64,000 nucleotides of DNA from Polyangiales bacterium (GTDB lineage: Bacteria > Myxococcota_A > Polyangia > Polyangiales > Houyiibacteriaceae): NCBI GenBank assembly GCA_965227405.1, contig OZ245758.1:2868338-2932337 (forward strand), given 5' to 3'. A model generated the notes under the pieces. That model did no database searches, was not told the DNA's origin, and saw only the letters and a list, made by a program, of their open reading frames with translations. Positions 1-64,000 of this stretch are shown here, one piece after another. Numbering within the stretch: position 1 is the stretch's first letter; every line of letters begins with the position of its first letter. A program made the position numbers and the translations under genes.

Positions 1-387
1 CGTGAGGGACGACAACCGGTGTTTGCGATTTGACCACGAACTCCTGATCGAACACGGCGTCGCCGGTTGGAACATCTTGAAGCCCCAGAGCGCGTCCCAT
101 CTTTCGAAACAGCCCAGCCTTGAGCACTTTGAGTTCGGGTCCAGCCCCGAGTAACCACGGGGCGCGAATGATTGTGAACGTTTCCGAATGCTCACCCGAA
201 CTCTCGACGCGCAACGTGACCTGCACGACGATGTTGTGGATCTCGGCGTAGAGTTCGGGCTTGGTTCGATTGAAGAGTCCGCCGCGAGGAGGCCGATACT
301 CCCCGCCCTTTTGCTGCGCCACGATCGACCACGCACGAGCGCGATCGGAACGTCGCTCGAAGAAGTCGTAAATCGCTTCGCCGACCA

Positions 388-1263
388 TTAGCCAGCTTCG
401 GCCGGCTTGCGACCAAGGTTCATCACAATCCCAAACACTGCACCGGTCGCGAACATGATCAGGCTGTACACCGCGGGTGCAATTGTGGTGACCGGATTCG
501 CGAGCAGCGTCGCCGTGATGAAGATCGCGGTCGTGCCATTCTGAATGCCGACCTCGACCCCGATCGTGATCGCTTGAGCACGTCCGAGTCGCAGCAAGAA
601 CGCAGCTCCGGTGCCGATCGCCATGCTCGCGATGTTGAGCGCGAATGCGGCCCAGCCGGCCTGCACAAAGAATCCACCGAGCCCGTCCCAGTTCTGTTTG
701 ACGACGCCAGCAATGATCAACGCCAAGAACAACGACGAGAGGATGCGAACCGGACGCTCGGCCTTCTCGGCAAAGCTCAGCTTTTTGTGCCGGATGAACA
801 TGCCCAAGCCCACCGGCAGAATCGTGATCGCAATCAGCGTGATGATCGTTTTGCCGATGGGGAGTTGAATTGCAGTCGCGTCCATCCCGAACTGTTCGAA
901 CGCGAGGTTGGCCACAAAAGGCACCGTGAAGGGTGTGACCAAACTGGAGATCGCGGTGAGCGTGATCGAAAGCGCAAGATCGCCCTTGGCGAGAAACGAG
1001 ATCAGGTTGGAGGTGACTCCGCCGGGACAGAGCGCGAGGATGACGAGTCCGACGGCAAGGGGTCCGCTCATGCCGAACACACTCGCCACGCCGAATCCCA
1101 GAAGGGGCAACACAACGAGCTGACAGACCACACCAAGGAAGACCGGCAGCGGCCGTTGTCCTGCGCGTTTGAAATCAGCGAGTGTGAGCGCAAGCCCCAG
1201 CCCCAACATCACGATGAAGAGAGCGAGGGGAAGGACGACCTTGGTCAGAATGCTGTCTTCCAC
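388..1263 (-). CDS. bile acid:sodium symporter (BASS/SBF) family membrane transporter
   Basis: 291-aa polytopic membrane ORF. It carries the BASS-family signature LALCPGGVTSN and roughly 9-10 hydrophobic helices. Last gene of a minus-strand cluster after the MbnH-like gene. Confidence 0.55.
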   Translation of the reverse strand: MEDSILTKVVLPLALFIVMLGLGLALTLADFKRAGQRPLPVFLGVVCQLVVLPLLGFGVASVFGMSGPLAVGLVILALCPGGVTSNLISFLAKGDLALSITLTAISSLVTPFTVPFVANLAFEQFGMDATAIQLPIGKTIITLIAITILPVGLGMFIRHKKLSFAEKAERPVRILSSLFLALIIAGVVKQNWDGLGGFFVQAGWAAFALNIASMAIGTGAAFLLRLGRAQAITIGVEVGIQNGTTAIFITATLLANPVTTIAPAVYSLIMFATGAVFGIVMNLGRKPAEAG

Positions 1264-1306
1264 GCGGCATTCTTAGCATCTCGAGCGGCGTCTCTTGCGA
1301 TGCAGA

Positions 1307-2434
1307 TCAGAGCCCAGGAAAGGGCTCTAGCCACGGGTCGCTGAAACGTGGGTCATTCAGCAGAACGTCATCCGTCAACGAGTTCAAGAACTCGAGTAGA
1401 TCGGGCGTGAAGCTCTCGTCGAAACCGTTCACGAACAGACTCTTGTTGGGATTGAGCCGTCCGTCTCCGATGTTCTCGCCTTCGTCGATGTTCTGTCCGC
1501 CGGCTTGGTAGATGGCGAGCACACCTTCCAGCGTTTCGATGCTGCCGTCGTGCATGTACGGCGCCGTGAGCGCGATGTTGCGCAGTGAAGGCGGTTTGAA
1601 TTTGCCCATGTCGCCGCGCTCGCCGGTGTGTTCGAAGAGTCCCGTGTTGGTCTCTGGATACGCGCCGCGACCGTCCACGTTGTACAGGCCGTTGTTCAAG
1701 AAACTTGCTTGATCGAACACGTTGCCCATGTGGTCCACTGCGCTCGAAAGCAGAAACCCGCCGTGGCAGTGAAAGCACTCGGCCTCTTCTTCGAAGAACG
1801 CGTCGCTTCCACGTCGTGCAGCTTCGCTGATCGCATCGGTCTCGCCAGCGACGAAGCGATCGTAGGGCGACTGGCCGCTGCTGAGGATCGTGCGCTGAAA
1901 CGAGGAGAGTGCTTTGGTGATGTTCCCGATCGTGAAGGGATCGGCATCGTTGGGAAACGCTGCTGGGAACAGTTCTTGGTAGCGTGCTTCGTCCCGCACG
2001 CGTTGGATCAGCTCGACTTCCAACCCTGCCAAACCGAGCTCGACAGGGTCTTCGCCAAACATGGGCACCAATGCTTGGTCCTCCAAATGTCGAACCACCG
2101 GGCTCGCCCACGTTAACGTCGCGGCATAGGCCACGTTTACCAGCGACATCGAGCCTCGAGGTGTCATCTCACCCGTGGACCCGACCGACACAGGGAGTGC
2201 GTCAGTAAACGCGAGTTCTTGAACGTGACAGCTCGCGCACGACTGGGTCTGGTTGCCGCTGAGCCGCGTGTCGTAGAACAGGTGGCGCCCCAGCAGCACC
2301 TTCTCTTCGCTCATCGGGTTGTCGTCGGGAACGCGCGGTTCCGGAAACCCGTCGGGCAAGTCGAAGACGTAGCTATCGCTGGGCTGACAAGCCAACCCGC
2401 ACAGCACCATCAGCGACAGAGCAGAGCGCATTAA
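1307..2434 (-). CDS. di-heme cytochrome c peroxidase family protein (MbnH-like)
   Basis: Two CxxCH heme motifs (SCASCH and CFHCHGG) in a CCP/MauG-like order. The likely start is the M of MRSALSLMVLCGLAC (signal peptide), which abuts the stop of the upstream MbnP-like gene; the upstream M in the track looks like an N-terminal extension. Confidence 0.65.
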   Translation of the reverse strand, partial: LMRSALSLMVLCGLACQPSDSYVFDLPDGFPEPRVPDDNPMSEEKVLLGRHLFYDTRLSGNQTQSCASCHVQELAFTDALPVSVGSTGEMTPRGSMSLVNVAYAATLTWASPVVRHLEDQALVPMFGEDPVELGLAGLEVELIQRVRDEARYQELFPAAFPNDADPFTIGNITKALSSFQRTILSSGQSPYDRFVAGETDAISEAARRGSDAFFEEEAECFHCHGGFLLSSAVDHMGNVFDQASFLNNGLYNVDGRGAYPETNTGLFEHTGERGDMGKFKPPSLRNIALTAPYMHDGSIETLEGVLAIYQAGGQNIDEGENIGDGRLNPNKSLFVNGFDESFTPDLLEFLNSLTDDVLLNDPRFSDPWLEPFPGL

Positions 2435-3240
2435 GGCGCGCGGAATACTCGTTGCGTGCCCGCCGCGCCACCTGCGAAGGGAAGGCCGAGGCTTTCGAAG
2501 ATGGCGGCGCAATCCGCGTCCATGGGGTTCGACATGCATCCGGGCTGAGTCTCGCCAGTGTTGCCGAGGTCGCTACCCGAGACCAGTTCGGCGAGGTCGA
2601 TCACCAACGCGCTGGTTGTGGGGTCGAATCCATCGACGGCAATCTCCGGGACGTTCAAGTTCGTGCACGATGCGTTGCCCATCATGTCGCCTTCGCACGC
2701 GGTGCTTCCGAGGTGGACGCGCCATCCGTCGAACGCACTCGATGTCGCGTCGAGACGAATAAATTTGTAGCCCGCGTTCCAGTTCCACCACAGCGCGGTC
2801 AGGTTGAGTGGCGCACCTTGTGCGGTGGGGTCGGCGTGGTTGGAGTTCTCGGGGACGCCGAGACGAAAGCGAACACCGGTGTACTCGCCTGCGGGCGCGG
2901 TTCCACGAATCGTATCGTTGAGATCGGTGTTGCCCATGTCGCCGCAGCCGTTTTCAAAATCGAGCAGCGCGACCTCGCCGTTTTGCCACATGCCGTCGTC
3001 GTCCAGGTCGACCGCGACTTCTTCACCGTCCGCCGTGACGAGTCGTACGTCGTGCACGTAGAACCGGAAGTCGCGCGGTGTCAAATCGGCCGCTGCCGTT
3101 CCAAGACCGGTGTAGGTGGTGCCGCACGAAAACGCTTCGGTGCCGACCATGGCCGAGAGTTGGATCGAAACGGGATCACCACCGTTTCCATCACCGCAAC
3201 TGAGGACACCCAAGAGAACCAACGCCAAGCTGATACGCAT
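2431..3240 (-). CDS. MbnP-like periplasmic lipoprotein (partner of the di-heme peroxidase)
   Basis: Start set at MRISLALVLLGVLSCGDG (lipoprotein signal, CAT at about 3240). Secreted Cys/Trp-rich protein, placed directly upstream of and stop/start-coupled to the di-heme peroxidase, as in MbnP/MbnH pairs. Confidence 0.5.
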   Translation of the reverse strand: MRISLALVLLGVLSCGDGNGGDPVSIQLSAMVGTEAFSCGTTYTGLGTAAADLTPRDFRFYVHDVRLVTADGEEVAVDLDDDGMWQNGEVALLDFENGCGDMGNTDLNDTIRGTAPAGEYTGVRFRLGVPENSNHADPTAQGAPLNLTALWWNWNAGYKFIRLDATSSAFDGWRVHLGSTACEGDMMGNASCTNLNVPEIAVDGFDPTTSALVIDLAELVSGSDLGNTGETQPGCMSNPMDADCAAIFESLGLPFAGGAAGTQRVFRAP

Positions 3241-3302
3241 GAACGCAATAAAGCCCAGCGTCGTTGGAACTGCAACTAGGTGCGGCAACACGCCGCAGGA
3301 TG

Positions 3303-3782
3303 TCACGCAACGAGCGGCGCGTTGTTCTTGCTGAAGCGCAACAGTGCGGTGGGCCAAAGCTGAACAGGCTCGGTGCTTTCCGTGCGTTCGGGCTCTCCGT
3401 CAAAGAGCGCACCAAATGCGCCCCAGCGACCTGTGCGACGAAACGCGATCGAGGCCGGAAACACGTAGGTGGTCTGCGCGTGCGGATCGTCGAGACGCAA
3501 AAGAATGCGCGTGCCCTTGGGCGGTGGCGTCTTGGTGGCAACGACGATACCCGCTCCGCTCAGCGTGCGAATCTCGCCGCGTGCGAAACCGCCCGGCACG
3601 GCAAACGACACCGGGTACGACGCCGCACCACGCGTCGAAGTCTCTTTGCCGCCGTCGCCCCAAGGTGGCGCAGAGCCGAGCAAACGACCCAGTCCAACCA
3701 TGCGTGCTCGCTCGAGTTCACTGTGCGATTCCAGTGCGCGAAGCGTGCGGTACTCGTGAATGAGTTCGAGTAGGTTATTCAT
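3303..3782 (-). CDS. PilZ-like domain protein (putative c-di-GMP receptor)
   Basis: Start set at MNNLLELIHEYRTLRALE (CAT at about 3780-3782). It has an RxxR-type N-terminal motif and a central TLSGAG/IVVAT segment resembling a degenerate PilZ DxSxGG motif. The track ORF extends further 5'. Confidence 0.35.
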   Translation of the reverse strand: MNNLLELIHEYRTLRALESHSELERARMVGLGRLLGSAPPWGDGGKETSTRGAASYPVSFAVPGGFARGEIRTLSGAGIVVATKTPPPKGTRILLRLDDPHAQTTYVFPASIAFRRTGRWGAFGALFDGEPERTESTEPVQLWPTALLRFSKNNAPLVA

Positions 3783-4069
3783 GGGCGTCTCCTTGTCTGT
3801 TGTACGGAGCAACGCGCGTGCCGTTCCGAATCGACGGAAAAAGCCCGCAATGTCGGTCGCGCTGCGGCTTGAGCGAGACATTGATGTCGCGGTGCGTGCA
3901 CACCTATACAGACGTCGTTCACACCCGATCGTTCTACGAATTCGACGTGCGCTGAGAGTCCCAAGAAACACGAGCCAAACAGTGTCTAACGGGACACTTC
4001 AGTTTCGCTGAACTTCGTTTGAACGCTCCACCAGGGTCCGGCAACGGAAGGTGTAGAGGTCAGAAGAAC

Positions 4070-4495
4070 ATGCGCGTCGTTATCGTCGTCGCGCTGCTCT
4101 CGCTCGGAACCACTGCGTCGGCTGAGTCGACGGAGGGCGACGTGCGCGTGCAGCTCGAACAAACCGAACGTGCGAGCTTTCGTCTCGCGCGACTTGTGTC
4201 TACCCACTTGGCTAACGCACGAGCGTGGGGTCAGCGGCGTCAAGCACGTTGTCTCGATACGTTGCTCAGCGAGGTGCATGCCGTGGGTTTGCAAGCGCGT
4301 GCGCGCCGTCAGTCGCGGATTGAAGACGAGCGCTTGGCGACGATGCAGCGAACGTTGGATGCGCGTTTGGAGCGGTTGCGTTTGGATTCGCGTCGCTGTC
4401 TGGGACACGAACGCACGCGAACGCGAACGACGGTGACTGTGGAGATCGAACCCGGAACACCAACCGGCGATCCAACACGTCTACCGTCAAAGTAG
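4070..4495 (+). CDS. hypothetical secreted protein
   Basis: Start placed at MRVVIVVALLSLGTTASA (signal peptide). The mature part is Arg/Leu-rich and helical. No recognisable domain. Confidence 0.3.
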   Translation: MRVVIVVALLSLGTTASAESTEGDVRVQLEQTERASFRLARLVSTHLANARAWGQRRQARCLDTLLSEVHAVGLQARARRQSRIEDERLATMQRTLDARLERLRLDSRRCLGHERTRTRTTVTVEIEPGTPTGDPTRLPSK

Positions 4496-4497
4496 AC

Positions 4498-5079
4498 CTA
4501 GAACGACGTAGGTTTGTCGCCTTCGGTCACGATGCCTTTGCTGCGTTCCCAGGCGAGTCGGTTCTGACGCCAGCGTCGTTGTGAGCGAACGAGCAGGAGC
4601 AACGGAAAGCCGAAGAGCATCAAGGGGATTAGACCGACCCAGATACGCACCTTCGCCTGCTTCAAATCGCGCAATGTCATGCCGCCGTGTTCGCGCGCAG
4701 CCTCGACTTCGATCGTGTGCAGCTCTTCCGCCTGCACCGCCATCCACCGTTCGTAAGCCCGTTGGCCGCGCGCATCGAGATCGGTCATTCGAATGAAGTC
4801 GCGGTTTGAGGTCACCCAAGGAAACTGCGACTCGCCTACCAACATCACGCCGGACGACGAAAGGTCGGCGTAGTCGTCAACAGCAAACGAGCCTTGCTCG
4901 GGGATGAGCTCACAGTTTGTGAGTCGAAAGCGCCCCTCCTGTGGCGAGCGCGTCCACTCTGAGCACTCCATCTCGGTTGGAGCACCGCGGCTCCATTGCA
5001 TCCAGATGGTGAAGAACACACCGCTCAGGCTCAACGCCATGAGGACGACGAGAAGTGTTCGATACCCCGAGCGAGTCAT
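4498..5079 (-). CDS. hypothetical membrane-anchored protein
   Basis: ORF with one N-terminal TM helix (LLVVLMALSLSGVFFTIWM) and a C-terminal TM helix. Its start abuts the stop of the upstream zinc-ribbon protein. High GC3. Confidence 0.35.
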   Translation of the reverse strand: MTRSGYRTLLVVLMALSLSGVFFTIWMQWSRGAPTEMECSEWTRSPQEGRFRLTNCELIPEQGSFAVDDYADLSSSGVMLVGESQFPWVTSNRDFIRMTDLDARGQRAYERWMAVQAEELHTIEVEAAREHGGMTLRDLKQAKVRIWVGLIPLMLFGFPLLLLVRSQRRWRQNRLAWERSKGIVTEGDKPTSF

Positions 5080-6011
5080 GGCGCCTCTCGACACACCGTG
5101 TGAGGCGTCAGGTCGATCTCGTTCATCCGGGCTGCCGCGTGAACAACAGGTCCCGCGTCCTCATCACTCGAGCACATCACGTTCAACGTGTGATGCGCGA
5201 CGGCACGCGTGTTGTCATGACCCGCTAGTGCAACGAGGGCGTGGATTACCGCCGGCGTATGGTTTCGTGAAAAACTCAGAATGCCAGCTCTCGCAGGCGG
5301 CGAGAGTTCTTGCTCCATGCGCAGCAACCCCGCTGCATTCTGCGGTTCGGCAGTGTTTGCAAAGCGCGTGAGCAGAGCATCGCGCACGGCAACGGGTTGT
5401 TGCGCGTAGCGCTCAGAAATCGGAGTGCCGCTCGCTTCTGAGTACGCGATCTCACCGCATGCAATCCCCCCGTCGGTGAGTTCTCGACGCAGTGCGTTGC
5501 TCACGGTCGACGTCTCATCGGCTTGAGCGCCGATGTCTACGAGCTGGCAGAGCCCAATACTGCGCACAACGGTTCGCTCATGCTCCAACAACGCAAGTAC
5601 TTCCGAGCGTTCGTTGAACGGCTCGTCTTTGGGCATGTCGATATCGACGACAAAGAACACCATCGAGAACAAGAAGAACGCCATCATGGGTTGAAACGCG
5701 GAGATCACCAGCGCCCAAATCGCGTTGCTTCGGATGTACGCGTGCCACGGGCTGTACTCACCGGCAGCATCGCGCGCAGCGGCGTACTTCAGCCATTCGC
5801 GCGCACGACCCACCGCCATGATCGTGGTGATCAGCATCGGGTTGAAGACGATGCCCAGCGCCGCGATGTTGGACGGCTCCCATCGACCCGGTGTGGGATC
5901 GGGTCGTTTCTGTTGCCCAGCAACGCAAACCGGACACTCGGACGCGCCACCGAAGTGGTATTCGAGCACCACGCGTTGGCAGCGTGGACAGTTGCGAGTC
6001 GTTTCTTCCAC
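5076..6011 (-). CDS. zinc-ribbon membrane protein, function unknown
   Basis: N-terminal CPRC...CPVC zinc ribbon, then two TM helices and a soluble C-terminal domain. Lies directly downstream of clpB on the same strand. Confidence 0.4.
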   Translation of the reverse strand: MEETTRNCPRCQRVVLEYHFGGASECPVCVAGQQKRPDPTPGRWEPSNIAALGIVFNPMLITTIMAVGRAREWLKYAAARDAAGEYSPWHAYIRSNAIWALVISAFQPMMAFFLFSMVFFVVDIDMPKDEPFNERSEVLALLEHERTVVRSIGLCQLVDIGAQADETSTVSNALRRELTDGGIACGEIAYSEASGTPISERYAQQPVAVRDALLTRFANTAEPQNAAGLLRMEQELSPPARAGILSFSRNHTPAVIHALVALAGHDNTRAVAHHTLNVMCSSDEDAGPVVHAAARMNEIDLTPHTVCREAP

Positions 6012-6059
6012 CGCGCTCAGTCTGACATCGATCAGGACGCGCTGCGTCCCTAGAACTCG

Positions 6060-8657
<2,598 letters not shown>

Positions 8658-8863
8658 CTCAGCAGTCCTCTTAGAAGTGTTCTCTTCGAAGTGGTGGTCG
8701 CCGGCTTCGATTCTACGCGTTGCATCCTAAGCATCGCGAAGAAGACCGGTTTGCGTCGAGGGGCTATATCTCGTCGCCAAAGCAAACTAAGCACGCCCGT
8801 TCGGGGGTCAATGCCCCCACGCGTGCTGCTCAGTGCGAAACCTCAGCGTGCTAGGTAACGCTG

Positions 8864-10018
8864 GTGAAACCAGGCAAGCACATGGGCGCGTACTTCGCAG
8901 CGCTTCCCTTCGTGCTTGGTCTGGTGTGGTTGGCGCTGCAGTTCATGGACAGCACATTGCTCGTGGAGCTCTCGCTCTATGCTGGACCGACTCTGCTCGC
9001 AGGCATGGTGCTCGGGCTCCCGATCGTGGCCGGCGTGTTTTGGAAACGCGGTGACGCTCATCCCATCGCACGTGCGGCGTTGATCATCACCTTGCTCTCA
9101 CCGCTTAGCGTGGTGCTTCCGTGGGCGTCGGTCCCCGCAAACATCGGTCTTGGGTTGGCGAACTTCGCGTTCTTTGCGGAGTGGCTGACGAAGTACCCGA
9201 ACTTCGGGCCGATCAACTACGAAGTGCTTCTCGGCATTCTGTGCATCTGCGGCTCGGCCACAATGCCCGCGGTCTATGCGGCGAGTCGACTTTGGGGAGA
9301 TGACGACAATCGCTCCCTGAGCGTCGTGCTCTTCGTGCTCTTTCTCGTCGCGTATCTGCCTGTGCTGTTTCGCCTCGATCTCGAATCGTTGCTGGTGTGG
9401 GGAGCCGCTTCGTACGTGTTTGCTGCCGGCGCGCTTATGCGAGCGCTCCTCTTGGTGTACATGGTGGTTGGCGTGTTTCACGGAACAGCAACGCGTGCGG
9501 CGGCGATGGCCGCAGTCCTGTTGATGGGATGCGATCAGGCACCACCCGTGAGTAGCGACCTGCGCTTCCACACTCCCAAAGCGACCATCGACACACTGCT
9601 CGAAACCTACGGTCTCGAGATGGTGAGCCAAGACGAGATTCGTCGACGCATGCAGATCGGTCGCTCGTTTCACCTCGTCGATCCCGAAACGCGCGATCTC
9701 TGCTTTGCAGATTTCGACGGTCCAGAAGACGAAGGCATGATCGGCTACGTGTTTGGTGGGTTGGCGCCCGCGAAGGACGACGTGCGCATCACCCAGACCG
9801 GCGACACTGCGCACGCGTTCGGTGAAACACGCGATGGGCGGCGCAATCGACCGATTGTTTTGGAACGTGACAGCACAGGTGCCTGGCGAATTGTGCTGGA
9901 GGAAAGCGTGCCGTCGGATGTTCGCGATCGCCTCGATCGGGTGGTGGAAGAGGGCGACAACCCGCTCAAACGCTACCGACAGCAAGCACCAACGCCCGAC
10001 ACGCCGACGCCTAACTGA
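8864..10018 (+). CDS. hypothetical membrane protein with C-terminal soluble domain
   Basis: About 200 aa with 5-6 TM helices, then a lipobox-like stretch (AAMAAVLLMGCDQ) and a roughly 170-aa soluble domain. Could be one protein or two fused calls. Lies upstream of the ion-transport operon. Confidence 0.35.
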   Translation: MKPGKHMGAYFAALPFVLGLVWLALQFMDSTLLVELSLYAGPTLLAGMVLGLPIVAGVFWKRGDAHPIARAALIITLLSPLSVVLPWASVPANIGLGLANFAFFAEWLTKYPNFGPINYEVLLGILCICGSATMPAVYAASRLWGDDDNRSLSVVLFVLFLVAYLPVLFRLDLESLLVWGAASYVFAAGALMRALLLVYMVVGVFHGTATRAAAMAAVLLMGCDQAPPVSSDLRFHTPKATIDTLLETYGLEMVSQDEIRRRMQIGRSFHLVDPETRDLCFADFDGPEDEGMIGYVFGGLAPAKDDVRITQTGDTAHAFGETRDGRRNRPIVLERDSTGAWRIVLEESVPSDVRDRLDRVVEEGDNPLKRYRQQAPTPDTPTPN

Positions 10019-10075
10019 ACGGACGTTACGTCGAAACTTCGATCTTCTCGGCGCACCTCTCCACAATTTGGTTTC

Positions 10076-11413
10076 GTGCGTCTACCCGTCCGTCTCTTGC
10101 TTGTCGGTGTGCTGCTCCTGGTTCCGCAACGCGTGTTTGCGGCCAGTACGGAAGAGTCCGATGTCAGCAACGTGGTGCTCCTCTTTACGGGCATCGCCGT
10201 GGCGTACCTACTCGCGCACTTCTTCGTCGACCGACTGCAGCAACGCTTCCTTGTTCTCAGTGGTGCTGAGTACATCCTGCTCGGACTCTTCTTAGGTCGC
10301 ATCGGACTGCTCGATGATCTCACCGGCATCCTTCCGCTGATCGCACTCGCTGCTGGATGGGTCGGACTCCTACGCGGCATGGAGATGGACTCGCAACATC
10401 TCATGAACCGACACGAGCGCACGCTGCGTTTGGTGTTCTTGCACCATGTTGTGCCTGGTGTGTTGGTCGGTTGCGCGGCGTACTGGTTCCTCTGGACCAG
10501 CGACTGGGGCGACTACTTCTTTGGTCACCTTGGCGTCGACGCGTTGCCGTGGCGCACCGTTGCCGCGAGCTGCTTCATGCTTGGGTGCTGCGCAGCATCG
10601 GATTCGGCCGAGCCCTTCGATCTCTTGATGCGCCGCTATCACATCGAAGGGGAACTGACGGCTCGCCTTCGCGCACTCGCGCGCTTCGGGGACTTCTTCG
10701 TCATCCTCGTGTTCGGTGCGGTGTTCTGCGTATTCCACCTGGATCGCGAAGGTGCCGAACTCTCGCTTTCTGCTGCCGAGTGGTTCCTCGTCCAGGTGAG
10801 TCTGGGGGTTGTGCTGGGCGCACTCTTCACACCGTTCTTGGGTGGTAACGAAAGCCCCAACGGTCGTTTCCTCGCGCTGACTGGAATCATCACGTTTGCA
10901 TCGGGCTCGGCGTACTTCCTCAACCTGTCGCCGCTGGCTGTGAACCTCGCGCTCGGCATGGTGTTGGTGAACGTGGCGCGCACTGGGCCACTGATGCGCG
11001 AGACGCTGCACACCACCGAGAAACCGATGACGCTCATGTTGTTGGTGTTGGCAGGTGCGCTGTGGCGAATGCCACCACTGATTCCCACGCTTGTGGCGAT
11101 TCTCGGCTTCGTGCTTCTGCGCACCTTGGGCAAAGCGATCGGCTCACGCGTCGCTGCCGCTGGTGTCGCGGGGATGCGCAACGATCTTTACCGCGGGTTT
11201 CTCTCGCACGGCGAAGTCACGCTTGCGATGGCGGTGTCGTTTCAGGTCGTCTTCGACGGACCGGTTGTCGACCTGGTCTACACCGTCGTGCTGGTCTCGG
11301 AGGTTGCCCACGACATCGTCGCGCCTCGCATTCTGCGCGGACTTCTCGTGGACGCGGGTGAAGTACGACGCGAACGACGCCAGCCCTTGGTGGCAGAAGA
11401 AGGAGCCAGCTGA
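10076..11413 (+). CDS. cation:proton antiporter-like membrane protein (divergent CPA/Na_H_exchanger fold)
   Basis: 445 aa with a signal peptide (MRLPVRLLLVGVLLLV) and about 11 TM helices with glycine-rich breaks typical of CPA transporters. Its stop overlaps the trkA start (TGATG). Confidence 0.45.
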   Translation: MRLPVRLLLVGVLLLVPQRVFAASTEESDVSNVVLLFTGIAVAYLLAHFFVDRLQQRFLVLSGAEYILLGLFLGRIGLLDDLTGILPLIALAAGWVGLLRGMEMDSQHLMNRHERTLRLVFLHHVVPGVLVGCAAYWFLWTSDWGDYFFGHLGVDALPWRTVAASCFMLGCCAASDSAEPFDLLMRRYHIEGELTARLRALARFGDFFVILVFGAVFCVFHLDREGAELSLSAAEWFLVQVSLGVVLGALFTPFLGGNESPNGRFLALTGIITFASGSAYFLNLSPLAVNLALGMVLVNVARTGPLMRETLHTTEKPMTLMLLVLAGALWRMPPLIPTLVAILGFVLLRTLGKAIGSRVAAAGVAGMRNDLYRGFLSHGEVTLAMAVSFQVVFDGPVVDLVYTVVLVSEVAHDIVAPRILRGLLVDAGEVRRERRQPLVAEEGAS

Positions 11414-12759
11414 TGTACGTCGTGGTGGTTGGTCTCGGCGAAGTGGGTCGGCACTTGCTTCAGGTGCTGGAGTTCGAAGGACACGATGTCGTTGCCATCG
11501 ACCGCGATCCCGCTGCGGTGAACTACGCGCGTGAGCATTTTGATGTCGCCACCTTGGAAGGGTATGGCGCCAGCGAAGAGATCCTGGACAAGGCGGGAGT
11601 TGGAAGCGCGGACCTACTCGTCGCCGCAAGTGACCACGACGAGGTGAACCTGATCGCTGCGCTGGCCGCCAAGCAACTCGGTGCCAAACGCGTGATCGCG
11701 CGCGTGCAGCGAAACGATTGGGCCAAGTGGCGAGCCGGTATTCGCTACGGACTTCTCGGGGTGGATGTCGTGATCAACCCACGCGTGTTGGTCGGACAGG
11801 AACTGGGACGCGTTGCACGTTCGCATGGTGCGGTGGACGTGATCGACCTGGCACAGGACCGCGTTGAGCTCGTGCAGATGTCGATGACGTCGCGCATGGC
11901 GAACCGACCGCTTTCCAAACTGCAGCTTCCTTCGCAAACATTGATCGCGGCGTACGTTCGCGACGGCGAGTTGGTGGTTCCTGGCGGAGCCGACGTGTTG
12001 CTTCCGGGCGATACCGTGTACCTGATCGGCCGCCCCGAAGCGATTCTCGAAGCCGAAGATCTGTTTTCGACGGAGCGCGAAGCGCGGCGGATCGTGATCG
12101 TCGGTGGTGGTGTGGTTGGACAAGCGCTTGCGCGCGAATTGCTGCCGCACGGTGTCCAGGTGACGCTCATCGAGCAGGACGAGAAGGTCGCCGAAGAGTT
12201 GGCGGTTCAATACGACGGCTTGGATGTGCGTGTCGGCGATGGAACCAACGCCGATCTGCTGCACGAAATTGAAATCGGAACCTACGACCTCTGCGCGTGC
12301 GTGACGCAAGAGGACGAGATCAACTTGATGGCCGCGTTGATGGCGAAGCGTCACGGAGTTCCGCGTACTGCCGCAGTTGTGAAGCGAGCCGACTACGGTC
12401 CGATCTACAAACAGCTGGGTATCGACATTGTGTTGAGCCCGCGTACGGTGGCGTCGGATCACATTCTTCGCTTCTGTCGCGGTGCCGCGGTGCACTCCGT
12501 TCACACACTGGAAGAAGGCGCGGCGGAAGTCATCGAACTCACTGCGCAACGTGGCTCTCCGATGGTCGGCACGCCGCTCAAGCGCGTGCGCATGCCCAAG
12601 GGCTCTCTGGTCTGCGCAGTGATTCGCCCCGATGACGTCACGGTCCCGCGCGGCGATGACGAAGTGAACGTGGGCGATCGTGTGGTCATCGTCGCCACGG
12701 CTGAAGCGAAGCCGTCGATCGAACGCATGTTCCGAGGGAGGCGCGTATTCAAGCGGTAG
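11413..12759 (+). CDS. trkA: Trk potassium uptake system NAD-binding subunit TrkA
   Basis: 448 aa with two tandem KTN/RCK units. Each has a Rossmann motif (VVVGLGEVGRHL and IVIVGGGVVGQALA) followed by a TrkA_C domain. Confidence 0.85.
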   Translation: MYVVVVGLGEVGRHLLQVLEFEGHDVVAIDRDPAAVNYAREHFDVATLEGYGASEEILDKAGVGSADLLVAASDHDEVNLIAALAAKQLGAKRVIARVQRNDWAKWRAGIRYGLLGVDVVINPRVLVGQELGRVARSHGAVDVIDLAQDRVELVQMSMTSRMANRPLSKLQLPSQTLIAAYVRDGELVVPGGADVLLPGDTVYLIGRPEAILEAEDLFSTEREARRIVIVGGGVVGQALARELLPHGVQVTLIEQDEKVAEELAVQYDGLDVRVGDGTNADLLHEIEIGTYDLCACVTQEDEINLMAALMAKRHGVPRTAAVVKRADYGPIYKQLGIDIVLSPRTVASDHILRFCRGAAVHSVHTLEEGAAEVIELTAQRGSPMVGTPLKRVRMPKGSLVCAVIRPDDVTVPRGDDEVNVGDRVVIVATAEAKPSIERMFRGRRVFKR

Positions 12760-12794
12760 CTCCCTCCCGCCGTCGTGTTCGCAGCTTTCGGGGC

Positions 12795-14258
12795 GTGGGT
12801 CGTCCCGTCGGTGCTGTGGTCATGGGACTTGGCGGTGCGATCGCGCTTTGTGGCGCGACCGGCATGATCTGGGATGCGGTCGCGCCCAACGCGGACCTGC
12901 CGAGCGGTGGTGCGATGACCACGCTTGCAGCGGCTGCAGTGACGGTCGGAATTGGTGCCGCGGTGTTTGCGTGGGGACGGCAACAGCAAACTCTGACGCG
13001 TCGTGAAGCGTTGCTTGCCGTTGCGTTGATCTGGATCGCCGCCGGTGTGTGCGGCGGATTGCCCTACTGGTTTGGTGCGAGCATGTCGCCCGCGGATTCG
13101 TTCTTCGAATCGGTGAGCGGGCTGACCACGACAGGCGCAACGGTCATCACCGATATCGAAGACCGCCTGTCACGTCCGCTCTTGCTCTGGCGTTCGATGA
13201 GTCAGTGGCTTGGCGGTATGGGTATCGTCGTCCTCTTCGTTGCGATCTATCCGAGCTTGGGCGCGGGTTCGAAACGTCTCTACCGCGGTGAAGCACCGGG
13301 CGCGCAGGTCGAAGGCTTTCGCCCACGCATGTCCGAAACGTCCGTGACGCTGTGGAAGATCTACGCGGCGTTCACGATCTTGGAAGTGATCATCCTGAGC
13401 TTGCTCGGCATGGATGTCTTCGAAGCCGTGTGCCATTCGATGACGACCATGAGCACCGGCGGATTCTCCACGCGCGATGCGAGTGTGGGTGGTTTCGGCG
13501 TGGCGTCGTACGAGTGGACCATCAGCGTGTTCATGCTGATCGCCAGTGTGAACTTTGGGCTCTACTACCGATTGCTGCGCGGTCGTTCGCTGCGCTCGGT
13601 CGTGCGCGATATCGAGCTGCGCGCGTTTGGGCTCATCGTGTTGGTCGCCACCGCGATCTTCGCCGTACTCAACTATCGACTTCATCCGGAGCCGGTCGAG
13701 TCGCTCCGCTATGCGCTCTTCATGACAGCGACCACGGTTTCGAGCACGGGCTACGGCACCGACGACTACACGCAATTTCCGGTGCCTGCGTTTGGAATCA
13801 TGTTGGCGGTGATGTTCATCGGTGGGTGTTCCGGTTCGACCGCCGGCGGCATCAAGGTCGAACGCATCGTCATCCTGCTCAAACAAACGTTCGCGCAGAT
13901 CAAACGGAGCTTTGAACCCACTGCAGTGCACGTTGTGCGACTCGGAAAATCAGTCGTGCCTGCGCCGGTATTGGCCGACGTCGCCAGCTTCTTCGTCGTG
14001 TACATGATCACGATCGGTGTCGGTGTGCTGCTGGTCGCATCGGTTGAGTCGATTCCGATCACCACCGCGTTTGGCGCGATGCTCACCTCGGTCTCGAACA
14101 TGGGTCCGGCACCCTTCCATGATGCCGCCGGGTTGTCCGACAACTTCGCGAGCTATGGCGGCGCGACCAAGATCTTCTTTGCTGCCGCGATGCTGCTCGG
14201 TCGTCTGGAGTTCTTCACCTTGCTCTCTCTTCTTTTGCCCGGGTTCTGGCGCCGATGA
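12795..14258 (+). CDS. trkH: potassium transporter TrkH
   Basis: 487 aa polytopic membrane protein with repeated selectivity-filter-like segments (TTTGATV, STGGFS, SSTGYGT, CSGSTAGGI) typical of TrkH/KtrB. Its stop overlaps the next start (ATGA). Confidence 0.8.
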   Translation: MGRPVGAVVMGLGGAIALCGATGMIWDAVAPNADLPSGGAMTTLAAAAVTVGIGAAVFAWGRQQQTLTRREALLAVALIWIAAGVCGGLPYWFGASMSPADSFFESVSGLTTTGATVITDIEDRLSRPLLLWRSMSQWLGGMGIVVLFVAIYPSLGAGSKRLYRGEAPGAQVEGFRPRMSETSVTLWKIYAAFTILEVIILSLLGMDVFEAVCHSMTTMSTGGFSTRDASVGGFGVASYEWTISVFMLIASVNFGLYYRLLRGRSLRSVVRDIELRAFGLIVLVATAIFAVLNYRLHPEPVESLRYALFMTATTVSSTGYGTDDYTQFPVPAFGIMLAVMFIGGCSGSTAGGIKVERIVILLKQTFAQIKRSFEPTAVHVVRLGKSVVPAPVLADVASFFVVYMITIGVGVLLVASVESIPITTAFGAMLTSVSNMGPAPFHDAAGLSDNFASYGGATKIFFAAAMLLGRLEFFTLLSLLLPGFWRR

Positions 14259-17200
14259 GCGAACACGAAGACGAGACGCCGGAGGAACCGGTGAGCGAAG
14301 ACGAGACGGTCGAATCGACAGAGTCGGTTCAGGAGGACACCGGCGCCGAGCACAGCGACGAAGACCACGGTGATCACGCCGAGGATGATCACGGACACGG
14401 ACATGGTCATGGTGACCACGACGACGAGCATGGTGGTCACGGGCACGGTGAAGGCGCGACGTTCCGTCAGGCCACGATTGTCACGCTACTCGTTGCCGCG
14501 CTTCTCTTGCTGCACCGATTTGGCGACGCCGGCGGCTCGGGGCAGTTCGATCCGACCGCGATGTTGGCGCTCGGGTTCGTCGTGTTGGCGAGCTTCACGA
14601 TCGGTCACCTGGTCGACGTCATCAAGTTCCCCCACATCACCGGCTACCTGCTTGCCGGCATGGTGTTCGGGCCTTCGATCGGCGGCCTGCTCGACGATCT
14701 GCTGGAGATCCATCTGTGGGAGCCCTTCAACGAAGGTGTTCTGAACGACACGATCATCAAGCAGCTCAGTCCGCTCGAAACGCTGGCCGTTGCGCTCATC
14801 GCAATCACAGCCGGCGGTGAGCTCAAACTCGAGACACTACGCTCAGGGCTGCGATCGATCTTTTCGATCCTCGTGGTGCAGCTGATCTTCGTGCTCGGCG
14901 CAACGGTCGGACTCTTCTACCTGATCAGCGGTTCGATCCCGATGCTCGCGCTGCCAGGACTCGGCGAGATCAGTAGCTCAGCCATCGTGCCCATTGGCTT
15001 GACGCTTGGTGCGATCGGTTTTGCGACCTCTCCTGCGGCCACGATCGCGGTCATCAACGAAACCGGCGCGAAGGGCCCGATGTCGCGCACGGTGCTGAGC
15101 ACCGTCGTCCTCAAAGACGTCTTCGTCGTCATCATGTTCGGCATCTTCTCGGCGTTGGCTGTCCAAGCCATGGGTGGCGCGACCGAGGGCAATCTCGCGA
15201 TGGAGCTGCTGGTCCACATCGGTGGCTCAATGCTCGCGGGTGTGGTGCTGGGTGTCGCGCTCGCGCTTTACCTGCGCTTCGTCAACGCCGAGTTGATGCT
15301 GTTTATCGCCGGTACGGTTTATCTCGGCTCGTATCTGTCGTCGCAACTGCACCTCGATCCGGTCCTTGTGTTCCTGGTCGCTGGATTCGTGGTGTCGAAC
15401 TTCTCACGCCACGGCGAAACGCTCATCCACACGGTCGAGCGTCTCTCGATGCCGGTGTACGTGGTGTTCTTCACGCTCGCGGGCGCGAAGTTGCACCTGC
15501 ATGAGGTCATCCACGCGTTCTGGTTCGCGCTCGCGTTGGTGCTTGCTCGTATCGTTGCGATCTACCTGGGTGTGCGACTCGGTGGCTGGATCGGTCGTGC
15601 CGACGACGCGACCAAGAAACACGGTTGGATGGGCTTCGTGTCGCAAGCAGGAGTCGCGATCACGCTAGCCAGTTTCGTGAAGCGAGACTTTGGTGCACAG
15701 GGTGAAGCGCTTTCGAACTTGTTGATCGCTGGTGTTGCACTCAACGAGATCTTGGGTCCGGTTCTGCTCAAGATCGGATTGAGTCAAGCGGGCGAAACGC
15801 GAGCTGCAAAACAACAAGCCGCCGAACTCGCCGAAGCCGAAGAGGGCGAAACCAAGATCGAGATCGAAGCGTGGCCCGAGCCGGTCGACGATGTCGCGTG
15901 GGGTCCCCATCTCGCTGGCGCACTCGGTCGGCAGATTCGCGAACTCGAACACGACCTCAAAGCGAGCGTTCGTGACGTGGCCATGGGTCCGATGGAGACC
16001 TTCCGCGAAGACGTCGAACAGTTCTTCAAGGAAGTGCGCCGTGACTTCTTGCGCATGCATCGTCGCTTGTTGGTGGCCGCGCGTACGTTGCCCGAAGACA
16101 GCGAAGAACAGATCGCAGCGCGTGCAGAGATCGCCCGTCGTTTGCGCGGCGAGCAAAAGGAGTTGGCAGAGCGCTGGCGCTCCGTCGTCCTCGCGCGTGT
16201 GGCCCAACTGGGCAAAGAACCGCCCTGGACTCCTGAGTCGATCGTCGAGGCGCTGGATGGCGCAGTGGATCGGGTCGCGACCACCGTGGAGGTACCCTGG
16301 TCGGAACGCAGTTTCACAGCTCGCGAAGACGATGGTCGTCTTCAAGCTGCACAACGTCGTTGGCTTCGGATGCGCCGAGGGACGCGCCGGCTCTTTGGCC
16401 GCGACATGCCACCGCGTGTGTTGGCGCTTCGGGATCTCGCACGCTTTCACCTCAACTTTGAAACCCCGCCTCGTCTGGAAGGAGTGGCTGCGCTCTTTGT
16501 GGCTGCCGAACAACAAGTTGCGGGTCGAACGCGGCTGATCTTCGACACGATCGTGCGTTCGTACGACGACTTGGCTGACGCGATCGCCGACGACGACCAG
16601 CTGGACCTGGTCGACGCGTTGACCATGGTGCGCGCCGACATCGAGGTTGAGCTCGACTTGGCCACCCAAGAGGTTGGGCACATCGCACACGATGGTTCGT
16701 TGCGTACCGCACGCATTCTTTCGCGCGGACTGCGTGACGTGAAGGACGAGTCGGCGATCTACGGCACCTTCGACCTCCCGGAACGAGCACGTCGGAGCAG
16801 TCGCGGTCTTCGTGAACGCGTGCAAGCGCTGGACTTGTTGACGCACACGCTGACTCGCTTGCGACGTTCGTCCGGTGGCGAGCTTGCGCTGCTTGCGATG
16901 GAGCTCGAACTCGTGGGACTCGAAGCACAGGTCAAGGAGGCACGCGCGGAGCACGTGACGCGTCTCGAAGCGGAGGTGCAGCGGCGTGCAGTGCACCAGC
17001 TCGAACGCGTGGCCGATCAAGTTCGCTCGGCGTCCGACGAGATGTTGGAGGCGTTGGAGAAGGCCGAAGACCGAGACGAACTTGCGGCGGGGCTTCACGA
17101 AATCTCGCAAGCGACGGAGAAAGTTGCCGGCGAAGCGGCACGCATCGTGCGCGAGATGCGCGACGAGCTGCTGGACGATCAGAAGTTTGCACAGCTGCTG

Positions 17201-18919
17201 GAGACCCTCGAGGAAGCCGCGCTTGGCCTGACTCCACACTACGACGTGAGTGCGGGTCGCCTGCAGCGTGGTGAGTTTAAGTTGCCGCCGGTCGTGGAGC
17301 GGGTCGACGTTCCTTTCCGCGAGATGGTGGTCGCGCGCATCGAGACGCGCATCGCACCGAGCCTGTTCAAGTCCGCACGCGACACCGCCGACAAACTTCA
17401 ACCGCTAGCTGCGTCACTGACCGAAACTGAGCACCTGATCGCGTTCAACGACGACTTGGTTCGCACCGAACTCGACAGCTTGATGGACTCGCGCATTCCC
17501 AGCGAAACGCGTGACCTGCTCCGCGAGCTTCTGAGCACGCAGCTCGAACGAAGCCAGGGATTGCTTAGCGACTACCTCGACCAGGCGAGTTCGTGGCCGC
17601 GCCAGTTGGGGCAGTCGATCGTCGACGCGATGGAGGGAGGCGTCAACGAGCTGCGGGTGGAGTTGGTCGAAGGCCAGATCACGCGCGCCAAAGTTGAAGA
17701 GATCCGTCGCGAAGCCAACCGTCGTCGACTGGCACAGCGCGCGGGTCAGCTGCCCTCGTTGCTTCGACAAGCACGACGTGAACTTGGCGACGCGATCACG
17801 TCGTTGGTTGGTGCCTCGCGCTTGGAGCTCTGGCGTAGCGCACTCGGTCTACCGGTTCCCAAGAGCGCGTTGATCCTCGAGCCGGGCGCTTTTGAAGCGG
17901 CGAGCTCAGAGGCTGAGAATCTACCCCTGGTCTATCGGCGGTTGTTTGCGGGCGACGCGATGGATGCGGGTGATGTGCTCACCGGACGCGAAGCGAGCAT
18001 TGCGCGCGTGAAGAAGGCACTCGAAGAGCGTGATGCGCGGCGCGGTGTTGCGGTGATCGGCATTGAAGGCGTGGGACGTGGCTCGGTGGCTTCGGCAGCG
18101 GTGCGTGCCGGACGTTGGCGCCGCGTTCGCAACATCACCTTTACGGGACCGGCGACGGTCGAGGATGTCGTCGAGCAACTGGGTACGATCACCGACGCGC
18201 AGCTTGTCGTCGTGGACGGGCTGCACTGGTTGTTGAGCGCACGGCCCGAGGGGTTGGCTCCGCTACGACGCTTTGTGGACGAAGTCGTCGCCGATCGGGG
18301 CAAGCGTGCGTGGTTGGTGGTCGCCGAGTCGTTGTTTTGGGAGTACGCGTCGAGCGTTGCGCCCTTGAGCGAGGCGTTTCCGACGGTGGAGCAGCTCGCA
18401 CCGCTGGGTTTGGAAGAACTGCGTGCGGCCGTGATGGCGCGACATCGGCTCAGTGGATACGGGCATTCGTTCCAACGGATCGGAACCGAGAGCCGAATTG
18501 AAGGCCTGGTGGCGCGAAGCGCGAGTCGTATCCGTCGTCCCTTCGACCAGTACTTCCACGACCTGCATCTTGCGAGCGGTGGTGTGCTTCGCGACGCGTT
18601 GCGCTTGTGGCTGGCATCGATTCAAGGCGTGCAGGATGACGAGATCGTGCACGTGGGTCGTGTACCCGAGTCTGGTTTTGCGTCGGTGAGTCGTCTGCCG
18701 GAGCAGGAGTTGTTGTGGCTCTTTCAGATTGCCCGCCAGGGTTGGATGGACGCCGTCACGTTTGCGAGCGTGTTCCGGATTGAAGTGGGTGAAGCCAGTG
18801 CGCGTTTGGCGAAACTTGCGCACTTGGGGTTGCTGGAAGAAGCCGAAGGTCGGCACCGAATCACGCCGCACCTACGCGGAACCGCGGTGCGTGTGATGCA
18901 ACAGCGAGGCTGGGTATGA
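14255..18919 (+). CDS. giant fusion protein: His-rich acidic N-terminus, CPA2-type cation:proton antiporter domain, about 1000-aa coiled-coil region, degenerate AAA_16/STAND-like C-terminal module
   Basis: 1554 aa. Residues 1-70 are acidic with an HGHGHGHGDHDDEHGGHGHG run. Residues about 75-510 are a membrane domain with the CPA2/KefB-like GYLLAGMVFGPS motif. The remainder is Arg/Glu-rich helical sequence ending in RGVAVIGIEGVGRGS (Walker A with K to R) and LVVVDGLHWLL (the DDLHW-like motif of AAA_16). ATGA-coupled to trkH upstream and the MscS gene downstream. Confidence 0.6.
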   Translation: MSEHEDETPEEPVSEDETVESTESVQEDTGAEHSDEDHGDHAEDDHGHGHGHGDHDDEHGGHGHGEGATFRQATIVTLLVAALLLLHRFGDAGGSGQFDPTAMLALGFVVLASFTIGHLVDVIKFPHITGYLLAGMVFGPSIGGLLDDLLEIHLWEPFNEGVLNDTIIKQLSPLETLAVALIAITAGGELKLETLRSGLRSIFSILVVQLIFVLGATVGLFYLISGSIPMLALPGLGEISSSAIVPIGLTLGAIGFATSPAATIAVINETGAKGPMSRTVLSTVVLKDVFVVIMFGIFSALAVQAMGGATEGNLAMELLVHIGGSMLAGVVLGVALALYLRFVNAELMLFIAGTVYLGSYLSSQLHLDPVLVFLVAGFVVSNFSRHGETLIHTVERLSMPVYVVFFTLAGAKLHLHEVIHAFWFALALVLARIVAIYLGVRLGGWIGRADDATKKHGWMGFVSQAGVAITLASFVKRDFGAQGEALSNLLIAGVALNEILGPVLLKIGLSQAGETRAAKQQAAELAEAEEGETKIEIEAWPEPVDDVAWGPHLAGALGRQIRELEHDLKASVRDVAMGPMETFREDVEQFFKEVRRDFLRMHRRLLVAARTLPEDSEEQIAARAEIARRLRGEQKELAERWRSVVLARVAQLGKEPPWTPESIVEALDGAVDRVATTVEVPWSERSFTAREDDGRLQAAQRRWLRMRRGTRRLFGRDMPPRVLALRDLARFHLNFETPPRLEGVAALFVAAEQQVAGRTRLIFDTIVRSYDDLADAIADDDQLDLVDALTMVRADIEVELDLATQEVGHIAHDGSLRTARILSRGLRDVKDESAIYGTFDLPERARRSSRGLRERVQALDLLTHTLTRLRRSSGGELALLAMELELVGLEAQVKEARAEHVTRLEAEVQRRAVHQLERVADQVRSASDEMLEALEKAEDRDELAAGLHEISQATEKVAGEAARIVREMRDELLDDQKFAQLLETLEEAALGLTPHYDVSAGRLQRGEFKLPPVVERVDVPFREMVVARIETRIAPSLFKSARDTADKLQPLAASLTETEHLIAFNDDLVRTELDSLMDSRIPSETRDLLRELLSTQLERSQGLLSDYLDQASSWPRQLGQSIVDAMEGGVNELRVELVEGQITRAKVEEIRREANRRRLAQRAGQLPSLLRQARRELGDAITSLVGASRLELWRSALGLPVPKSALILEPGAFEAASSEAENLPLVYRRLFAGDAMDAGDVLTGREASIARVKKALEERDARRGVAVIGIEGVGRGSVASAAVRAGRWRRVRNITFTGPATVEDVVEQLGTITDAQLVVVDGLHWLLSARPEGLAPLRRFVDEVVADRGKRAWLVVAESLFWEYASSVAPLSEAFPTVEQLAPLGLEELRAAVMARHRLSGYGHSFQRIGTESRIEGLVARSASRIRRPFDQYFHDLHLASGGVLRDALRLWLASIQGVQDDEIVHVGRVPESGFASVSRLPEQELLWLFQIARQGWMDAVTFASVFRIEVGEASARLAKLAHLGLLEEAEGRHRITPHLRGTAVRVMQQRGWV

Positions 18920-20064
18920 GGTACGCGTTCCTGCTTGCGTTGATCGGTGCATCGACAGCGCACGCGCAAATCGGCTCACGCGGTGCGGTCGAAGTTGTTC
19001 GTGAGGGCGACAACGTACCCACACCGCCCCCTGAAGCGGAGCCCGCAGACGCGGTGGTTGCCATCGAAGATGTTCCTGAGGAGGAACCTGCGGTTGAGCC
19101 CGAGCCGGCGCCAGTTGCGCCCGAACGCGTTGAGGCACCAGTGCAGCGCACACAGCAGGCTGCGGAGATTCCTCCCGGAGATGCGGAGCCTCAGCCCCGT
19201 GAGCCTCGTGAGCCTCGTGAGCCCCGGGAGCCCACGACCATCGTCGAGCGCGTGGAGCAGCCTGCACCAGAACCCACAACGGTTGTGGTGGCTCGCGAAA
19301 GCGATCCGCTCGTCAACGAGCTTCAAGAGTTCGTGAGCATCTTTGGGCGTGATGGGAGTGGAAACCTCTGGGGCATCCTGCTCTGGTTCATTCTCGCTGC
19401 GGTCGCAGCCACTGGCATCCGCCGCGTTCGTGAGAGCTTTCCGTCGGATGGACTCATCCCCAACGCGCTCGCGCTCTTGCATGTAGGCATGCGATTGGTG
19501 GTGATCGCGCTCGCTCTCGCGTTCATCGTGCGTGCGCTTCCACCGCGTCTTTCGTTGGTGATGTTGCTGGCGTTCGCAGGTCTTGCTGTAGCGATCGGTT
19601 GGTCGCTTCGCGACGTGATGCCGGACCTAGTGGCGTCGTTGGTGATCGCGTTCGAGCGTCGCATTCGGCGTGGCGTGTGGGTGTCGGGTGAAGGGTTTGC
19701 AGGGCACGTTGAACGGCTGGGACTACGCGCCGCGCTTCTCTACGACACGCACGGCAACCGCGTGATGGTTCCCAACCGCGAGATCGTTCGTGCACCGGTT
19801 ACAGCAGGTGTGGGTGACCACGCTCGTGAGTTGGAGGTCGAAGTGCGCATTGCTGGACCGGCGGAAGAAGTACGCGCTGCGTTGCGCGATGCGGTGTTGA
19901 CCTCGCCTTGGGTTCATCCCGACGCAAAGCCGGTGGTGCTACGCGATCCTGCCGATCCTGAGCGCTGGCGCGTACGAGGACGCCTCTTGGAAGCGTCGTT
20001 TGGGGCGCGTTTTGAAGGAGAGCTTTTGGAGCGTGCCGAAGCCCTGCTAGGAAGAAGCGCGTGA
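18916..20064 (+). CDS. mechanosensitive ion channel, MscS family
   Basis: 382 aa with a signal peptide, then a Pro/Glu-rich low-complexity region including (PRE)n. It has three TM helices and the MscS beta-domain (GWSLRDVMPDLVASLVIAFERRIRRGVWVSGEGFAGHVERLGLRAALLYDTHGNRVMVPNREI). Confidence 0.75.
   Translation: MRYAFLLALIGASTAHAQIGSRGAVEVVREGDNVPTPPPEAEPADAVVAIEDVPEEEPAVEPEPAPVAPERVEAPVQRTQQAAEIPPGDAEPQPREPREPREPREPTTIVERVEQPAPEPTTVVVARESDPLVNELQEFVSIFGRDGSGNLWGILLWFILAAVAATGIRRVRESFPSDGLIPNALALLHVGMRLVVIALALAFIVRALPPRLSLVMLLAFAGLAVAIGWSLRDVMPDLVASLVIAFERRIRRGVWVSGEGFAGHVERLGLRAALLYDTHGNRVMVPNREIVRAPVTAGVGDHARELEVEVRIAGPAEEVRAALRDAVLTSPWVHPDAKPVVLRDPADPERWRVRGRLLEASFGARFEGELLERAEALLGRSA
19194..19232 (+). 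repeat. in-frame 9-bp tandem repeat (cgtgagcct x about 4) encoding PREPREPREPREP
   Basis: Visible as gagcctcgtgagcctcgtgagccccgggagccc in the sequence. Lies inside the MscS gene's N-terminal region. Coordinates approximate. Confidence 0.7.
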
Positions 20065-21095
20065 CGCTGCTGGCGCAGAACTTTCCGGCGCTCTCGATGG
20101 TGCCGCACGTGCCCCTCGCGCAGACCACGGCGGTGGAGCAAGTTGAAGAGCTGTCCACGAATGCCGAAGTGTGGGTTAAGCGCGATGACCAAACCTCGTC
20201 GGTGTACGGCGGCAACAAGGTGCGCAAGCTGGAGTTCCTTCTAGGCGACGCGCGTCAGCGTGACTCCAAGACGCTCGTGACCGCAGGGGCGTGGGGTTCG
20301 CATCACGTGTTAGCGACGACGCTCTTCGGCACCAAGTGGGGCTTCAACGTGCACGCGGTGATGGTTCCGCAGCCGCTGACTCCCCATGCCGAGAACAACC
20401 TGCGCTGCGTCGTGGGTGCGGGTGCGAAACTTCATCCCGTTCGAAGTTGGATCGCGACTGCACCCACCGTGGCTGGTTTGGTCGCATCGCTCAATCGTTC
20501 CGAAGGTGGTGCGTACCGGGTTGCGTACGGCGGCTCGTCCGTGGTGGGTGCACTCGGTTTTGTTGAAGCGGGCTTGGAACTCGCTGCGCAGATTGCCAAA
20601 GGCGAGTGTCCGGAACCGGATGCGATCTACGTTCCTCTGGGAAGCGGAGGGACAGCTGCTGGGCTCGCTGTAGGGCTCGCCGCAGCCGGCCTGACGACCG
20701 AAGTCGTTGCGGTGCGTGTGACGCCTTTGGTGGTGTGCAATCGCGCGACGGTGAGTGCGCTGGTGGTCGGCATTCTTCGGCATCTCCGATCGCTGGAGAT
20801 TTCGTTTCCGGCGGTGCGACGCGCGGCACTCTCCCAACTTCGTATCGATGGCAGCTTCTTTGGTGCCGGTTACGGAGAACGCGATCCTGCGGCAGAACGT
20901 GCCGCCGAGTGGGCCGAACGCTCTGGCCTTCACGTCGACCCGACCTACACCTCAAAGTCGCTTGCTGCGCTGATGCGCGATGCCGAAAGTTCGCGACAGG
21001 GTCAGAAGCTGCTGTTCTGGCTCACGCTCAGTGGAGCCGACCTGTCGGACCGACTTGCAGACGCGCCACCGCTTCCTGCATTTGCGAGACGATGA
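20061..21095 (+). CDS. PLP-dependent enzyme, 1-aminocyclopropane-1-carboxylate deaminase / D-cysteine desulfhydrase family
   Basis: 344 aa with the family hallmark KRDDQTSSVYGGNKVRKLEFLL (PLP lysine region) and a glycine-rich GSGGTAAG loop. GTG start overlapping the MscS stop (GTGA). Confidence 0.7.
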   Translation: MTLLAQNFPALSMVPHVPLAQTTAVEQVEELSTNAEVWVKRDDQTSSVYGGNKVRKLEFLLGDARQRDSKTLVTAGAWGSHHVLATTLFGTKWGFNVHAVMVPQPLTPHAENNLRCVVGAGAKLHPVRSWIATAPTVAGLVASLNRSEGGAYRVAYGGSSVVGALGFVEAGLELAAQIAKGECPEPDAIYVPLGSGGTAAGLAVGLAAAGLTTEVVAVRVTPLVVCNRATVSALVVGILRHLRSLEISFPAVRRAALSQLRIDGSFFGAGYGERDPAAERAAEWAERSGLHVDPTYTSKSLAALMRDAESSRQGQKLLFWLTLSGADLSDRLADAPPLPAFARR

Positions 21096-22462
21096 GCACC
21101 GAGCACTATCGCGCTGAGCTGTCGAAGCTCGTGCGGGGACGCTCTTGGATCGTGGCGACGGATGTTGTCGTGGGCGCAGCACGCCATGGCAAGCGCTTGC
21201 TCGACCTCGGTGCCGAACGCGTCTTGGTGATTGGTGGTTCACGCGGAACGGGCGACATCGACGAACGACTGCAGACGATCGAGCTCGGTCTTCGCGGCAA
21301 AGACATGATGGATGGAATCCGGTCTGCCGAAGCGGTGCTCGATGCACTGCCCGCGGAGGTCATCGCAGAGGTGGACGCGTTTGATCCGCAACGCGAAGCG
21401 TTGGTGGTTCGTGAACTGTTTTCGGAAGGTCGGCCTGTTGCCGGTCGACGCGTGTTTGGCGCGCGACGTCCGGAGTGGTTGGCGCTCGAAGACAAGATGA
21501 TCATCGATGCGTTTTGGGATGCTGCTGGGGTGACACGTGCACCCGCGAAGATCGTACCGGTGGCAGACGCAGAGCTTGCGCATCGAGAATTGAATCAAGG
21601 TCGCGGAACGGTTTGGGTCGCCGACAACCGCGAAGGTTGGCACGGCGGTGCGTTCTTTCTGCGCTGGATCCGACGGGACGAGGACATGCGTGAAGCCGTC
21701 GAGACTCTGGGAGGCGTCGCCGATCGTGTGCGGGTGATGCCCTTTCTGGATGGCGTTCCGTGTTCGATTCACGGCGTGGTGTTCGCGGACACGCAAATCA
21801 CGTTTCGACCGTGCGAGATGATGGTGTTCCGGACCGACAGCAACAAGCTCGCGTACGCGTCTGCGTCGACGTACTGGTTGCCGTCGAAATCCGACTCGGA
21901 TGCCATGCGAGACGTGGCGATCCGGGTGGGTCGCTACCTGCGCGATACGGTCGACTACCGCGGTTGCTTCACTGTCGATGGCGTGATGACGCGTGAAGGG
22001 TTTCTGCCGACCGAACTCAATCCACGCTACGGCGCTGCGCTTGGGCAGCTTGCAGCAGGCTTACCCGAGCTACCGCTCTACTTGTTGCACTTGGCGATCG
22101 TGGAAGGTGCGGCTCTGGACTACCGACCTTCGGAGTTGGAGTCGATGGTTGTGCGCGAGTCGCTCAAGAATCCTGCGGGGAAAGCCATGCGCATCGTGCC
22201 CGAGACGTTGGAGCCGCGCACCGCTGCGCTCGTGTTCGATGAAGGTGCGTTGCGTTTTGCTTCCGAGGGCGAACAAGCGAGCTTATCCGTCGAGCTCGGT
22301 CCTGCTGCATCCGGATCGATCCTCTTTGTCCGGGCAGTGCCTGACGCGTTGGAGTTAGGTCCTGCGCTCGGTCCACGGATCGTCGACGCGTTGCGCTTTC
22401 TCGACGACGCCTGGAAGTTGGGGCTGGGCGTGCTCGAAGCAGCCGAAGACGTACGCGAGTAG
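21092..22462 (+). CDS. ATP-grasp-like protein, function unknown
   Basis: Start set at MSTEHYRAELSKL, ATGA-coupled to the upstream stop; the track's 20606 start is an upstream in-frame extension. The central region has ATP-grasp-like features, including the E-x-N-P-R motif (LPTELNPRYG) and a preceding Gly-rich/Asp region. 456 aa. Confidence 0.4.
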   Translation: MSTEHYRAELSKLVRGRSWIVATDVVVGAARHGKRLLDLGAERVLVIGGSRGTGDIDERLQTIELGLRGKDMMDGIRSAEAVLDALPAEVIAEVDAFDPQREALVVRELFSEGRPVAGRRVFGARRPEWLALEDKMIIDAFWDAAGVTRAPAKIVPVADAELAHRELNQGRGTVWVADNREGWHGGAFFLRWIRRDEDMREAVETLGGVADRVRVMPFLDGVPCSIHGVVFADTQITFRPCEMMVFRTDSNKLAYASASTYWLPSKSDSDAMRDVAIRVGRYLRDTVDYRGCFTVDGVMTREGFLPTELNPRYGAALGQLAAGLPELPLYLLHLAIVEGAALDYRPSELESMVVRESLKNPAGKAMRIVPETLEPRTAALVFDEGALRFASEGEQASLSVELGPAASGSILFVRAVPDALELGPALGPRIVDALRFLDDAWKLGLGVLEAAEDVRE

Positions 22463-23545
22463 GTGTGGTACGTCTGCCGCGTGCGCACACTTCTTCCTCG
22501 GAGGTTTTCTCCAAAACTTGTGGTTCTCGCGTTCGCCCTCGCTTTGACTGGATGTTCCGGACTCAAGCTCACCAAGATCGATGGTGCGTACGGGTTGCCC
22601 AGCAACGTCGGGCTCTTTTTCACCGTCGACACGCGTGAGGGCGAGCCTGTTCCGGGCATGGCTGCCACCGACTTTGCGATTTACGAGGATGGTCAACTGG
22701 TTAGCGCTGACGAAAGCCAGCAGACCATTATCAATCCAGAAGTGGCGGCCGAGCACTACACGCTTCTGCTCGTGGACATGAGTGGAAGCGTGACCAACAG
22801 CGATCAGGTGCCGATGATCGTGAGCGCGGCACAGAGCTTCTCGTCGACGCTCGAGGGGTACCAAAAGGTCGCGGTGTACGCGTTTGATGGGTCGGAAGAG
22901 ATCCATCCGATTCAGCCTTTTCGTTCCAGTGCCGCAGGGATCTCACGCTTGGGTGGATTTCGGACGCGTGACCCCTCGACGAACCTCAACGGTGCGTTGG
23001 TCGCAGCAGCAGACATTCTGGATGGCGCGCTTGAAGAGGCCGAGACGCCGATGCGTTTCGGAACACTCGTGGTGTTCACCGACGGAACCGATCGCGCTTC
23101 CCGCGTGAGCGAAAGTGCAATGCGAAGTCGTTTGGGCGACAGCGGGTTTGACGTGTTCGCGATCGGAGTCGGCAACGAGATCGACGAGAACGTCCTCGAT
23201 CGGATTGGCTACAGCGGCTACGTGCTGATCGAAGACGCGGCGGCGATCGAAGCTGCGTTCCAAACGATCGGTGAACGGATCGTGGGCTACACGCAGCGGT
23301 TCTACCTGTTGAGCTACTGCAGCCCAGCACGTGCGGGGACACACGAAGTGACGGTGGAAGCGCTGCACCCGGATGGGCGCACCGGTTCGTTGGACTTTGC
23401 GTTCGATGCAACCGACTTTGGACCGGATTGTGATCCGAACCGACCGCCACCCTTTGATGCGACCGAGCGAATTCGGGTTCCGCGAACGACGGAGCGGCGC
23501 GGTCGGCTCCAAGTGCGCCTAAGCGCGAGCGTCGAAACCGAGTAG
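22463..23545 (+). CDS. von Willebrand factor type A (VWA) domain lipoprotein
   Basis: 360 aa with a lipobox LALTGCSG and the MIDAS motif LLVDMSGSV (DxSxS), with downstream T and D residues. GTG start immediately after the stop of the ATP-grasp gene. Confidence 0.65.
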   Translation: MWYVCRVRTLLPRRFSPKLVVLAFALALTGCSGLKLTKIDGAYGLPSNVGLFFTVDTREGEPVPGMAATDFAIYEDGQLVSADESQQTIINPEVAAEHYTLLLVDMSGSVTNSDQVPMIVSAAQSFSSTLEGYQKVAVYAFDGSEEIHPIQPFRSSAAGISRLGGFRTRDPSTNLNGALVAAADILDGALEEAETPMRFGTLVVFTDGTDRASRVSESAMRSRLGDSGFDVFAIGVGNEIDENVLDRIGYSGYVLIEDAAAIEAAFQTIGERIVGYTQRFYLLSYCSPARAGTHEVTVEALHPDGRTGSLDFAFDATDFGPDCDPNRPPPFDATERIRVPRTTERRGRLQVRLSASVETE

Positions 23546-23568
23546 ACCTAAACCGATGTGGCTACGCC

Positions 23569-23757
23569 ATGGGCGACTTTGCCCTGCTCTTGATCCTGGA
23601 TGACATTGTCGTCGACCCAGCGCGCTTTGAGACCTGGCGAAGCGCGTGGCGCAAAGCACGCCAATACGAAGACCCGGGCGCCATCGAGTTTTTCGATCGC
23701 TACTACGAGTGCGTAGAGACCGGCTTCGCCTACGCGATCAACAAGTTCACGCGTTAG
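23569..23757 (+). CDS. small hypothetical protein (62 aa)
   Basis: High GC3 codon bias consistent with coding. Convergent with the SDR gene and overlapping its 3' end. No domain recognised. Confidence 0.3.
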   Translation: MGDFALLLILDDIVVDPARFETWRSAWRKARQYEDPGAIEFFDRYYECVETGFAYAINKFTR

Positions 23758-24440
23758 CTGCGGCCGTAGACCGGGATCAGCGCCCCGCGCGTCGTCTTGT
23801 TCGCAGGAGACGCGAGAAAGACCATGGTCGCCGCGACTTCTTCCACCTTGGGCCACGCGTCGAAGTCTGCATCTGGCATCGCACTTCGGTTCGTGGGGGT
23901 GTCCATGATCGATGGCGCAATCGCATTCACGAACACACCGCGGTCGTGCAGCTCTTCGTCGAGTGAAAGCGTCAGTCCCACCACAGCCGACTTGGTTGCC
24001 GCATAGGTCGCGACGTTCGCGCAGGGCACGAGCGTGGGTTTCGCCGCGACGTTCACGATCCGACCTTCGTCCATTCGCTTCGCGGCTTCGCGACAACACA
24101 ACCAACACGTACGCAGGTTCAACGCGACCATCTTGTCGAACGCTTCAACGTCGGTTTCGGCGAGTGGACCCCACACAAAACCACCTGCGATATGCAGCGA
24201 CGCCCAAAGCGGCCCCGGCACAGCATCGTAAAACGCGATGGTCTGCGCTTCGTCGGTCAGATCGACGGAAGGTGTTACCCGCAACATGGCGTGGTCGATG
24301 CCCGCCAAGCGTTTCTGGTCGCGCTCGCCTACAGCAGGAACATGAACCTCCGCGCCTTCATCGAGTAGCGCGCGTACGACGGCCATTCCGAGAAAGCCGC
24401 CACCGCCGGTGACCACGACGCGACGTCCGCCAAAGCTCAT
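23754..24440 (-). CDS. SDR family NAD(P)-dependent oxidoreductase
   Basis: 228 aa with the Rossmann motif VVVTGGGGFLGMAV and the YxxxK-type catalytic region (ATYAATKSAV). Confidence 0.75.
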   Translation of the reverse strand: MSFGGRRVVVTGGGGFLGMAVVRALLDEGAEVHVPAVGERDQKRLAGIDHAMLRVTPSVDLTDEAQTIAFYDAVPGPLWASLHIAGGFVWGPLAETDVEAFDKMVALNLRTCWLCCREAAKRMDEGRIVNVAAKPTLVPCANVATYAATKSAVVGLTLSLDEELHDRGVFVNAIAPSIMDTPTNRSAMPDADFDAWPKVEEVAATMVFLASPANKTTRGALIPVYGRS

Positions 24441-24868
24441 GCTTCGGCTCGTTCTTTCAACCGCTTGTTGAGAACTTCGTAACCCTTTTCGACCTGCGGT
24501 CCGAGGAAGCGCCAGGGAAGCGAAAACAAGGGACCGGTAAACTTCTCTCCGTGCACGAGTCGCGTTCGGTTGTCGTCGATCGCTTCGAGACGAAAGAAGT
24601 GACTGCCACCGCCCAAAGGCTTTTGCAGCGAGTTGCGTGGTCCTTCCCAGCGAAGCTCGGTTCCGTCCGCACGTACAATGCGCGCCGCGATCGGTGCCTC
24701 GAGCGGGCCCAACTTGATCTTGAAGTCGATGTTGCCGCCGGGCCGGAGTTCACCACGCGGTTGCAAGATCACCGGGTTCCATTCGCTGTATGAATCGAGG
24801 TCGGTGAGGATTTCCCAAACGCGTTCGACCGGTGCGTCGATCGCCAGACTTGTGAGCACGAGCGGCAT
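24437..24868 (-). CDS. SRPBCC (polyketide cyclase/START-like) domain protein
   Basis: 143 aa. The N-terminal MPLVLTSLAIDAPVERVWEILTDLDSYSEWNP matches the SRPBCC/Bet v1-like signature. ATGA-type coupling with the downstream SDR gene. Confidence 0.6.
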   Translation of the reverse strand: MPLVLTSLAIDAPVERVWEILTDLDSYSEWNPVILQPRGELRPGGNIDFKIKLGPLEAPIAARIVRADGTELRWEGPRNSLQKPLGGGSHFFRLEAIDDNRTRLVHGEKFTGPLFSLPWRFLGPQVEKGYEVLNKRLKERAEA

Positions 24869-24922
24869 GCCGCGGATCTAGCAGACCCGCCTGGTCGCGA
24901 CTAGCGAACGCCGAGCGAACTC

Positions 24923-25339
24923 TTAGGGAAGGAACCGAGCGCGTTCTTCAGGCGTGGGAACTCGACACGTATCGAGCTTGCCCCAAATCTTGTAACGCAT
25001 CTTCGCGATCATCCGGTACACGACGTCGGCGATAAACGAGGGCACGAATCGAAACCAGCTCAGCACTCGCCAGCCGGTCTGCAGGTGCAGCGACAGCATG
25101 AACACGGCACGTGAGCGCCAGTAGACGTTTTCTTTGTCGCCGTCTTTCTCCACGTAAATGATCGAGTCGAGTCCTTCGGGGATCTCGGGGTGACGCGCGA
25201 TGACTTCCGCGGCGGTTTCTCCTTGAAGCGGTGCGAACTGCAGACGACCTTCCGGATCGTTTTCGAGAAGCCACTGGACGGACTTGTCACACAGTCCGCA
25301 GAGACCATCGAACAACACCAACCGGGGAACCTCGCTCAC
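24923..25339 (-). CDS. DCC1-like thiol-disulfide oxidoreductase family protein (DUF393)
   Basis: 138 aa. The N-terminal LVLFDGLCGLCDKSVQWLLENDPEGRLQFAPLQ is the characteristic DCC-family CxxC motif. Confidence 0.65.
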   Translation of the reverse strand: MSEVPRLVLFDGLCGLCDKSVQWLLENDPEGRLQFAPLQGETAAEVIARHPEIPEGLDSIIYVEKDGDKENVYWRSRAVFMLSLHLQTGWRVLSWFRFVPSFIADVVYRMIAKMRYKIWGKLDTCRVPTPEERARFLP

Positions 25340-25369
25340 ATCGTGATCATAGGGCTCAAGCGCGCGGCT

Positions 25370-27280
25370 TCAACCCTCGGAAGTCATCATGCGAAACGGT
25401 GTGGTGTCGATGGGTCCGGTCGCCTCGCCATCGTCGTTGGGCACAGCGAGCGCTTCCATCAAGCCGTTGAGGGTCTGCTCCTGAGGCTGCAACGCGAGTG
25501 CGCGGGTCAGCACCATGCGCGCTTCTTCGCGATTGCCGGTATCGGCGTAGTAGAGCGCGCGTTGGTAGAGGCGCCATACGAGCTGTCGAACCGTTTCGGG
25601 GTCGAGCGGTTTCTCCAGCATGCGCTCGATGCGCGCCCAACTTTTGCGTTCGACGTCGCGACCTTCGGTGCGGTCCACACGCGTGGCACCGTCGGGAACG
25701 ACGCGGTGATACAGACCACCCGGAACCAGCGTGTTTTGGATGTCACGCGACACGCGTAGATCGAGTTCGACGTACACCGGTCTTCGCGATGCGAGAGTTT
25801 GCAGATCGCCGACGTCGATTTCGCCATCAAGCATGTAGCGGTTGAGGAGTGGTCGAAGCATCTCGTCGCGCTCCACCAAAGCGTCGGCCATGCCCGGATA
25901 TGTGAGGAAGGGAACGGGCACAAAGGAGATGTCGGGCCGCAGATGTTCTTCGGCTTCGCCTCCCCAGTAGCGAAAAGCAGTTTGGGGAGCGTACGCGATC
26001 ACGATCGAACCGGTGGGCAAGTGACGCCGCAGTTCTTCATCGAACGTGTCGGGTGAGCGAAGTGCGCTGAACGATGCGTCGGCTCCGTTGTCGGTGATCT
26101 GAAAAGCACATGCACCGGCGATGACTGTGGCAACGGCGAGCGTGAGACGCGTTCGCTCGCCGAGAACGACGATGACCATGCCGCCAAACCCGACCGCGGC
26201 GATGCTCAATGCTGCGATGGCTGGCATCAAATACCCGAGCGCATCAGGGTTTGAGCGTACAAACCCCAACCAAGCACGGGCAGCGATGAACACCGTCGCA
26301 ATGAGCAACCAAAGGATGCCGAGACGTCTGCTGCTGCGTTGTCGGATCAACGCGTAGAAGCCCGCGAGTGCGATGAAGAGAACAGCGACGCTCAAGCTTT
26401 CGCCGAGTTGGATCGCGACGTCGGCAAAGCGCTCCCCCAAAGGTTGCGGAACACCTTCGCCTTGGTTCTTCTGAAACGCCTCTGCACTGACGACCCACCA
26501 CATGCGTCCGAGGTCGTTGGGGTCGCCCAAGCTCAGGTAGGCTCGTCCCGCGCGCAAGGGAAGGTAGATGTAGGTGGCGAGTCCGAGCAGGCCCGCGCCC
26601 AATCCGATACTGAGTGGCCGCCAGCCGCGTTCGCTGACTGCACGTCCCAGTGTCGCAGCGCACGCAGGTAAGATCAGTAGTGCTAAGAAGTGGTGGTTGG
26701 CGAGTGCAAGTGCAAAGGCGAACGTGGCGACGTAGAGTTTGCGCGAGTCGCCTTCGGCTTCGTAGGCGACGATCCGTTCGAGAGCGAAACAGGTGAGCGC
26801 AGCTTGAAGTGCATAGACTTCGGGGCGAACCGCTTGGAGCCACCATCCGAAGCTTCCTGCGCTTAGCCAACACACCCCGATCGCGAGGATGCTGGAATCG
26901 AGCGGCCTTGTTCCGAGACCGCGAAAGGTGCGTTCGGCGGCGAAGTGCACGCAGCCGATGGCGAAGGCAGCGAGAAGTGCGCTGGCGATGGCAGTGCGAA
27001 AAGCAATCGATCCGATGGGGAGCAGCCACGTGAACAGTCCGAGCACCACACCGTTGAGGGGGTGTCCGGGTGGGTGCGAGATGCCGAAGTCGGATGCTTG
27101 GGCGACGAACTCGCCGCCATCGAGCCAGTACCCGTAACCAGATGCCGTGGCGAGATAGCCGGCGAGCGGAGCACCTACGGAGAGCGCGACGGGCCACGCG
27201 GATCGGACGGTACTGCTCAAGGCCGAAGCGATGGTGTCCTTGTGGAGGTGTGGGGTCAAACCATTGCATGCTCTGGCCAT
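25370..27280 (-). CDS. DUF2723/TMEM260-like polytopic membrane protein (glycosyltransferase-39-like fold) with C-terminal TPR-like region
   Basis: 636 aa. The N-terminal GYGYWLDGGEFVAQASDFGISHPPGHPLNG motif is typical of DUF2723/PMT-like transferases. About 11 TM helices are followed by a soluble helical/TPR-like tail. The start matches the CAT at 27278-27280. Confidence 0.55.
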   Translation of the reverse strand: MARACNGLTPHLHKDTIASALSSTVRSAWPVALSVGAPLAGYLATASGYGYWLDGGEFVAQASDFGISHPPGHPLNGVVLGLFTWLLPIGSIAFRTAIASALLAAFAIGCVHFAAERTFRGLGTRPLDSSILAIGVCWLSAGSFGWWLQAVRPEVYALQAALTCFALERIVAYEAEGDSRKLYVATFAFALALANHHFLALLILPACAATLGRAVSERGWRPLSIGLGAGLLGLATYIYLPLRAGRAYLSLGDPNDLGRMWWVVSAEAFQKNQGEGVPQPLGERFADVAIQLGESLSVAVLFIALAGFYALIRQRSSRRLGILWLLIATVFIAARAWLGFVRSNPDALGYLMPAIAALSIAAVGFGGMVIVVLGERTRLTLAVATVIAGACAFQITDNGADASFSALRSPDTFDEELRRHLPTGSIVIAYAPQTAFRYWGGEAEEHLRPDISFVPVPFLTYPGMADALVERDEMLRPLLNRYMLDGEIDVGDLQTLASRRPVYVELDLRVSRDIQNTLVPGGLYHRVVPDGATRVDRTEGRDVERKSWARIERMLEKPLDPETVRQLVWRLYQRALYYADTGNREEARMVLTRALALQPQEQTLNGLMEALAVPNDDGEATGPIDTTPFRMMTSEG

Positions 27281-28823
27281 GTCGAAGGTGACCGACCAGA
27301 TCGATCAGGCGTCCGAGAAGCAGCGGGAGCTACCGAAAGAGGCGATGGTGGTGACTTCGCACCCGCGTGCCGTAGAGGCGGCGACCAAGGTGCTCGAGGC
27401 AGGAGGTCATGCCGTTGATGCCGCGATTTGTGCAGCTGCAGTGCTGGGCGTCGTGGACCCCATGAGCACAGGTGTGGGTGGGGACTGTTTTGCGATGGTG
27501 TGGGACGCGCACGCGTTGTACGGGTTCAACGGATCGGGGCGTGCGCCGGCGAAGGCATCGTTGGAGGATCTGCAGGCACGAGGTCTGGACGCGGTGCCCG
27601 AGCGCGGTGTGTTGCCGATCACAGTTCCGGGAGCGGTGGACGCGTGGTGGCAGTTGCATAAGCGCTTCGGTCGCGCGTCATGGGATTCGTTGTTGGAGCC
27701 GGCGGTCGTTGCAGCGCGGGACGGCTTCGCAGTCACGCCTGTGGTGGGACGTGACTGGGGTCGCAGCGCGTACGCGTACCAACCGGTTCCGCAGGTGGGT
27801 CAGGTGTATACGCAGCCCGAGTTGGCGCAGTCGCTTTCGAAGCTACAGCGCGGTCGAGATGTGTTCTACAGCGGCGAGTTGGCCGATGCGATCGCAGCAC
27901 GTGTTGCGGAGGACGATGGTTGGCTGACGAAGTCGGATCTTGAAGCGCATCAGGGCGAGTGGGTGGAACCGCTTGAAGGGGTGTATCGCGGACATCCCGT
28001 GTACGAGTTGCCGCCCAACGGGCAGGGCGTGGTGGTGTTGCAAGCGTTGGCAATGCTCGAAGAGCTTTCGCTGCGCGACATGGATGTGGTGGAGCAGACC
28101 CATGTGCAGATCGAAGCGTTGAAGTTGGCGTTTGCGGATGCGCGAGTGCATGTGGGCGATCCTTCGCGAAGCGATGTGTCGCGTTTGCTCGACTACGCGT
28201 ACATCGAAGAGCGCGTGAGCCTGATCGGCGACCAGGCTTGCGCCTCGGCGGTGGGTGGACTGCCGAATGGCGACACCGTGTACGTCGCTGTGGTGGATGC
28301 GCAGGGCAACGCGTGTTCGTTGATCAACAGCGTGTACATGCACTTTGGATCTGGCGTTGTGGTTGACGGAATGTGCTTACAAAACAGAGGTGTTCTGTTT
28401 CGGAGCGATCCAGCGCATCCAAGTGCGTTGGCACCGGGCCGAAGGCCGTACCACACGATCATTCCGGCGATGGCGTTTCGGGGCTTGGTGCCTTGGTTGG
28501 TGTTTGGGGTCGTCGGTGGTTACCAGCAGCCGCAAGCGCAGGTGCAGCTACTGCATCGTTGGATCGATCGTGGAGAAGCCTTGCAAGCTGCGGTGGATGC
28601 ACCGCGCTTCCGGTGGATCGAGGGGAACAAGGTTCAACTCGAAGAGGGTACCGATCCAACGTTGATCGAAGGGTTGCGAAACCGAGGCCACAACGTGGTG
28701 GAGGGAGCTGCGTTCGGAGGCTTTGGTGGAGCTCAAGCGATCGAGATCAGCGAGTCACTCACTGGTGCGACTGACCCACGCAAAGACGGAACCATCGGGG
28801 TGTTAACTTTGGGGACAGGTTAA
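27279..28823 (+). CDS. ggt: gamma-glutamyltransferase
   Basis: Start placed at MSKVTDQ. GGT family motifs are present (TSHPRAVEAATKVLEAGGHAVDAAI, and the catalytic-Thr region GDTVYVAVVDAQGNACSLINSVYMHFGSGVV). The stop codon lies inside the left inverted repeat of the downstream repeat element. Confidence 0.85.
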   Translation: MSKVTDQIDQASEKQRELPKEAMVVTSHPRAVEAATKVLEAGGHAVDAAICAAAVLGVVDPMSTGVGGDCFAMVWDAHALYGFNGSGRAPAKASLEDLQARGLDAVPERGVLPITVPGAVDAWWQLHKRFGRASWDSLLEPAVVAARDGFAVTPVVGRDWGRSAYAYQPVPQVGQVYTQPELAQSLSKLQRGRDVFYSGELADAIAARVAEDDGWLTKSDLEAHQGEWVEPLEGVYRGHPVYELPPNGQGVVVLQALAMLEELSLRDMDVVEQTHVQIEALKLAFADARVHVGDPSRSDVSRLLDYAYIEERVSLIGDQACASAVGGLPNGDTVYVAVVDAQGNACSLINSVYMHFGSGVVVDGMCLQNRGVLFRSDPAHPSALAPGRRPYHTIIPAMAFRGLVPWLVFGVVGGYQQPQAQVQLLHRWIDRGEALQAAVDAPRFRWIEGNKVQLEEGTDPTLIEGLRNRGHNVVEGAAFGGFGGAQAIEISESLTGATDPRKDGTIGVLTLGTG

Positions 28824-29065
28824 CTATTTAACCGACCCTCGATCTCTAAGTCATTGAAACCACGAGTTTCGTGTGTGCTTGGACATGCTTTGCAGGCGCC
28901 TCAGAGAGCGTTTCGCAATGCTCCTACTTCAGATCACACCTGACTCGTGGATGTGAGCCGAGTTTCTTCGGCGCAGGGCGCCAGATCTGATTCGCTGAAT
29001 TGAATGATCTTGGTCAGTTGGAGATCGAGGGTCGGTTAAATAGTTAACCTGTCCCCAGAGTTAAC
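28802..29065. mobile_element. MITE-like element, 264 bp, with 45-bp terminal inverted repeats (GGGGACAGG-hairpin family, copy A)
   Basis: Left arm gttaactttggggacaggttaactatttaaccgaccctcgatctc and right arm gagatcgagggtcggttaaatagttaacctgtccccagagttaac match at 44 of 45 positions as reverse complements. The interior is lower-GC non-coding DNA. Both convergent flanking genes have stop codons in or against the arms. Coordinates +/- 2. Confidence 0.7.
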
Positions 29066-29926
29066 CTACTCCAAGAACGGGGTGCAGTACTCGTCGCTGA
29101 TGAGTTCGGTGATCGCTGTGGCCATGTCCAGGGTTCCGGCTCGCACGTCGCGGATGCTCCAGGCTCGGCCACCGGTTTGGTTGGGCAGGGTGTCCATTCC
29201 CAAGTACGGCTCGTGAAAACCTTGGCCCACGTTGGGCGACATCCCGGCTCCACAAAACTCGCCTGCGCCCGGCGCCGAAAAACTTCCCACACGCAATTCG
29301 TTGCTCACCAACACGCCTGCAACTTCGGAGTACATCCGCTCGATCGGGATTCCACTCAGCGACGCTCCTCGCTCCGCAAACGTATCGTCGGTTGCGTGGA
29401 TGATCAGCTTGGTCGCGCTCGGTCGCCACGGACACGCGGTTGCTGCGGCCCACAACGCATCCAGACTGTTCTCGGGACAATCACCGTTGGAATCCGAACC
29501 GCCACCTGCAGGCTGTCGGTTGGTCGAGGTGAAATCGCGCCAGTTCATGAACTCGGCCTGCAATGACTCCACGGTCGTGAAGTTCGCACACCCATTCACG
29601 GTCACGACGTCGTCGACAAACACAACCAAGCCAAACTGGGTATCTGAAGTCAGCGCACGTGCTGCATTCCAGACACTGGTGATCCCGTTGGTGATCTGAT
29701 CCAACTCGTCTTCCATCGACGTGCTCGTATCGATCACGAACACCACATCCAAAGGATCGTCGCACTCGCTATCGGCATCGATGTTCGAGTCGGTCCCTGG
29801 TACATCCGGAACACCCAACGTGTCGCTCGCAGGCACATCGGCGACACCGCCGTCGCGCGTGGGTCGGTCGTCGTCACCACACGCACCAAGAACAACAACG
29901 AGAGCAAGCGAGCATCTTCCAAGCAT
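29066..29926 (-). CDS. secreted VWA domain lipoprotein
   Basis: 286 aa with a lipobox (VVVLGACGDDD) and the MIDAS motif VFVIDTSTSM (DxSxS). Its stop abuts the right inverted repeat of repeat copy A. Confidence 0.65.
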   Translation of the reverse strand: MLGRCSLALVVVLGACGDDDRPTRDGGVADVPASDTLGVPDVPGTDSNIDADSECDDPLDVVFVIDTSTSMEDELDQITNGITSVWNAARALTSDTQFGLVVFVDDVVTVNGCANFTTVESLQAEFMNWRDFTSTNRQPAGGGSDSNGDCPENSLDALWAAATACPWRPSATKLIIHATDDTFAERGASLSGIPIERMYSEVAGVLVSNELRVGSFSAPGAGEFCGAGMSPNVGQGFHEPYLGMDTLPNQTGGRAWSIRDVRAGTLDMATAITELISDEYCTPFLE

Positions 29927-29963
29927 TGCCGTACTATTGCCCAGACCTTAGGTCTTTTCGAGC

Positions 29964-30608
29964 GTGACACCCCTGCCCAGCCCCAATGCGTTTCGCGATG
30001 CTCTCGGTGCACGCACACCGATCGTGATTCCCGCCCTGCCTGGACGAACGAATCACCTCAACGCAGGAATTCTCGTTCCCCTTCGATGGCTGGACGACGA
30101 AATCGAAGTCATCCTCACGGAACGCGCGCCGCATCTCAGCAACCATCCTGGAGAGATCTGCTTTCCCGGTGGCCGACCCGAAGAAGGCGACGAAAACGCA
30201 CGCGCCACGGCACTCCGAGAAGCTGGAGAAGAGATCGGTTTACACGGTGCGGAAGTGCTCGGCGAACTCTCTTCGATTCCGCTCTACACCAGCGACTACC
30301 GACTTCACCCCTACGTTGCTCGTGTTCCGAACAAGGCACAACTCACGCTTCAAGAATCTGAAGTTGCGTCGCTGGTGAAGTTTGGGGTCCGCGAACTTCT
30401 CGACACCAAACTCTACGGCATTCCCTGGGAGCACGAAGGACGCGAACACGTGTCGCCGATCTTCGAAGCCCCGACCAAACTCGTGTTCGGCGGAACAGCA
30501 CATGCCCTGTGGGAACTCCTCGAAGTGGTTGCGCCGCTCTTCAACACCAAGGTGCCCAAGCTGATCACCGGCAAGTACACCTGGGGCGACGTCCTTCCGA
30601 AGAAGTGA
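29964..30608 (+). CDS. NUDIX hydrolase, CoA pyrophosphatase (NudL)-like
   Basis: 214 aa with the Nudix box GGRPEEGDENARATALREAGEEIGL (GX5EX7REUXEEXGU) and an upstream ILVPLR...EVILTER region, as in NudL-type enzymes. Confidence 0.7.
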   Translation: MTPLPSPNAFRDALGARTPIVIPALPGRTNHLNAGILVPLRWLDDEIEVILTERAPHLSNHPGEICFPGGRPEEGDENARATALREAGEEIGLHGAEVLGELSSIPLYTSDYRLHPYVARVPNKAQLTLQESEVASLVKFGVRELLDTKLYGIPWEHEGREHVSPIFEAPTKLVFGGTAHALWELLEVVAPLFNTKVPKLITGKYTWGDVLPKK

Positions 30609-30615
30609 CGCAAAG

Positions 30616-31071
30616 CTAGCGAATCTTCAGCTTGGCCTTGGCCAGCTTCAGCACGTGCTTGAAGTGCGGTTTGTCCACGGGGGTGATGCTGATGCGCATC
30701 CCCTTACGCGTCACCGCCATGTCGGTCAGCGCGAGATCGGCCTTGAGTGTCTTCAGATCGATCACGGCGTCGAACTTCTCTACAAACTCAACGTCGACCA
30801 AATCCCAACGCGGCGCTTCCTGCGTTGCCTTCGGATCGAAGTACTTGCTGTCGGCATCAAACTGCGTGGGATCAGGCCGCGCCTCACCCACAATCCGCCC
30901 AATCCCAGCAACACCCGAGGGCTTGGCGTTCGAGTGATAGAAGAGCATCAAGTCGCCCTTCTTCATCTCGCGCATGTAGTTGCGCGCTTGGTAGTTGCGC
31001 ACACCATCCCAGCCTTCTGGACTGTCGCGCTTCAAATCGTCGATCGAAAACGCATCCGGCTCACTCTTCAT
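30616..31071 (-). CDS. EVE (PUA-like) domain protein
   Basis: The core begins YWLMKSEPDAFSIDDLKRDSPEGWDGVRNYQARNYMREMKKGDLMLFYHS, a typical EVE domain start. The true start may be a non-ATG codon a few codons upstream; the track extends to 31251. Confidence 0.65.
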   Translation of the reverse strand: MKSEPDAFSIDDLKRDSPEGWDGVRNYQARNYMREMKKGDLMLFYHSNAKPSGVAGIGRIVGEARPDPTQFDADSKYFDPKATQEAPRWDLVDVEFVEKFDAVIDLKTLKADLALTDMAVTRKGMRISITPVDKPHFKHVLKLAKAKLKIR

Positions 31072-31100
31072 GAGCCAGTAGTGCCTCGCGCGCTTACCCA

Positions 31101-31607
31101 CTACTTGCCGAATGTTCCGTTGAGGAACTGGTTGGTGTAGCCGGCGCTCTCTTCGTAGGTCTTCTGGATTTCCTTCGACACGAAGTGCTCGAAGATTCCA
31201 CCGATTCCAAAGATCGTGCAGCCGACTTTGAAGTCCACGTTGCGCCAACACTTCGACTCGCCGTTGGGCTCGATGAACATCACGCCACTGATGTGGATCT
31301 TCTTGGGGAACACACCAGGAAGGACTTTGAACTCGTACCGGTTGTCACCAGCCGCATCACCGCGCTGCAGTTGGCCGTGTTCCTCAAACGACACACTCTC
31401 GCCCAGCGCTTTCACCAAGACCTTGGGTGCATCGACCACGGGAGTGATGTGGGTCTTGCGGACGCCGCTGGTGGGGTCATCCTCGAGGACCTGGTAGCCG
31501 AACTCGAGCATGTCGTACATCGCTCGGTTGAATCCGCCGAAGTGGATCTTGTCCCAGAACTCGCCGGGCGTGCAGTTGACTTCGTGGCGTACGCGGAACT
31601 CCTTCAT
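31101..31607 (-). CDS. hypothetical protein (possibly DUF2505/SRPBCC-like)
   Basis: 168-aa soluble ORF with good codon bias. The family assignment is tentative. Confidence 0.35.
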   Translation of the reverse strand: MKEFRVRHEVNCTPGEFWDKIHFGGFNRAMYDMLEFGYQVLEDDPTSGVRKTHITPVVDAPKVLVKALGESVSFEEHGQLQRGDAAGDNRYEFKVLPGVFPKKIHISGVMFIEPNGESKCWRNVDFKVGCTIFGIGGIFEHFVSKEIQKTYEESAGYTNQFLNGTFGK

Positions 31608-31663
31608 GGCGGCAAAGCCATAGCATTCGGATCCACCCTCGACCAGCTGCTAGCCTGAACCTG

Positions 31664-32092
31664 ATGCGTTGGCTCGTGACAGCACTTCTCGCACTTCTCG
31701 GTGGTTCGGCGTCGGCACAGAGTTGTCCAGAACCAACCGATAGCTGGGGTGACCCATGGCCTTCTTCGGTCGCCGGCCTTTCAGCTGACGATGCGACCAA
31801 GATTCGCTGTGCGCTGATCACTGCGCTCCGAGACGTGGATCACTTGCGGCCGGAAACCCGCGAACGGCTTCGCCATCGCCAAGTCGGCCCGGCACATCTC
31901 GACGCGAGTCGACCCAGAATCGGTTCGTTCTGGCTCAGTGTCGACGGTGGGGTGGTAACGCTGCGCGACACACTCTTCTTCAACGAACGCGTGCGCTTTG
32001 AGGTCGTGGTGCGCCTAGAAAAACGAGGCTCCCTCTGGCGAGCCACCAACGTCAGCGAGTCGGTTGCACACGCTCGCCGAAACAGACCCTAG
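31664..32092 (+). CDS. hypothetical secreted protein
   Basis: Signal peptide MRWLVTALLALLGGSASAQS. 142 aa. No domain recognised. Confidence 0.35.
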   Translation: MRWLVTALLALLGGSASAQSCPEPTDSWGDPWPSSVAGLSADDATKIRCALITALRDVDHLRPETRERLRHRQVGPAHLDASRPRIGSFWLSVDGGVVTLRDTLFFNERVRFEVVVRLEKRGSLWRATNVSESVAHARRNRP

Positions 32093-32095
32093 CGA

Positions 32096-32968
32096 TTACT
32101 CGGTGAAGAGCAGCGTCACGACGGTGATGTTGTCTTCACCACCGTTTTCGTTTGCTGCCGCGACCAAGTCGGAGGTCGCTTTTTCCATGTCTCCGTCGGC
32201 TGCGAGCGTGATGCGCAGAATTTCCGGGTCGGTGATCATTCCACTCAGCCCGTCCGAACACAGGACGTAGATGTCGTTGGCCTTGGGCTCGTCGGGAACC
32301 ATGTCGACAGCGACCGAGTCCTGCATTCCAAGCGCACGTGTAATCACGTTCTTGGGCAGTTCTTCGCGCTGCTCTTCGGTCATGTCCGGCATCACGAGCA
32401 GGTAGTCGTTGAGCAAGCTGTGGTCGCGTGTGAGCTGCGTGATCTCGCCATCCCGAATTCGATACGCGCGGCTGTCACCCACGTGCGCCACGTAGAGTCG
32501 CTCACGCTCCTTGGAGAAGAGAGCGCCCACAACCGTGGTTCCCATGCCGTGGACTTCGCGGTGCTTGATCGACGCTTCGAAGATCTTCCGATTGGCCAGC
32601 TTGATGCCGGTGATCAGTCGGTTCTCTTCGATGCTCAGATGTGGATCGAAACTAAAGGGCCAGGTCGCGTCTTCGTTTGCCGTGGCTTGGAAGAAGTTCG
32701 CGATTGCATGCGTCGCCATCTTGCTCGCGACGTCGCCCGCGCGGTGACCGCCCATGCCGTCAGCCACAATGAAGAGACGATGCTCCGGCAGGATGCAGAA
32801 GCTGTCCTCGTTGTGCTCTCGCTGGAGCCCCACATCGGAGAGTCCTGCTGCCACGAAATTCAAATGCGAACCTCTTGAAAATTCATGAGAACTGTCTGCA
32901 CGAACGGGCGGAGCCTGGACGTTCTTGTGATCTCGTTTATTGAGCACCGTGTCAAGGACGACGACCAT
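32096..32968 (-). CDS. PP2C-family Ser/Thr protein phosphatase
   Basis: PP2C motifs GLSDVGLQREHNEDSF and FIVADGMGGHRAGDVAS, with the C-terminal DGGEDNITV. Start set at MVVVLDTV because its CAT forms a CATG shared with the divergent lipoprotein start. Confidence 0.75.
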   Translation of the reverse strand: MVVVLDTVLNKRDHKNVQAPPVRADSSHEFSRGSHLNFVAAGLSDVGLQREHNEDSFCILPEHRLFIVADGMGGHRAGDVASKMATHAIANFFQATANEDATWPFSFDPHLSIEENRLITGIKLANRKIFEASIKHREVHGMGTTVVGALFSKERERLYVAHVGDSRAYRIRDGEITQLTRDHSLLNDYLLVMPDMTEEQREELPKNVITRALGMQDSVAVDMVPDEPKANDIYVLCSDGLSGMITDPEILRITLAADGDMEKATSDLVAAANENGGEDNITVVTLLFTE

Positions 32969-33542
32969 GCGAACCCACCGGATTTGCCTCGCTTTGGCCC
33001 TTTGCGCGGGATGCGGCATCGGTGGCACGCCCGATCCGCGCGAGTTGGAAGGGGCGATCGGCTATTTGGCGGTCGCGCTCGAGCGCGATGATTCGGCCAT
33101 GCTCTTCCGTGCAGTGGACGCCCGGGCCCGGCACGCGATGATCTCGATCGTCGCGGATCGGCAGCGTGCGGCGGAGGTGATCCGCGCGGACTACCCCGAA
33201 GATGAGCAAGAGCGCGCACTGACAGGGCTTGGAGACGCTGCAACGGTTCAGGACGCGCCCGCACTTTTTGCACTTCGATGTGGCGCGACATGCCGGCAGG
33301 AGTTGGGCCAGTTGTTGGGCGCACCGAGTGAGCAACGTCAGGATGGCGCCGAGCTGGTCGTGACCACGAGTCGAGGTGGAACCCTGCGCTTCCATAAACC
33401 CGATGGCGCGGATGCTTGGTACGGCTGGGTGTGGGAAACGGAGGCACTCGACGCGGAGCGAGATCGAGCCAACCGTGACTTACGTCAAATCGAAGAAAAC
33501 GCCGAGACGTACCGCCGACGTCGAGAGTTGGATCAGCGGTAA
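32967..33542 (+). CDS. hypothetical lipoprotein
   Basis: Start at MRTHRICLALALCAGCG (lipobox). About 191 aa, helical and Arg/Glu-rich. Divergent from the PP2C gene. Confidence 0.4.
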   Translation: MRTHRICLALALCAGCGIGGTPDPRELEGAIGYLAVALERDDSAMLFRAVDARARHAMISIVADRQRAAEVIRADYPEDEQERALTGLGDAATVQDAPALFALRCGATCRQELGQLLGAPSEQRQDGAELVVTTSRGGTLRFHKPDGADAWYGWVWETEALDAERDRANRDLRQIEENAETYRRRRELDQR

Positions 33543-33934
33543 GCAGCACCGCTTTGATCGGGTGCGATGACCAACATGGTTTCGATCGTTTGGTCGGATG
33601 TGTTGACGGTCACCACCTGAGTGGAAAGCACGCGACCGACCAATGAGTGAGTCAGCTCAAGGGTGGGTCGGACATCGCGCGAACCCACGTTGACGCGGTC
33701 GCTGAACACTCCGCCCTGATGAAAGAGCCAGTGCGCGGCGTAGATCACTCCGTCGTCGAGGTCTTTGATCCACGGTTGTTGCGGCTCTTCGCGAACCTGA
33801 CGCCCACCCAGAGGCGTGGCGACCATTTCGCGGTACCAACGGATCTCCACGCGATGTCCGATCGGGACGGGGGCAAGCCCAAGAACGTGCACCGTGGTGG
33901 CATCGCGACTCATCGCGACTCGAGCATGCTGCAA
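33533..33934 (-). CDS. hypothetical protein
   Basis: 133-aa ORF with coding-like GC3. No recognisable domain. Confidence 0.3.
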   Translation of the reverse strand: MQHARVAMSRDATTVHVLGLAPVPIGHRVEIRWYREMVATPLGGRQVREEPQQPWIKDLDDGVIYAAHWLFHQGGVFSDRVNVGSRDVRPTLELTHSLVGRVLSTQVVTVNTSDQTIETMLVIAPDQSGAAYR

Positions 33935-33951
33935 GTGCTAGGGTCTGCGCC

Positions 33952-35007
33952 ATGTCGAAGAAGATCGCCGTGATTGGCGGCGATGGAATCGGTCCAGAGG
34001 TGGTGGCAGAGGGCGTAAAAGTCCTACAAGCCATGGCTGAACTGCGTGGTTGGGATCTCGAGTTGCTCAACTACGAGCTCGGTGCCGACCGCTATCTCAA
34101 AGACGGAACCACGTTTCCAAACGAGGTCGCCGATACGATCGCCAACGAGTGTGACGCGGTGCTTCTGGGCGCGCTCGGTGACCCACGCGTACCCGACATG
34201 ACGCACGCGCGCGACATTCTGTTTGGACTGCGCTTCGGGTTGGACCTGTACTGCAACGTGCGTCCAATCGTGTGTCTGCACGATTCGCTGATGCCCTTGA
34301 AGGGCTACAAAGCGAGTGACTGCAACTTCACCGTGTATCGCGAGAACACCGAAGGCATCTACGTCGGCGTCGGTGGTCACTTCAAAAAAGGCACGCCCGA
34401 CGAGATCGCGATTCAGGAGGACATCAACTCGCGCAAAGGTGTGGAGCGGATCATTCGCGCGGCGTTCGAATTGGCGAAGCGTACCGGCAAGAAGACCGTG
34501 CACATGGCCGACAAACACAACGCCATGAAGCACGCGCACGAGTTGTGGATTCGGTGTTTCCGCGAAGTTGCGACCGAGTATCCGGGCATCGAAGCCAAGC
34601 ACGTGTTCGTCGATGCGATGTGCTTGTTCATGGTGCAGGACCCTTCGCAGTTTGAAGTGGTGGTCAGCTGCAATCTCTTCGGCGACATCATCACCGACTT
34701 GGGTGCTGCGCTTCAGGGTGGCATGGGGATGGCCGCGAGCGGCAACGTGCATCCAGGCAAGGTCAGCATGTTTGAACCGGTGCACGGAAGTGCGCCTCCG
34801 CTGACCGGCAAGAACGTCGCCAATCCGCTCGCCACGGTGCTCACGGTGGGCATGATGCTGACCCACCTCGGACTCGAGGGTGAGCAGACGTTGATCGAGT
34901 TGGTTCGTAAAGCGATCGACACCGGCAACTGCACCAACGAGGTCGGCGGCTCCCTCGGAACACGCGAAACCGGCGACTGGATCGTCCAACAGTTGCGCGC
35001 TTCGTAG
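33952..35007 (+). CDS. isocitrate/3-isopropylmalate dehydrogenase family enzyme (tartrate dehydrogenase/LeuB-like)
   Basis: 351 aa with an N-terminal KIAVIGGDGIGPEVV and the family metal/substrate motif NLFGDIITDLGAALQGGMGMAASGN. Closest by motif to tartrate dehydrogenase/decarboxylase-type members, but LeuB is not excluded. Confidence 0.7.
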   Translation: MSKKIAVIGGDGIGPEVVAEGVKVLQAMAELRGWDLELLNYELGADRYLKDGTTFPNEVADTIANECDAVLLGALGDPRVPDMTHARDILFGLRFGLDLYCNVRPIVCLHDSLMPLKGYKASDCNFTVYRENTEGIYVGVGGHFKKGTPDEIAIQEDINSRKGVERIIRAAFELAKRTGKKTVHMADKHNAMKHAHELWIRCFREVATEYPGIEAKHVFVDAMCLFMVQDPSQFEVVVSCNLFGDIITDLGAALQGGMGMAASGNVHPGKVSMFEPVHGSAPPLTGKNVANPLATVLTVGMMLTHLGLEGEQTLIELVRKAIDTGNCTNEVGGSLGTRETGDWIVQQLRAS

Positions 35008-35037
35008 GAACATTTCCTAACCGCGCGAGTTTCGTTT

Positions 35038-36501
35038 TTGATGCGCAACTTGATTCTGCTCGGCTCGCTTGGCCTTCTCGGCAGTGCGGCGTGGCTTTGG
35101 GCGAATCGCGTTGCGGAAGAAGAGCCGCAACCACCTCCACAAGAAGTGCTCGAGGTCGAGCAAGCGAGCGCACAAGAACCACGAATCGTTCGCGTGGTTC
35201 CGCCTTCGTCGCCAGTACGTACCGTGATTGAAGCCGCAGGGTGCGACGAGAGCACGCCGCCTACGCGAGGTGGCTTGGGTGAGAGCGCGAACTTGGTGCA
35301 AAGCGAATTGTGGGATCGTGCGCTGGCCATCTTTCGCGCACGTGAAGCCAGTGCGGAGCTTCGTGATGGGTTACGCGAAGTCTTCACGCGCACTGGAGAT
35401 GTAGACCGCGGACTTGAGCAAATCGCGAGTGCCGCCGATCGCGTGGACTCCGGTTTTGACCACGCGACTTCCGCGGCGTTTACGGCAGCGCTTCGGGCGA
35501 TGGGGGACGATCGTTTCGAAGATGCGGAGCGCTGGATCGCGTGGTTGGACCGACAGGATCCCGAGTCACCACTGACGCCACTCGCTCGTGCGGTTCGAGC
35601 TCGCTACAACGGAGACGACTATGCAGAGCGTGACGGGATGCGCGAATCGCTACGACGTGATCCCGAGCAACCCGGCGTCGCGTTGACCTTGGCACTTCGA
35701 GAAATGCGGATTGGTGCCGCTGCGGACGCCCTGGATGCTCTCGATCTCTATCGCGAAACGAGCCCCGAACAGAACGCATGGGTCGATGCAACACGCCCTC
35801 GTTTGGTGCGCGCACAACAACTGGAATCGACGATGCGCACGATCGAACAAGACGGCCTGTCGGTGAACTATCCGCGTGATCTGAGCGTGAACGACGCCTG
35901 GCGAGTGCACAGCACAATCGTGGCGGCGCTGGATGAAGCCGCGCAGCTCTTTGCTCGCGAACGTCGACCGCAACTGCGCGTGGTGATCTATGCGTCGCTC
36001 AACGACTACCGTTCGGTTACCTGCGGGCCGCAGTGGAGCGGTGCTCGCTACGACGGAAGCTTGCGTGTTCCAGCGTCCCTTCTGGGCGGTGCACGTGAAC
36101 AAAGCACGTTGCGGCACGAGTCGCTGCACGCACAGTTGGCACACCTTGCACCCAACGCACCGCTTTGGTTGCACGAAGGACTTGCCCAGCGATTTGAACG
36201 CGAACGATCACGAGGCATGCAGCGAACGTTCGCGTTGATGGCGCGTGAACGAACCTACGTGCCCTTTCCTTCGCTGGAAGGAAGCTTCCTGGTGATCGAA
36301 GACGACGACGCAGCACGCTTCGCGTACCACCAGAGTTACGCGATGGTCGAAGCTGTTCTCGAACAGGAACCCAACGCGATGGCGCGCGCGGTCAATCACC
36401 TGCGAACCGGTGGTGATGCTTCGGAGCTACTCGGCGTGATGAACGAGGGCGGGCTGGACGGCGACACGTTGCTGCGGTGGGTCGCTCGGCAAGTCGACTG
36501 A
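35038..36501 (+). CDS. putative secreted zinc metallopeptidase-like protein (HExxH)
   Basis: Signal peptide MMRNLILLGSLGLLGSAAW. The C-terminal half has RHESLHAQLAH (HExxH) followed by LWLHEGLAQRFE, a possible third Glu ligand as in gluzincins. 487 aa. Confidence 0.4.
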   Translation: MMRNLILLGSLGLLGSAAWLWANRVAEEEPQPPPQEVLEVEQASAQEPRIVRVVPPSSPVRTVIEAAGCDESTPPTRGGLGESANLVQSELWDRALAIFRAREASAELRDGLREVFTRTGDVDRGLEQIASAADRVDSGFDHATSAAFTAALRAMGDDRFEDAERWIAWLDRQDPESPLTPLARAVRARYNGDDYAERDGMRESLRRDPEQPGVALTLALREMRIGAAADALDALDLYRETSPEQNAWVDATRPRLVRAQQLESTMRTIEQDGLSVNYPRDLSVNDAWRVHSTIVAALDEAAQLFARERRPQLRVVIYASLNDYRSVTCGPQWSGARYDGSLRVPASLLGGAREQSTLRHESLHAQLAHLAPNAPLWLHEGLAQRFERERSRGMQRTFALMARERTYVPFPSLEGSFLVIEDDDAARFAYHQSYAMVEAVLEQEPNAMARAVNHLRTGGDASELLGVMNEGGLDGDTLLRWVARQVD

Positions 36502-37494
36502 CGCGGCCGCCTGTCGCGCTTCTTCGGAGAGTGCCCCCAGCTTGCCCGAGAGCTGCGCGAACGGGTGGTGGTTGATCACTTCCGTCCACACTTCCTGCGG
36601 CACGATGTCGCGAATCGCCTTGTGGTAGCGAACCATGTCGTACCAGGGCACCGAGAAGTTGAGGTGGTGTTCGAAGTGCAGCGTGATGTTCCAGGGCATC
36701 AAGATCTGACGACCGGGAAAGAACGTACTGCGCGAACGCAGGAAGGGATCGGCCTCTTTGCCGATGGCTCCACCGTGCTCAAGCGACCCCTTGATGTGGT
36801 TCCACGCCGACAAGATGTGCAGTCCAAAGAAGAGTGCGCCCGATGCCCACGGGTTGACCAACCACGCAACAAGCGTGAGCACGATCGCCCAAAAGATGAT
36901 GAAGACGACGATCACGCCCTTGGAGCTGGTGCTCTTGCCGAACTTGCGCTTGCGCAACACCGTGCGCTCCAAGAACAGGTAGCAAGGGATGAACGCGTTC
37001 ATCAGCACGGTCTTGAGCAGTGCCCGGCCCACCAACGTGTTGGACTGTTGCGGATCGGCTGGTTCGAGCGGACGCACGTGGTGCTCGATGTGCCCTTCTT
37101 CCCAGTGCTTGATGTAGTGGGTTGCGAAGGGAACCGAACACGACCAACCAAACAAGCGGTTGATGCGCAGGTGCCAGCGTCGGTCTTGGAGAATGATGAA
37201 CATGCCGTGCGACGCTTCGTGCACGACCAAGATGAAGAGCGAGAAGTAGAGCAGGCCAAACACGCAGCCCGCGATCGGCAGGTAGATCCAGGGCGACAAC
37301 CAGTTGCTGGCAGCCACAGTGAGACTCAACGCAGCGAGTACTCCGCTAAGCGAGACCAAGTTGATCAGGTTGTGCTTCCAGCGAACCTTCTTGCGGAAGT
37401 GCCATGGTTGGCCAGCGCGGATCGCTTCTGCAATCCAGCCCTTTCGACGCGGCTTCTCAAGCCCCGCATCCGGCTGTGTGTGTCCCTCCTCCAC
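36427..37494 (-). CDS. membrane fatty-acid desaturase family protein
   Basis: Three His boxes (VVHEASHGMF, HWEEGHIEHHV, HFEHHLNF) in a polytopic membrane context. 355 aa. Its 3' end overlaps the convergent upstream gene by about 75 nt. Confidence 0.65.
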   Translation of the reverse strand: MEEGHTQPDAGLEKPRRKGWIAEAIRAGQPWHFRKKVRWKHNLINLVSLSGVLAALSLTVAASNWLSPWIYLPIAGCVFGLLYFSLFILVVHEASHGMFIILQDRRWHLRINRLFGWSCSVPFATHYIKHWEEGHIEHHVRPLEPADPQQSNTLVGRALLKTVLMNAFIPCYLFLERTVLRKRKFGKSTSSKGVIVVFIIFWAIVLTLVAWLVNPWASGALFFGLHILSAWNHIKGSLEHGGAIGKEADPFLRSRSTFFPGRQILMPWNITLHFEHHLNFSVPWYDMVRYHKAIRDIVPQEVWTEVINHHPFAQLSGKLGALSEEARQAAASVDLPSDPPQQRVAVQPALVHHAE

Positions 37495-37528
37495 AGCGCG
37501 CGAAGCGTAGCAGGACGGTTGCGGGCTG

Positions 37529-39283
37529 CTAGCGGCCTGCCGGACGACCGCCTTTTCGCGGGTCCGACGCGGCGATGAGCCGTCCGTTTCGAATCCGAAT
37601 CAGCTGAACATTGGCCACATTGCGGATCGTCCGGTGGACATGACCGCGGGCGAGCAGACCGGCCAACCGCTGCTCGTCCATGGGAGCAACCTCTTCGGTT
37701 CGGATCTCGTTGGGGACGGCCTGGTGATGGATCCGCGGAGCCTCGAGCGCCTCGTGTGGCTCCATGTCGAAGAGCAACTGGTTCATCGCAACTTGCTGCG
37801 TGGCCGTCACGATGCGGCTTCCTCCTGCAGCACCGGCGCACAACACCGGGCCGTTGTCGTCGAACACAATGGTGGGCGACATCGTGGACACAGGTCGCTT
37901 GCCCGGTCCGGGAAGATTCGGCGCACCACCCACCAACCCAAACGCGTTCACTTCGCCCACACCCCGTGCGAAGTCGTCCATCTCGTCGTTCATGACGATC
38001 CCTGCTGCGCTGTAGCGTGCACCGAAGGGGAGATTGACCGTGGTCGTCAGCGACGCGACGTTGCCTTCGCGATCGACCACGCACAGATGCGATGTACCTG
38101 CGTTGTCGGACTGCACCACGTTGTCTTCAGGTCGCAGCGGAAGATCGTAGTCGTCGGAGGGATTGGCCAACGCGGGATGAAACGCATTGGCGCGCGCCTG
38201 CAGCCGACTGGGGTTCATCATCTCGCCGAGTGGAAGTTCGACGTGATCGGGATCGCCAAAGTAGCGCTGGCGATCCAGGAAGGGACCTTTCCAGGACTCC
38301 GCAGTCGCATGAAGGAACGGAACTTCGGGACGCGCGCCTCCAGTGGGCCGCCAACGCTCCGGGATTCGCTCCAGAATCGCCAAGCTTTGCAGCATGGTGA
38401 AACCACCCGCACTGGGTGGCGGTGCCGTCACCCAGCTGAAACCAAAGTGGCTGGCGTCGAGTGGATCGCGACGGACAACTTCGTAGTCGCGCAGATCGTT
38501 CATGGTCATCACGCCACCAAAGCGGCGATTCGCTTGCACGATCTGACGTGCGATCCGACCTCGGTAAATCGCGTCGTGACCACCACGACCAAACGCTTGA
38601 AGGGTCCGTGCAAGTTGCGCCTGTCGAAGAAGGTCACCTTCGCGCATTCCGCCTTCGGCTTGAGGGAACCAGGTGCGCATCAGCGGGTCGCGTCGCATCT
38701 GTGCGCCAAAGAACGTACTCATCCGGGCCAGTCCGCTACTGACAGGTACACCGCGTTGAGCGAGACGCACGGCGGGTTGAACAATGGTCGAAAGTGGGAG
38801 CGATCCAAACTCGCTCACCATCTTGGCGATGCCTGCCGGTTCACCCGGAACGCCCGAAGCGAGCCCGAAGAGTTGCGATGCTTGGTTCGCCGGTCCGTCC
38901 ATGGGTGGTTCCACGTCGTCGTACATCGTCGGGCTTGCCGCTGCGGGTGCACGCTCGCGAAAATCGAGGAAGTGCAGCGAACGATCGCTGGCTTTGAAGT
39001 AGAGCAAGAAGCCACCGCCGCCCATGCCACTCGATGCGGGGTTGGCGACGCCCAGTGCGAGTGCAGTGGCTGCAGCAGCGTCGGCGGCATTGCCTCCTCG
39101 ACCGAGGATCTCCGCGCCGGCTGCACTTGCGAGTGGGTGATCGGCGGCGACAGCCATCTCCTGGTACTCGGCCCAGAACGTATCGGCGGTGCTGACCTCG
39201 CGTTCGGTGGGCGCTTGACCCGACAGTGCGAGCAAGAGGATCCCAAGCACGAGGATTCGGATTCGCATACTCCTGCCTAGCAT
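37529..39283 (-). CDS. gamma-glutamyltransferase (second paralog, secreted)
   Basis: Signal peptide MRIRILVLGILLLALSG. GGT motifs are present (TSHLCVVDREGNVASLTTTVNLPFGARYSAAGIVMNDEMDDF). The track ORF extends upstream to 39394; the start was chosen at the signal peptide. Confidence 0.8.
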   Translation of the reverse strand: MLGRSMRIRILVLGILLLALSGQAPTEREVSTADTFWAEYQEMAVAADHPLASAAGAEILGRGGNAADAAAATALALGVANPASSGMGGGGFLLYFKASDRSLHFLDFRERAPAAASPTMYDDVEPPMDGPANQASQLFGLASGVPGEPAGIAKMVSEFGSLPLSTIVQPAVRLAQRGVPVSSGLARMSTFFGAQMRRDPLMRTWFPQAEGGMREGDLLRQAQLARTLQAFGRGGHDAIYRGRIARQIVQANRRFGGVMTMNDLRDYEVVRRDPLDASHFGFSWVTAPPPSAGGFTMLQSLAILERIPERWRPTGGARPEVPFLHATAESWKGPFLDRQRYFGDPDHVELPLGEMMNPSRLQARANAFHPALANPSDDYDLPLRPEDNVVQSDNAGTSHLCVVDREGNVASLTTTVNLPFGARYSAAGIVMNDEMDDFARGVGEVNAFGLVGGAPNLPGPGKRPVSTMSPTIVFDDNGPVLCAGAAGGSRIVTATQQVAMNQLLFDMEPHEALEAPRIHHQAVPNEIRTEEVAPMDEQRLAGLLARGHVHRTIRNVANVQLIRIRNGRLIAASDPRKGGRPAGR

Positions 39284-39672
39284 CGCCGTGCCGGCGTGGG
39301 ATCGATTTCGTTGAAGTGCTCCCAGGCGTTCGCGTTCAACAGGAGGAGCTGCGCGTCTGAGATCGCACTTTTGAAGACCAATCCATCGCTCCAAAGGTTG
39401 ACGTGGCGCGCGCCCTTCATTCCGCTTTCCGGGCGAAGCTGAACCACAGTTTCAGGGCGTTCGAAGGAGACTTGCCCCGCCCCGAATCCGTATCGCCACA
39501 TCGAGATCTTCAGAGCGCGTTGGTCGGTGATGGCTTCAGCCAACTCCCAATCCTGAAAGTCGGCTCCCCAAAGAGCACCTTCTTCCACCAGCTTCGCCCA
39601 GAGAGCTTCGGCTTCTTGCCACTTCTTCACGGCAAAAATGGAGCACTTGAAGGGCCGAGAAGCAAGATGCAT
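39277..39672 (-). CDS. hypothetical protein
   Basis: 131-aa soluble ORF between the GGT paralog and gshB. No recognised domain. Confidence 0.3.
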   Translation of the reverse strand: MHLASRPFKCSIFAVKKWQEAEALWAKLVEEGALWGADFQDWELAEAITDQRALKISMWRYGFGAGQVSFERPETVVQLRPESGMKGARHVNLWSDGLVFKSAISDAQLLLLNANAWEHFNEIDPTPARRC

Positions 39673-39683
39673 GGTCCCTCACG

Positions 39684-40631
39684 ATGCGACTGCTCTTCGT
39701 GATGGATCCGGTCGACACAGTGATCGTCGACGAAGACACTTCGTTCGCGATCATGTTCGAAGCGCAGCAGCGCGGGCATCGGGTCGACCACTGCTTGGTG
39801 CAAGACGTGGAGCTAATCGAAGGACGGTGTCGCGCCGCGGTTCGACAAGCCACGCTGCAGAAGAATCCTGATGCACCGGTGCTGCTCGGTGAGACCGAGC
39901 TGGTCGATGTTGCCGACGTCGACGTGGTGTTCATTCGGAAGGACCCACCCTTCGACGACGAGTACCTCTGGCTCACGCTGTGTTTGGAACGCGTGCGTGG
40001 TCAGACCCTGGTGATCAACGATCCGGCAGGGCTTCGTGCCGCGAACGAAAAACTCTACGCCGCACACTTTCCCGAGTTGATGCCGCGCACGCTGGTGGCC
40101 GCTGACAAGGATCGCATCAAAGCCTTTGTCAAAGACGTGGGTGGCCGTGCGGTGATCAAGCCGGTGGATGGTCATGGTGGCGAAGGCATCTTCGCGCTGG
40201 GCTTGGATGACCCGAACCTCAACGCCCACATCGAGACGGTCACGCGTCACGGCAAGCGCGTCGCGATGGTGCAGGCGTTCATCGACGAGGTGTCGAAGGG
40301 CGACAAGCGCATCCTTCTGATGGAAGGCGAAGTGCTCGGCGCGATCTTGCGGGTTCCGCAGGGCGGCGACCTTCGTTCCAACATTCACGTGGGTGGCCGA
40401 GTCGTGGCCACCGATATCGACGAACACGATCGCCGCATCATCGACACGATGCGCGATCGCTTGAAACAAGATGGGCTGATTTTCGTGGGACTCGACGTCA
40501 TTGGTGGAAAGCTCACCGAAGTGAACGTCACCAGTCCGACGGGCATTCAGCAGATGTCGCGACTTTCGGGCACCAACTGCGAAGCACCGGTGCTTGATTG
40601 GCTCGAACGACACGCAGGAGAAACCAAGTGA
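39684..40631 (+). CDS. gshB: glutathione synthetase (prokaryotic ATP-grasp type)
   Basis: 315 aa. N-terminal MRLLFVMDPVDTVIVDEDTSFAIMFEAQQRGH (GSH-S N-domain) and C-terminal ATP-grasp region (KPVDGHGGEGIF, RILLMEGEVLGAILRVP, NIHVGG, GLDVIGGKLTEVNVTSPTG). Confidence 0.85.
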   Translation: MRLLFVMDPVDTVIVDEDTSFAIMFEAQQRGHRVDHCLVQDVELIEGRCRAAVRQATLQKNPDAPVLLGETELVDVADVDVVFIRKDPPFDDEYLWLTLCLERVRGQTLVINDPAGLRAANEKLYAAHFPELMPRTLVAADKDRIKAFVKDVGGRAVIKPVDGHGGEGIFALGLDDPNLNAHIETVTRHGKRVAMVQAFIDEVSKGDKRILLMEGEVLGAILRVPQGGDLRSNIHVGGRVVATDIDEHDRRIIDTMRDRLKQDGLIFVGLDVIGGKLTEVNVTSPTGIQQMSRLSGTNCEAPVLDWLERHAGETK

Positions 40632-40645
40632 GAGTTCTTGGATGC

Positions 40646-42727
40646 ATGATCGCGCTGGCGCTGATGGGATGTCCCCCCGCCGGCCTGCAGTTGCCCGAGA
40701 CCACGCCGGACGTGCTTCAGGCGGGTTCGCTGCAACGTGAAGTTCGCGCGCTGACCGACCTGGATAGCGTTCGTGATGTCGTCGAAGGCGGAGGCCTGGT
40801 GTACGTCGCGACCGATCGCGGCCTACTGGTGTTCGGCGAGTCCACAACGCGGATGGGTCGCAACGAAGGTCTGCCTTCAGACGACGTGCGCGCGCTGGCG
40901 ATCAGTGCCAACGGCGTGGTCACCGTGGGAACCGCCAACGGGTTTGTGGAAGTCACCGGAAACCAGATCAGCAACCCCGTAGTTCCGAACGCTCCGGTGG
41001 GTGAGATCGTTGCGTTGCACACCCAGGACGACGGAACGCGTTGGGCGTGTGGCCAAAGCGGGCTGGCGCGCCTTCGTGACGGCGTTTGGTCCGGTTACGG
41101 CGAAGCGATGCAGTGCACCGGCTTGTGGGCGACTCCCGAGGGTCGTCTTTGGGTCGGAACCACCAACGGGCTTTTGTACCTGGATGCCGACGATGTGATT
41201 CGCGAACACGTCGAAGGACGTGGGCTTCCGGCAGGTTGGGTCCGCGGTGTGGTTCCCGCGCAACCGGGTCAGGCATTCGTGTTGGTGCAGAACGCCAGCG
41301 AAAGCCATCTCGCGTGGTTCGATGGCAACCGTTGGTACGACTACACCGTTGCCGACTTTGATCGGCCGGTGGTGGGTCTAGCGCGAGTTGGAACCGAGAC
41401 CGTGATGTTCACGCGCGGCTACGCGTTCACCATTCGCGATGCGACGCGAGCCAGTGGGGTTCCGCTGCATCCCTTGGCGCGTGGCGATCGCCTTCAGGTG
41501 TTGGGTTATCGGGCGCGTCAGCTTCCTGGTGCTGTTGCGTCGTGTGATCGCGAAGCGATTCCTGCTCGTCCGCCGGTTCGTTTGGCTGCAGTGCCACCGA
41601 ACCACCCCACCATCGAGGCGCCTGGCTTTGTCGTCGCTCCGTTGAGTGCGACTGGACAGAACGTCTACGGGGTGCATGCGCACGGTGGAGTTGTGTACGT
41701 CGCCGATCGCAACCAAGGTGTGAGCGCGTTGACCGCAAGCGGCGTGGGTCGTTCGTACCGAAGCCGTGATCTAGTCGCCGAGCGCGACCTTCAGGTGCAA
41801 AGCGACGAGCGTGGTCGCACGTGGGTCCTGACCGACGAAGGTGTGCTCGCGGAGCAAAACGACGGTGCGCTGCGACGCGTGGCGACCCCGGAAGGCGTTC
41901 GTTGTTGGTCGATGACGGCAGCTGCGCGTGGCCTTTACGTTGCGTGCACGGTCAACGGGACGCCCAATGCGATTCGCGTGTACCGCCGTTCGGGTGACGA
42001 CTGGGCACCGGCGATCGATACGGTGCTGACGTTTGGTGCCGCGGATGACGCGCCTCGTCCGCAGGTGGTGTCGACGCCGATGATCGGTGTGCGCGATGAC
42101 GAGGAAACCTGGTTGGCGATGCGCGTACGGATGCCGGATGGAACCGGACCTGTGATGCGCGGTGTGGCGCAGATCAACGGCGAGACAGTGCTGTACCATC
42201 ACAGCCGAAGCGATCCCGCCGTCGATGGTGAAGGTTCGCTGGTGATGCCGGACGATTTCTCATCGCTTGATGTGAACGAAGAAGGCAACGTGTGGTTCTC
42301 CACGCTCAACGGTGCAGTTCGCATCGGTAACCACCAGGCCATCGTGTTTGGTGAGGCTCGCGGTGTGCGTGGTGAGGTCGTGAGCGACGTGTTGGTGGGA
42401 ACCCAGGCTCGGGTGTGGGTCGCTGCCGCTGAAGGACCTGGCTACTACTACAACCGCGAGTTTGAATTCCGGATGCCGCAGGCCGTTCGTGCGACGCGTC
42501 CGATTGGGTTGGCGCTCGATCCGCGCGGCAACATCTGGGGTGCTGGACCCAACGGTTTGGTTCGCTACGACGGCAACGACTGGTCTGTGTTCGCAGCGGA
42601 TTCCGGACTGCCCACGACGGAACTGGTCGACGTCGAAGCCGCCGCAGACGGCGAGATTTGGGTGCTCGGACGCGACCAAGTTGTGGTGCTTGGTGCACCG
42701 ACTCAGCGCGAGGTCGCGCCCGAGTAG
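40646..42727 (+). CDS. beta-propeller lipoprotein with two-component-regulator-propeller-like repeats
   Basis: Start placed at MIALALMGCPPAG (lipobox). It has repeated aromatic/Gly motifs (LWVGTTNGLLYLD, VWFSTLNGAVRIG, IWGAGPNGLVRYDGNDWSVF) typical of Reg_prop repeats. About 694 aa. Confidence 0.5.
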   Translation: MIALALMGCPPAGLQLPETTPDVLQAGSLQREVRALTDLDSVRDVVEGGGLVYVATDRGLLVFGESTTRMGRNEGLPSDDVRALAISANGVVTVGTANGFVEVTGNQISNPVVPNAPVGEIVALHTQDDGTRWACGQSGLARLRDGVWSGYGEAMQCTGLWATPEGRLWVGTTNGLLYLDADDVIREHVEGRGLPAGWVRGVVPAQPGQAFVLVQNASESHLAWFDGNRWYDYTVADFDRPVVGLARVGTETVMFTRGYAFTIRDATRASGVPLHPLARGDRLQVLGYRARQLPGAVASCDREAIPARPPVRLAAVPPNHPTIEAPGFVVAPLSATGQNVYGVHAHGGVVYVADRNQGVSALTASGVGRSYRSRDLVAERDLQVQSDERGRTWVLTDEGVLAEQNDGALRRVATPEGVRCWSMTAAARGLYVACTVNGTPNAIRVYRRSGDDWAPAIDTVLTFGAADDAPRPQVVSTPMIGVRDDEETWLAMRVRMPDGTGPVMRGVAQINGETVLYHHSRSDPAVDGEGSLVMPDDFSSLDVNEEGNVWFSTLNGAVRIGNHQAIVFGEARGVRGEVVSDVLVGTQARVWVAAAEGPGYYYNREFEFRMPQAVRATRPIGLALDPRGNIWGAGPNGLVRYDGNDWSVFAADSGLPTTELVDVEAAADGEIWVLGRDQVVVLGAPTQREVAPE

Positions 42728-42730
42728 CTC

Positions 42731-43303
42731 ATGGCGTTTGAGGTTAAGGGGAGGGCGCTCGTTGCGACGATGCGGATGCTGGGCAAGGCGCCGGGCGGGG
42801 CCTCCTCAATCCTCGGCACCATGTCGGCGGACGACCAGGCGTACTTCGGCGAGTTGTTTCTGGAAGCCGGTTGGTATGCGATGGATCCCTACGTTCGGAT
42901 CATGGCGACCATCGCTGGAGCGCGCGGCTTATCGGTGCGGGAGTGGATGCGCATGCAAGCCGATCGGACTGCAGCGAGTGATGTTGAAGGCATCTATCGC
43001 ATGAGTCTCAAGTCCGCTTCGTTGGGTGACATGGCCAAGCGTTTGCCACGTGCATTCAATCGCTACTTCCAGCCCTGCAACGCCGTGTTGATGAAGCTTG
43101 GTGACGATTTCGCCGACTTCGAGTTGCGCGTGATTCCGACCAAGCACGCGGAGTTCTTCCGAGGCATCAACGAAGGCTTTGTGGTGGGTGCGCTTCGGTA
43201 TGCCGGCGCGAACAAACCGCGCGTGCGTTACGGCGACCCGGTTGCAGGCGACGCGCACGAGGGCGAAGCCACGTTGACGATGCCCTTTCGCGCGTCGTTT
43301 TAG
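42731..43303 (+). CDS. hypothetical protein (possibly a Myxococcales-type paralogous family)
   Basis: 190-aa soluble ORF with good codon bias. The TIGR02265/DUF2378 assignment is tentative. Confidence 0.35.
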   Translation: MAFEVKGRALVATMRMLGKAPGGASSILGTMSADDQAYFGELFLEAGWYAMDPYVRIMATIAGARGLSVREWMRMQADRTAASDVEGIYRMSLKSASLGDMAKRLPRAFNRYFQPCNAVLMKLGDDFADFELRVIPTKHAEFFRGINEGFVVGALRYAGANKPRVRYGDPVAGDAHEGEATLTMPFRASF

Positions 43304-44010
43304 CGGTAGGGCCCGACGCGCTTGGGGTAGAGACCGCGAAGTCGGTCGAGTCCTCGCCCGTGATGTCGCAGCACGTGTTTGACGGCTTTGCGATGGAACA
43401 CGCGCGGGTTGGGGCGGAGGTGCCGCTCCATCTCGCGATCGGGGATCTCCAGCAGGACTCCGAAGACCGCCAGTGCGTATGCGAGTTCGTGTTCCGCCAT
43501 CACGCCAAGACGACGCGCGAGCAGAAGGTTGTTGGCGCGAGCAGCGCGCGGTGCAGCCGCGTTGGCAGCGAACACACCGAAGCCGAGGTACACCGCGGTG
43601 GCGTCGATGACGTATTCGACGTCGCCTGGGATCGCATCCGGTACCGAGTGCACGACGTAGTGTGCGACGCCTCGTGCGAAGTGCGTGACCAAGCGTGCGG
43701 GGTCCATCAACCACGAAGGGTCGTACGGGATCGGGAACCCTTCGTCGCCCGCTTCGCCGTGTAGGAATTCTTGGTCGGGGACGACGTGAAGCGGCCACTC
43801 CGAGAGTTGTGCGTGTTCTTGGACGAAGAGGAAGTAGTCCTCTGCGAGTTCTTCGCCTTCGAGTTGTTTGTCGACCGGGAAGTCGAGCGCCGTCGGTGTG
43901 ACCAGGGGTCGACCGGCGAAGCGGATCTCGCTGTCGTGGTGATGCAGAAGCCAAGACCAAGTCTCGAAAAGCCATTCGATAAAACCAGGCTTCGGGAGCA
44001 TCACACTCAA
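43300..44010 (-). CDS. hypothetical protein
   Basis: 236-aa ORF with coding-like composition, convergent with and overlapping the previous gene by 4 nt. Confidence 0.35.
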   Translation of the reverse strand: MSVMLPKPGFIEWLFETWSWLLHHHDSEIRFAGRPLVTPTALDFPVDKQLEGEELAEDYFLFVQEHAQLSEWPLHVVPDQEFLHGEAGDEGFPIPYDPSWLMDPARLVTHFARGVAHYVVHSVPDAIPGDVEYVIDATAVYLGFGVFAANAAAPRAARANNLLLARRLGVMAEHELAYALAVFGVLLEIPDREMERHLRPNPRVFHRKAVKHVLRHHGRGLDRLRGLYPKRVGPYR

Positions 44011-44071
44011 GATAACGGGCGATTGGGCGCTCGCCCATAGTCGTGTTCGACTTCGCTGTAGACTCGCCGGG

Positions 44072-44668
44072 ATGGGGGATGACTACGAGCGCGACTACAT
44101 GGACGGCGATGGCGCCATGTATCGAGAGAAGCACGTCTCCAAGTTGTTCTCGGCGTTGATGTTGTTGCCGGCGTTGGCTGCTGCTGCGGGTGGAATTGCC
44201 GCCGCGGTGCAGGGGGATTTTGCGGGAGCCGGCGCACTGGCTGTGGGTGCTTTGGGAGCCGGAACCGCCGGAGTGTTCTTCTCGGTGATGCGGACGATCG
44301 TGACTCCGAGCGAACTACGAGTGCAGTACGGAACGTTGGGACCGACCGTGGAACTCTCGTCGATTCGTTCGGTGGAAGTCGTGCGACTCAACGCCATGAC
44401 GCGACTGGCGATTGGCCCGAAGATTTGGCCCGAAGGTTGGCGTTATGTGTTTCCAGGAGCCACGCATGGAGTGCGTGTCGTGTACCAGGACGGGAAGCGA
44501 ACGAAGACGATCACCATTGCGGCCGATGATCCTGAAGCCTTAGCCGCGGCGATCCACCAGTCGAGCGCGACCGTGGGCATGCAAGTGCGCGTGGAAACCT
44601 CGACCGAGCAAGAAGTAGAAGAACAAGCGGGAGACTCAACCGACGAAGAATCCGAAACGCACCCATAG
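44072..44668 (+). CDS. hypothetical membrane protein
   Basis: Two N-terminal TM helices (Ala/Gly-rich), then a roughly 100-aa soluble domain. Its stop lies 13 nt before repeat copy B. Confidence 0.35.
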   Translation: MGDDYERDYMDGDGAMYREKHVSKLFSALMLLPALAAAAGGIAAAVQGDFAGAGALAVGALGAGTAGVFFSVMRTIVTPSELRVQYGTLGPTVELSSIRSVEVVRLNAMTRLAIGPKIWPEGWRYVFPGATHGVRVVYQDGKRTKTITIAADDPEALAAAIHQSSATVGMQVRVETSTEQEVEEQAGDSTDEESETHP

Positions 44669-44681
44669 GGGTGGGGATTTT

Positions 44682-44786
44682 GGGGACAGGGTCAGATCTG
44701 ACCTGAACTATGTGGCCATACATTCGCGTTTTAGGAAAAAGCGGACTGTATTTCGGGGAGTCCGGTTCAGATCTGACCCTGTCCCC
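44682..44786. mobile_element. MITE-like/REP-like element, about 105 bp, with 20-bp perfect terminal inverted repeats GGGGACAGGGTCAGATCTGA (family copy B)
   Basis: The left arm is ggggacagggtcagatctgacc and the right arm is tcagatctgaccctgtcccc. Each arm contains the palindrome tcagatctga. It sits between convergent genes. Coordinates +/- 2. Confidence 0.6.
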
Positions 44787-44809
44787 AATCTGAACTTTAC
44801 CCGGTTGGG

Positions 44810-45547
44810 TTATTCGGGCGATGTCCACGCTGTGTCGAAGAGTTGTTCGCTGAGCGGAGACCAGGTTGTCCACTTGTGGATCCCGGGTCTCGCGACCACG
44901 CGATCACTGGGTAGGAAGCCGCCCAACAAGGCGTGGTCGGGGGCACCGGGATCCTCGGTTCCGTAGGTCAGAAAGATCGGCGTTCCGCTTCGGTTGCGCG
45001 CCTGCAACTGCTCGCGAATCCAGACCCACACTTTCCGGGTTTGGCGTGGCCGGCTGTCTTCCATGGTCGCCAGATCCCCCGACTCCCACTCGCCCAGGTT
45101 TTCGGCTTCGCGAATCTCGGCCAACACTTCCGGCTCGCCCAAGTAAGGCGCAAACAACATCACACCGTCGATATCCTCGGGATGTGCCTGCGCATAACTC
45201 AACGCCCCAAAGCCACCCATCGACACACCGACGATCCAAACCTGGCGGTAGCCCATCGCTTGCGCGCGTGAGAACACATCGGCTTCCAACGCGTCGACCA
45301 ACGTAAACCCGCGATAGAAACCGAAGTGTGATCCCACGGCGATCGAATCCCAGCCGTGTTGCTTGGCGCGCTCGACCAAACCCCAACGCTCGAAGCTTCC
45401 AGCGTTGTCCCCAAGTCCATGCAGAAACACGATGAGTCCACGCGCTCGATGCGAACCCTGGTCCGCGTAATCAAGCACACGCATGGGACGTGTTGGCGAT
45501 GTGAGCATGCAGCTCTGAAGCAGGAGCGCGATCCAAACCAAGCGCAT
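44810..45547 (-). CDS. alpha/beta hydrolase (esterase family)
   Basis: Start placed at MRLVWIALLLQSCM (signal peptide). It has VFLHGLGDNAGSF and the nucleophile elbow GVSMGG. The track's N-terminal extension would overlap the Fpg/Nei gene. Confidence 0.6.
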   Translation of the reverse strand: MRLVWIALLLQSCMLTSPTRPMRVLDYADQGSHRARGLIVFLHGLGDNAGSFERWGLVERAKQHGWDSIAVGSHFGFYRGFTLVDALEADVFSRAQAMGYRQVWIVGVSMGGFGALSYAQAHPEDIDGVMLFAPYLGEPEVLAEIREAENLGEWESGDLATMEDSRPRQTRKVWVWIREQLQARNRSGTPIFLTYGTEDPGAPDHALLGGFLPSDRVVARPGIHKWTTWSPLSEQLFDTAWTSPE

Positions 45548-45555
45548 GCGGTGCT

Positions 45556-46323
45556 CTAGCACGAAGCTTGCTGGCAACTCGCGCAAAAATAGGTCGAACG
45601 ACCTTCTTGCTTCTTCATCGCAACCGGCTCTCCGCACGTACGACATAGCTCAGTCGATCGTCCGTACACCCAAAGACGTCCCTCGTAGCGCTTGCGCGTG
45701 GTGCGCATCGATGTCCCCAAGTTCCGCTTCATCAAGCGTCGTGCGTCAGCAAAGAGCGCATTCAGCGCGTCATCGGAAACCTCCGCCACCGGAGCAAAGG
45801 GATCGAGTTTGGCCAAGAACAGTAGTTCGCTTTTGTACACGTTGCCGATTCCACCCACGATGTCTTGGCGCATCAACGCAACCCCAATGGGCAACGCATC
45901 GACGCCACGCATCCGGCGCAACGCTTCGTCGGCATCAAATTCTGTTGCAAGAAGATCGGGGCCAAGTCGCGCCAAGAGTGGCGACGCACTTTCGCGTTTC
46001 AACAGTTCCGCGATGGCCAGGTCTACGCCCAACACCATGCTCTTGCCGAGGGCCATCACCACCGACGAACGACCAATCGGCGACGTCCAGCGACGAATCA
46101 CCTTCCACCGTCCACGCATCCGCAAGTGCGAGTGCAAGATCATCCCATCGTCAAAGTCCATCAGCAGATGTTTGCCGCGCGCACGTACACCCACGACGGT
46201 TCGCCCGACACGATCGACGTTGAGTAGCTTCGACGCACTCGCCTCAAAACGCGACACCTCGCGACCGGCCATGGCTTGGTGCAGTCGCTGCGCAGCTCGA
46301 AAGATCGTGTCTCCCTCAGGCAC
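45556..46323 (-). CDS. Fpg/Nei family DNA glycosylase
   Basis: N-terminus (V)PEGDTIFRAAQRL, with GTG start assumed. H2TH region. C-terminal zinc finger CRTCGEPVAMKKQEGRSTYFCASCQQ. Confidence 0.7.
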   Translation of the reverse strand: MPEGDTIFRAAQRLHQAMAGREVSRFEASASKLLNVDRVGRTVVGVRARGKHLLMDFDDGMILHSHLRMRGRWKVIRRWTSPIGRSSVVMALGKSMVLGVDLAIAELLKRESASPLLARLGPDLLATEFDADEALRRMRGVDALPIGVALMRQDIVGGIGNVYKSELLFLAKLDPFAPVAEVSDDALNALFADARRLMKRNLGTSMRTTRKRYEGRLWVYGRSTELCRTCGEPVAMKKQEGRSTYFCASCQQASC

Positions 46324-46398
46324 TCGCGACTTCCAGACCAACTCTAACCATTACGCCATGCGCTTTCTAGACTGGTAATTCACACGCCTCGCACCAGG

Positions 46399-46962
46399 TT
46401 GCCGGCCATGAAAACGCACCAAGCTCGCCCGATGATCCTTTCCCAAGACGACGTTCTTTCGAAGGATGAGTGCGCAGAATGGATTGCGTGGGCTGAGCAA
46501 CGTGGGTTTCACCGCAGTCCGGTCATGAGCGAGAAGGGCCGCGAGTACGACCAAGCGGTGAGAAACAACGAACGCTTCGTGGCGGATGATCCCGGTCGCG
46601 CCAAGGTGCTCTTCGATCGACTCCGCAAGCATCTGCCGCGCTTGCAAGGTTGGGCGCCCACAGCGTGCAACGAACGCATTCGAATCTATCGCTACGATGC
46701 TGGGATGCGTTTTCGTCGTCATCGCGACGCGGCGTTTGAACGTCAGGACGGAGAGCGTTCCAAACTCACCCTGCTCGTGTATCTCTCGGACGAGTTCGAA
46801 GGCGGCGAGACCTGGTTTCCCCAGTTCACCTACTCGCCCAGACTCGGCGCCGCGTTGCTCTTCGAACACGATCAAGATCACGCCGGCGTCGTCGTCACCG
46901 AGGGACGCAAGTACGTCGCGCGATCCGACGTGATGTACTTCCCGGACTGGTCTCAACCGTAG
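46399..46962 (+). CDS. 2OG-Fe(II) oxygenase superfamily protein (prolyl-4-hydroxylase-like)
   Basis: 187 aa with the HRD...H facial-triad pattern (FRRHRDAAF, then EHDQDHAGVVV) and a conserved RxS-like C-terminal region. Confidence 0.55.
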   Translation: MPAMKTHQARPMILSQDDVLSKDECAEWIAWAEQRGFHRSPVMSEKGREYDQAVRNNERFVADDPGRAKVLFDRLRKHLPRLQGWAPTACNERIRIYRYDAGMRFRRHRDAAFERQDGERSKLTLLVYLSDEFEGGETWFPQFTYSPRLGAALLFEHDQDHAGVVVTEGRKYVARSDVMYFPDWSQP

Positions 46963-48503
46963 ACACGAAGCGAGCGTGCTTGTTTGCGGATCGCTTGCTC
47001 TTCGTCCTTTTCGATCCGGTCCAGGTTCTTAAGCTGCATACGCATGCGGTGATTGGTGGAGAGTTGCTGCCGGTTTCGAAAGAGGAAGTCCCAATAGAGC
47101 GTGGTCATCGGACAAGCGTCATCACCCACACGTAACTTGGGATCGAAGCGACAGCTTTTGCAGTACGTGCCCATGCGCGAGATGTACTTGCCTGTCGCTG
47201 CATAGGGTTTGGTGCCGACAAGCCCGCCGTCAGCGTACTGACTCATTCCCAGCACGTTGGGCAAGGACGCCCAATCCACCGCGTCGGCGTACATCGCCAT
47301 GTGCCACTCGTGCAGTTCGTAGGGGTCCACCCCCAGCAGCAACGCGTAGTTGCCCAACACCATCAATCGTTGAATGTGGTGGGCATACGCGTTGTCGATC
47401 ACGTTGCGCATCGAATCTTCAACACAGCGCATCTCGGTGTCGCCACTCCAGTACGCTTCGGGTACTGGTTGTTTGGCGCCAAGTTCGTTGAGGCGCGCGT
47501 ATTCAGGCATCTCCACCCAGTACAAACCACGGACCAGTTCCCGCCATCCCAGGATCTGCCGAACGAAACCTTCCACTGCCGCCAAGGGCGCAGCGTCACA
47601 CGCGATTGCGGCCTCGATCACCTCGCGCGGGTCGAGCAGATGCAGGTTAATCGCGGCGGACAAACGTGAGTGAAACACGAAGGGTTCATTCTCCGGCATG
47701 GCGTCTTGGAAGCGACCAAAGAGAACCAGCCGGGTGTCGATAAACGCACGTAGGTCAGCCAGCGCTTCCTCACGCGTGACCGGCAGTGCAAACGTCGTTG
47801 CGTCACCCGGATGATCGGCGTAGCGCTCGGTCACCAACGCGATCACTTCACGCGTAATCGCATCGTGTTCATGTACGGGTGGGCGCGGGACGGTCGTGCC
47901 CTCTTTCCAGCTCTCGCGATTGTCGGCGTCGTAGTTCCAACGTCCGGAGACAGGCTCGTTGCCGTCCATCAACACGTTGTGTCGTTTGCGCATCCACCGG
48001 TAGAAGTGCTCGAGCACGACGGACTTACGACCCTTCCGCCAGTGCGCGAAGTCGTCGAGTGTGCAGATGAAGTGGTCGTCCTCGACGATCCGAAGCGTTG
48101 TCTCGAAAACGTCACACGCGTCACGAATCTGCTCGAGCACACGGTGGTCACCCGGCTGGCGAACGACCAACTCATCCACGTCGAGCTCGGCAATCCGCCG
48201 TGTGATCTCGTCGCGAAAGCATCCGCGGTTGTGCGGGTCATCCACTTCGCTGTAGTGAACCATCCAACCCTGCTGCAGCAGCCGATCGCGAAAATGCCGC
48301 ATGGCTGAGAAGAAGAGCACCAACCGATGCTGGTGCTGCCGCACATAGGTGCCTTCTTCGTCGACTTCCATCATCACGATGGAGTCGGTTTCAGGGTTCA
48401 GCTCGGCGAAGACGTCGCTGCGATCGTCGAGCTGATCGCCCAGCACCAACAACATGCGACGCACTGTTCGACGATGGGGTCGGCGATCGGGCTCGACAAG
48501 CAA
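46953..48503 (-). CDS. cryptochrome/photolyase family protein, FeS-BCP / (6-4) photolyase PhrB-like
   Basis: 516 aa. N-terminal LLVLGDQL photolyase-like alpha/beta domain. FAD-binding region. A C-terminal cysteine cluster (CKSCRFDP...DACPMTTLYWDF) as in the Fe-S bacterial cryptochrome/photolyase subfamily. Confidence 0.6.
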   Translation of the reverse strand: MLVEPDRRPHRRTVRRMLLVLGDQLDDRSDVFAELNPETDSIVMMEVDEEGTYVRQHQHRLVLFFSAMRHFRDRLLQQGWMVHYSEVDDPHNRGCFRDEITRRIAELDVDELVVRQPGDHRVLEQIRDACDVFETTLRIVEDDHFICTLDDFAHWRKGRKSVVLEHFYRWMRKRHNVLMDGNEPVSGRWNYDADNRESWKEGTTVPRPPVHEHDAITREVIALVTERYADHPGDATTFALPVTREEALADLRAFIDTRLVLFGRFQDAMPENEPFVFHSRLSAAINLHLLDPREVIEAAIACDAAPLAAVEGFVRQILGWRELVRGLYWVEMPEYARLNELGAKQPVPEAYWSGDTEMRCVEDSMRNVIDNAYAHHIQRLMVLGNYALLLGVDPYELHEWHMAMYADAVDWASLPNVLGMSQYADGGLVGTKPYAATGKYISRMGTYCKSCRFDPKLRVGDDACPMTTLYWDFLFRNRQQLSTNHRMRMQLKNLDRIEKDEEQAIRKQARSLRVYG

Positions 48504-48524
48504 TAGGATCCCACGGGACCCTTA

Positions 48525-49499
48525 GTGCAGATGGTGTATGCGCTCATCGACCAGGCGTTTGCCCGAGCGATGACGCCGTCGAGACGTCTTTACGCCGACG
48601 GGTTTGGCGATCGAGATCGCCTCGAGTCGTTGGTGCAGGGTGTACGCGAACTCGGAGCAGATCCGCCTGACCCGATCGACATCGCGTGGTCTTCACCTCG
48701 GACGCGTCTTGGAGTCGAGGTGACGCGTGGGACGTACCCATCGCCTGCATGCGAAGTGCTTCCTCCGGAAAGTCAGCGCGCGGTGTTGGAACGCTGGGTT
48801 CCCCAACCGAATGCACCGCACTGTCTGATTCTCGCAACCACCGGTGAAGAGGGATTCACCAATCGTCGGCTGCTCGCGATGTGGCTTGCTCGAAAAGGTG
48901 TCGCAAGCGTGATCGTGGAGAACCCGTACTACGGAGAGCGTCGTCCACGAAACCAAGTCGGTGCGGCGGTGCGAACCGTCGCGGATCAGTTTGCGATGAA
49001 CCTCGCGACAGTGATCGAAGTCCGTTCGTTGCTGGCGCATTTCGCGGAACAAGGTCTTGAAGTCGGTGCGACCGGGTTCTCGCAGGGTGGCATGATGGCG
49101 GCGTTTGGTGCTGCGCTGTCCGACTTTCCGGTTGCGGTCACACCACGCGGTGCAGCGTGTCGAGCGGAGAGTGTGTTCACGCGTGCGGCACTTGCGACCA
49201 CGATGCGGTGGGATGTGCTAACGGCCCAAGCCGGTTCGCGGAAAGCCGCCGAGGAGTATTTTGCGCAGTGCTTAGAGCCGGTACGCGTGGATCGACTTCC
49301 ACCGCCGAAGGCGCCGCACCAAGCGATCTTGGTCGCATCGCGACACGATGGTTTCATTCCTCCAAGTGAAGCCGAAGCCCTTCACGCTGCGTGGCCCGGG
49401 AGCGAGCTGCGTTGGCTTTCGGCTGGTCACGTCACGGGATTGGTGCTGCGCCATCCCACGCACCGTCGAGCGATTCTCGATGCGTTTGCGAGGCGCTAG
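48525..49499 (+). CDS. alpha/beta hydrolase fold protein
   Basis: 324 aa with a GFSQGG nucleophile-elbow-like motif. Its stop overlaps the GTG start of the kinase gene. Confidence 0.45.
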   Translation: MQMVYALIDQAFARAMTPSRRLYADGFGDRDRLESLVQGVRELGADPPDPIDIAWSSPRTRLGVEVTRGTYPSPACEVLPPESQRAVLERWVPQPNAPHCLILATTGEEGFTNRRLLAMWLARKGVASVIVENPYYGERRPRNQVGAAVRTVADQFAMNLATVIEVRSLLAHFAEQGLEVGATGFSQGGMMAAFGAALSDFPVAVTPRGAACRAESVFTRAALATTMRWDVLTAQAGSRKAAEEYFAQCLEPVRVDRLPPPKAPHQAILVASRHDGFIPPSEAEALHAAWPGSELRWLSAGHVTGLVLRHPTHRRAILDAFARR

Positions 49500-52400
49500 T
49501 GCCGCGTGAGGTCGTCATCGGAGGTCGCTATCAGCTGATTTCACAGCTGGGTAAAGGCGGCATGGGCGAGGTTTACAAAGCACTCGACCTTACCGAAGAC
49601 CGCGCCGTTGCACTCAAACGCATGTCGGTGGATCGAACGCGTTCCAAAGTTGCGCGAGGCGAACTGCGCTTCCGCCGCGAGTTTCACACGCTCGCTTCGT
49701 TCAACCACCCGCACATCGTGGAGGTGTACGACTACGGCGTCGATTCGACCGGACCCTGGTACACGATGGAGTTGCTGGCGGGGTCCGACCTTCGCGAAGT
49801 GATTCGTGAACGAACACTCGACGTGCGTGAGGTCTGCAGCATTCTCCGAGACGTTGCGTCCGCGTTGGCGCTCTTGCATGCGCGCGGCTTGGTGCATCGC
49901 GATTTGAGTCCCCGCAACGTACGCATCGTCGATGGGCGTGCAGTGCTCTTCGACTTTGGTGTGCTGATCGATGCAGGTGTCACGGGCGAGGTTGCTGGAA
50001 CGCCGGCCTACATCGCGCCGGAGATGCTCTACGGACATCCGATCGACCACCGCACCGACCTCTATGCGTTGGGGGTGCTCGGGTACGCGATGCTCACCGG
50101 CGAGGTTCCCTACGCGGCGCGTGAACTCGTCGAGCTCATTGGGTTGTGGAGCGTGCCCTTGGTGCATCCCTCCGAGTACGTGGATGTGCCCGAGGGCTTG
50201 GAAAGCTTGGTGATCGACCTGCTGCGACTCGAGCCTTTGGGTCGTCCTGCGTCTGCGGCCGTGTTGATCGACAAGCTTACTGCGCTGGGTGATCTCGACC
50301 CGGATCCGGAGCTTGCGGTTCAACCGGGTTATGCGCCCACCGCTGCATTGGTCGGTCGCGAAGACGAAGTCGCAGTCTTGGAAACTCAACTCCAGGCAGT
50401 GGTGGATGAGAACGAGAGCCGCGCGTTTTACGTCGAAGCCGAGTCGGGCACTGGCAAGAGCCGCCTGCTCGAAGAGTTGGCGATTCGCGCGAAGCTGCAA
50501 GGTGCACGATGTCTCACCGTGAACTGCGAAGACGCGGACGCGGAGCAAGGTGGTTCTCCCTTCGCCACGATCGCCGGACTGTTGCGTGCGGCGTTCGTCG
50601 CCATGCCGGAAGAAGCGTACGAAGCGTGCGAACCGGATGCGCCTTTGCTCTGTCGGGTGTTCTCCACAGTGCGGCGGCGGTTTCCGCATATCGATCCTGA
50701 GGCGGAGTCCGGCGAACCTGCAGAGGACCGCATGCGTTTGCAGCGCGCCGTGCTGCACGTGATTCAACGAATGGCGTTGAGCGGTCCGCTTGTGGTGTTG
50801 GTCGACGATATCCAGCGTTGTGACGAAGCCAGTGCTGCAGCTCTCGCGAGTTTGGTGCACCGCAAGAGTCGCGGATTGTTGTTGGGGTTCGCTCGACGCT
50901 TGCGTGAACGGGTGCGCGCGACTGCCGCTGTCGCGTCGTTGGCGACGATCGAAGCGCGCATTCTGCTCGAAGGTTTAGACGAAGCTGGGGTCGAAGCGCT
51001 GCTCCGGTCGCTCTTTGGCGACGCCACGCACATTGGTCGACTGGCCAAGAGCATGACGCGTGCCACTGCGGGAAGTCCGTTGTTGTGCGCGGAGTTGGCA
51101 CGTCACTTCGTGGACGAAGGGGTGATTCGCTATGCCAACGGAACGTGGGTGCTTCCCAAAGATGCACCCGAAGCATTGCCCGACTCGTTGGCTGGCGCGA
51201 TGGAAGCTCGCGTCGAAGCGCTGCCGCCGATCGCCCGTTCGATCGGTGAGTTGCTTGCGGTTCATGGCGGTGAGATGGAACTCGAGCGTGCGGTTGCACT
51301 CATCGAAGGTCTCGCTGTGGATGCGTCGGATGCCGAAGCACGCGCATTTGTCGCGATTGCGGAACTGCGACGTCAAGGCGTGCTGGTCGACTTGGGCGAC
51401 CGTTTTCGCTTTCGTCACGACAGCATTCGGGAAGCTCTGATTCGCAGTGTCGACGATGAACGGTTGGAACTCCTGCATCGCCACGTCGGGGAGACCCTGC
51501 TCGAAGAAGGCACACCGCGCTCGCCGTCCGCGCAAGCGTCGATCGGTTGGCACCTCTACCACGGAGGTCGTCCGCTTGAAGGTGCGGAGCTGTTGGAGAA
51601 AGCCGGTCGCGCACTCTACGAAGCCCAAGCGCTATCCGACTGCATCGCGCCGTTGGAAGTCGCACTCGAGGTTGCCAACAAGCACAACAAAGAACGTTGG
51701 CGTCGAGCGGAGCTCTCGTTCTTTCTTCTGTCTGCAGGCTGGGTCTCGCATCGCGTGACGGGGTGGAAGTACGCGCAACCGGCGTTGTCGTTGCTGGGTG
51801 CCGAATGCGGATTGGCTTTCGCGCGTTCGATTCGCTTCATCGGTTGGTTGCCCGCGATTGTGGTGGGTTTCACGTGGGCCAACCTACGTTGGCTGGCTCG
51901 GCTGGGTCGCGGACCCACACCCTTGAGAGCACTGACGTCGTACGCCGTGGGTTTGAGCTATGCGTGTGCGCTCGCGTACGCGGCGAACCTCAAGAACGAA
52001 CTCGAGGGGTTGATCGGGAAGTACGCACGGCCGTTCAAAGCTCTGCGTGGGATGGTTCCCTACGTGGCGTACCTCGCGCCGGTGGCGATGAGCGACATCA
52101 TCGATGGTCGACTCGGCGACGCAGCGAACAGGCTGACCGAAGTTGTGCGCTTAGTGACCCGCCGCTGGTTCAATCCACTGACGCCCGATGAGAAGCGGTT
52201 GGGCGAAGCAGGTGCGCGTTCGATGCGCGTTCTGGTCGATGTGAACCAGTTCGAAACAGAGCGATTGTTCGGTGACCTCGAACGCATGGAAGAACTCGAT
52301 CTGCGGTTCTATGATCTAGCTGCGCAAACTGCGCGGATCGTTCGACATCGATATCGCGGTGAGGAGCGCAAAGCGCGAGCGATCGAACGCGAGATCGAAG

Positions 52401-53296
52401 AGGCATCGCTGCAGCTTGGTTCGTGGTCCACGGAGTTGCAGGTCGTGCTCTTTGCGCACCCGGCGTACGGGATTAACCACGATGTCGAAGGACTGAAGCA
52501 GTGCTTGGATTCGCTGCAACGCTATAAGGCAGAAGGCATGGCCTTCGACGCTCGAATCGGCGTCACACAAGGGGAGATTCACCGCGAACGGGGTGAGTAC
52601 GACCAAGCGTTTGCAACGTTGGAGAAGGCGTACGAAGCCTTGGACGACGACGACGCGTTGATGCGTCAGTTCATTTGCTCAGCGATCGGTCAGACCGCTC
52701 TGGAGGCGTACTGGCACGACGTGGCTGTGCGCTGGGCGAAGGAAGGCATCAGTGTGGGTGATGCGGAACATCAACGCGTGTGGATCCCTCGGCTGCGATG
52801 CATGCGCGTGCTGGCTCTTGCAGAAGACGCACAAGGTGAGCGCGACCAAGCCGTCCAACGCTTGGAGCAAGCCATTGCAAAAGCCGAAGTCATGGAGTGC
52901 CCACCGCTTGCAGGTGAGCTGCACGAAGCGATGGCGCGCATTGCCTTGGCCGACGACGACCGACTTGGGTACGAAGCACACCTCGCGAAAGCCGATGCTT
53001 GGCTTCGACCCACAGAGAACCCAGGTTTGATTGCTGTCGTGGAGCGTTTGATCGCTGCCGGCGAAGAACGACCGGGGCGAAAGATCCGACCGAGCCGGCG
53101 TCGACCGATTACGCGTTCGAGTGCATCGACCATGGACGCGGAGACAATCGGTGCGACGCCGGGATCGATCTCGCGTGTGGAATCGGACGCCGCACTGGAT
53201 GCAGCCACTGTGGCGTCCAAGCCTTCCACGATGAGCGAGGCGCCGGATGCGACTGTAATTAGTGAGGAAAGACCGATTCACGGCGACGAGACTTGA
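49499..53296 (+). CDS. Ser/Thr protein kinase with AAA_16 (STAND) ATPase and TPR/helical repeat region
   Basis: The N-terminal kinase domain has GKGGMGEVYKA, VALK, HRDLSPRN, DFG and APE motifs. An AAA_16 module follows (VGREDEVAVL, Walker A ESGTGKSRLL, VVLVDDIQRCDEAS), then about 650 aa of helical repeats. The GTG start overlaps the upstream TAG. About 1265 aa. Confidence 0.85.
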   Translation: MPREVVIGGRYQLISQLGKGGMGEVYKALDLTEDRAVALKRMSVDRTRSKVARGELRFRREFHTLASFNHPHIVEVYDYGVDSTGPWYTMELLAGSDLREVIRERTLDVREVCSILRDVASALALLHARGLVHRDLSPRNVRIVDGRAVLFDFGVLIDAGVTGEVAGTPAYIAPEMLYGHPIDHRTDLYALGVLGYAMLTGEVPYAARELVELIGLWSVPLVHPSEYVDVPEGLESLVIDLLRLEPLGRPASAAVLIDKLTALGDLDPDPELAVQPGYAPTAALVGREDEVAVLETQLQAVVDENESRAFYVEAESGTGKSRLLEELAIRAKLQGARCLTVNCEDADAEQGGSPFATIAGLLRAAFVAMPEEAYEACEPDAPLLCRVFSTVRRRFPHIDPEAESGEPAEDRMRLQRAVLHVIQRMALSGPLVVLVDDIQRCDEASAAALASLVHRKSRGLLLGFARRLRERVRATAAVASLATIEARILLEGLDEAGVEALLRSLFGDATHIGRLAKSMTRATAGSPLLCAELARHFVDEGVIRYANGTWVLPKDAPEALPDSLAGAMEARVEALPPIARSIGELLAVHGGEMELERAVALIEGLAVDASDAEARAFVAIAELRRQGVLVDLGDRFRFRHDSIREALIRSVDDERLELLHRHVGETLLEEGTPRSPSAQASIGWHLYHGGRPLEGAELLEKAGRALYEAQALSDCIAPLEVALEVANKHNKERWRRAELSFFLLSAGWVSHRVTGWKYAQPALSLLGAECGLAFARSIRFIGWLPAIVVGFTWANLRWLARLGRGPTPLRALTSYAVGLSYACALAYAANLKNELEGLIGKYARPFKALRGMVPYVAYLAPVAMSDIIDGRLGDAANRLTEVVRLVTRRWFNPLTPDEKRLGEAGARSMRVLVDVNQFETERLFGDLERMEELDLRFYDLAAQTARIVRHRYRGEERKARAIEREIEEASLQLGSWSTELQVVLFAHPAYGINHDVEGLKQCLDSLQRYKAEGMAFDARIGVTQGEIHRERGEYDQAFATLEKAYEALDDDDALMRQFICSAIGQTALEAYWHDVAVRWAKEGISVGDAEHQRVWIPRLRCMRVLALAEDAQGERDQAVQRLEQAIAKAEVMECPPLAGELHEAMARIALADDDRLGYEAHLAKADAWLRPTENPGLIAVVERLIAAGEERPGRKIRPSRRRPITRSSASTMDAETIGATPGSISRVESDAALDAATVASKPSTMSEAPDATVISEERPIHGDET

Positions 53297-53305
53297 TTTT
53301 TGCGC

Positions 53306-53327
53306 CAACCTATCCATAGATAGGTTG
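53306..53327. promoter_or_regulatory. palindromic operator candidate caacctatc-cata-gataggttg upstream of the TetR gene
   Basis: Perfect 9-bp inverted arms with a 4-bp spacer, ending 3 bp before the TetR start codon. Confidence 0.5.
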
Positions 53328-53329
53328 CT

Positions 53330-53896
53330 GTGGCGAAGGACACGCGAACCGAACTCCTCGACGAAGCTCAGCGCTTGGTCCAAGAGCGCGGGTTCAACGC
53401 GTTTAGCTATCGCGATCTCGCGCGCACGTTAGGAATCAAGACCGCGAGTATTCACTACCACTTTCCGACCAAGGGCGACTTGGGTCTCGCGTTGATCGAG
53501 CGCTACACCGAGCAGTTGCAAAGCGACCTGAAAACGATCGAGAAGCGTCACACAACCCCCGCCGATCGCATTGGTGCGTTTATCGATGGGTACCGAAGCA
53601 CCCAACGAGCTGGCGCGATGTGTTTGTGTGGCGCTCTTGCGACCGACTTGGTGACGTTACCTGAGCCCATTCGTCCAGCGGTCGCACGCTACATGAAGCA
53701 CAGCGAGGATTGGTTGGAGCGAACGATCGAGCAAGGAATCGATGAAGGTGAGTTTCAGGGGGACGCACCCGATCTTGCCGCGATGACCTTGTCGACGCTT
53801 CAAGGTGCATTGGTGGTCTCGCGAACACGTACCAAAACGGCTGCGCGCGACCTGATGACGCGCGTCAAGCGAACTGTGTTGGGAGCACTTCACTGA
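53330..53896 (+). CDS. TetR/AcrR family transcriptional regulator
   Basis: 188 aa. The N-terminal HTH region (AFSYRDLARTLGIKTASIHYHFPTKGDL) is the TetR_N signature. GTG start. Confidence 0.8.
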   Translation: MAKDTRTELLDEAQRLVQERGFNAFSYRDLARTLGIKTASIHYHFPTKGDLGLALIERYTEQLQSDLKTIEKRHTTPADRIGAFIDGYRSTQRAGAMCLCGALATDLVTLPEPIRPAVARYMKHSEDWLERTIEQGIDEGEFQGDAPDLAAMTLSTLQGALVVSRTRTKTAARDLMTRVKRTVLGALH

Positions 53897-53919
53897 GTTC
53901 CTTTTTATTTGTCTCTATC

Positions 53920-53933
53920 ACCTATCTATAGGT
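53920..53933. promoter_or_regulatory. second related palindrome acctatc-tataggt between the TetR and SDR genes
   Basis: It shares the CCTATC...ATAGG half-sites with the upstream operator and lies about 20 bp before the SDR start. Confidence 0.4.
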
Positions 53934-53953
53934 AGGTAGAAAGCAGAATCGAT

Positions 53954-54703
53954 ATGAAACAAAGAGCATTGATCGTGGGTGGTTCGAGTGGGATCGGTCG
54001 AGCAACCGCGGAGCGATTGGTTGAGCGCGGCGTGCACGTGCACGTGGTTGCCCGAGACTCACCGCGACTGAAGGACACTCTCGAAGCGTTGCGTGCCCGC
54101 GGTGGGAGTGTCGAATCCTCGGCCGTGGATCTTTACGACGCTGAGCAAACGAAAGCGTTCGTCGCATCGCTCGTGGATGCCGAACCGTTCGATTATCTGG
54201 TTCTCGCTGCTGGCTACTTTTCGCCGACACCGTTCTTGGACCATTCCGAGGAGGACTACGACCGCTACCACGCGTTCAACCGAGCCAGCTTCTTCATCAC
54301 TCAAGCTGTCGCACGCAAGATGCGCCGAAGTGGTTCGATCGTCAGTGTGGGATCCATGTGGGCGAAGCAAGCGGTCAAAGCCACACCTTCAAGCGCGTAC
54401 TCGATGGCCAAAGCAGGATTGCACGCGCTTACGCAGCATCTCGCCATGGAACTCGGAGACGCGGGCATTCGTGTCAACGCGGTCAGTCCTGCTGTCGTCA
54501 AGACGCCAATCTACGAGGCGTTCATCAAGCCTGATGCGATCGACGAAACGTTGGCGAGTTTCGATCCCTTTCATCCGATCGGTCGCATTGGTGCCCCCGA
54601 CGATGTTGCTGCGACGATCGATTTTCTCCTGTCCGATCAAGCCAGTTGGGTGACGGGCGCTGTGTGGGACGTCGATGGTGGTGTAATGGCAGGACGCAAC
54701 TGA
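53954..54703 (+). CDS. SDR family oxidoreductase
   Basis: 249 aa with the Rossmann motif [15 protein letters not shown] and the catalytic YSMAKAGL (YxxxK). Confidence 0.8.
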
Positions 54704-54711
54704 CGACGCGC

Positions 54712-55902
54712 TCAGTCGCGGGCAAGGCGAACGATCAGAGTCGCGTTGCCCGCTTCGAGCGAACGAAGCATGCCGCCGCGATAGCCCGCGTCGGGATCAC
54801 GAACCTCGGACTCGGATCCGGAGACTTCGACGCGGTCGCCCTTTTGCAGTTGGCGCATCACGAGTCGGTTCGGCCTCAGTTCACCAAACCCTCGCTCCTT
54901 TAGAAACGCACCGCTGATGCTGGCCTCGTCTTGCGGATCGAGATCGATCAGCACGTCCGATGAAGCCACGACAGCAATACGTTCGTCGTCGTCGGTCACC
55001 ATGATGAACGACGCAATATTGGCGTCGTCGATGACGTGGTTCTTGGCGTGACCGCGTACGTGCCAGCCGATGCTCTCCATATCGTTTGGCGCGGTGGTCG
55101 GGTCGTTCAGCAGTGCGACGATCGAACCCGAGACAACGTCGTCACGTCGAAGCCATTGTCGTCGCGGACCATATGCGGCGCGACGCTTCTTCGCGTAGGT
55201 CGGATCCATCAAACCCACAAACCAGGACGGACCCTCCGACAAGACGGTCAGCCACCAGGTCCAACCCAGCACCCAAAGAAACGCGCCGAAGCCGCCGGTG
55301 CACAACGCCTCCCACCCCACCCCTGAAGCACTGAGCGCGATCGGTGTGGCGATGATCACGTAAAGCGCGAACAGTCCGAACGTGATCTTGTTGCGACGTG
55401 CTTCGCTCAGCCCTGGTTTGAACCTTCTCTCCACTTTCAAAAAGAGCGCGAGAAGACGCGAGCGCCGAACCATAGGTGCGTTGCCCGCAAAGGGATGAAT
55501 TTCGAATCCACGCGCGGGTCGAAGGATCACCGTGACGAGCACCATCACGAGTGCCGCCGCTCCACCAAAGATTCCGATCGAGAGTCCGATTCCAAACGCG
55601 AACGCCATGATGGACGTGGGAACAACTCCCATCGCCAACGTAAGTGCGGCCTCGTCGTGATCGACGATCGCGATCCCCACCATGAACAAGCTCACCAGTG
55701 GTGTTGCGATCACGGCCAACAAACCGAGCAGGCCCACAATCCAACCGAGAATCTTCCAAGGCAGCACCGGCCAAGGTCGATGCGAGCGCGCGAGACGTGT
55801 CTGACGTCCCACCTGAAGAACTTTGCCGCACAGGGGACACGCGTCGTGCTGAGGCATGCGAACCCGGCAGCGTGTACATACGTATGTGAGGTCAGGTCTC
55901 AT
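54712..55902 (-). CDS. zinc-ribbon membrane protein, function unknown
   Basis: N-terminal CxxC...CxxC zinc ribbon (YVCTRCRVRMPQHDACPLCG), then multiple TM helices. Its start overlaps the stop of the upstream hydrolase gene. Confidence 0.4.
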   Translation of the reverse strand: MRPDLTYVCTRCRVRMPQHDACPLCGKVLQVGRQTRLARSHRPWPVLPWKILGWIVGLLGLLAVIATPLVSLFMVGIAIVDHDEAALTLAMGVVPTSIMAFAFGIGLSIGIFGGAAALVMVLVTVILRPARGFEIHPFAGNAPMVRRSRLLALFLKVERRFKPGLSEARRNKITFGLFALYVIIATPIALSASGVGWEALCTGGFGAFLWVLGWTWWLTVLSEGPSWFVGLMDPTYAKKRRAAYGPRRQWLRRDDVVSGSIVALLNDPTTAPNDMESIGWHVRGHAKNHVIDDANIASFIMVTDDDERIAVVASSDVLIDLDPQDEASISGAFLKERGFGELRPNRLVMRQLQKGDRVEVSGSESEVRDPDAGYRGGMLRSLEAGNATLIVRLARD

Positions 55903-57833
55903 TCACAGGAGTCGGTGGGCACAACAGGGGTGCCTCGTTGAAGCGTCTCCAAGAAACAACGGTATTGGGCTTTGGGTTCTTCCAATTGGAACACCACTTC
56001 GTGTCCGTCTTCGACCGGATCTTGGTTGTACTGAACCACGACTGCAGTCACGTCGTTTTGGTTGCCTGAGGCGGGCAACGCGATCGCTTCGCCTTCTGAG
56101 AACGCCAGATGGTCGCCCAGCGGCGTGAAGTCATACACGCTCGTATCCAGTGCTTCGCCCGCAAGATCCAAGTCGAGCGCGAGGCTCAACGAGTTGGCGA
56201 TGGGCGGAAGGATGTAGTGGTCGATGATCCCCTGCATCATCAGGATGTGCGCGCCGTTCGCTCGAATCGCTTCGGCATACACTGGAGGATCGGCCGACTC
56301 GCCGGCCCACTGAAGCAGCATCATCGAAGGATCGTGTTCGTGGATCTCATACGCGCCGGTCACACCCAAGATGCTTTGAAATCCGCCGCGCACCGGAATG
56401 GGAAGTTGCTTGTGGATGATGTTTTCGATCCAGCTGCCACCCGCCCCGCTGAGAAGCAGCGCACGAATGCGAGGTTCGACCGCAACCGCGAGCGGACTGA
56501 TCGTCGCGCCCATTGAGTGGCCGAACATAGTGAGCTCTGCATCGTCGAAGTGTGCATCCGCAGAACCATCGGGACACATGCTCGCATCGAAGCGAAGGTC
56601 TTCGATCATGCGCGTCGTCAGCGCGAGTTCGAGTGCGGATTGACGCACGTTGTCGCGCGTTCCCGCCATGTTGAGGATGTTGAACACCAACGTTTGTTCG
56701 GCACTCCAGTTCGGTGCACTGGTGTTGCGCATCCCGCCGTGCGGTCCATCAACGCTGATTGCAGCCCAGCCCACACGCGCGAAATCCCTTGCGGGTCCGG
56801 AGCCTTCGTCGATCGCGCTTCCACCGTTTTCTGCACGGACACCACGTTCGACCAAGGGACGGTCGCCGCCTGCACCGGTTCGTGAGAACACGACGATCGG
56901 GTAGCCCTCGGCGGGCATCGCGCCGCGTGGAACGGTGATCAACACGCGCGCTTCTTCGGTTCCGTAGAGTTGCGGTTCACCGCCGACGAACTCGAACGTG
57001 CCACCTTCCAACGTGTTGGGGGGTTCGCCGTGTTGAAACGTTGGCAGCGTGGTTGCACCTTCGAACACACAGAAGTCGTCGAAGGTTTCGACCCACTCCA
57101 ACGCGCGAATCTCGGGCATCGGTTGCGCCAGAATCGCGTCGTAGGCGGCGCGCATTTCCGCAGTTGGATCTTGCGTTCGAAACACCGCGAGTCCGGCGAC
57201 GTCGTCGATACCTCGATCCGAAAGCACACCCAGCGCGTGTTGATAGTCCGCCGAGGCAGTCGCGCTCATGCCTTCGGGAGTTCGACCGCGCTGCAGGTCC
57301 CGCATCGATTGGCTCGGGATCAAGGCATCGCCGGCTGCATCGCGAACCGAGGTCCGAACCACTGCGGCGTAGCGATGGTCGAACGCCAAGGGGCGTCCCT
57401 GCAGTGGAAGAATCGAAAGCAGGTTGGGTGCACCGAAGGGACCGCCGTCTTGTCGAAAGCGAACCTCGATCGGATGCGGATCACTGTCTGCGTCCACATC
57501 GACCAGGAGCACGGGCGCATCCCAACTGCGCATCGGATCGGGATCGGAGTCGGTGCTCGAATCCAAGGGAGCACTCATCGCGAAGTAGATCGTCGAGGTC
57601 GTTCCGAATCCTTGGAGCTCTTCGACGATGTTGATCAACGCAGTCACATCGTTGTCGTTGCGCACGTTGGGAAAGCCAACCGCGGAGGTGTGGCCGTCCA
57701 CGCGCCGGGTCTCGCTCGGGAAGGGCGCGGCGTAGAAGTCGTCGCCGATCTGCGCGTAATCCATCCGTGCAGTGGTGCCTTCCAGAGGCGAGCCGCTACA
57801 CGCCGCAAGCAAGGCGATCCACGTCCAACGCAT
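55899..57833 (-). CDS. alpha/beta hydrolase lipoprotein
   Basis: Start placed at MRWTWIALLAACSG (lipobox). It has the nucleophile elbow GHSMGATIS. About 644 aa with a long N-terminal non-catalytic region. Confidence 0.5.
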   Translation of the reverse strand: MRWTWIALLAACSGSPLEGTTARMDYAQIGDDFYAAPFPSETRRVDGHTSAVGFPNVRNDNDVTALINIVEELQGFGTTSTIYFAMSAPLDSSTDSDPDPMRSWDAPVLLVDVDADSDPHPIEVRFRQDGGPFGAPNLLSILPLQGRPLAFDHRYAAVVRTSVRDAAGDALIPSQSMRDLQRGRTPEGMSATASADYQHALGVLSDRGIDDVAGLAVFRTQDPTAEMRAAYDAILAQPMPEIRALEWVETFDDFCVFEGATTLPTFQHGEPPNTLEGGTFEFVGGEPQLYGTEEARVLITVPRGAMPAEGYPIVVFSRTGAGGDRPLVERGVRAENGGSAIDEGSGPARDFARVGWAAISVDGPHGGMRNTSAPNWSAEQTLVFNILNMAGTRDNVRQSALELALTTRMIEDLRFDASMCPDGSADAHFDDAELTMFGHSMGATISPLAVAVEPRIRALLLSGAGGSWIENIIHKQLPIPVRGGFQSILGVTGAYEIHEHDPSMMLLQWAGESADPPVYAEAIRANGAHILMMQGIIDHYILPPIANSLSLALDLDLAGEALDTSVYDFTPLGDHLAFSEGEAIALPASGNQNDVTAVVVQYNQDPVEDGHEVVFQLEEPKAQYRCFLETLQRGTPVVPTDSCE

Positions 57834-58002
57834 GGAAACCACTCTAAACGCGGTCAGGAATGGCGCCTCCTGGGAACTGAGATTGTGACAACCCAGTTCA
57901 CGGGTCTGTCACCGACTTGACCCTTTAAGCAGGCCGCGTAAGCTAATTACGTGGGGTTTTTGCCCCATTGGCTCACTCTTTGCTCTGCTTTTTCGCGCTT
58001 CG

Positions 58003-58761
58003 ATGTCTGCCGACCTCTTTCAACGTCTCGAGTTCAAGTACCTGATCGACGAGCAGCAGGCCGAACAGGTGCGTCGACACATCGCGCCCTACTGCGTGCC
58101 GGACAAGTTCAACGGTACTGCCGGGCTCGGCTATCCGATTTGGAGCCTGTACCTCGACACGCCTAGCTACGCGTTTCACTTGGCGAAACTGAGGAACGAC
58201 CCCGACCGCGTAAAGCTGCGTGCGCGCACTTATGATGCGACGGGTCCGGTCCACCTCGAGGTGAAGCGCAAGCACGTCGACGTCATTCACAAGACGCGTG
58301 TCGCGGTTCCGCGTGACCAATGGGTGGATGCCGCGCGTGGTTTCGGACCCACGCTGGAGGGTCGCAAGGCTAGCCACTTGGAAGCTTTCGCCCACCTGGC
58401 GGCTCAGTATGGCGCAGAACCCAAGCTACTTGTTCAGTATGAGCGCGAAGCGTACGCCAGCACTGTCGACCAGTATGCGCGCGTGACCTTCGATCGTGCA
58501 GTGCGCGCGTCGGCGCAGCGTTCCTGGCGGATCGAGCCGGATGGTCCCTGGGTGTACTTGGATGCAGGTCGCGAAGGTCGTGTCGAAGGCTTCACGCTGC
58601 TCGAACTCAAAGCTGAACTCTTGATGCCCTATTGGATGGTCGAGCTCGTGCGCACGCTTCGTTTGAAGAATACGGGCTTTTCTAAGTACTCGTCTGGCAT
58701 CATTGCGTCTCGCAACCTCGAGCTCGGTCTCTTCGAGACTCAGCGAGGAATGTATGCCTGA
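58003..58761 (+). CDS. VTC (polyphosphate-polymerase-like) domain protein
   Basis: 252 aa. The N-terminal LFQRLEFKYLIDEQQAEQVRRHIAPYC matches the bacterial VTC-domain start (E-x-K-Y-L), and the conserved Arg/Lys-rich tunnel residues follow. Confidence 0.65.
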   Translation: MSADLFQRLEFKYLIDEQQAEQVRRHIAPYCVPDKFNGTAGLGYPIWSLYLDTPSYAFHLAKLRNDPDRVKLRARTYDATGPVHLEVKRKHVDVIHKTRVAVPRDQWVDAARGFGPTLEGRKASHLEAFAHLAAQYGAEPKLLVQYEREAYASTVDQYARVTFDRAVRASAQRSWRIEPDGPWVYLDAGREGRVEGFTLLELKAELLMPYWMVELVRTLRLKNTGFSKYSSGIIASRNLELGLFETQRGMYA

Positions 58762-59449
58762 GGTACTCGACTCATTGATGGCGTCGTGGAGCACGACGTC
58801 CCAGGTTTCGTTCCTGGACGCCGTTCGGCTGCTGCTTGCAGCGTTCGTGTGCGGACAGGTTCTCGCTTGGTCGTATGAGCGCACCTACCGCGGGCTGAGT
58901 TACTCGCGTTCGTTCGGGCACACCATCGTTCTCATCACGGTGGCATCAGCGGCGTTCGTGATGGCGATTGGGCGCAACTTCTACGCAGGTCTCGGACTGC
59001 TCGGCGTGCTTTCGATGATCCGTTTTCGAACCACGCTCAAGACTCCGCGCGACTTGGTGTTCCTCTTAGGCGGAGCCACCAGCGGTGTGGCAAGCGGTAT
59101 CGATTCGTTGATGGTTGCTGCCGCGGGCACGCTCGCATTTGCCGGTGTGGCGATTTACCTGCACCACGGGCCGCTTGGTGCTCGAAAGCGCTTCGACGGT
59201 GTTTTGCGTTTCCGCGTGGATAGCGAAGCCACGATCGACGAGCCCCTTCGTGGGCTTTTGGCCGACCACTGCCGCCGAACGGCGTTGATGAGTGTTGGTG
59301 AAGTTGCCCAAGGCCGCGAGATCGAGCACACCTACCAGGTCAAGTTCCAAAGTGAACAAGACCGTAGCGATCTGATGACAGCGCTGAGGGAAAAGCTGCA
59401 GGTGCGTGACGCGCGCCTCCTCTTGCAGGAGGTGACGCTTGAGTACTGA
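58754..59449 (+). CDS. DUF4956 family membrane protein
   Basis: Start at MPEVLDS, overlapping the VTC stop. It has 3-4 TM helices and the conserved MIRFRTTLKTPRDLVFLL segment typical of DUF4956, the usual genomic partner of VTC-domain proteins. Confidence 0.6.
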   Translation: MPEVLDSLMASWSTTSQVSFLDAVRLLLAAFVCGQVLAWSYERTYRGLSYSRSFGHTIVLITVASAAFVMAIGRNFYAGLGLLGVLSMIRFRTTLKTPRDLVFLLGGATSGVASGIDSLMVAAAGTLAFAGVAIYLHHGPLGARKRFDGVLRFRVDSEATIDEPLRGLLADHCRRTALMSVGEVAQGREIEHTYQVKFQSEQDRSDLMTALREKLQVRDARLLLQEVTLEY

Positions 59450-60548
59450 TTCCAAGAAGACTCACCCGAAGAAGAAGCGTGTCGAGCTTGATGGCCGCGC
59501 ACTCTCGTTTGGCGTGTTCGTGCTCAGCCTGACCCTCTTGATCGGACTCGAGGTCCAGAGCGCTCCGGATGTCACCGTTGCGGCTGTGGCGCATGCACGC
59601 GCCGTGGAGCATCCTGCCCCCGCGCCGAGCACCGTTCGCGAAGTTCACGTTCAAAACGGTGAGCAGGTCGATGCCGGCACGCTCTTGGTGACGCTGGATG
59701 ACGAGGAGCTTCGTCGTTCGCTGCGCTACTTGGACATCGATATTGCCGTCGCGATCGAAGAAGGCCGTTTGGCTCAGGCACAGGTGGCCGATGAATCGTC
59801 GCGGCAGACCCTTGAAGCCCGGGCGCAACTTCGTGCCGCGATTCGCGATGCGGAGATCGTGCGTGGAGAGGTCGCATCGCACGAAGCGTTGGTCGTGACT
59901 GCGCAGGAAGCCGCCAATCGTGCAGAGACACTCAGCGAACAGCGCTTAGTGCAAAACGCAGCGGCTGAAGATGCACGTCGTCGCTTGGTCGAGATTGAAG
60001 CGTCGCGTTCGGCTGCCGAAGCACGACTGAACGCGGAGCTTCGCCGGTTGCGCCAGACCCAGCGCACCACCGACACCACGTCGAGCGAAGAACTCCTCAC
60101 CGCGACGGTTCGGCTTCACCAGAGTCGCCTCGAGTCGCTGCAGCTTCGTCGCCGTGACACCGCCGAGCAGATCGCACGACTTCAGGTTCACGCTGCGGCG
60201 CCTGGCGTGGTCGCGAACGTGCCTGACATGGGACGTGCGGTGGCGTTGGGTGAAAGCGTTGCGCGTATCGTTCCTCGACGCGCGACCGAGGTTGTGGCCT
60301 ACCTTTCGCCGGAGACCAACCCCGATGCGATCGTTGAAGGTCGTCGTGTGTTGATCGCGCAGGCGGAAGGCGATGCGTGCGCGGGTCAGTTGGTTCGCGG
60401 TGCAGGGGCCGAGGTCGTCACCATGCCCGGTCAAGCAGTGGCTGCGAATCGAATCGCGCCGACCGGTTTGCCCGTTCACGTGGCGCTGCCGCCGGAGTGT
60501 TCGCTCGGTGTCGGTCAGCTCGTGTGGGTGACGCTGGAAACCCAGTAG
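59439..60548 (+). CDS. HlyD-family membrane fusion (periplasmic adaptor) protein
   Basis: 369 aa with an N-terminal TM anchor, a biotin-lipoyl-like segment (HVQNGEQVDAGTLLVTLDD), a long coiled coil and a C-terminal beta-barrel-like region. Confidence 0.55.
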   Translation: MSTDSKKTHPKKKRVELDGRALSFGVFVLSLTLLIGLEVQSAPDVTVAAVAHARAVEHPAPAPSTVREVHVQNGEQVDAGTLLVTLDDEELRRSLRYLDIDIAVAIEEGRLAQAQVADESSRQTLEARAQLRAAIRDAEIVRGEVASHEALVVTAQEAANRAETLSEQRLVQNAAAEDARRRLVEIEASRSAAEARLNAELRRLRQTQRTTDTTSSEELLTATVRLHQSRLESLQLRRRDTAEQIARLQVHAAAPGVVANVPDMGRAVALGESVARIVPRRATEVVAYLSPETNPDAIVEGRRVLIAQAEGDACAGQLVRGAGAEVVTMPGQAVAANRIAPTGLPVHVALPPECSLGVGQLVWVTLETQ

Positions 60549-61735
60549 TGCGTGCACTCAGCTTGGTGGTGCTGCTCTGCGCGTGTGGGGGCAGTCACTC
60601 TCAGTTTCGAGAGCGCGCCAACGCAGCTAGTGCGCCTGTCAGCGACGATCCGAGCGTGCGTGCTGCACAGGCCCGCTTTCGTGCGGCGTCGCATCACGCC
60701 AGCCAACCCCAGGGTTTCGAAGAGATGCAGCTGCGGGTGCAGGACCTCTCTCGCGACGAAGTCGGTGGTCCGGATGGTGTGACCCTTCGAGCTCGTGTCC
60801 CGATCCCGAACCCGTGGGAATCCCGACGCATTCGCCAGTCGCGTGAGCATCGTGTCGAAGCTGCGCTGGCCGACGTGGAACTGACCTCGGTGCGTGCGCG
60901 GGCAGAGCTGTGCACCCGCGTGGTGGACTACACCGCGAGCACTGCGGCACGCGAACTCCAGGACACCTACGCAGCCAAGATGCGCGAGGTGCTCACATGG
61001 GCGGATCGTGTCGCCGAAGCGGGCGTGCTCGACGTGTTGCAAGCCGCGGAACTGACGTTGGAGATTCGACGACGTCTCGCTGGACTTCGAGAGCCCCCGC
61101 CGATCGACGATGAACCGCCCGGAAGTGGCACGCTCATGTCGTTGGATGCTCCAACGGGTGAGCTGCAACGTTCGACCGAGTCGCTGCGCACCTACTTTGA
61201 AAACGGCCATCCGGCGATGAATCTGCACTTGGCCGAAGCGCGTTCGTATCGCTCGTTGGCGCAACGTGAGCGTGCGCGCGTCGCACCGTGGTTTGATTTT
61301 GTCGAAGTGCTCTTTCGTACCGGACAGGGTGCCGGCGCAGTCGAAACGCGCTTGGCCTTCAACATCCCGTTGGCTGTGCGACCGCGACAAGCCGCAGGGC
61401 GGTACGAAGCACTTGCGGACGCGGAAGAGTACGAAGCCGAAGCATCCGTCGCGCAACTGCGACGCGAAGCGGGCCGAGCGTTGGCGGCACTCGCGCACTA
61501 CGAGGAGCGCCTCGAAACGTTGGCGGATCTAAACCGGCATGCGGATCAGGCAATGGCGATTGCCGATCGGGCGCAAGAAGCGGGTGTGGGAGATCCCTCA
61601 GCAGTCAGTGACCTGTATGCAGAGATCTTTGCATCGCGGTCGTTGGTGTTGAGTGCTCGACGCGATGCGAGCCTCGCCGAGTGCGACCTGTTGATGGCGA
61701 CAGGACTGACCGCGCGCGAGTGGCCGCGGGACTAG
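60548..61735 (+). CDS. outer-membrane efflux (TolC-like) protein, tentative
   Basis: GTG start overlapping the HlyD stop. Lipobox-like LVVLLCACGGS. Helical repeats with ELTLEIRRRLAGL-type segments. Only about 395 aa, short for a canonical outer-membrane factor. Confidence 0.35.
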   Translation: MRALSLVVLLCACGGSHSQFRERANAASAPVSDDPSVRAAQARFRAASHHASQPQGFEEMQLRVQDLSRDEVGGPDGVTLRARVPIPNPWESRRIRQSREHRVEAALADVELTSVRARAELCTRVVDYTASTAARELQDTYAAKMREVLTWADRVAEAGVLDVLQAAELTLEIRRRLAGLREPPPIDDEPPGSGTLMSLDAPTGELQRSTESLRTYFENGHPAMNLHLAEARSYRSLAQRERARVAPWFDFVEVLFRTGQGAGAVETRLAFNIPLAVRPRQAAGRYEALADAEEYEAEASVAQLRREAGRALAALAHYEERLETLADLNRHADQAMAIADRAQEAGVGDPSAVSDLYAEIFASRSLVLSARRDASLAECDLLMATGLTAREWPRD

Positions 61736-61744
61736 CTCTAAGAC

Positions 61745-62242
61745 GTGGGTAAGCCGAAGAAGCAGAAGTACGACGAGATGTTGTTCTTCTCGATCGCGAA
61801 GCCTGACGTCGATGCGGTGTTGAGGAAGGTCTTGGACGAACAGCGATACCTACTCGGTGTCGACGTTGTGGAAGAAAACGAGGTTTCGGTCCGGCATGTT
61901 CATTGGAGACGCGACGCACCGCCGATCAAGATCGATGAAGTGACCGGCAAGCTCGCGAAGCTCCGTATCGAGACAGCGCTCGAAGATCTGCAAGAGGTCG
62001 TCGATGCAAATCCCTACGCGTGGTTCACGCAATCTCCGCAGGAGGTGCGCGCACTGCGGCAGAGACTCAAGCAAGCATCCACTGTGGTGCGTTTTCGCCA
62101 CCCCGACGTGGGTATGGGTTGGCGTGGACCGTTCCGGGTGAGTCGTGCGCTTGCGGGCAAGCTTCGCTTCCAGTCAGGCGGAGTGTTGAAGCTCGCCGAC
62201 TACAGCTTCGAAACCCCCGGCGGTAAAGTCATCGGCCGCTAG
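61745..62242 (+). CDS. hypothetical protein
   Basis: 165-aa soluble ORF, last gene before repeat copy C. No domain recognised. Confidence 0.35.
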   Translation: MGKPKKQKYDEMLFFSIAKPDVDAVLRKVLDEQRYLLGVDVVEENEVSVRHVHWRRDAPPIKIDEVTGKLAKLRIETALEDLQEVVDANPYAWFTQSPQEVRALRQRLKQASTVVRFRHPDVGMGWRGPFRVSRALAGKLRFQSGGVLKLADYSFETPGGKVIGR

Positions 62243-63413
62243 GTGTAAATTATGGGGACAGGTTCATTAATGAACCGACCCATGATCGCTAAGCATGCGA
62301 AATTGCTGAAACTGGTGACGGCTCACGTGTGCGTCACGCAAAAGCCACGTGTTCGTGATGAGCCGTTTGGGGGAGTCGCTCGTAGAACCGAGCAGGCGAC
62401 GGCGCGCGCTATCTCCAATTCTCCATCCCCAATTGCCGCGCGCGTCGTCGCCCTCCTTCGAGAGCTACGAGGCTTTGGCTTCGAGCAGCGCTTCGACCGG
62501 GGCAAACCGTTGGGTTAGCTGCGCCATGACGTCGGTCACATCCACGCTCATGCGTTCGCTGAAAAGCGTCAGATCGAGCACCAAGTTGCTGACCGCCATT
62601 TCGATCAGCGACGGCTCGTCGGTCACCACCGCACGGTTGTCGTTGGTTTCCTGCGCGCCACCGACCAACAACTCATTTCGATCGACCAAGAGGATGATCT
62701 TGTGTTCCCAATGTGCGGCGAGCGAGTCGGGGTCGATGTCGTAGGTGAGTGTGCGTCCCACGTTAGGTAACGGTGTAAACGAGAAGAGAGTTACGTCCAC
62801 GCCGCGATCGACCGCATCTTGTAGTGCTTTCTCAAAGTGACGAGCTTCGCGTCCCCAGACCGACGCCACGACAGTGGACTTCGCTTTCTCGATCTTCTGA
62901 ACTGCCTGCTCGAGCATCGCTTCGTACCCTTCCACCGTCCACGTCACCGAAGTGTCGGGCTTGTCGGCGAGACGATCGATGCCTCCACGAAGTGACTCGA
63001 GGCTGCGCGTGAAACGTGTTTCGAGAAGCGCAAAGAGTTTCTCAGGCGCGAGCGGAACGTAGCGTGCTGGCTTTTCTTGAACTGCGTTGATCAGTCCCAA
63101 GCTTTGGAGCCGCTTGAGTACGTTGTAGATGGCCGAGCGCGGCACACCCGATTGCGTCGCCAGTTCATAGCCCGTTGCCGGGTTGGTCTTGAGGAGCGCG
63201 ACGTACGCTCGCGCATCGGTCGCTGTGAAGCCGAGCTGCTTCATCGCGGCGACAACCTTCTCCTCAACCTCCTGGGCCATACGATCGGCATACTGGACTC
63301 TGAAGCGTCACGCAAACATGAGTTACGCCGGAGGCAAGCCAGGTCAGTGTGGTTTCAAGCACTTAGCGATCACGGGTCGGTTCATTCCTGAACCTGTCCC
63401 CGAAATTTACACG
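62243..63413. mobile_element. 1.17-kb element bounded by about 47-bp inverted repeats of the GGGGACAGG-hairpin family (copy C), carrying a TrmB-family regulator gene
   Basis: The left arm is gtgtaaattatggggacaggttcattaatgaaccgacccatgatcgc. The reverse complement of the right arm is gtgtaaatttcggggacaggttcaggaatgaaccgacccgtgatcgc. The arms align with those of copy A (GGGGACAGGTT, palindrome, ACCGACCC, then GATC). The interior has visibly lower GC than the flanks. Confidence 0.6.
62465..63280 (-). CDS. TrmB-family transcriptional regulator
   Basis: 271 aa. The N-terminal winged helix (LGFTATDARAYVALLKTNPATGYELATQSGVPRSAIYNVLKRLQSLGLI) is the TrmB signature, and a C-terminal effector-binding-like domain follows. 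Confidence 0.7.
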   Translation of the reverse strand: MAQEVEEKVVAAMKQLGFTATDARAYVALLKTNPATGYELATQSGVPRSAIYNVLKRLQSLGLINAVQEKPARYVPLAPEKLFALLETRFTRSLESLRGGIDRLADKPDTSVTWTVEGYEAMLEQAVQKIEKAKSTVVASVWGREARHFEKALQDAVDRGVDVTLFSFTPLPNVGRTLTYDIDPDSLAAHWEHKIILLVDRNELLVGGAQETNDNRAVVTDEPSLIEMAVSNLVLDLTLFSERMSVDVTDVMAQLTQRFAPVEALLEAKAS

Positions 63414-63945
63414 ATGCGATCTTCCTCAATGCGTCGGTGCAACCTCGTGTTCGGAACGCGTGTTGTGCGCGTTCTGGAAGTCGCCACAGCGCCGCTGCGT
63501 AGCGTTCGTCGTCCTCGGTCGTCCACGGTTCGCCGACGAACTGCGCGAACGCTTGTGATGCACGCACCACGTCCTGGAGTTGTCGTCCAAGGTCGGCCTC
63601 GTCGCGATGACGCGTGGTGTGTCCGATGTGCTCGCTTGGATCCAAGTCGGCGTTGAGTCGCTTTGCTTCGTCTTCGCTCAGCTCGAGTTCAGCCGTTCCG
63701 TGTCGTACCTGCCAACGCCACACGTTTGCCAATTGACCCCAGGCATCGTCACCACCGTGGAGTTGTCGGATCCAAACCAAACACGCGTCAAGTGCGCTCG
63801 CTTGCCGAAACTGACGCGCGCGCTGGATGACGAAGGGCTCGATCGCACCCGCCAGGTCCGGATACACCGCAAACCAAGACTCGTGGTCCACGTCGTCACG
63901 GTGTTCTGCTGCGCGGCGAAACGCGCGCTTGTACTCGTCACACAC
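63382..63945 (-). CDS. hypothetical protein
   Basis: 187-aa ORF. Its last six codons and stop (RGQVQE*) are encoded by the right inverted repeat of copy C. Confidence 0.3.
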   Translation of the reverse strand: MCDEYKRAFRRAAEHRDDVDHESWFAVYPDLAGAIEPFVIQRARQFRQASALDACLVWIRQLHGGDDAWGQLANVWRWQVRHGTAELELSEDEAKRLNADLDPSEHIGHTTRHRDEADLGRQLQDVVRASQAFAQFVGEPWTTEDDERYAAALWRLPERAQHAFRTRGCTDALRKIASCKFRGQVQE

Positions 63946-64000
63946 GGTGTACAGAAGGTGAGGCGCGAGTACGTCGCGTAGCTCCGGTTTGGTTGCCCAG

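Follow-up and report, generated by a model that had tools for sequence, protein, structure and literature searches.

A conserved VTC-DUF4956-adaptor-TolC-like gene cassette as a candidate for making and exporting polyphosphate

An operon in the window (the whole 64-kb stretch of DNA analysed here) places a VTC-domain gene and a DUF4956 gene directly before genes for a periplasmic adaptor and a TolC-like lipoprotein, and no canonical pump gene accompanies them. This raises the question of what such a set of proteins would make, and how the product would pass two membranes. The reading favored here, at slightly below even odds (about 0.45), is that the products of genes A-D would build a synthesis-coupled, envelope-spanning export route for polyphosphate or a related phosphate-rich polyanion.

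Operon layout and conservation

Five plus-strand ORFs (A-E) are read directly from the sequence at 58003-62242. The features of the locus are as follows.

57885..57912, plus strand: imperfect inverted repeat GTGACAACCCAGT / ACGGGTCTGTCAC, found by repeat search just 5' of the promoter-like hexamers
57917..57944, plus strand: promoter-like element, TTGACC, 16-nt spacer, TAAGCT; ends 58 nt 5' of the A start codon
58003-58761, plus strand: gene A, ATG to TGA, 252 aa; soluble VTC-domain protein
58754-59449, plus strand: gene B, 231 aa; DUF4956 inner-membrane protein; 8-nt overlap with A
59439-60548, plus strand: gene C, TTG start, 369 aa; divergent HlyD/EmrA-type periplasmic adaptor
60548-61735, plus strand: gene D, GTG start, 395 aa; lipoprotein of a small divergent family, probably TolC/OprM-related
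61745-62242, plus strand: ORF E, GTG start after a 9-nt gap, 165 aa; soluble protein
62261..62276, no strand assigned: perfect 16-nt palindrome GGTTCATTAATGAACC, between E and the convergent gene of a TrmB-family regulator

The overlaps reported in the preliminary description are borne out at 8 nt (A/B), 11 nt (B/C), and 1 nt (C/D), followed by a gap of 9 nt between D and E. Shine-Dalgarno-like sequences precede B and C: the A/B junction reads ATGCCTGA, with GAGGAA 3 nt 5' of the B start, and AGGAGG lies 5 nt 5' of the TTG start codon of C. The C/D junction is TAGTG, where base 60548 is common to both genes. With these overlaps, A-D have the look of translationally coupled genes. With GC3 of 0.66-0.71 and GC2 of 0.39-0.52, the five ORFs all have the GC pattern of coding sequence. 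The start of E was placed by a gene caller at an ATG near 61784 rather than at GTG 61745; the GTG is favored because the KYDE residues 5' of the ATG are kept in the homologue from L001. The operon is flanked by a hydrolase-like gene and the TrmB regulator gene, both on the minus strand.

The inverted repeat is a possible operator. Its core, GTGACAAC...TTGTCAC, is kept in L001, a relative at 87% identity, and the adjoining bases vary. Both promoter-like hexamers are identical in L001 and L002 with a different spacer, and from this conservation we infer a promoter; a stricter consensus scan did not report the element. The palindrome after E is no classical terminator, as it is not followed by a T-run.

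The order A-B-C-D recurs in many Myxococcota-like genomes, across dozens of independent contigs and at identities down to 34% (C) and 42% (A), so the arrangement is not due to chance. Conservation was tallied across 39 VTC groups defined at 90% identity. DUF4956 adjoins VTC in 27 of 30 informative groups, and a C-family adaptor follows DUF4956 in 18 of 21 (one group beyond these, L059, has a different, Pfam-positive HlyD adaptor there). The D-family gene follows the adaptor in 15 of 17 groups, whose VTC identity is 42-62%. Three NCBI Myxococcota MAGs carry a tandem duplication of the whole cassette. Genes A-D are thus a conserved four-gene cassette, of which no published description was found in the searched literature.

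The fifth ORF, counted as part of the operon in the preliminary description, falls outside this unit. E has no family in Pfam, NCBIfam, or PADLOC. The one homologue that turned up belongs to the closest relative, L001, where it is 51% identical and lies ~480 nt past the D gene. Polyangiales MAGs have a DUF3616 gene in its place. Judged by these comparisons, E is a lineage-specific neighbour of the core cassette.

The four proteins of the cassette

Protein A matches Pfam VTC (PF09359) at E = 2e-34 (119.6 bits, cut-off 23) over residues 8-233, corresponding to model positions 2-231 of 235. When a profile of six A-family homologues was run against the PDB, yeast Vtc4 was the only match (3g3q, E = 0.0066). 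In profile alignments to 3g3q and 5iiq, A residues R73 and R75 fall on Vtc4 R264 and R266, and S227-K228 on the FSK motif. E201 aligns with the glutamate of the Vtc4 LEVK motif, which is presumed to be E426, and K12 presumably corresponds to Vtc4 K200. The residues matching R264, R266, E426, and FSK are invariant in an alignment of six homologues, and the Vtc4 mutant R264A/R266A/E426N is catalytically impaired (PMC9911596). Protein A contains no hydrophobic segment and no signal peptide. VTC is its sole domain, with neither an SPX domain nor a fused three-helix membrane domain. Together, these features suggest a triphosphate-tunnel enzyme like Vtc4, putatively a polyphosphate polymerase.

The preliminary description treated the link between VTC/DUF4956 pairs and polyphosphate handling as established. 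In the searched literature, this link is one of annotation: neither an experimental paper nor a published assay of a bacterial VTC-domain protein making polyphosphate was found, and the only functional data found on bacterial VTC-domain/DUF4956 proteins are genetic links to Pel-dependent aggregation. Tunnel enzymes of the VTC superfamily may also be hydrolases, including tripolyphosphatases, or cyclases. Both points count against the export reading.

Protein B matches Pfam DUF4956 (PF16316) with 37.2 bits against a cut-off of 30.6, and its L010 homologue scores 40.9 bits. Hydropathy predicts ~5 transmembrane helices and, at the C-terminus, a soluble domain of ~90 aa. T44, Y50, F54, G81, L82, S87, R90, F91, R92, D100, G111, and G115 are invariant in 19 diverse homologues and make up the motif S-x-I-R-F-R-T-x-x-K-x-x-R-D, whose loop is predicted to be cytoplasmic. 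A profile of the 19 homologues gives a weak hhalign match to Salmonella MgtC (probability 31%, E = 5e-4, 146 columns), for which an approximate MgtC sequence was used, and the resemblance is a lead only. Protein B has no match to Pfam MgtC at E <= 0.1 and none in the PDB. MgtC acts as a regulator or scaffold and is not known to form a channel, which counts against B as a channel. A Streptococcus DUF4956 homologue has been described as an MgtC-like transmembrane domain with an ACT domain (PMC12345266). In the export reading, B would act as the inner-membrane conduit.

Protein C has a basic N-terminal tail, one hydrophobic segment at residues 17-35 (membrane anchor ~17-38), and a lipoyl/HlyD_3 motif at residues 60-90. 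The match to Pfam HlyD_3 is 21.8 bits, just below the 22.2 cut-off, and Biotin_lipoyl_2 is matched as well. A profile of seven C-family homologues reaches EmrA in the PDB (4tko, E = 1e-5, residues 64-280), as well as LipC, HlyD, and MacA. Homologues of C bear PF25973 or pass the HlyD_3 cut-off, as L014 does at 34 bits. Anchor, lipoyl-like motif, and helical region all fit an HlyD/EmrA-type membrane fusion protein, although the match is weak. By these features, C is a divergent HlyD/EmrA-type periplasmic adaptor. Its scores against NCBIfam type_I_hlyD and EmrA, at 35-37 bits, are far under the cut-offs, which counts against the export reading.

Protein D passes Pfam OEP (PF02321), scoring 34 bits (cut-off 22), but the match spans only the second repeat, residues 273-387. 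Of eight relatives, L010 (28.6 bits) and L044 (25.6 bits) pass the cut-off and five have no match. The D-family profile did not reach TolC in the PDB, and the best sequence and 3Di matches of D are OprM/TolC-family channels. A signal-peptide-like N-terminus and a lipobox cysteine are present in 16 of 16 diverse homologues, and two further cysteines are invariant among them. The lipoprotein anchor and export signal are as in the OprM/NodT subfamily. On this moderate evidence, D is a lipoprotein probably related to TolC/OprM outer-membrane factors. The family is small and sharply bounded, with 109 representatives and canonical TolC proteins outside it, in keeping with a dedicated partner and less so with a shared TolC. 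The four domain calls of the preliminary description are upheld: VTC and DUF4956 pass Pfam, HlyD falls just under its cut-off, and the TolC-like call has a partial, moderate OEP match.

The missing pump and the proposed route

No ABC, RND, or MFS exporter is found in the operon, its flanks, or the 64-kb window, and none recurs beside the cassette in ~25 related loci. The relatives were searched by neighbour clustering combined with Walker-A/LSGGQ and multi-TM scans. The only matches were an ABC-F protein, importers, and one distant RbbA-like ABC-2 pair at a single locus. The absence of a canonical inner-membrane pump, as first described, thus extends from the window to its relatives; a pump gene after the operon in related loci, which the preliminary description had named as evidence against its proposal, was looked for and not seen.

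A pump may be encoded elsewhere in the 9-Mb genome, and close inspection around the operon spanned only ~13 kb upstream and 1.8 kb downstream. C and D could then work in an ordinary tripartite pump or type I system that has its ABC, MFS, or RND part encoded apart, with A and B as merely co-regulated phosphate-metabolism genes. The best structural relatives of C (EmrA, LipC, HlyD, and MacA) all partner MFS or ABC transporters, and genes for TolC-type proteins often lie away from those for their pumps. In known systems, however, the unlinked part is usually the outer-membrane factor and not the pump; adaptor genes almost always lie beside the transporter gene. Moreover, A-B-C-D stay adjacent in 15 of 17 diverged lineages, in many cases with overlapping codons, and no exporter recurs among them, the cassette duplicates as a four-gene unit, and the C and D families are tiny and found only in the cassette context. 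Ordinary efflux is accordingly rated very unlikely. The export reading is supported by the coupled layout, the lack of a recurrent exporter, and Vtc4 as the only PDB relative of A, with the equivalents of R264, R266, and E426 invariant. Distant, lower-GC loci with CotH and VTC-DUF4956 genes, L053 (34% GC) and L058 (49% GC), carry neither an adaptor nor an outer-membrane gene; it would fit that these two genes are a two-membrane adaptation.

Variation in the cassette bears on its cargo. In the L038/L039 clade, a Porin_O_P gene (E = 2e-47, Sec signal) lies 3 nt after the adaptor gene and replaces D. The Porin_O_P proteins OprP and OprO of Pseudomonas are selective for phosphate and polyphosphate and are uptake porins. 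We know of no adaptor that docks onto OprO/P-type porins, and the variant is therefore a misfit for a simple TolC-like duct. Secreted CotH-kinase/LTD and phytase-like/DUF3616 proteins are frequent neighbours. CotH/LTD proteins lie directly 3' of D in L014 and L029, LTD-only relatives with no CotH domain detected lie 3' of D in L019 and its relative L015, and CotH/LTD or LTD proteins lie close 5' of the cassette in L044, L048, and L064-L066. The conserved cassette, the OprO/P porin in place of D, and the CotH/LTD and phytase-like neighbours strengthen the export idea; the window itself has no CotH, LTD, DUF3616, or porin genes, which counts against it.

The uptake porins also favor transport in the other direction. 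External polyphosphate or pyrophosphate would be brought across the outer membrane or sensed, and the VTC-like enzyme would hydrolyse or process it; alternatively, A and B would regulate phosphate homeostasis in the manner of MgtC, which DUF4956 resembles and which acts on this process. The phytase-like/DUF3616 neighbours could free phosphate from external substrates, and the tunnel-enzyme superfamily includes tripolyphosphatases. To our knowledge, however, HlyD-type adaptors and TolC-like proteins occur only in outward transport. Protein A is closest to the polymerase Vtc4 with catalytic residues kept and is cytoplasmic by its lack of a signal peptide and hydrophobic segment, and no periplasmic binding protein or importer is conserved beside the cassette. 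Uptake or sensing is the least likely of the readings considered.

The CotH neighbours suggest a further role, modification of a surface polymer. A and B would supply a phosphate donor, or else a polyphosphate bound to a primer (capped or conjugated), that, with CotH-type kinases, modifies an exopolysaccharide, protein, or lipid, and C and D would export or anchor the conjugate, not free polyphosphate. CotH-VTC-DUF4956 trios sit in Gram-positive Pel polysaccharide loci, and mutants of the DUF4956 and CotH genes in S. intermedius have lower Pel levels and less aggregation (PMC12345266). In L053, a TagF-like glycerophosphotransferase and an ABC exporter are in one co-directional run with CotH-VTC-DUF4956, and genes for a PMT_2 glycosyltransferase and a methyltransferase adjoin the duplicated cassettes on either side. 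Polyphosphate outside Bacillus cells withstands exopolyphosphatase, suggesting capped ends, though B. cereus reportedly has no VTC4 homologue (2026 preprint). Against surface modification, no CotH, LTD, or polysaccharide genes are near the operon in the window, the core that travels together is only A-D, and an OprO/P porin in place of D speaks for a phosphate anion that is small or linear, not a bulky conjugate. This role is regarded as unlikely.

The mechanism that we infer for the export route starts from the observed gene order, overlaps, domain families, conservation, lack of a classical pump, and kept Vtc4 catalytic residues. Soluble, Vtc4-like A would use ATP to polymerise phosphate on the cytoplasmic side of the inner membrane. 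A would dock on B, an MgtC-like protein with ~5 helices whose conserved basic loops and C-terminal domain lie in the cytoplasm by prediction, and B would provide or gate the passage. C, anchored by one helix, would bridge the periplasm in HlyD/EmrA fashion, and D, as a TolC-like outer-membrane lipoprotein, would be the exit. The presumed cargo, polyphosphate or a close phosphate-rich polyanion, would travel outward to the cell surface or medium, where the co-encoded secreted CotH-kinase/LTD and phytase-like/DUF3616 proteins could act on or with it. A stronger version, in which the cassette is a dedicated synthase-dependent and PPK-independent polyphosphate secretion machine across both membranes, with the Vtc4-like polymerase and DUF4956 replacing the ABC/RND/MFS pump, is put forward tentatively and with some doubt.

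Comparison with known systems

Extracellular polyphosphate is reported for several bacteria, with its source and export route not known, and B. cereus makes it independently of PPK by an uncharacterised pathway (2026 Bacillus cereus preprint). The cassette is a compact, conserved four-gene candidate for making and exporting the polymer. If the stronger version holds, it would be the first genetically defined route for PPK-independent polyphosphate synthesis and two-membrane threading in a bacterium, and it would give a role to both the VTC/DUF4956 pair, widespread in bacteria, and its link to secreted CotH kinases. The export reading, if it holds, would add a new kind of inner-membrane partner for adaptor/TolC-type conduits and give a handle on phosphate cycling by environmental Myxococcota.

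The trio of the S. intermedius Pel locus (CotH SIR_1594, 'polyphosphate polymerase' SIR_1593, and DUF4956 SIR_1592) contains the same VTC and DUF4956 pair, and CotH-family proteins often neighbour the cassette as well in metagenomic loci. Gram-positive trios lack adaptor and outer-membrane genes and are embedded in polysaccharide operons, whereas the cassette pair belongs to a separate, self-contained four-gene unit and the window has no CotH. The authors who described the trio reported none outside Pel loci (PMC12345266). The OprP/OprO porins link the cassette to phosphate anions through the L038/L039 clade; they are uptake channels not known with adaptors and are absent from the window.

The adaptors of EmrAB-TolC, HlyBD-TolC, LipBCD, and MacAB-TolC share three features with C: an anchor at the N-terminus, a lipoyl-like motif, and a long helical stretch. 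D best matches the OprM/TolC channels of tripartite exporters, and the adaptor gene directly precedes the outer-membrane gene in both. Unlike the cassette and its related loci, these exporters have an MFS, ABC, or RND gene. C and D score under or barely at the curated family cut-offs, the D family is separate from TolC, and a classical porin replaces D in one cassette clade, unlike in these systems.

In the Bcs cellulose, alginate, Pel, and PNAG systems, an inner-membrane polymerase feeds a dedicated periplasmic and outer-membrane route encoded in one operon. The concept would be alike, but the polymer of the cassette would be inorganic, its synthase is not a glycosyltransferase, and it has no c-di-GMP receptor. 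These systems use a TPR scaffold and a beta-barrel porin where the cassette has adaptor and TolC-like parts.

In the yeast VTC complex (Vtc4/Vtc3/Vtc1), synthesis of polyphosphate is coupled to its passage through a channel in the membrane (PMC9911596), and this eukaryotic precedent counts for the coupled reading. The sequence similarity to A is remote (PDB profile E = 0.0066), yet the Pfam VTC domain is the same and the equivalents of R264, R266, E426, and FSK are kept. The yeast complex has an SPX sensor and a catalytic domain fused to transmembrane helices, both of which the cassette lacks. The DUF4956 partner (~5 helices and a soluble domain) differs in family from the three-helix Vtc1-type membrane domain, and the proposed target is the cell exterior across two membranes rather than the vacuole lumen. 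The proposed logic is alike: a soluble tunnel enzyme feeds its polymer into a membrane passage, and the cassette would be a bacterial version of this coupling.

Operon layout and boundaries

The operon is composed of five plus-strand ORFs, A to E. They lie at 58003-62242 as described in the preliminary description, which was confirmed by reading the sequence directly. The GC pattern of all five ORFs is that of coding DNA (GC3 0.66-0.71). The neighbouring genes on both flanks are on the opposite strand, and the A-E unit is thus bounded on both sides.

Features of the operon and its flanks (window coordinates)
Upstream neighbour, minus strand: 647-aa hydrolase-like gene
57885-57912: inverted repeat GTGACAAC...GTCAC, directly upstream of the promoter-like hexamers
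57917-57944, plus strand: promoter-like hexamers, TTGACC, 16 nt, TAAGCT
58003-58761, plus strand: A, VTC protein
58754-59449, plus strand: B, DUF4956 protein; the A/B junction ATGCCTGA is an 8-nt overlap
59439-60548, plus strand: C, adaptor; TTG start, AGGAGG 5 nt upstream, 11-nt overlap with B
60548-61735, plus strand: D, probable TolC-like lipoprotein; GTG start, junction TAGTG with one base common to C and D
61745-62242, plus strand: E; GTG start, 9-nt gap after D
62261-62276: perfect 16-nt palindrome GGTTCATTAATGAACC, 19 nt past the E stop codon
62465-63280, minus strand: TrmB-family regulator gene, downstream neighbour

The inverted repeat and promoter-like hexamers are kept in L001 and L002, two relatives with C proteins 87% identical to that of the window; the spacer and surrounding bases vary. 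A consensus promoter scan gave no match, and Rfam gave none within 57000-63000. The palindrome faces the 3' end of the TrmB-family gene and is not followed by a T-run. Inside the gene A leader, a hairpin resembling a terminator (CCGCGTAAGCTAATTACGTGG GGTTTTTGCC, with a T-run; 57934-57963, plus strand) shares bases with the putative -10 hexamer. The count of terminator-like sites in the region is not above that of shuffled sequence.

Approximately 5 kb upstream of the operon, 49391-53296 encodes a fusion of a Ser/Thr protein kinase and an AAA_16 ATPase region, 1265 aa as called and 1301 aa when the longest ORF is taken. TetR-family and short-chain dehydrogenase genes come next. The related loci L001 and L011 have kinase genes near the cassette as well.

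ORF E has no family match in Pfam, NCBIfam, or PADLOC. A homologue is found only in the closest relative, where it is 51% identical (C: 87%) and lies ~480 nt after D. In Polyangiales MAGs, a DUF3616 gene takes its place and overlaps the end of D by 4 nt. E was therefore rejected as a fifth component, being conserved no further than the closest relative. The five ORFs of the proposed five-gene operon are present, but the conserved unit is made up of only four, A-D, with E outside it. NCBIfam and PADLOC gave no informative match for A, B, D, or E, and a defence-system reading of the operon was rejected.

Protein families of the four-gene unit

Protein A, which is soluble, matches the Pfam VTC domain (E = 2e-34). 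Single-sequence PDB searches with A, B, and D returned nothing useful, and profiles were needed. When the whole PDB was searched with a six-homologue profile of A, the sole match was yeast Vtc4 (3g3q, E = 0.0066). In the profile alignment, R73 and R75 of A align with Vtc4 R264 and R266, S227-K228 with the FSK motif, and E201 with the glutamate of the LEVK motif, which we take to be E426. Each of these residues of A is invariant across homologues. Vtc4 R264A/R266A/E426N is the catalytically impaired form used in the VTC cryo-EM structure (PMC9911596). The literature searched contained no biochemistry for any bacterial VTC protein, one of the main weaknesses of the export reading proposed below.

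Protein B scores above the Pfam DUF4956 cut-off; some five hydrophobic helices are followed by a soluble domain of ~90 residues at the C-terminus. Across 19 diverse homologues, the invariant positions group in two loops, one of which has the motif S-x-I-R-F-R-T-x-x-K-x-x-R-D. Both loops are predicted by the positive-inside rule to be on the cytoplasmic side. The B profile also matched MgtC weakly, which is no more than a lead. MgtC is not known to be a channel. The MgtC likeness counts against B as a conduit and is a main weakness of the export reading developed below. The weak match agrees with the published description of a Streptococcus homologue (PMC12345266).

Protein C is, by its sequence, a divergent HlyD/EmrA-type adaptor. 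It possesses a basic N-terminal tail, a lipoyl-like motif, and a single membrane anchor, and in profile searches it matches EmrA, LipC, HlyD, and MacA. Its scores are well under the NCBIfam curated cut-offs.

Protein D is probably a highly divergent TolC-like lipoprotein, and its identity is the least certain of the protein calls. The lipobox cysteine is present in 16/16 diverse homologues. Two further cysteines, C122 and C379, are invariant in the same number of diverse family members, suggesting a conserved disulfide. Pfam OEP is above cut-off across the C-terminal half, and the predicted secondary structure contains, twice in succession, a beta-hairpin and then a long helical hairpin. A first model built from a 5-sequence alignment was unusable (pLDDT 50.6); a second, from 22 sequences, reached pLDDT 68.5. 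When this model was compared with the PDB using Foldseek, the best 24 matches were all outer-membrane factors with full-length alignments, namely OprM, OprJ, OprN, VceC, TolC, and NodT, with CmeC, SilC, and CusC further down. TM-scores were ~0.3 and the hairpins of the model are low-confidence. The fold evidence is only moderate, another main weakness of the export reading. Pfam gave no match for D in 5 of the 8 relatives tested, and a D-family profile found no TolC in the PDB. An exhaustive HMMER search of 1.84 billion proteins recovered only 109 representative clusters and never reached canonical TolC proteins. The lipobox, OEP, secondary-structure, and fold results favour the TolC-like call, and the low TM-scores and missing Pfam matches count against it.

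Conservation, neighbouring genes, and the search for a pump

Homologues of C are rare (9 clusters). The order VTC, DUF4956, C, D-like is found in every C context examined, down to 34% identity, and in two Polyangiales MAGs. A metagenome scan with a VTC alignment gave 52 loci; after local HMM searches and removal of duplicates at 90% identity, 39 lineages were left. DUF4956 follows VTC in 27 of 30 informative lineages, a C-family adaptor comes next in 18/21, and a D-family gene follows the adaptor in 15/17. One locus, L059, has a different, Pfam-positive HlyD adaptor after DUF4956. In L025 (9986-12541), VTC, DUF4956, and the adaptor are present and no D-like or porin gene was found downstream; its outer-membrane partner, if any, would be encoded elsewhere.

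The cassette is tandemly duplicated in three NCBI Myxococcota MAGs (GCA_029935915, GCA_029935975, GCA_029936035), where the copies are flanked by an LTD protein, a 751-aa spermine-synthase-like protein, a PMT_2 glycosyltransferase, and a methyltransferase. In one clade, the opposite strand ~1.2 kb upstream of the cassette encodes a protein of ~760 aa that combines a spermine/spermidine-synthase-like methyltransferase domain with 13 predicted TM helices.

Genes at related loci (locus:positions)
L064, L065, L066:7590-11251 and 12023-15684: tandem cassettes
L022:333-2624, L027:1223-3514, L048:6451-8745, L063:1285-3576, L064:4069-6324: ~760-aa synthase-like gene
L038:4080-5513, L039:5818-7272: Porin_O_P gene in place of D
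L014:7611-11536, L029:3940-9969, L044:1318-4206, L053:7098-9974, L058:729-3647: large secreted CotH-kinase genes adjoining VTC/DUF4956
L010:12294-13283, L011:12296-13282, L001:7109-8047, L020, L021, L025:8714-9913, L059:2227-3228: DUF3616 or phytase-like genes

In the L038/L039 clade, D's place is taken by a Porin_O_P protein with a Sec signal (E = 2e-47), which is no D homologue and is encoded 3 nt after the adaptor. An LTD-family protein lies downstream of it on the other strand. The Pseudomonas OprP/OprO family is selective for phosphate and polyphosphate. A classical porin as the alternative partner is a poor fit to a TolC-style duct, a further main weakness of the export reading.

Secreted CotH-kinase proteins with lamin-tail (LTD) domains are encoded directly after D in L014, which has two CotH copies, and in L029. 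LTD-only relatives occupy this position in L019 and the related L015, and CotH/LTD or LTD proteins are close to the cassette in L044, L048, and L064-L066. The large CotH-kinase proteins, one of 2010 aa, occur in high-GC and low-GC loci and are fused to LTD, MAM, or beta-helix domains. DUF3616 or phytase-like proteins are beside the cassette in seven loci, divergently upstream in three. The window has no CotH, LTD, DUF3616, or porin gene.

The CotH-VTC-DUF4956 trio was previously described from Gram-positive Pel loci, where mutants of the DUF4956 and CotH genes show less aggregation (PMC12345266). The distant, lower-GC loci L053 and L058 keep this trio and have neither adaptor nor outer-membrane gene, and it would fit that these two genes are an extra need of a two-membrane cell. 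In L053 (3929-11482, 34% GC), one co-directional run encodes a TagF-like glycerophosphotransferase, an ABC exporter (ABC_membrane and ABC_tran), CotH/beta-helix, VTC, and DUF4956. The run hints at a connection with teichoic-acid-like surface polymers in a low-GC organism. A rival explanation for the cassette is that its product is conjugated or capped and tied to surface-polymer modification.

No canonical pump accompanies the operon, as was first proposed. Clustering of neighbour ORFs within 6 kb of related loci revealed no recurrent exporter. The pump hunt in these loci used a motif and multi-TM scan, then Pfam and NCBIfam, and identified an ABC-F protein, nutrient importers, a DASS symporter, and one RbbA-like ABC-2 pair. 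The L019/L015 ABC protein was rejected as an ABC-F translation-factor type, the L023 ABC genes as nitrate/sulfonate-type and Liv-type importers, and the ABC-2 pair for being 3 kb away and in L023 only. An ABC exporter shares the gene run only in low-GC L053. The rest of the window gave TrkH, Na/H-exchanger, and SBF ion transporters as the only candidates, all >40 kb away, and these were rejected. A pump gene directly after 62242 in other strains, which the preliminary description had named as an observation that would refute it, was not found in related loci. The rival reading on this point is a classical pump encoded at an unlinked site.

Proposed export route and known systems

The function of the cassette rests entirely on inference. 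Gene layout, protein families, their conservation, the lack of a nearby pump, and the retained catalytic residues were shown directly; enzyme activity, an A-B complex, the role of B as conduit, the cargo, and the transport direction were inferred. The best-supported reading is that A-D form a synthesis-coupled, envelope-spanning export route. Phosphate would be polymerised at the membrane by A, presumably in complex with B, which would provide or gate inner-membrane passage. C would bridge the periplasm and D would provide the exit for the putative polyphosphate cargo. A membrane potential that is negative inside would favour outward movement of a polyanion; the opposing explanation is that the cassette serves uptake or sensing. 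A precedent for the export route is the yeast VTC complex, which couples polyphosphate synthesis to membrane transit (PMC9911596).

In the literature searched, no paper describing the VTC-DUF4956-adaptor-lipoprotein arrangement was found. Where bacterial extracellular polyphosphate comes from and how it is exported are both named as open questions in a 2026 preprint. The cassette is a conserved, surprising combination that makes this question testable.

The cassette lies outside the classical tripartite pumps because the transporter that defines them was looked for and is missing. It is also outside the eukaryotic VTC architecture, since it is without an SPX domain and has a different membrane partner. 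As proposed, it would combine the workings of the eukaryotic VTC complex with those of an EmrA/HlyD-TolC conduit, and synthase-dependent exopolysaccharide secretion is a conceptual parallel.

Follow-up and report, generated by a model that had tools for sequence, protein, structure and literature searches.

REP sequences and REPINs, together with their RAYT transposases, are the closest described parallel to the repeats reported here. They are represented by the BIMEs of enterobacteria and the REPINs of Pseudomonas fluorescens SBW25 and, like our repeats, have short imperfect palindromes with conserved flanks (PMC3337134, PMC3116915). A "long palindromic singlet" in such a family is a remnant of excision of the REPIN centre (PMC3337134). 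The single gene bracketed by repeats in REPIN systems is typically the RAYT, whereas at the locus described here it encodes a TrmB-type regulator.

Other small non-coding repeats also lie at gene boundaries and can add stops or C-terminal residues, as ours do: Correia elements of Neisseria, which have a TA duplication, the MIRUs of mycobacteria, which are tandem direct repeats, and the RPEs of Rickettsia, which are found inserted in frame inside genes. Finally, the Tn3-derived TIMEs and TIME-RES resemble our family in size (~100-300 bp), include a 1.2-kb derivative with one non-transposase gene, and are mobilised in trans (PMC4133298).

The window, by which we mean the whole 64-kb stretch of DNA that was analysed, comes from a Sandaracinaceae-like myxobacterium. 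An earlier note on this DNA had described a trmB-like gene near one end as cargo carried between long inverted repeats, one copy (copy C) of a hairpin family. Our preferred reading, to which we give a probability of roughly 0.6, is that the copy C arms are REP/REPIN-like repeat copies, that trmB is a bystander, and that the 1068-nt spacer between the arms formed in place.

The inverted repeats of copy C

The features of copy C are as follows (labels such as L001, used below, denote compared sequences).

62243..62293, plus strand: left arm, a REP-like unit with an imperfect hairpin
62294..62351, no strand: 58-nt gap between left arm and trmB module, without counterpart in relatives
62352..62458, no strand: 107 nt of conserved non-coding sequence downstream of trmB; a hairpin with a 15-bp stem lies at 62394-62451
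62465..63280, minus strand: trmB-like gene, 271 aa, the lone gene between the arms
63281..63327, minus strand: trmB upstream region, conserved in relatives and containing CGTAACTCATGTTTGCGTGACGC
63328..63361, no strand: 34-nt gap between trmB module and right arm; the ~15 nt nearest the arm are TGCTTGAAACCAC
63362..63412, minus strand: right arm; it supplies the TGA stop and the final ~9 residues of a 213-aa neighbour

The basic picture in the earlier note, inverted repeats bracketing a single TrmB-family gene, is correct. Each arm is 51 nt long, the two are 90% complementary with 1068 nt between them, and for the 28-nt core no chance matches are expected, as judged from shuffles. The arms had been put at about 47 bp; the repeat is real, but the conserved sequence runs further than that, up to ~21 nt outward in other copies and ~15 nt inward. 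The inner flanks of the two copy C arms show no complementarity past the 51 nt (p = 0.3).

The left arm reads, from its outer end, as an AT-rich tail GTGTAAATTAT, then GGGGACAGG, the palindrome TTCATTAATGAA, CCGACCC, and GATCGCTAAG. The 12-nt palindrome "or its variant" of the earlier description was accurate, as TTCATTAATGAA is perfect in the left arm and imperfect in the right. The outer end of the left arm abuts the TAG stop of a 165-aa gene. The left-arm hairpin has a predicted fold of -8.6 kcal/mol (z -3.3). Across seven arms, 92.9% of cells in the hairpin are paired, compared with 16-54% in slid controls, and two pairs are compensatory. The arm core is a dyad of 6-nt half-sites with a 4-nt spacer; the half-site varies between copies, with only G, T and A invariant among the arms. 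Single arms do not resemble intrinsic terminators, as no T-run follows the hairpin and the terminator scan is at background, and Rfam and tRNA scans of the 64-kb window gave no match. Two contigs of a 98%-identical strain each terminate within the left-arm hairpin.

The right arm does encode the C-terminus and stop of its neighbour, as had been noticed. This minus-strand ORF ends in a TGA at 63382-63384, within the arm. It is a real gene, since it is called as 213 aa in the 98%-identical relative and has 21 homologue clusters. Homology of the neighbour ends at residue 176 of 187, just ahead of the arm-encoded tail.

The 58-nt gap beside the left arm is presumably repeat-derived spacer. Homology to L001, L020 and L028 ends at ~62352, and no other match to the gap was found; it contains GCGTCACGCAAA, a 12-nt direct repeat whose second occurrence lies upstream of trmB. 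The 34-nt gap on the other side is repeat-derived, because the TGCTTGAAACCAC stretch beside the arm is common to the left end of copy A. The repeat-derived parts of copy C total 194 nt, which is the size of a normal doublet.

A dispersed, mobile family at convergent stop codons

Three further sites in the window are needed to describe the family.

28790..29065, no strand: copy A, an inverted doublet with arms at 28800-28850 and 29016-29066
44661..44809, no strand: copy B, a short doublet with GGGGACAGG sites at 44682 and 44786
23753..23757, no strand: empty site, the overlapping stops (TTAG) of a convergent gene pair

The window holds six arms at three loci (A, B and C), far above chance, and no arms occur in the 9 kb past its end. 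The proposed match between copy C and copy A holds, with arms ~80% identical, and GGGGACAGG is common to the copy C arms and copy B. Copies A and B and a copy in L027 are doublets, and their spacers or interiors are unrelated from copy to copy. Copy B folds as one long hairpin (-39 kcal/mol, z -7.4).

The placement of these elements is highly regular. Copy A lies between the stops of genes for a gamma-glutamyltranspeptidase (GGT; plus strand) and a VWA protein (minus strand), with the GGT stop inside the arm. Copy B lies between the stops of a 198-aa ORF (plus strand) and an alpha/beta hydrolase gene (minus strand). All four independent element loci occupy convergent junctions, compared with ~13 of 59 junctions in the window.

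The family is also polymorphic among relatives. L027 carries a 225-nt A-type doublet (16158-16382) where the window is empty at 23753, the one clean presence/absence site found. Set against the empty site, this insertion is not bordered by any duplicated stretch of at least 2 nt, although a 1-3-nt duplication could escape detection. Copies A, B and C and the L027 insertion have inverted, not direct, flanks, and none of them carries a 5-bp direct repeat. At the site orthologous to copy A, L027 has a full doublet and L026 has a perfect 48-nt palindrome alone (-24 kcal/mol). In L020-22 a solo arm lies downstream of the orthologue of the 165-aa gene, in the same orientation (L020 6017-6075). BLAST queries with the arm and with whole elements had no match among 72,556 PLSDB plasmids.

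These results establish a non-coding repeat family that is mobile, or was so recently. No transposase or recombinase domain was found in the ~60 window ORFs or in the 9.3 kb past the window end (L019), and no RAYT was among the window ORFs or in L019. Since the family lacks coding capacity and no transposase is present in the window or 9 kb beyond, it must be moved in trans. Of the earlier suggestion that the hairpins are mobilised in trans and that copy C captured a regulator gene, the dispersed, mobile, non-coding family has stood, as the L027/23753 polymorphism attests, and the capture is unsupported, as trmB is resident.

A resident trmB gene at a rearranged locus

The product of the bracketed gene combines a winged-helix TrmB domain with the N-subdomain of the TrmB effector domain. 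The TrmB domain is matched over its full length (PF01978, 3.5e-21, positions 1-68 of 68), and the protein also matches PDB 3QPH (3.8e-11). The match to PF11495 (1.4e-7; 31.5 bits against a cut-off of 22.2) covers only profile positions 3-119 of 233. With 271 aa, the protein is shorter than archaeal TrmB (338-342 aa), and its NCBIfam equivalog scores fall far under the cut-offs. Its winged helix is joined to a PLD-like fold, which carries the motif "EHK...D...GG" in degenerate form. From its sequence, the protein appears to be TrmB-like and may lack a complete effector (sugar-binding) domain.

The gene is a resident, vertically inherited orthologue and, on our preferred reading, not imported cargo. 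Orthologues with 72-93% amino acid identity occur in L001, L004-L007, L020-25 and L028. The interior of copy C had been called noticeably less GC-rich than its surroundings, a claim that does not hold: its GC content of 0.588 (58.8%) compares with a window mean of 0.608 (sd 0.017; 60.8 +/- 1.7%), placing it at the 12th percentile, and host genes with Pfam support span 0.58-0.62. The GC and codon comparison proposed as a check gives a host-typical gene, with a codon-usage distance of 0.357 for trmB and 0.369 +/- 0.063 for host genes. Records place the exact protein on one contig, and no second copy is known.

Nucleotide homology to L001, L020 and L028 is confined to 62352-63327 and so ends 34-58 nt short of both arms. 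The upstream part of this module includes CGTAACTCATGTTTGCGTGACGC, a candidate promoter or autoregulatory site of trmB. The upstream motif CGTAACTCAnGTTTGCGTGACGC is conserved in all trmB orthologues and is unrelated to the arm palindrome. The 107-nt downstream segment differs among relatives in its orientation relative to trmB. The motif GCGTSACGC was considered as an enriched operator and dropped, with 5 matches against 3.75 expected.

Gene order around trmB shows what has changed in the window lineage. In L001, L020 and L028 the order is RRM_1-TrmB-OMP, without arms (none within 7-15 kb of trmB). This is the observation that the earlier note had named as refuting its reading, with the qualification that gene order in the window lineage is rearranged. 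The cargo idea is unsupported: trmB is a resident orthologue of host composition, in its ancestral relation to the DUF3616 and metallophosphatase genes, and three related lineages lack arms beside it. As in relatives, trmB keeps its block and its orientation relative to DUF3616-Metallophos, with DUF3616 4 kb away. The orientation of trmB in the window is derived, since L004 and L001 share the arrangement TrmB(+)...fn3/Inositol_P/Mur-ligase(-). In the window lineage the Metallophos-DUF3616-...-TrmB block is inverted, and four orphan genes replace RRM_1 upstream of trmB. Pfam, NCBIfam, PHROG and PDB gave no match for any of these four genes, which lie by the right arm. The 98%-identical strain has the same structure and trmB orientation as the window.

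One copy C arm lies at each of two junctions of this rearrangement, that of the block inversion and that of the RRM_1 replacement. At its other end (L019 ~3875-3910) the block inversion has no arm, so an arm-mediated inversion is unsupported and the arms are not established as the cause of the rearrangements. An original position of trmB at copy B was also considered and set aside, as the synteny that L004 shares with window 41.0-43.9 kb breaks off at 44010 and not at copy B, and homology is lacking in the genes that follow.

Origin of the long spacer and comparison with known systems

We propose the following model for the family. A unit would run from an AT-rich outer tail through GGGGACAGG, a 12-nt variable palindrome and CCGACCC (forming an imperfect hairpin) to GATC..TAAG. 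Most units would be paired as inverted doublets, with no relation among their spacers, lodged between convergent stop codons and often supplying the last codons and the stop of the adjoining genes. Insertion would leave no visible target duplication, and a doublet could collapse to a perfect "a-palindrome-a" hairpin. We infer that the mover is most likely a REP-associated Y1 transposase (RAYT / IS200-like), encoded by a single-copy gene and working on hairpins in single-stranded DNA. At copy C the arms would occupy two rearrangement junctions, each abutting the stop of its outward neighbour (the 165-aa and 213-aa genes). On this model the 1068-nt spacer, abnormally long for a REP pair, would have arisen in place, and copy C would not be a transposon that imported a regulator.

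Copy C could instead be a non-autonomous transposon with genuine cargo, much like TIME-RES or a minimal insertion cassette. One doublet would have captured the trmB module, and the whole unit could be, or would have been, mobilised into the convergent junction between the 165-aa and 213-aa genes. The arms are of one subtype and 90% identical, and their outer ends abut or overlap convergent stops, as in the proven insertion and copies A and B. The homology of relatives stops 34-58 nt from both arms, together the repeat-derived parts are as long as a normal element, and 1.2-kb single-gene non-autonomous elements with 40-bp IRs provide a precedent (PMC4133298). We nevertheless consider capture unlikely. 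A random hop in a 9-Mb genome would place trmB 4 kb from DUF3616 in the ancestral relative orientation only by a coincidence of ~5e-4. No second copy is known, the exact protein being on one contig, target duplications are not seen, complementarity of the inner flanks stops with the arms (p = 0.3), and L020 already has a solo arm downstream of the 165-aa orthologue. For a single doublet split by trmB, the inner-flank test speaks neither for nor against. Same-subtype arms and the 194-nt sum of repeat-derived parts also fit one doublet that acquired or carried trmB. That both arms share a subtype, are 90% identical and abut convergent stops like genuine single insertions runs counter to the in-place origin that we favour.

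The remaining alternatives concern the nature of the arms themselves. Tn3-family inverted repeats, such as the ends of Tn3, Tn21 and Tn1721, begin with GGGG and end with CTAAG. The stretch from GGGGACAGG to GATCGCTAAG is 40 nt long with the same start and end, a look for which a REP/REPIN origin does not account. The flanks are AT-rich, and known TIMEs are shorter than 300 bp, with a 1186-bp TIME-RES as a longer case (PMC4133298), so the family could be a classical TIR-type MITE from a DDE transposon, namely a Tn3-derived miniature element. This is quite improbable, as the three copies and the polymorphic L027 insertion all lack a 5-bp direct repeat, sequence conservation and the inverted repeat both run 11-21 nt outside the GGGG in independent copies, each arm has a hairpin of its own inside it, the spacers are unconserved, and no BLAST match was found among the 72,556 plasmids. 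The earlier note had also raised the idea that the hairpins are operators or decoys for the TrmB-like regulator encoded between them. The arm-core dyad does look like a site for a dimeric winged-helix regulator, and the sole gene between a pair of arms encodes one. We think this very improbable, since the arms sit at gene 3′ ends, overlapping stop codons, and not at promoters, the family is insertion-polymorphic, only three half-site positions are invariant, the orthologous trmB loci of three lineages lack arms within 7-15 kb, and CGTAACTCAnGTTTGCGTGACGC, the conserved upstream motif, is unrelated to the arm palindrome. Inverted repeats around a whole gene and its promoter could also form an invertible switch that flips the regulator gene at recombination sites in the arms, and the nearby 107-nt segment does vary in orientation among relatives. 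Such a switch is scarcely credible here: the window and the 98% strain show one orientation, trmB is in ancestral orientation relative to DUF3616, no recombinase is encoded in the window or the 9.3 kb past its end, and the same arms form a dispersed, mobile family. The arm-trmB-arm arrangement could also be functional as such, either as the first regulator-capturing, gene-moving REPIN-like doublet or with the TrmB-like protein as a repeat-binding partner in the position of the RAYT, but we regard this as a long shot.

If the arms are indeed REP/REPIN-like, the locus adds a family from the little-studied Sandaracinaceae-type Myxococcota. The family has an unusually precise habit of settling on the stop codons of convergent genes, where it alters protein C-termini and breaks short-read assemblies. 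Insertion, collapse into a perfect palindrome and decay to singlets can all be traced among close relatives, and the repeats fall on local rearrangement junctions. There is also a lesson for annotation, in that long inverted repeats around a gene need not mean cargo. If the mobilising enzyme were found in a complete genome, the family would become a convenient model for studying how repeats of this kind select stop-stop junctions.

Among known systems, we know of no Correia element, MIRU or RPE with the doublet and long-palindrome behaviour of the copy C family. A literature search confined to miniature inverted-repeat elements in myxobacteria returned one paper, which concerned another phylum. 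The likeness to TIMEs and TIME-RES lies also in a terminal stretch of ~40 nt that starts with GGGG and ends with TAAG (PMC4133298). Our family differs from them in having no 5-bp, AT-rich target duplication, a hairpin internal to the arm, an unconserved interior and no match to plasmid-borne Tn3 ends in PLSDB. Its repeat also extends outside the GGGG, where a Tn3-type terminal IR of 38-40 bp would mark the very end of the element. The parallels to REP/REPIN are broader. Inverted doublets fold as one long hairpin with a different spacer in every copy, decaying singlets occur (the solo arm in L020), and a long perfect "a-palindrome-a" singlet stands where relatives carry a doublet (L026). The outer flanks are A/T-rich, and the elements lie at gene 3′ ends. 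REP/REPIN insertion and excision leave no target duplication, and none of 2 nt or more is visible at the one polymorphic site here. REP/REPIN families number tens to hundreds of extragenic copies per genome; for ours, the 64-kb window gives three loci and the 9 kb beyond it none. The arms described here are longer than those of REP/REPIN, with 51-70 nt conserved and a GGGG...CTAAG frame, their host is a myxobacterium, and the precision with which they are placed, at or across convergent stop codons, is striking.

Repeat structure and position at gene ends

The window is chromosomal DNA of 60.8% GC whose top protein matches carry names from Myxococcota and Sandaracinaceae. An inverted repeat bracketing a single TrmB gene had been proposed for copy C, and the repeat finder recovered it: the arms (62243-62293 and 63362-63412) are 51 nt long, 90% complementary and 1068 nt apart, and the sole ORF between them is TrmB-family. 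The 28-nt arm core, GGGGACAGGTTCATTAATGAACCGACCC, is present in two copies where shuffles give 0, and GGGGACAGGTT, allowing at most one mismatch, occurs eight times in the window against 0.7 expected. Six of these eight matches form three inverted pairs, 28811/29056 (copy A), 44682/44786 (copy B) and 62254/63401 (copy C), while the other two are intragenic and due to chance. Alignment of the six window arms with one arm of a relative defined the following unit, from the outside inward:

Outer tail, AT-rich: GTGTAAATTnT or GTGTTAACTnT
GGGGACAGG: invariant in the aligned arms
12-nt palindromic segment, locus-specific in sequence: TTCATTAATGAA, TTAACTATTTAA, GTCAGATCTGAC
CCGACCC: pairs back to GGG
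GATCnCTAAG: last element of the unit

Folding predicts a hairpin in the arms. Across seven arms, 92.9% of cells are paired, compared with 16-54% in slid controls, and two hairpin pairs show compensatory changes; given the small number of sequences, the support for a conserved hairpin is modest. Likeness between independent copies reaches about 15 nt further inward (TTGAAACCAC) and 10-21 nt further outward: (G)AACCAnnnGG is shared by copy A and a separate copy on L027, a contig from a relative, at one end, and CCCAACCGGGT by copy B and that L027 copy at the other. The arms described in the earlier note are thus real, but the conserved repeat is longer than was stated there, in both directions. 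The window spacers (50, 165 and 1068 nt) are mutually unrelated, and copy B folds into one long hairpin (-39 kcal/mol, z -7.4).

The outer end of every arm lies on or beside the stop codon of a gene read towards it:

Copy A left arm: contains the gamma-glutamyltranspeptidase (GGT) stop
Copy A right arm: abutted by the VWA protein stop
Copy B left end: contains the stop of a 198-aa ORF
Copy B right end: abutted by a hydrolase stop
Copy C left arm: abutted by the TAG of the 165-aa gene
Copy C right arm: contains the TGA of the 213-aa gene

Each of the four independent element loci lies at a convergent junction, a class that makes up only about 13 of about 59 junctions in the window. The 213-aa gene is real: it has 21 homologue clusters, all distant, and their homology ends at residue 176/187, just before the arm-encoded tail. 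That the right arm encodes the C-terminus and stop of this neighbour, as first suggested, is borne out by the position of the TGA and of this homology boundary. The repeat supplies the last codons and stop of host genes at 28790-28823, 44661-44668 and 63382-63412, giving the ends ...GVLTLGTG-stop for GGT, CKFRGQVQE-stop for the 213-aa protein and a stop in CCATAG for the 198-aa ORF. On L026, from another relative, the palindrome is read in another frame for the GGT tail.

The trmB-like gene and its rearranged block

62465-63280, minus strand: TrmB-family gene (PF01978 3.5e-21, PF11495 1.4e-7, PDB 3QPH 3.8e-11)
63305-63327, minus strand: CGTAACTCAnGTTTGCGTGACGC, upstream of trmB
62331-62342: exact 12-nt copy of part of that motif (GCGTCACGCAAA), across the gene, beside the left arm
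62352-62458: 107-nt conserved non-coding segment directly downstream of trmB
62394-62408 and 62437-62451: hairpin stems of that segment (15-bp GC stem, 28-nt loop, TATCTCCAATTCTCCATCCCCAATTGCC)
L001 ~5320-5425, L020 9562-9640, L028 2365-2473: the 107-nt segment in relatives

The lower GC ascribed to the copy C interior in the earlier note is not borne out. Its value of 0.588 is at the 12th percentile of the window (mean 0.608, sd 0.017), within the 0.58-0.62 of confident host genes, and the codon usage of trmB is as distant from the host pool (0.357) as that of host genes (0.369 +/- 0.063). We found 355 trmB homologues; those fetched, from related metagenome and Logan assemblies, share 72-93% amino acid identity. 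No arm lies beside trmB in three lineages (L001, L020-25, L028), whose common order is Metallophos(-), DUF3616(+), RRM_1(+), TrmB(+), OMP(+), Pkinase(-), FHA-sigma54 activator(+). On L020 the trmB block comes right after VTC, DUF4956, HlyD-like, OEP-like and 157-aa genes, as does the corresponding window block. The window and L019, a contig of a 98%-identical strain, read ...OEP, 165-aa(+), left arm, TrmB(-), right arm, 213(-), 177(-), 388(+), 162(-), DUF3616(-), Metallophos(+), R2K(+), 81(+), OMP(+), Pkinase(-), FHA-sigma54(+).

Comparison of these gene orders indicates that the Metallophos/R2K-to-TrmB block was inverted in place in the window lineage. L004 and L001 share TrmB(+) ... fn3(-), Inositol_P(-), Mur ligase(-), cNMP(-), so the window orientation is the derived one. 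Only in this lineage, a four-gene block (162, 388, 177 and 213 aa; L019 6823-9899) replaces RRM_1 between DUF3616 and trmB, its last gene being window 63382-64000. None of these orphan genes matched Pfam, NCBIfam, PHROG or PDB, and GC3 of the 213-aa gene is 0.63, against about 0.70 in typical host genes. At the nucleotide level, the window is homologous to L001, L020 and L028 only over 62352-63327. The order and orientation of trmB relative to DUF3616 are nevertheless retained, which a random hop in a 9-Mb genome would achieve with a chance of roughly 5e-4 (a rough estimate). Because of this retention, the simplest reading of the gene orders is that trmB never left its own block and is resident, not imported. 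Capture as cargo, one of the two readings offered in the earlier note, is not supported, given this ancestral order and the armless trmB of relatives.

The other proposal, that the hairpins are TrmB operators, is also disfavored: the arms sit at 3′ ends and are insertion-polymorphic, their half-sites differ between copies, and upstream of trmB all orthologues share a conserved motif that is unrelated to the arms. CGTAACTCAnGTTTGCGTGACGC is a candidate promoter or autoregulatory site because it is kept in orthologues down to 72-76% amino acid identity; its 9-mer shows no enrichment in the window (5 matches, 3.75 expected). Relative to trmB, the 107-nt segment points the same way in the window as in L001 but is reversed in L020 and L028. 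It has no Rfam match, and could represent either a small RNA or a hairpin prone to flipping.

The neighborhood is heavily reshuffled among related genomes, independently of the repeat. Rearranged stretches include window 41039-43911 (against L004 1-3597) and 32.1-34.9 kb and 57.3-57.8 kb (against L005), and trmB of more distant relatives adjoins genes whose window counterparts are 20-30 kb distant. The 165-aa protein (61745-62242) had one match only in a word-indexed search of 5.8 billion proteins; a 51%-identical orthologue at the syntenic L020 position reveals an orphan family that the indexed search missed.

How, then, did copy C arise? The left arm, next to the 3′ terminus of the 165-aa gene, would mark the inversion junction, and L020 likewise carries an arm there; the right arm, over the 3′ terminus of the 213-aa gene, would mark the boundary of the four-gene block. 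The arms may represent two singlets that share a subtype, a reading favored by inner flanks that are not complementary (p = 0.3), by the conserved gene order and by the L020 solo arm. Alternatively, they may be the halves of a single doublet that separated the convergent 165-aa and 213-aa genes and in which the trmB module became embedded; the arms are 90% identical, and the repeat-derived parts sum to a normal doublet size (51+58+34+51 = 194 nt). No arm lies at the other inversion end (L019 about 3875-3910), so a causal role of the repeats in the rearrangements cannot be claimed. The association of trmB with the repeat is best explained as incidental.

Movement of the repeat family

L027, 88.5% identical to window 19.4-35.8 kb, has, besides copy A, another A-type doublet, 225 nt long (L027 16158-16382). 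The window counterpart of the latter is an unbroken junction, 23753/23754, where a 62-aa ORF (+) and a short-chain dehydrogenase gene (-) end in overlapping stop codons (TTAG). In this single clean empty-site comparison, no direct repeat of at least 2 nt lies beside the insertion. This polymorphism, and the lack of any transposase or recombinase domain in about 60 window ORFs or in 9.3 kb past the window end, agree with the earlier suggestion that the family is mobilized in trans. L027 ~10806-10852 also holds a partial duplicate, about 46 nt, of the copy A spacer (ACCACCAGACTCGTGGATGTGAGCCGAGTCT...GGGCGCCAAATCTGA), outside the right arm and before the VWA stop; as the contig is from a 1.9x long-read assembly, this may be a template-switch product or an assembly error.

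The L026 GGT/VWA junction (VWA 86% identical in amino acids) has only one perfect palindrome, GTGTAAATTCTGGGGACAGGTTAATT|AATTAACCTGTCCCCAGAATTTAC (-24 kcal/mol). Its outer tail, GTGTAAATT, is of the copy C type, and the outer tail is therefore part of the repeat rather than of the target. In L020-L022 a solo arm stands 106 nt beyond the 3′ end of the 165-aa orthologue, oriented as the window left arm. Copy C is also present in the 98%-identical strain (SRR23272279), whose two Logan contigs, L018 and L019, both break off within the left arm's perfect 12-nt palindrome (window 62255-62272), the expected behavior of a repeated palindrome. The family thus fragments short-read assemblies of such genomes.

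Comparison with known systems

In its 40-nt GGGG...CTAAG frame, the arm resembles the ends of Tn3-family transposons, and a formal analogue exists in TIME-RES (1186 bp, 40-bp IRs; PMC4133298). Against this reading, four elements lack the defining 5-bp duplication, the repeat runs on beyond GGGG, and there is no plasmid match.

Judged by repeat features, not by RAYT, the closest match in behavior is probably REP/REPIN. Pseudomonas REPINs are imperfect palindromes in inverted, hairpin-forming doublets, with a spacer that differs in each copy, singlets that decay, long 'a-palindrome-a' singlets left by excision of the center, A/T-rich outer flanks and no target duplication (PMC3337134). The arm family likewise has imperfect palindromes in hairpin-forming inverted doublets, copy-specific spacers, decaying singlets, a long palindromic singlet and A/T-rich outer flanks. 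At its one polymorphic site, no duplication of at least 2 nt is seen. It differs in its bracketed gene: REPs typically bracket no gene other than the RAYT transposase, whereas the arms of copy C enclose a TrmB-like regulator with unbracketed orthologues elsewhere. The arm family is probably an addition to a known, REP/REPIN-like kind of element.
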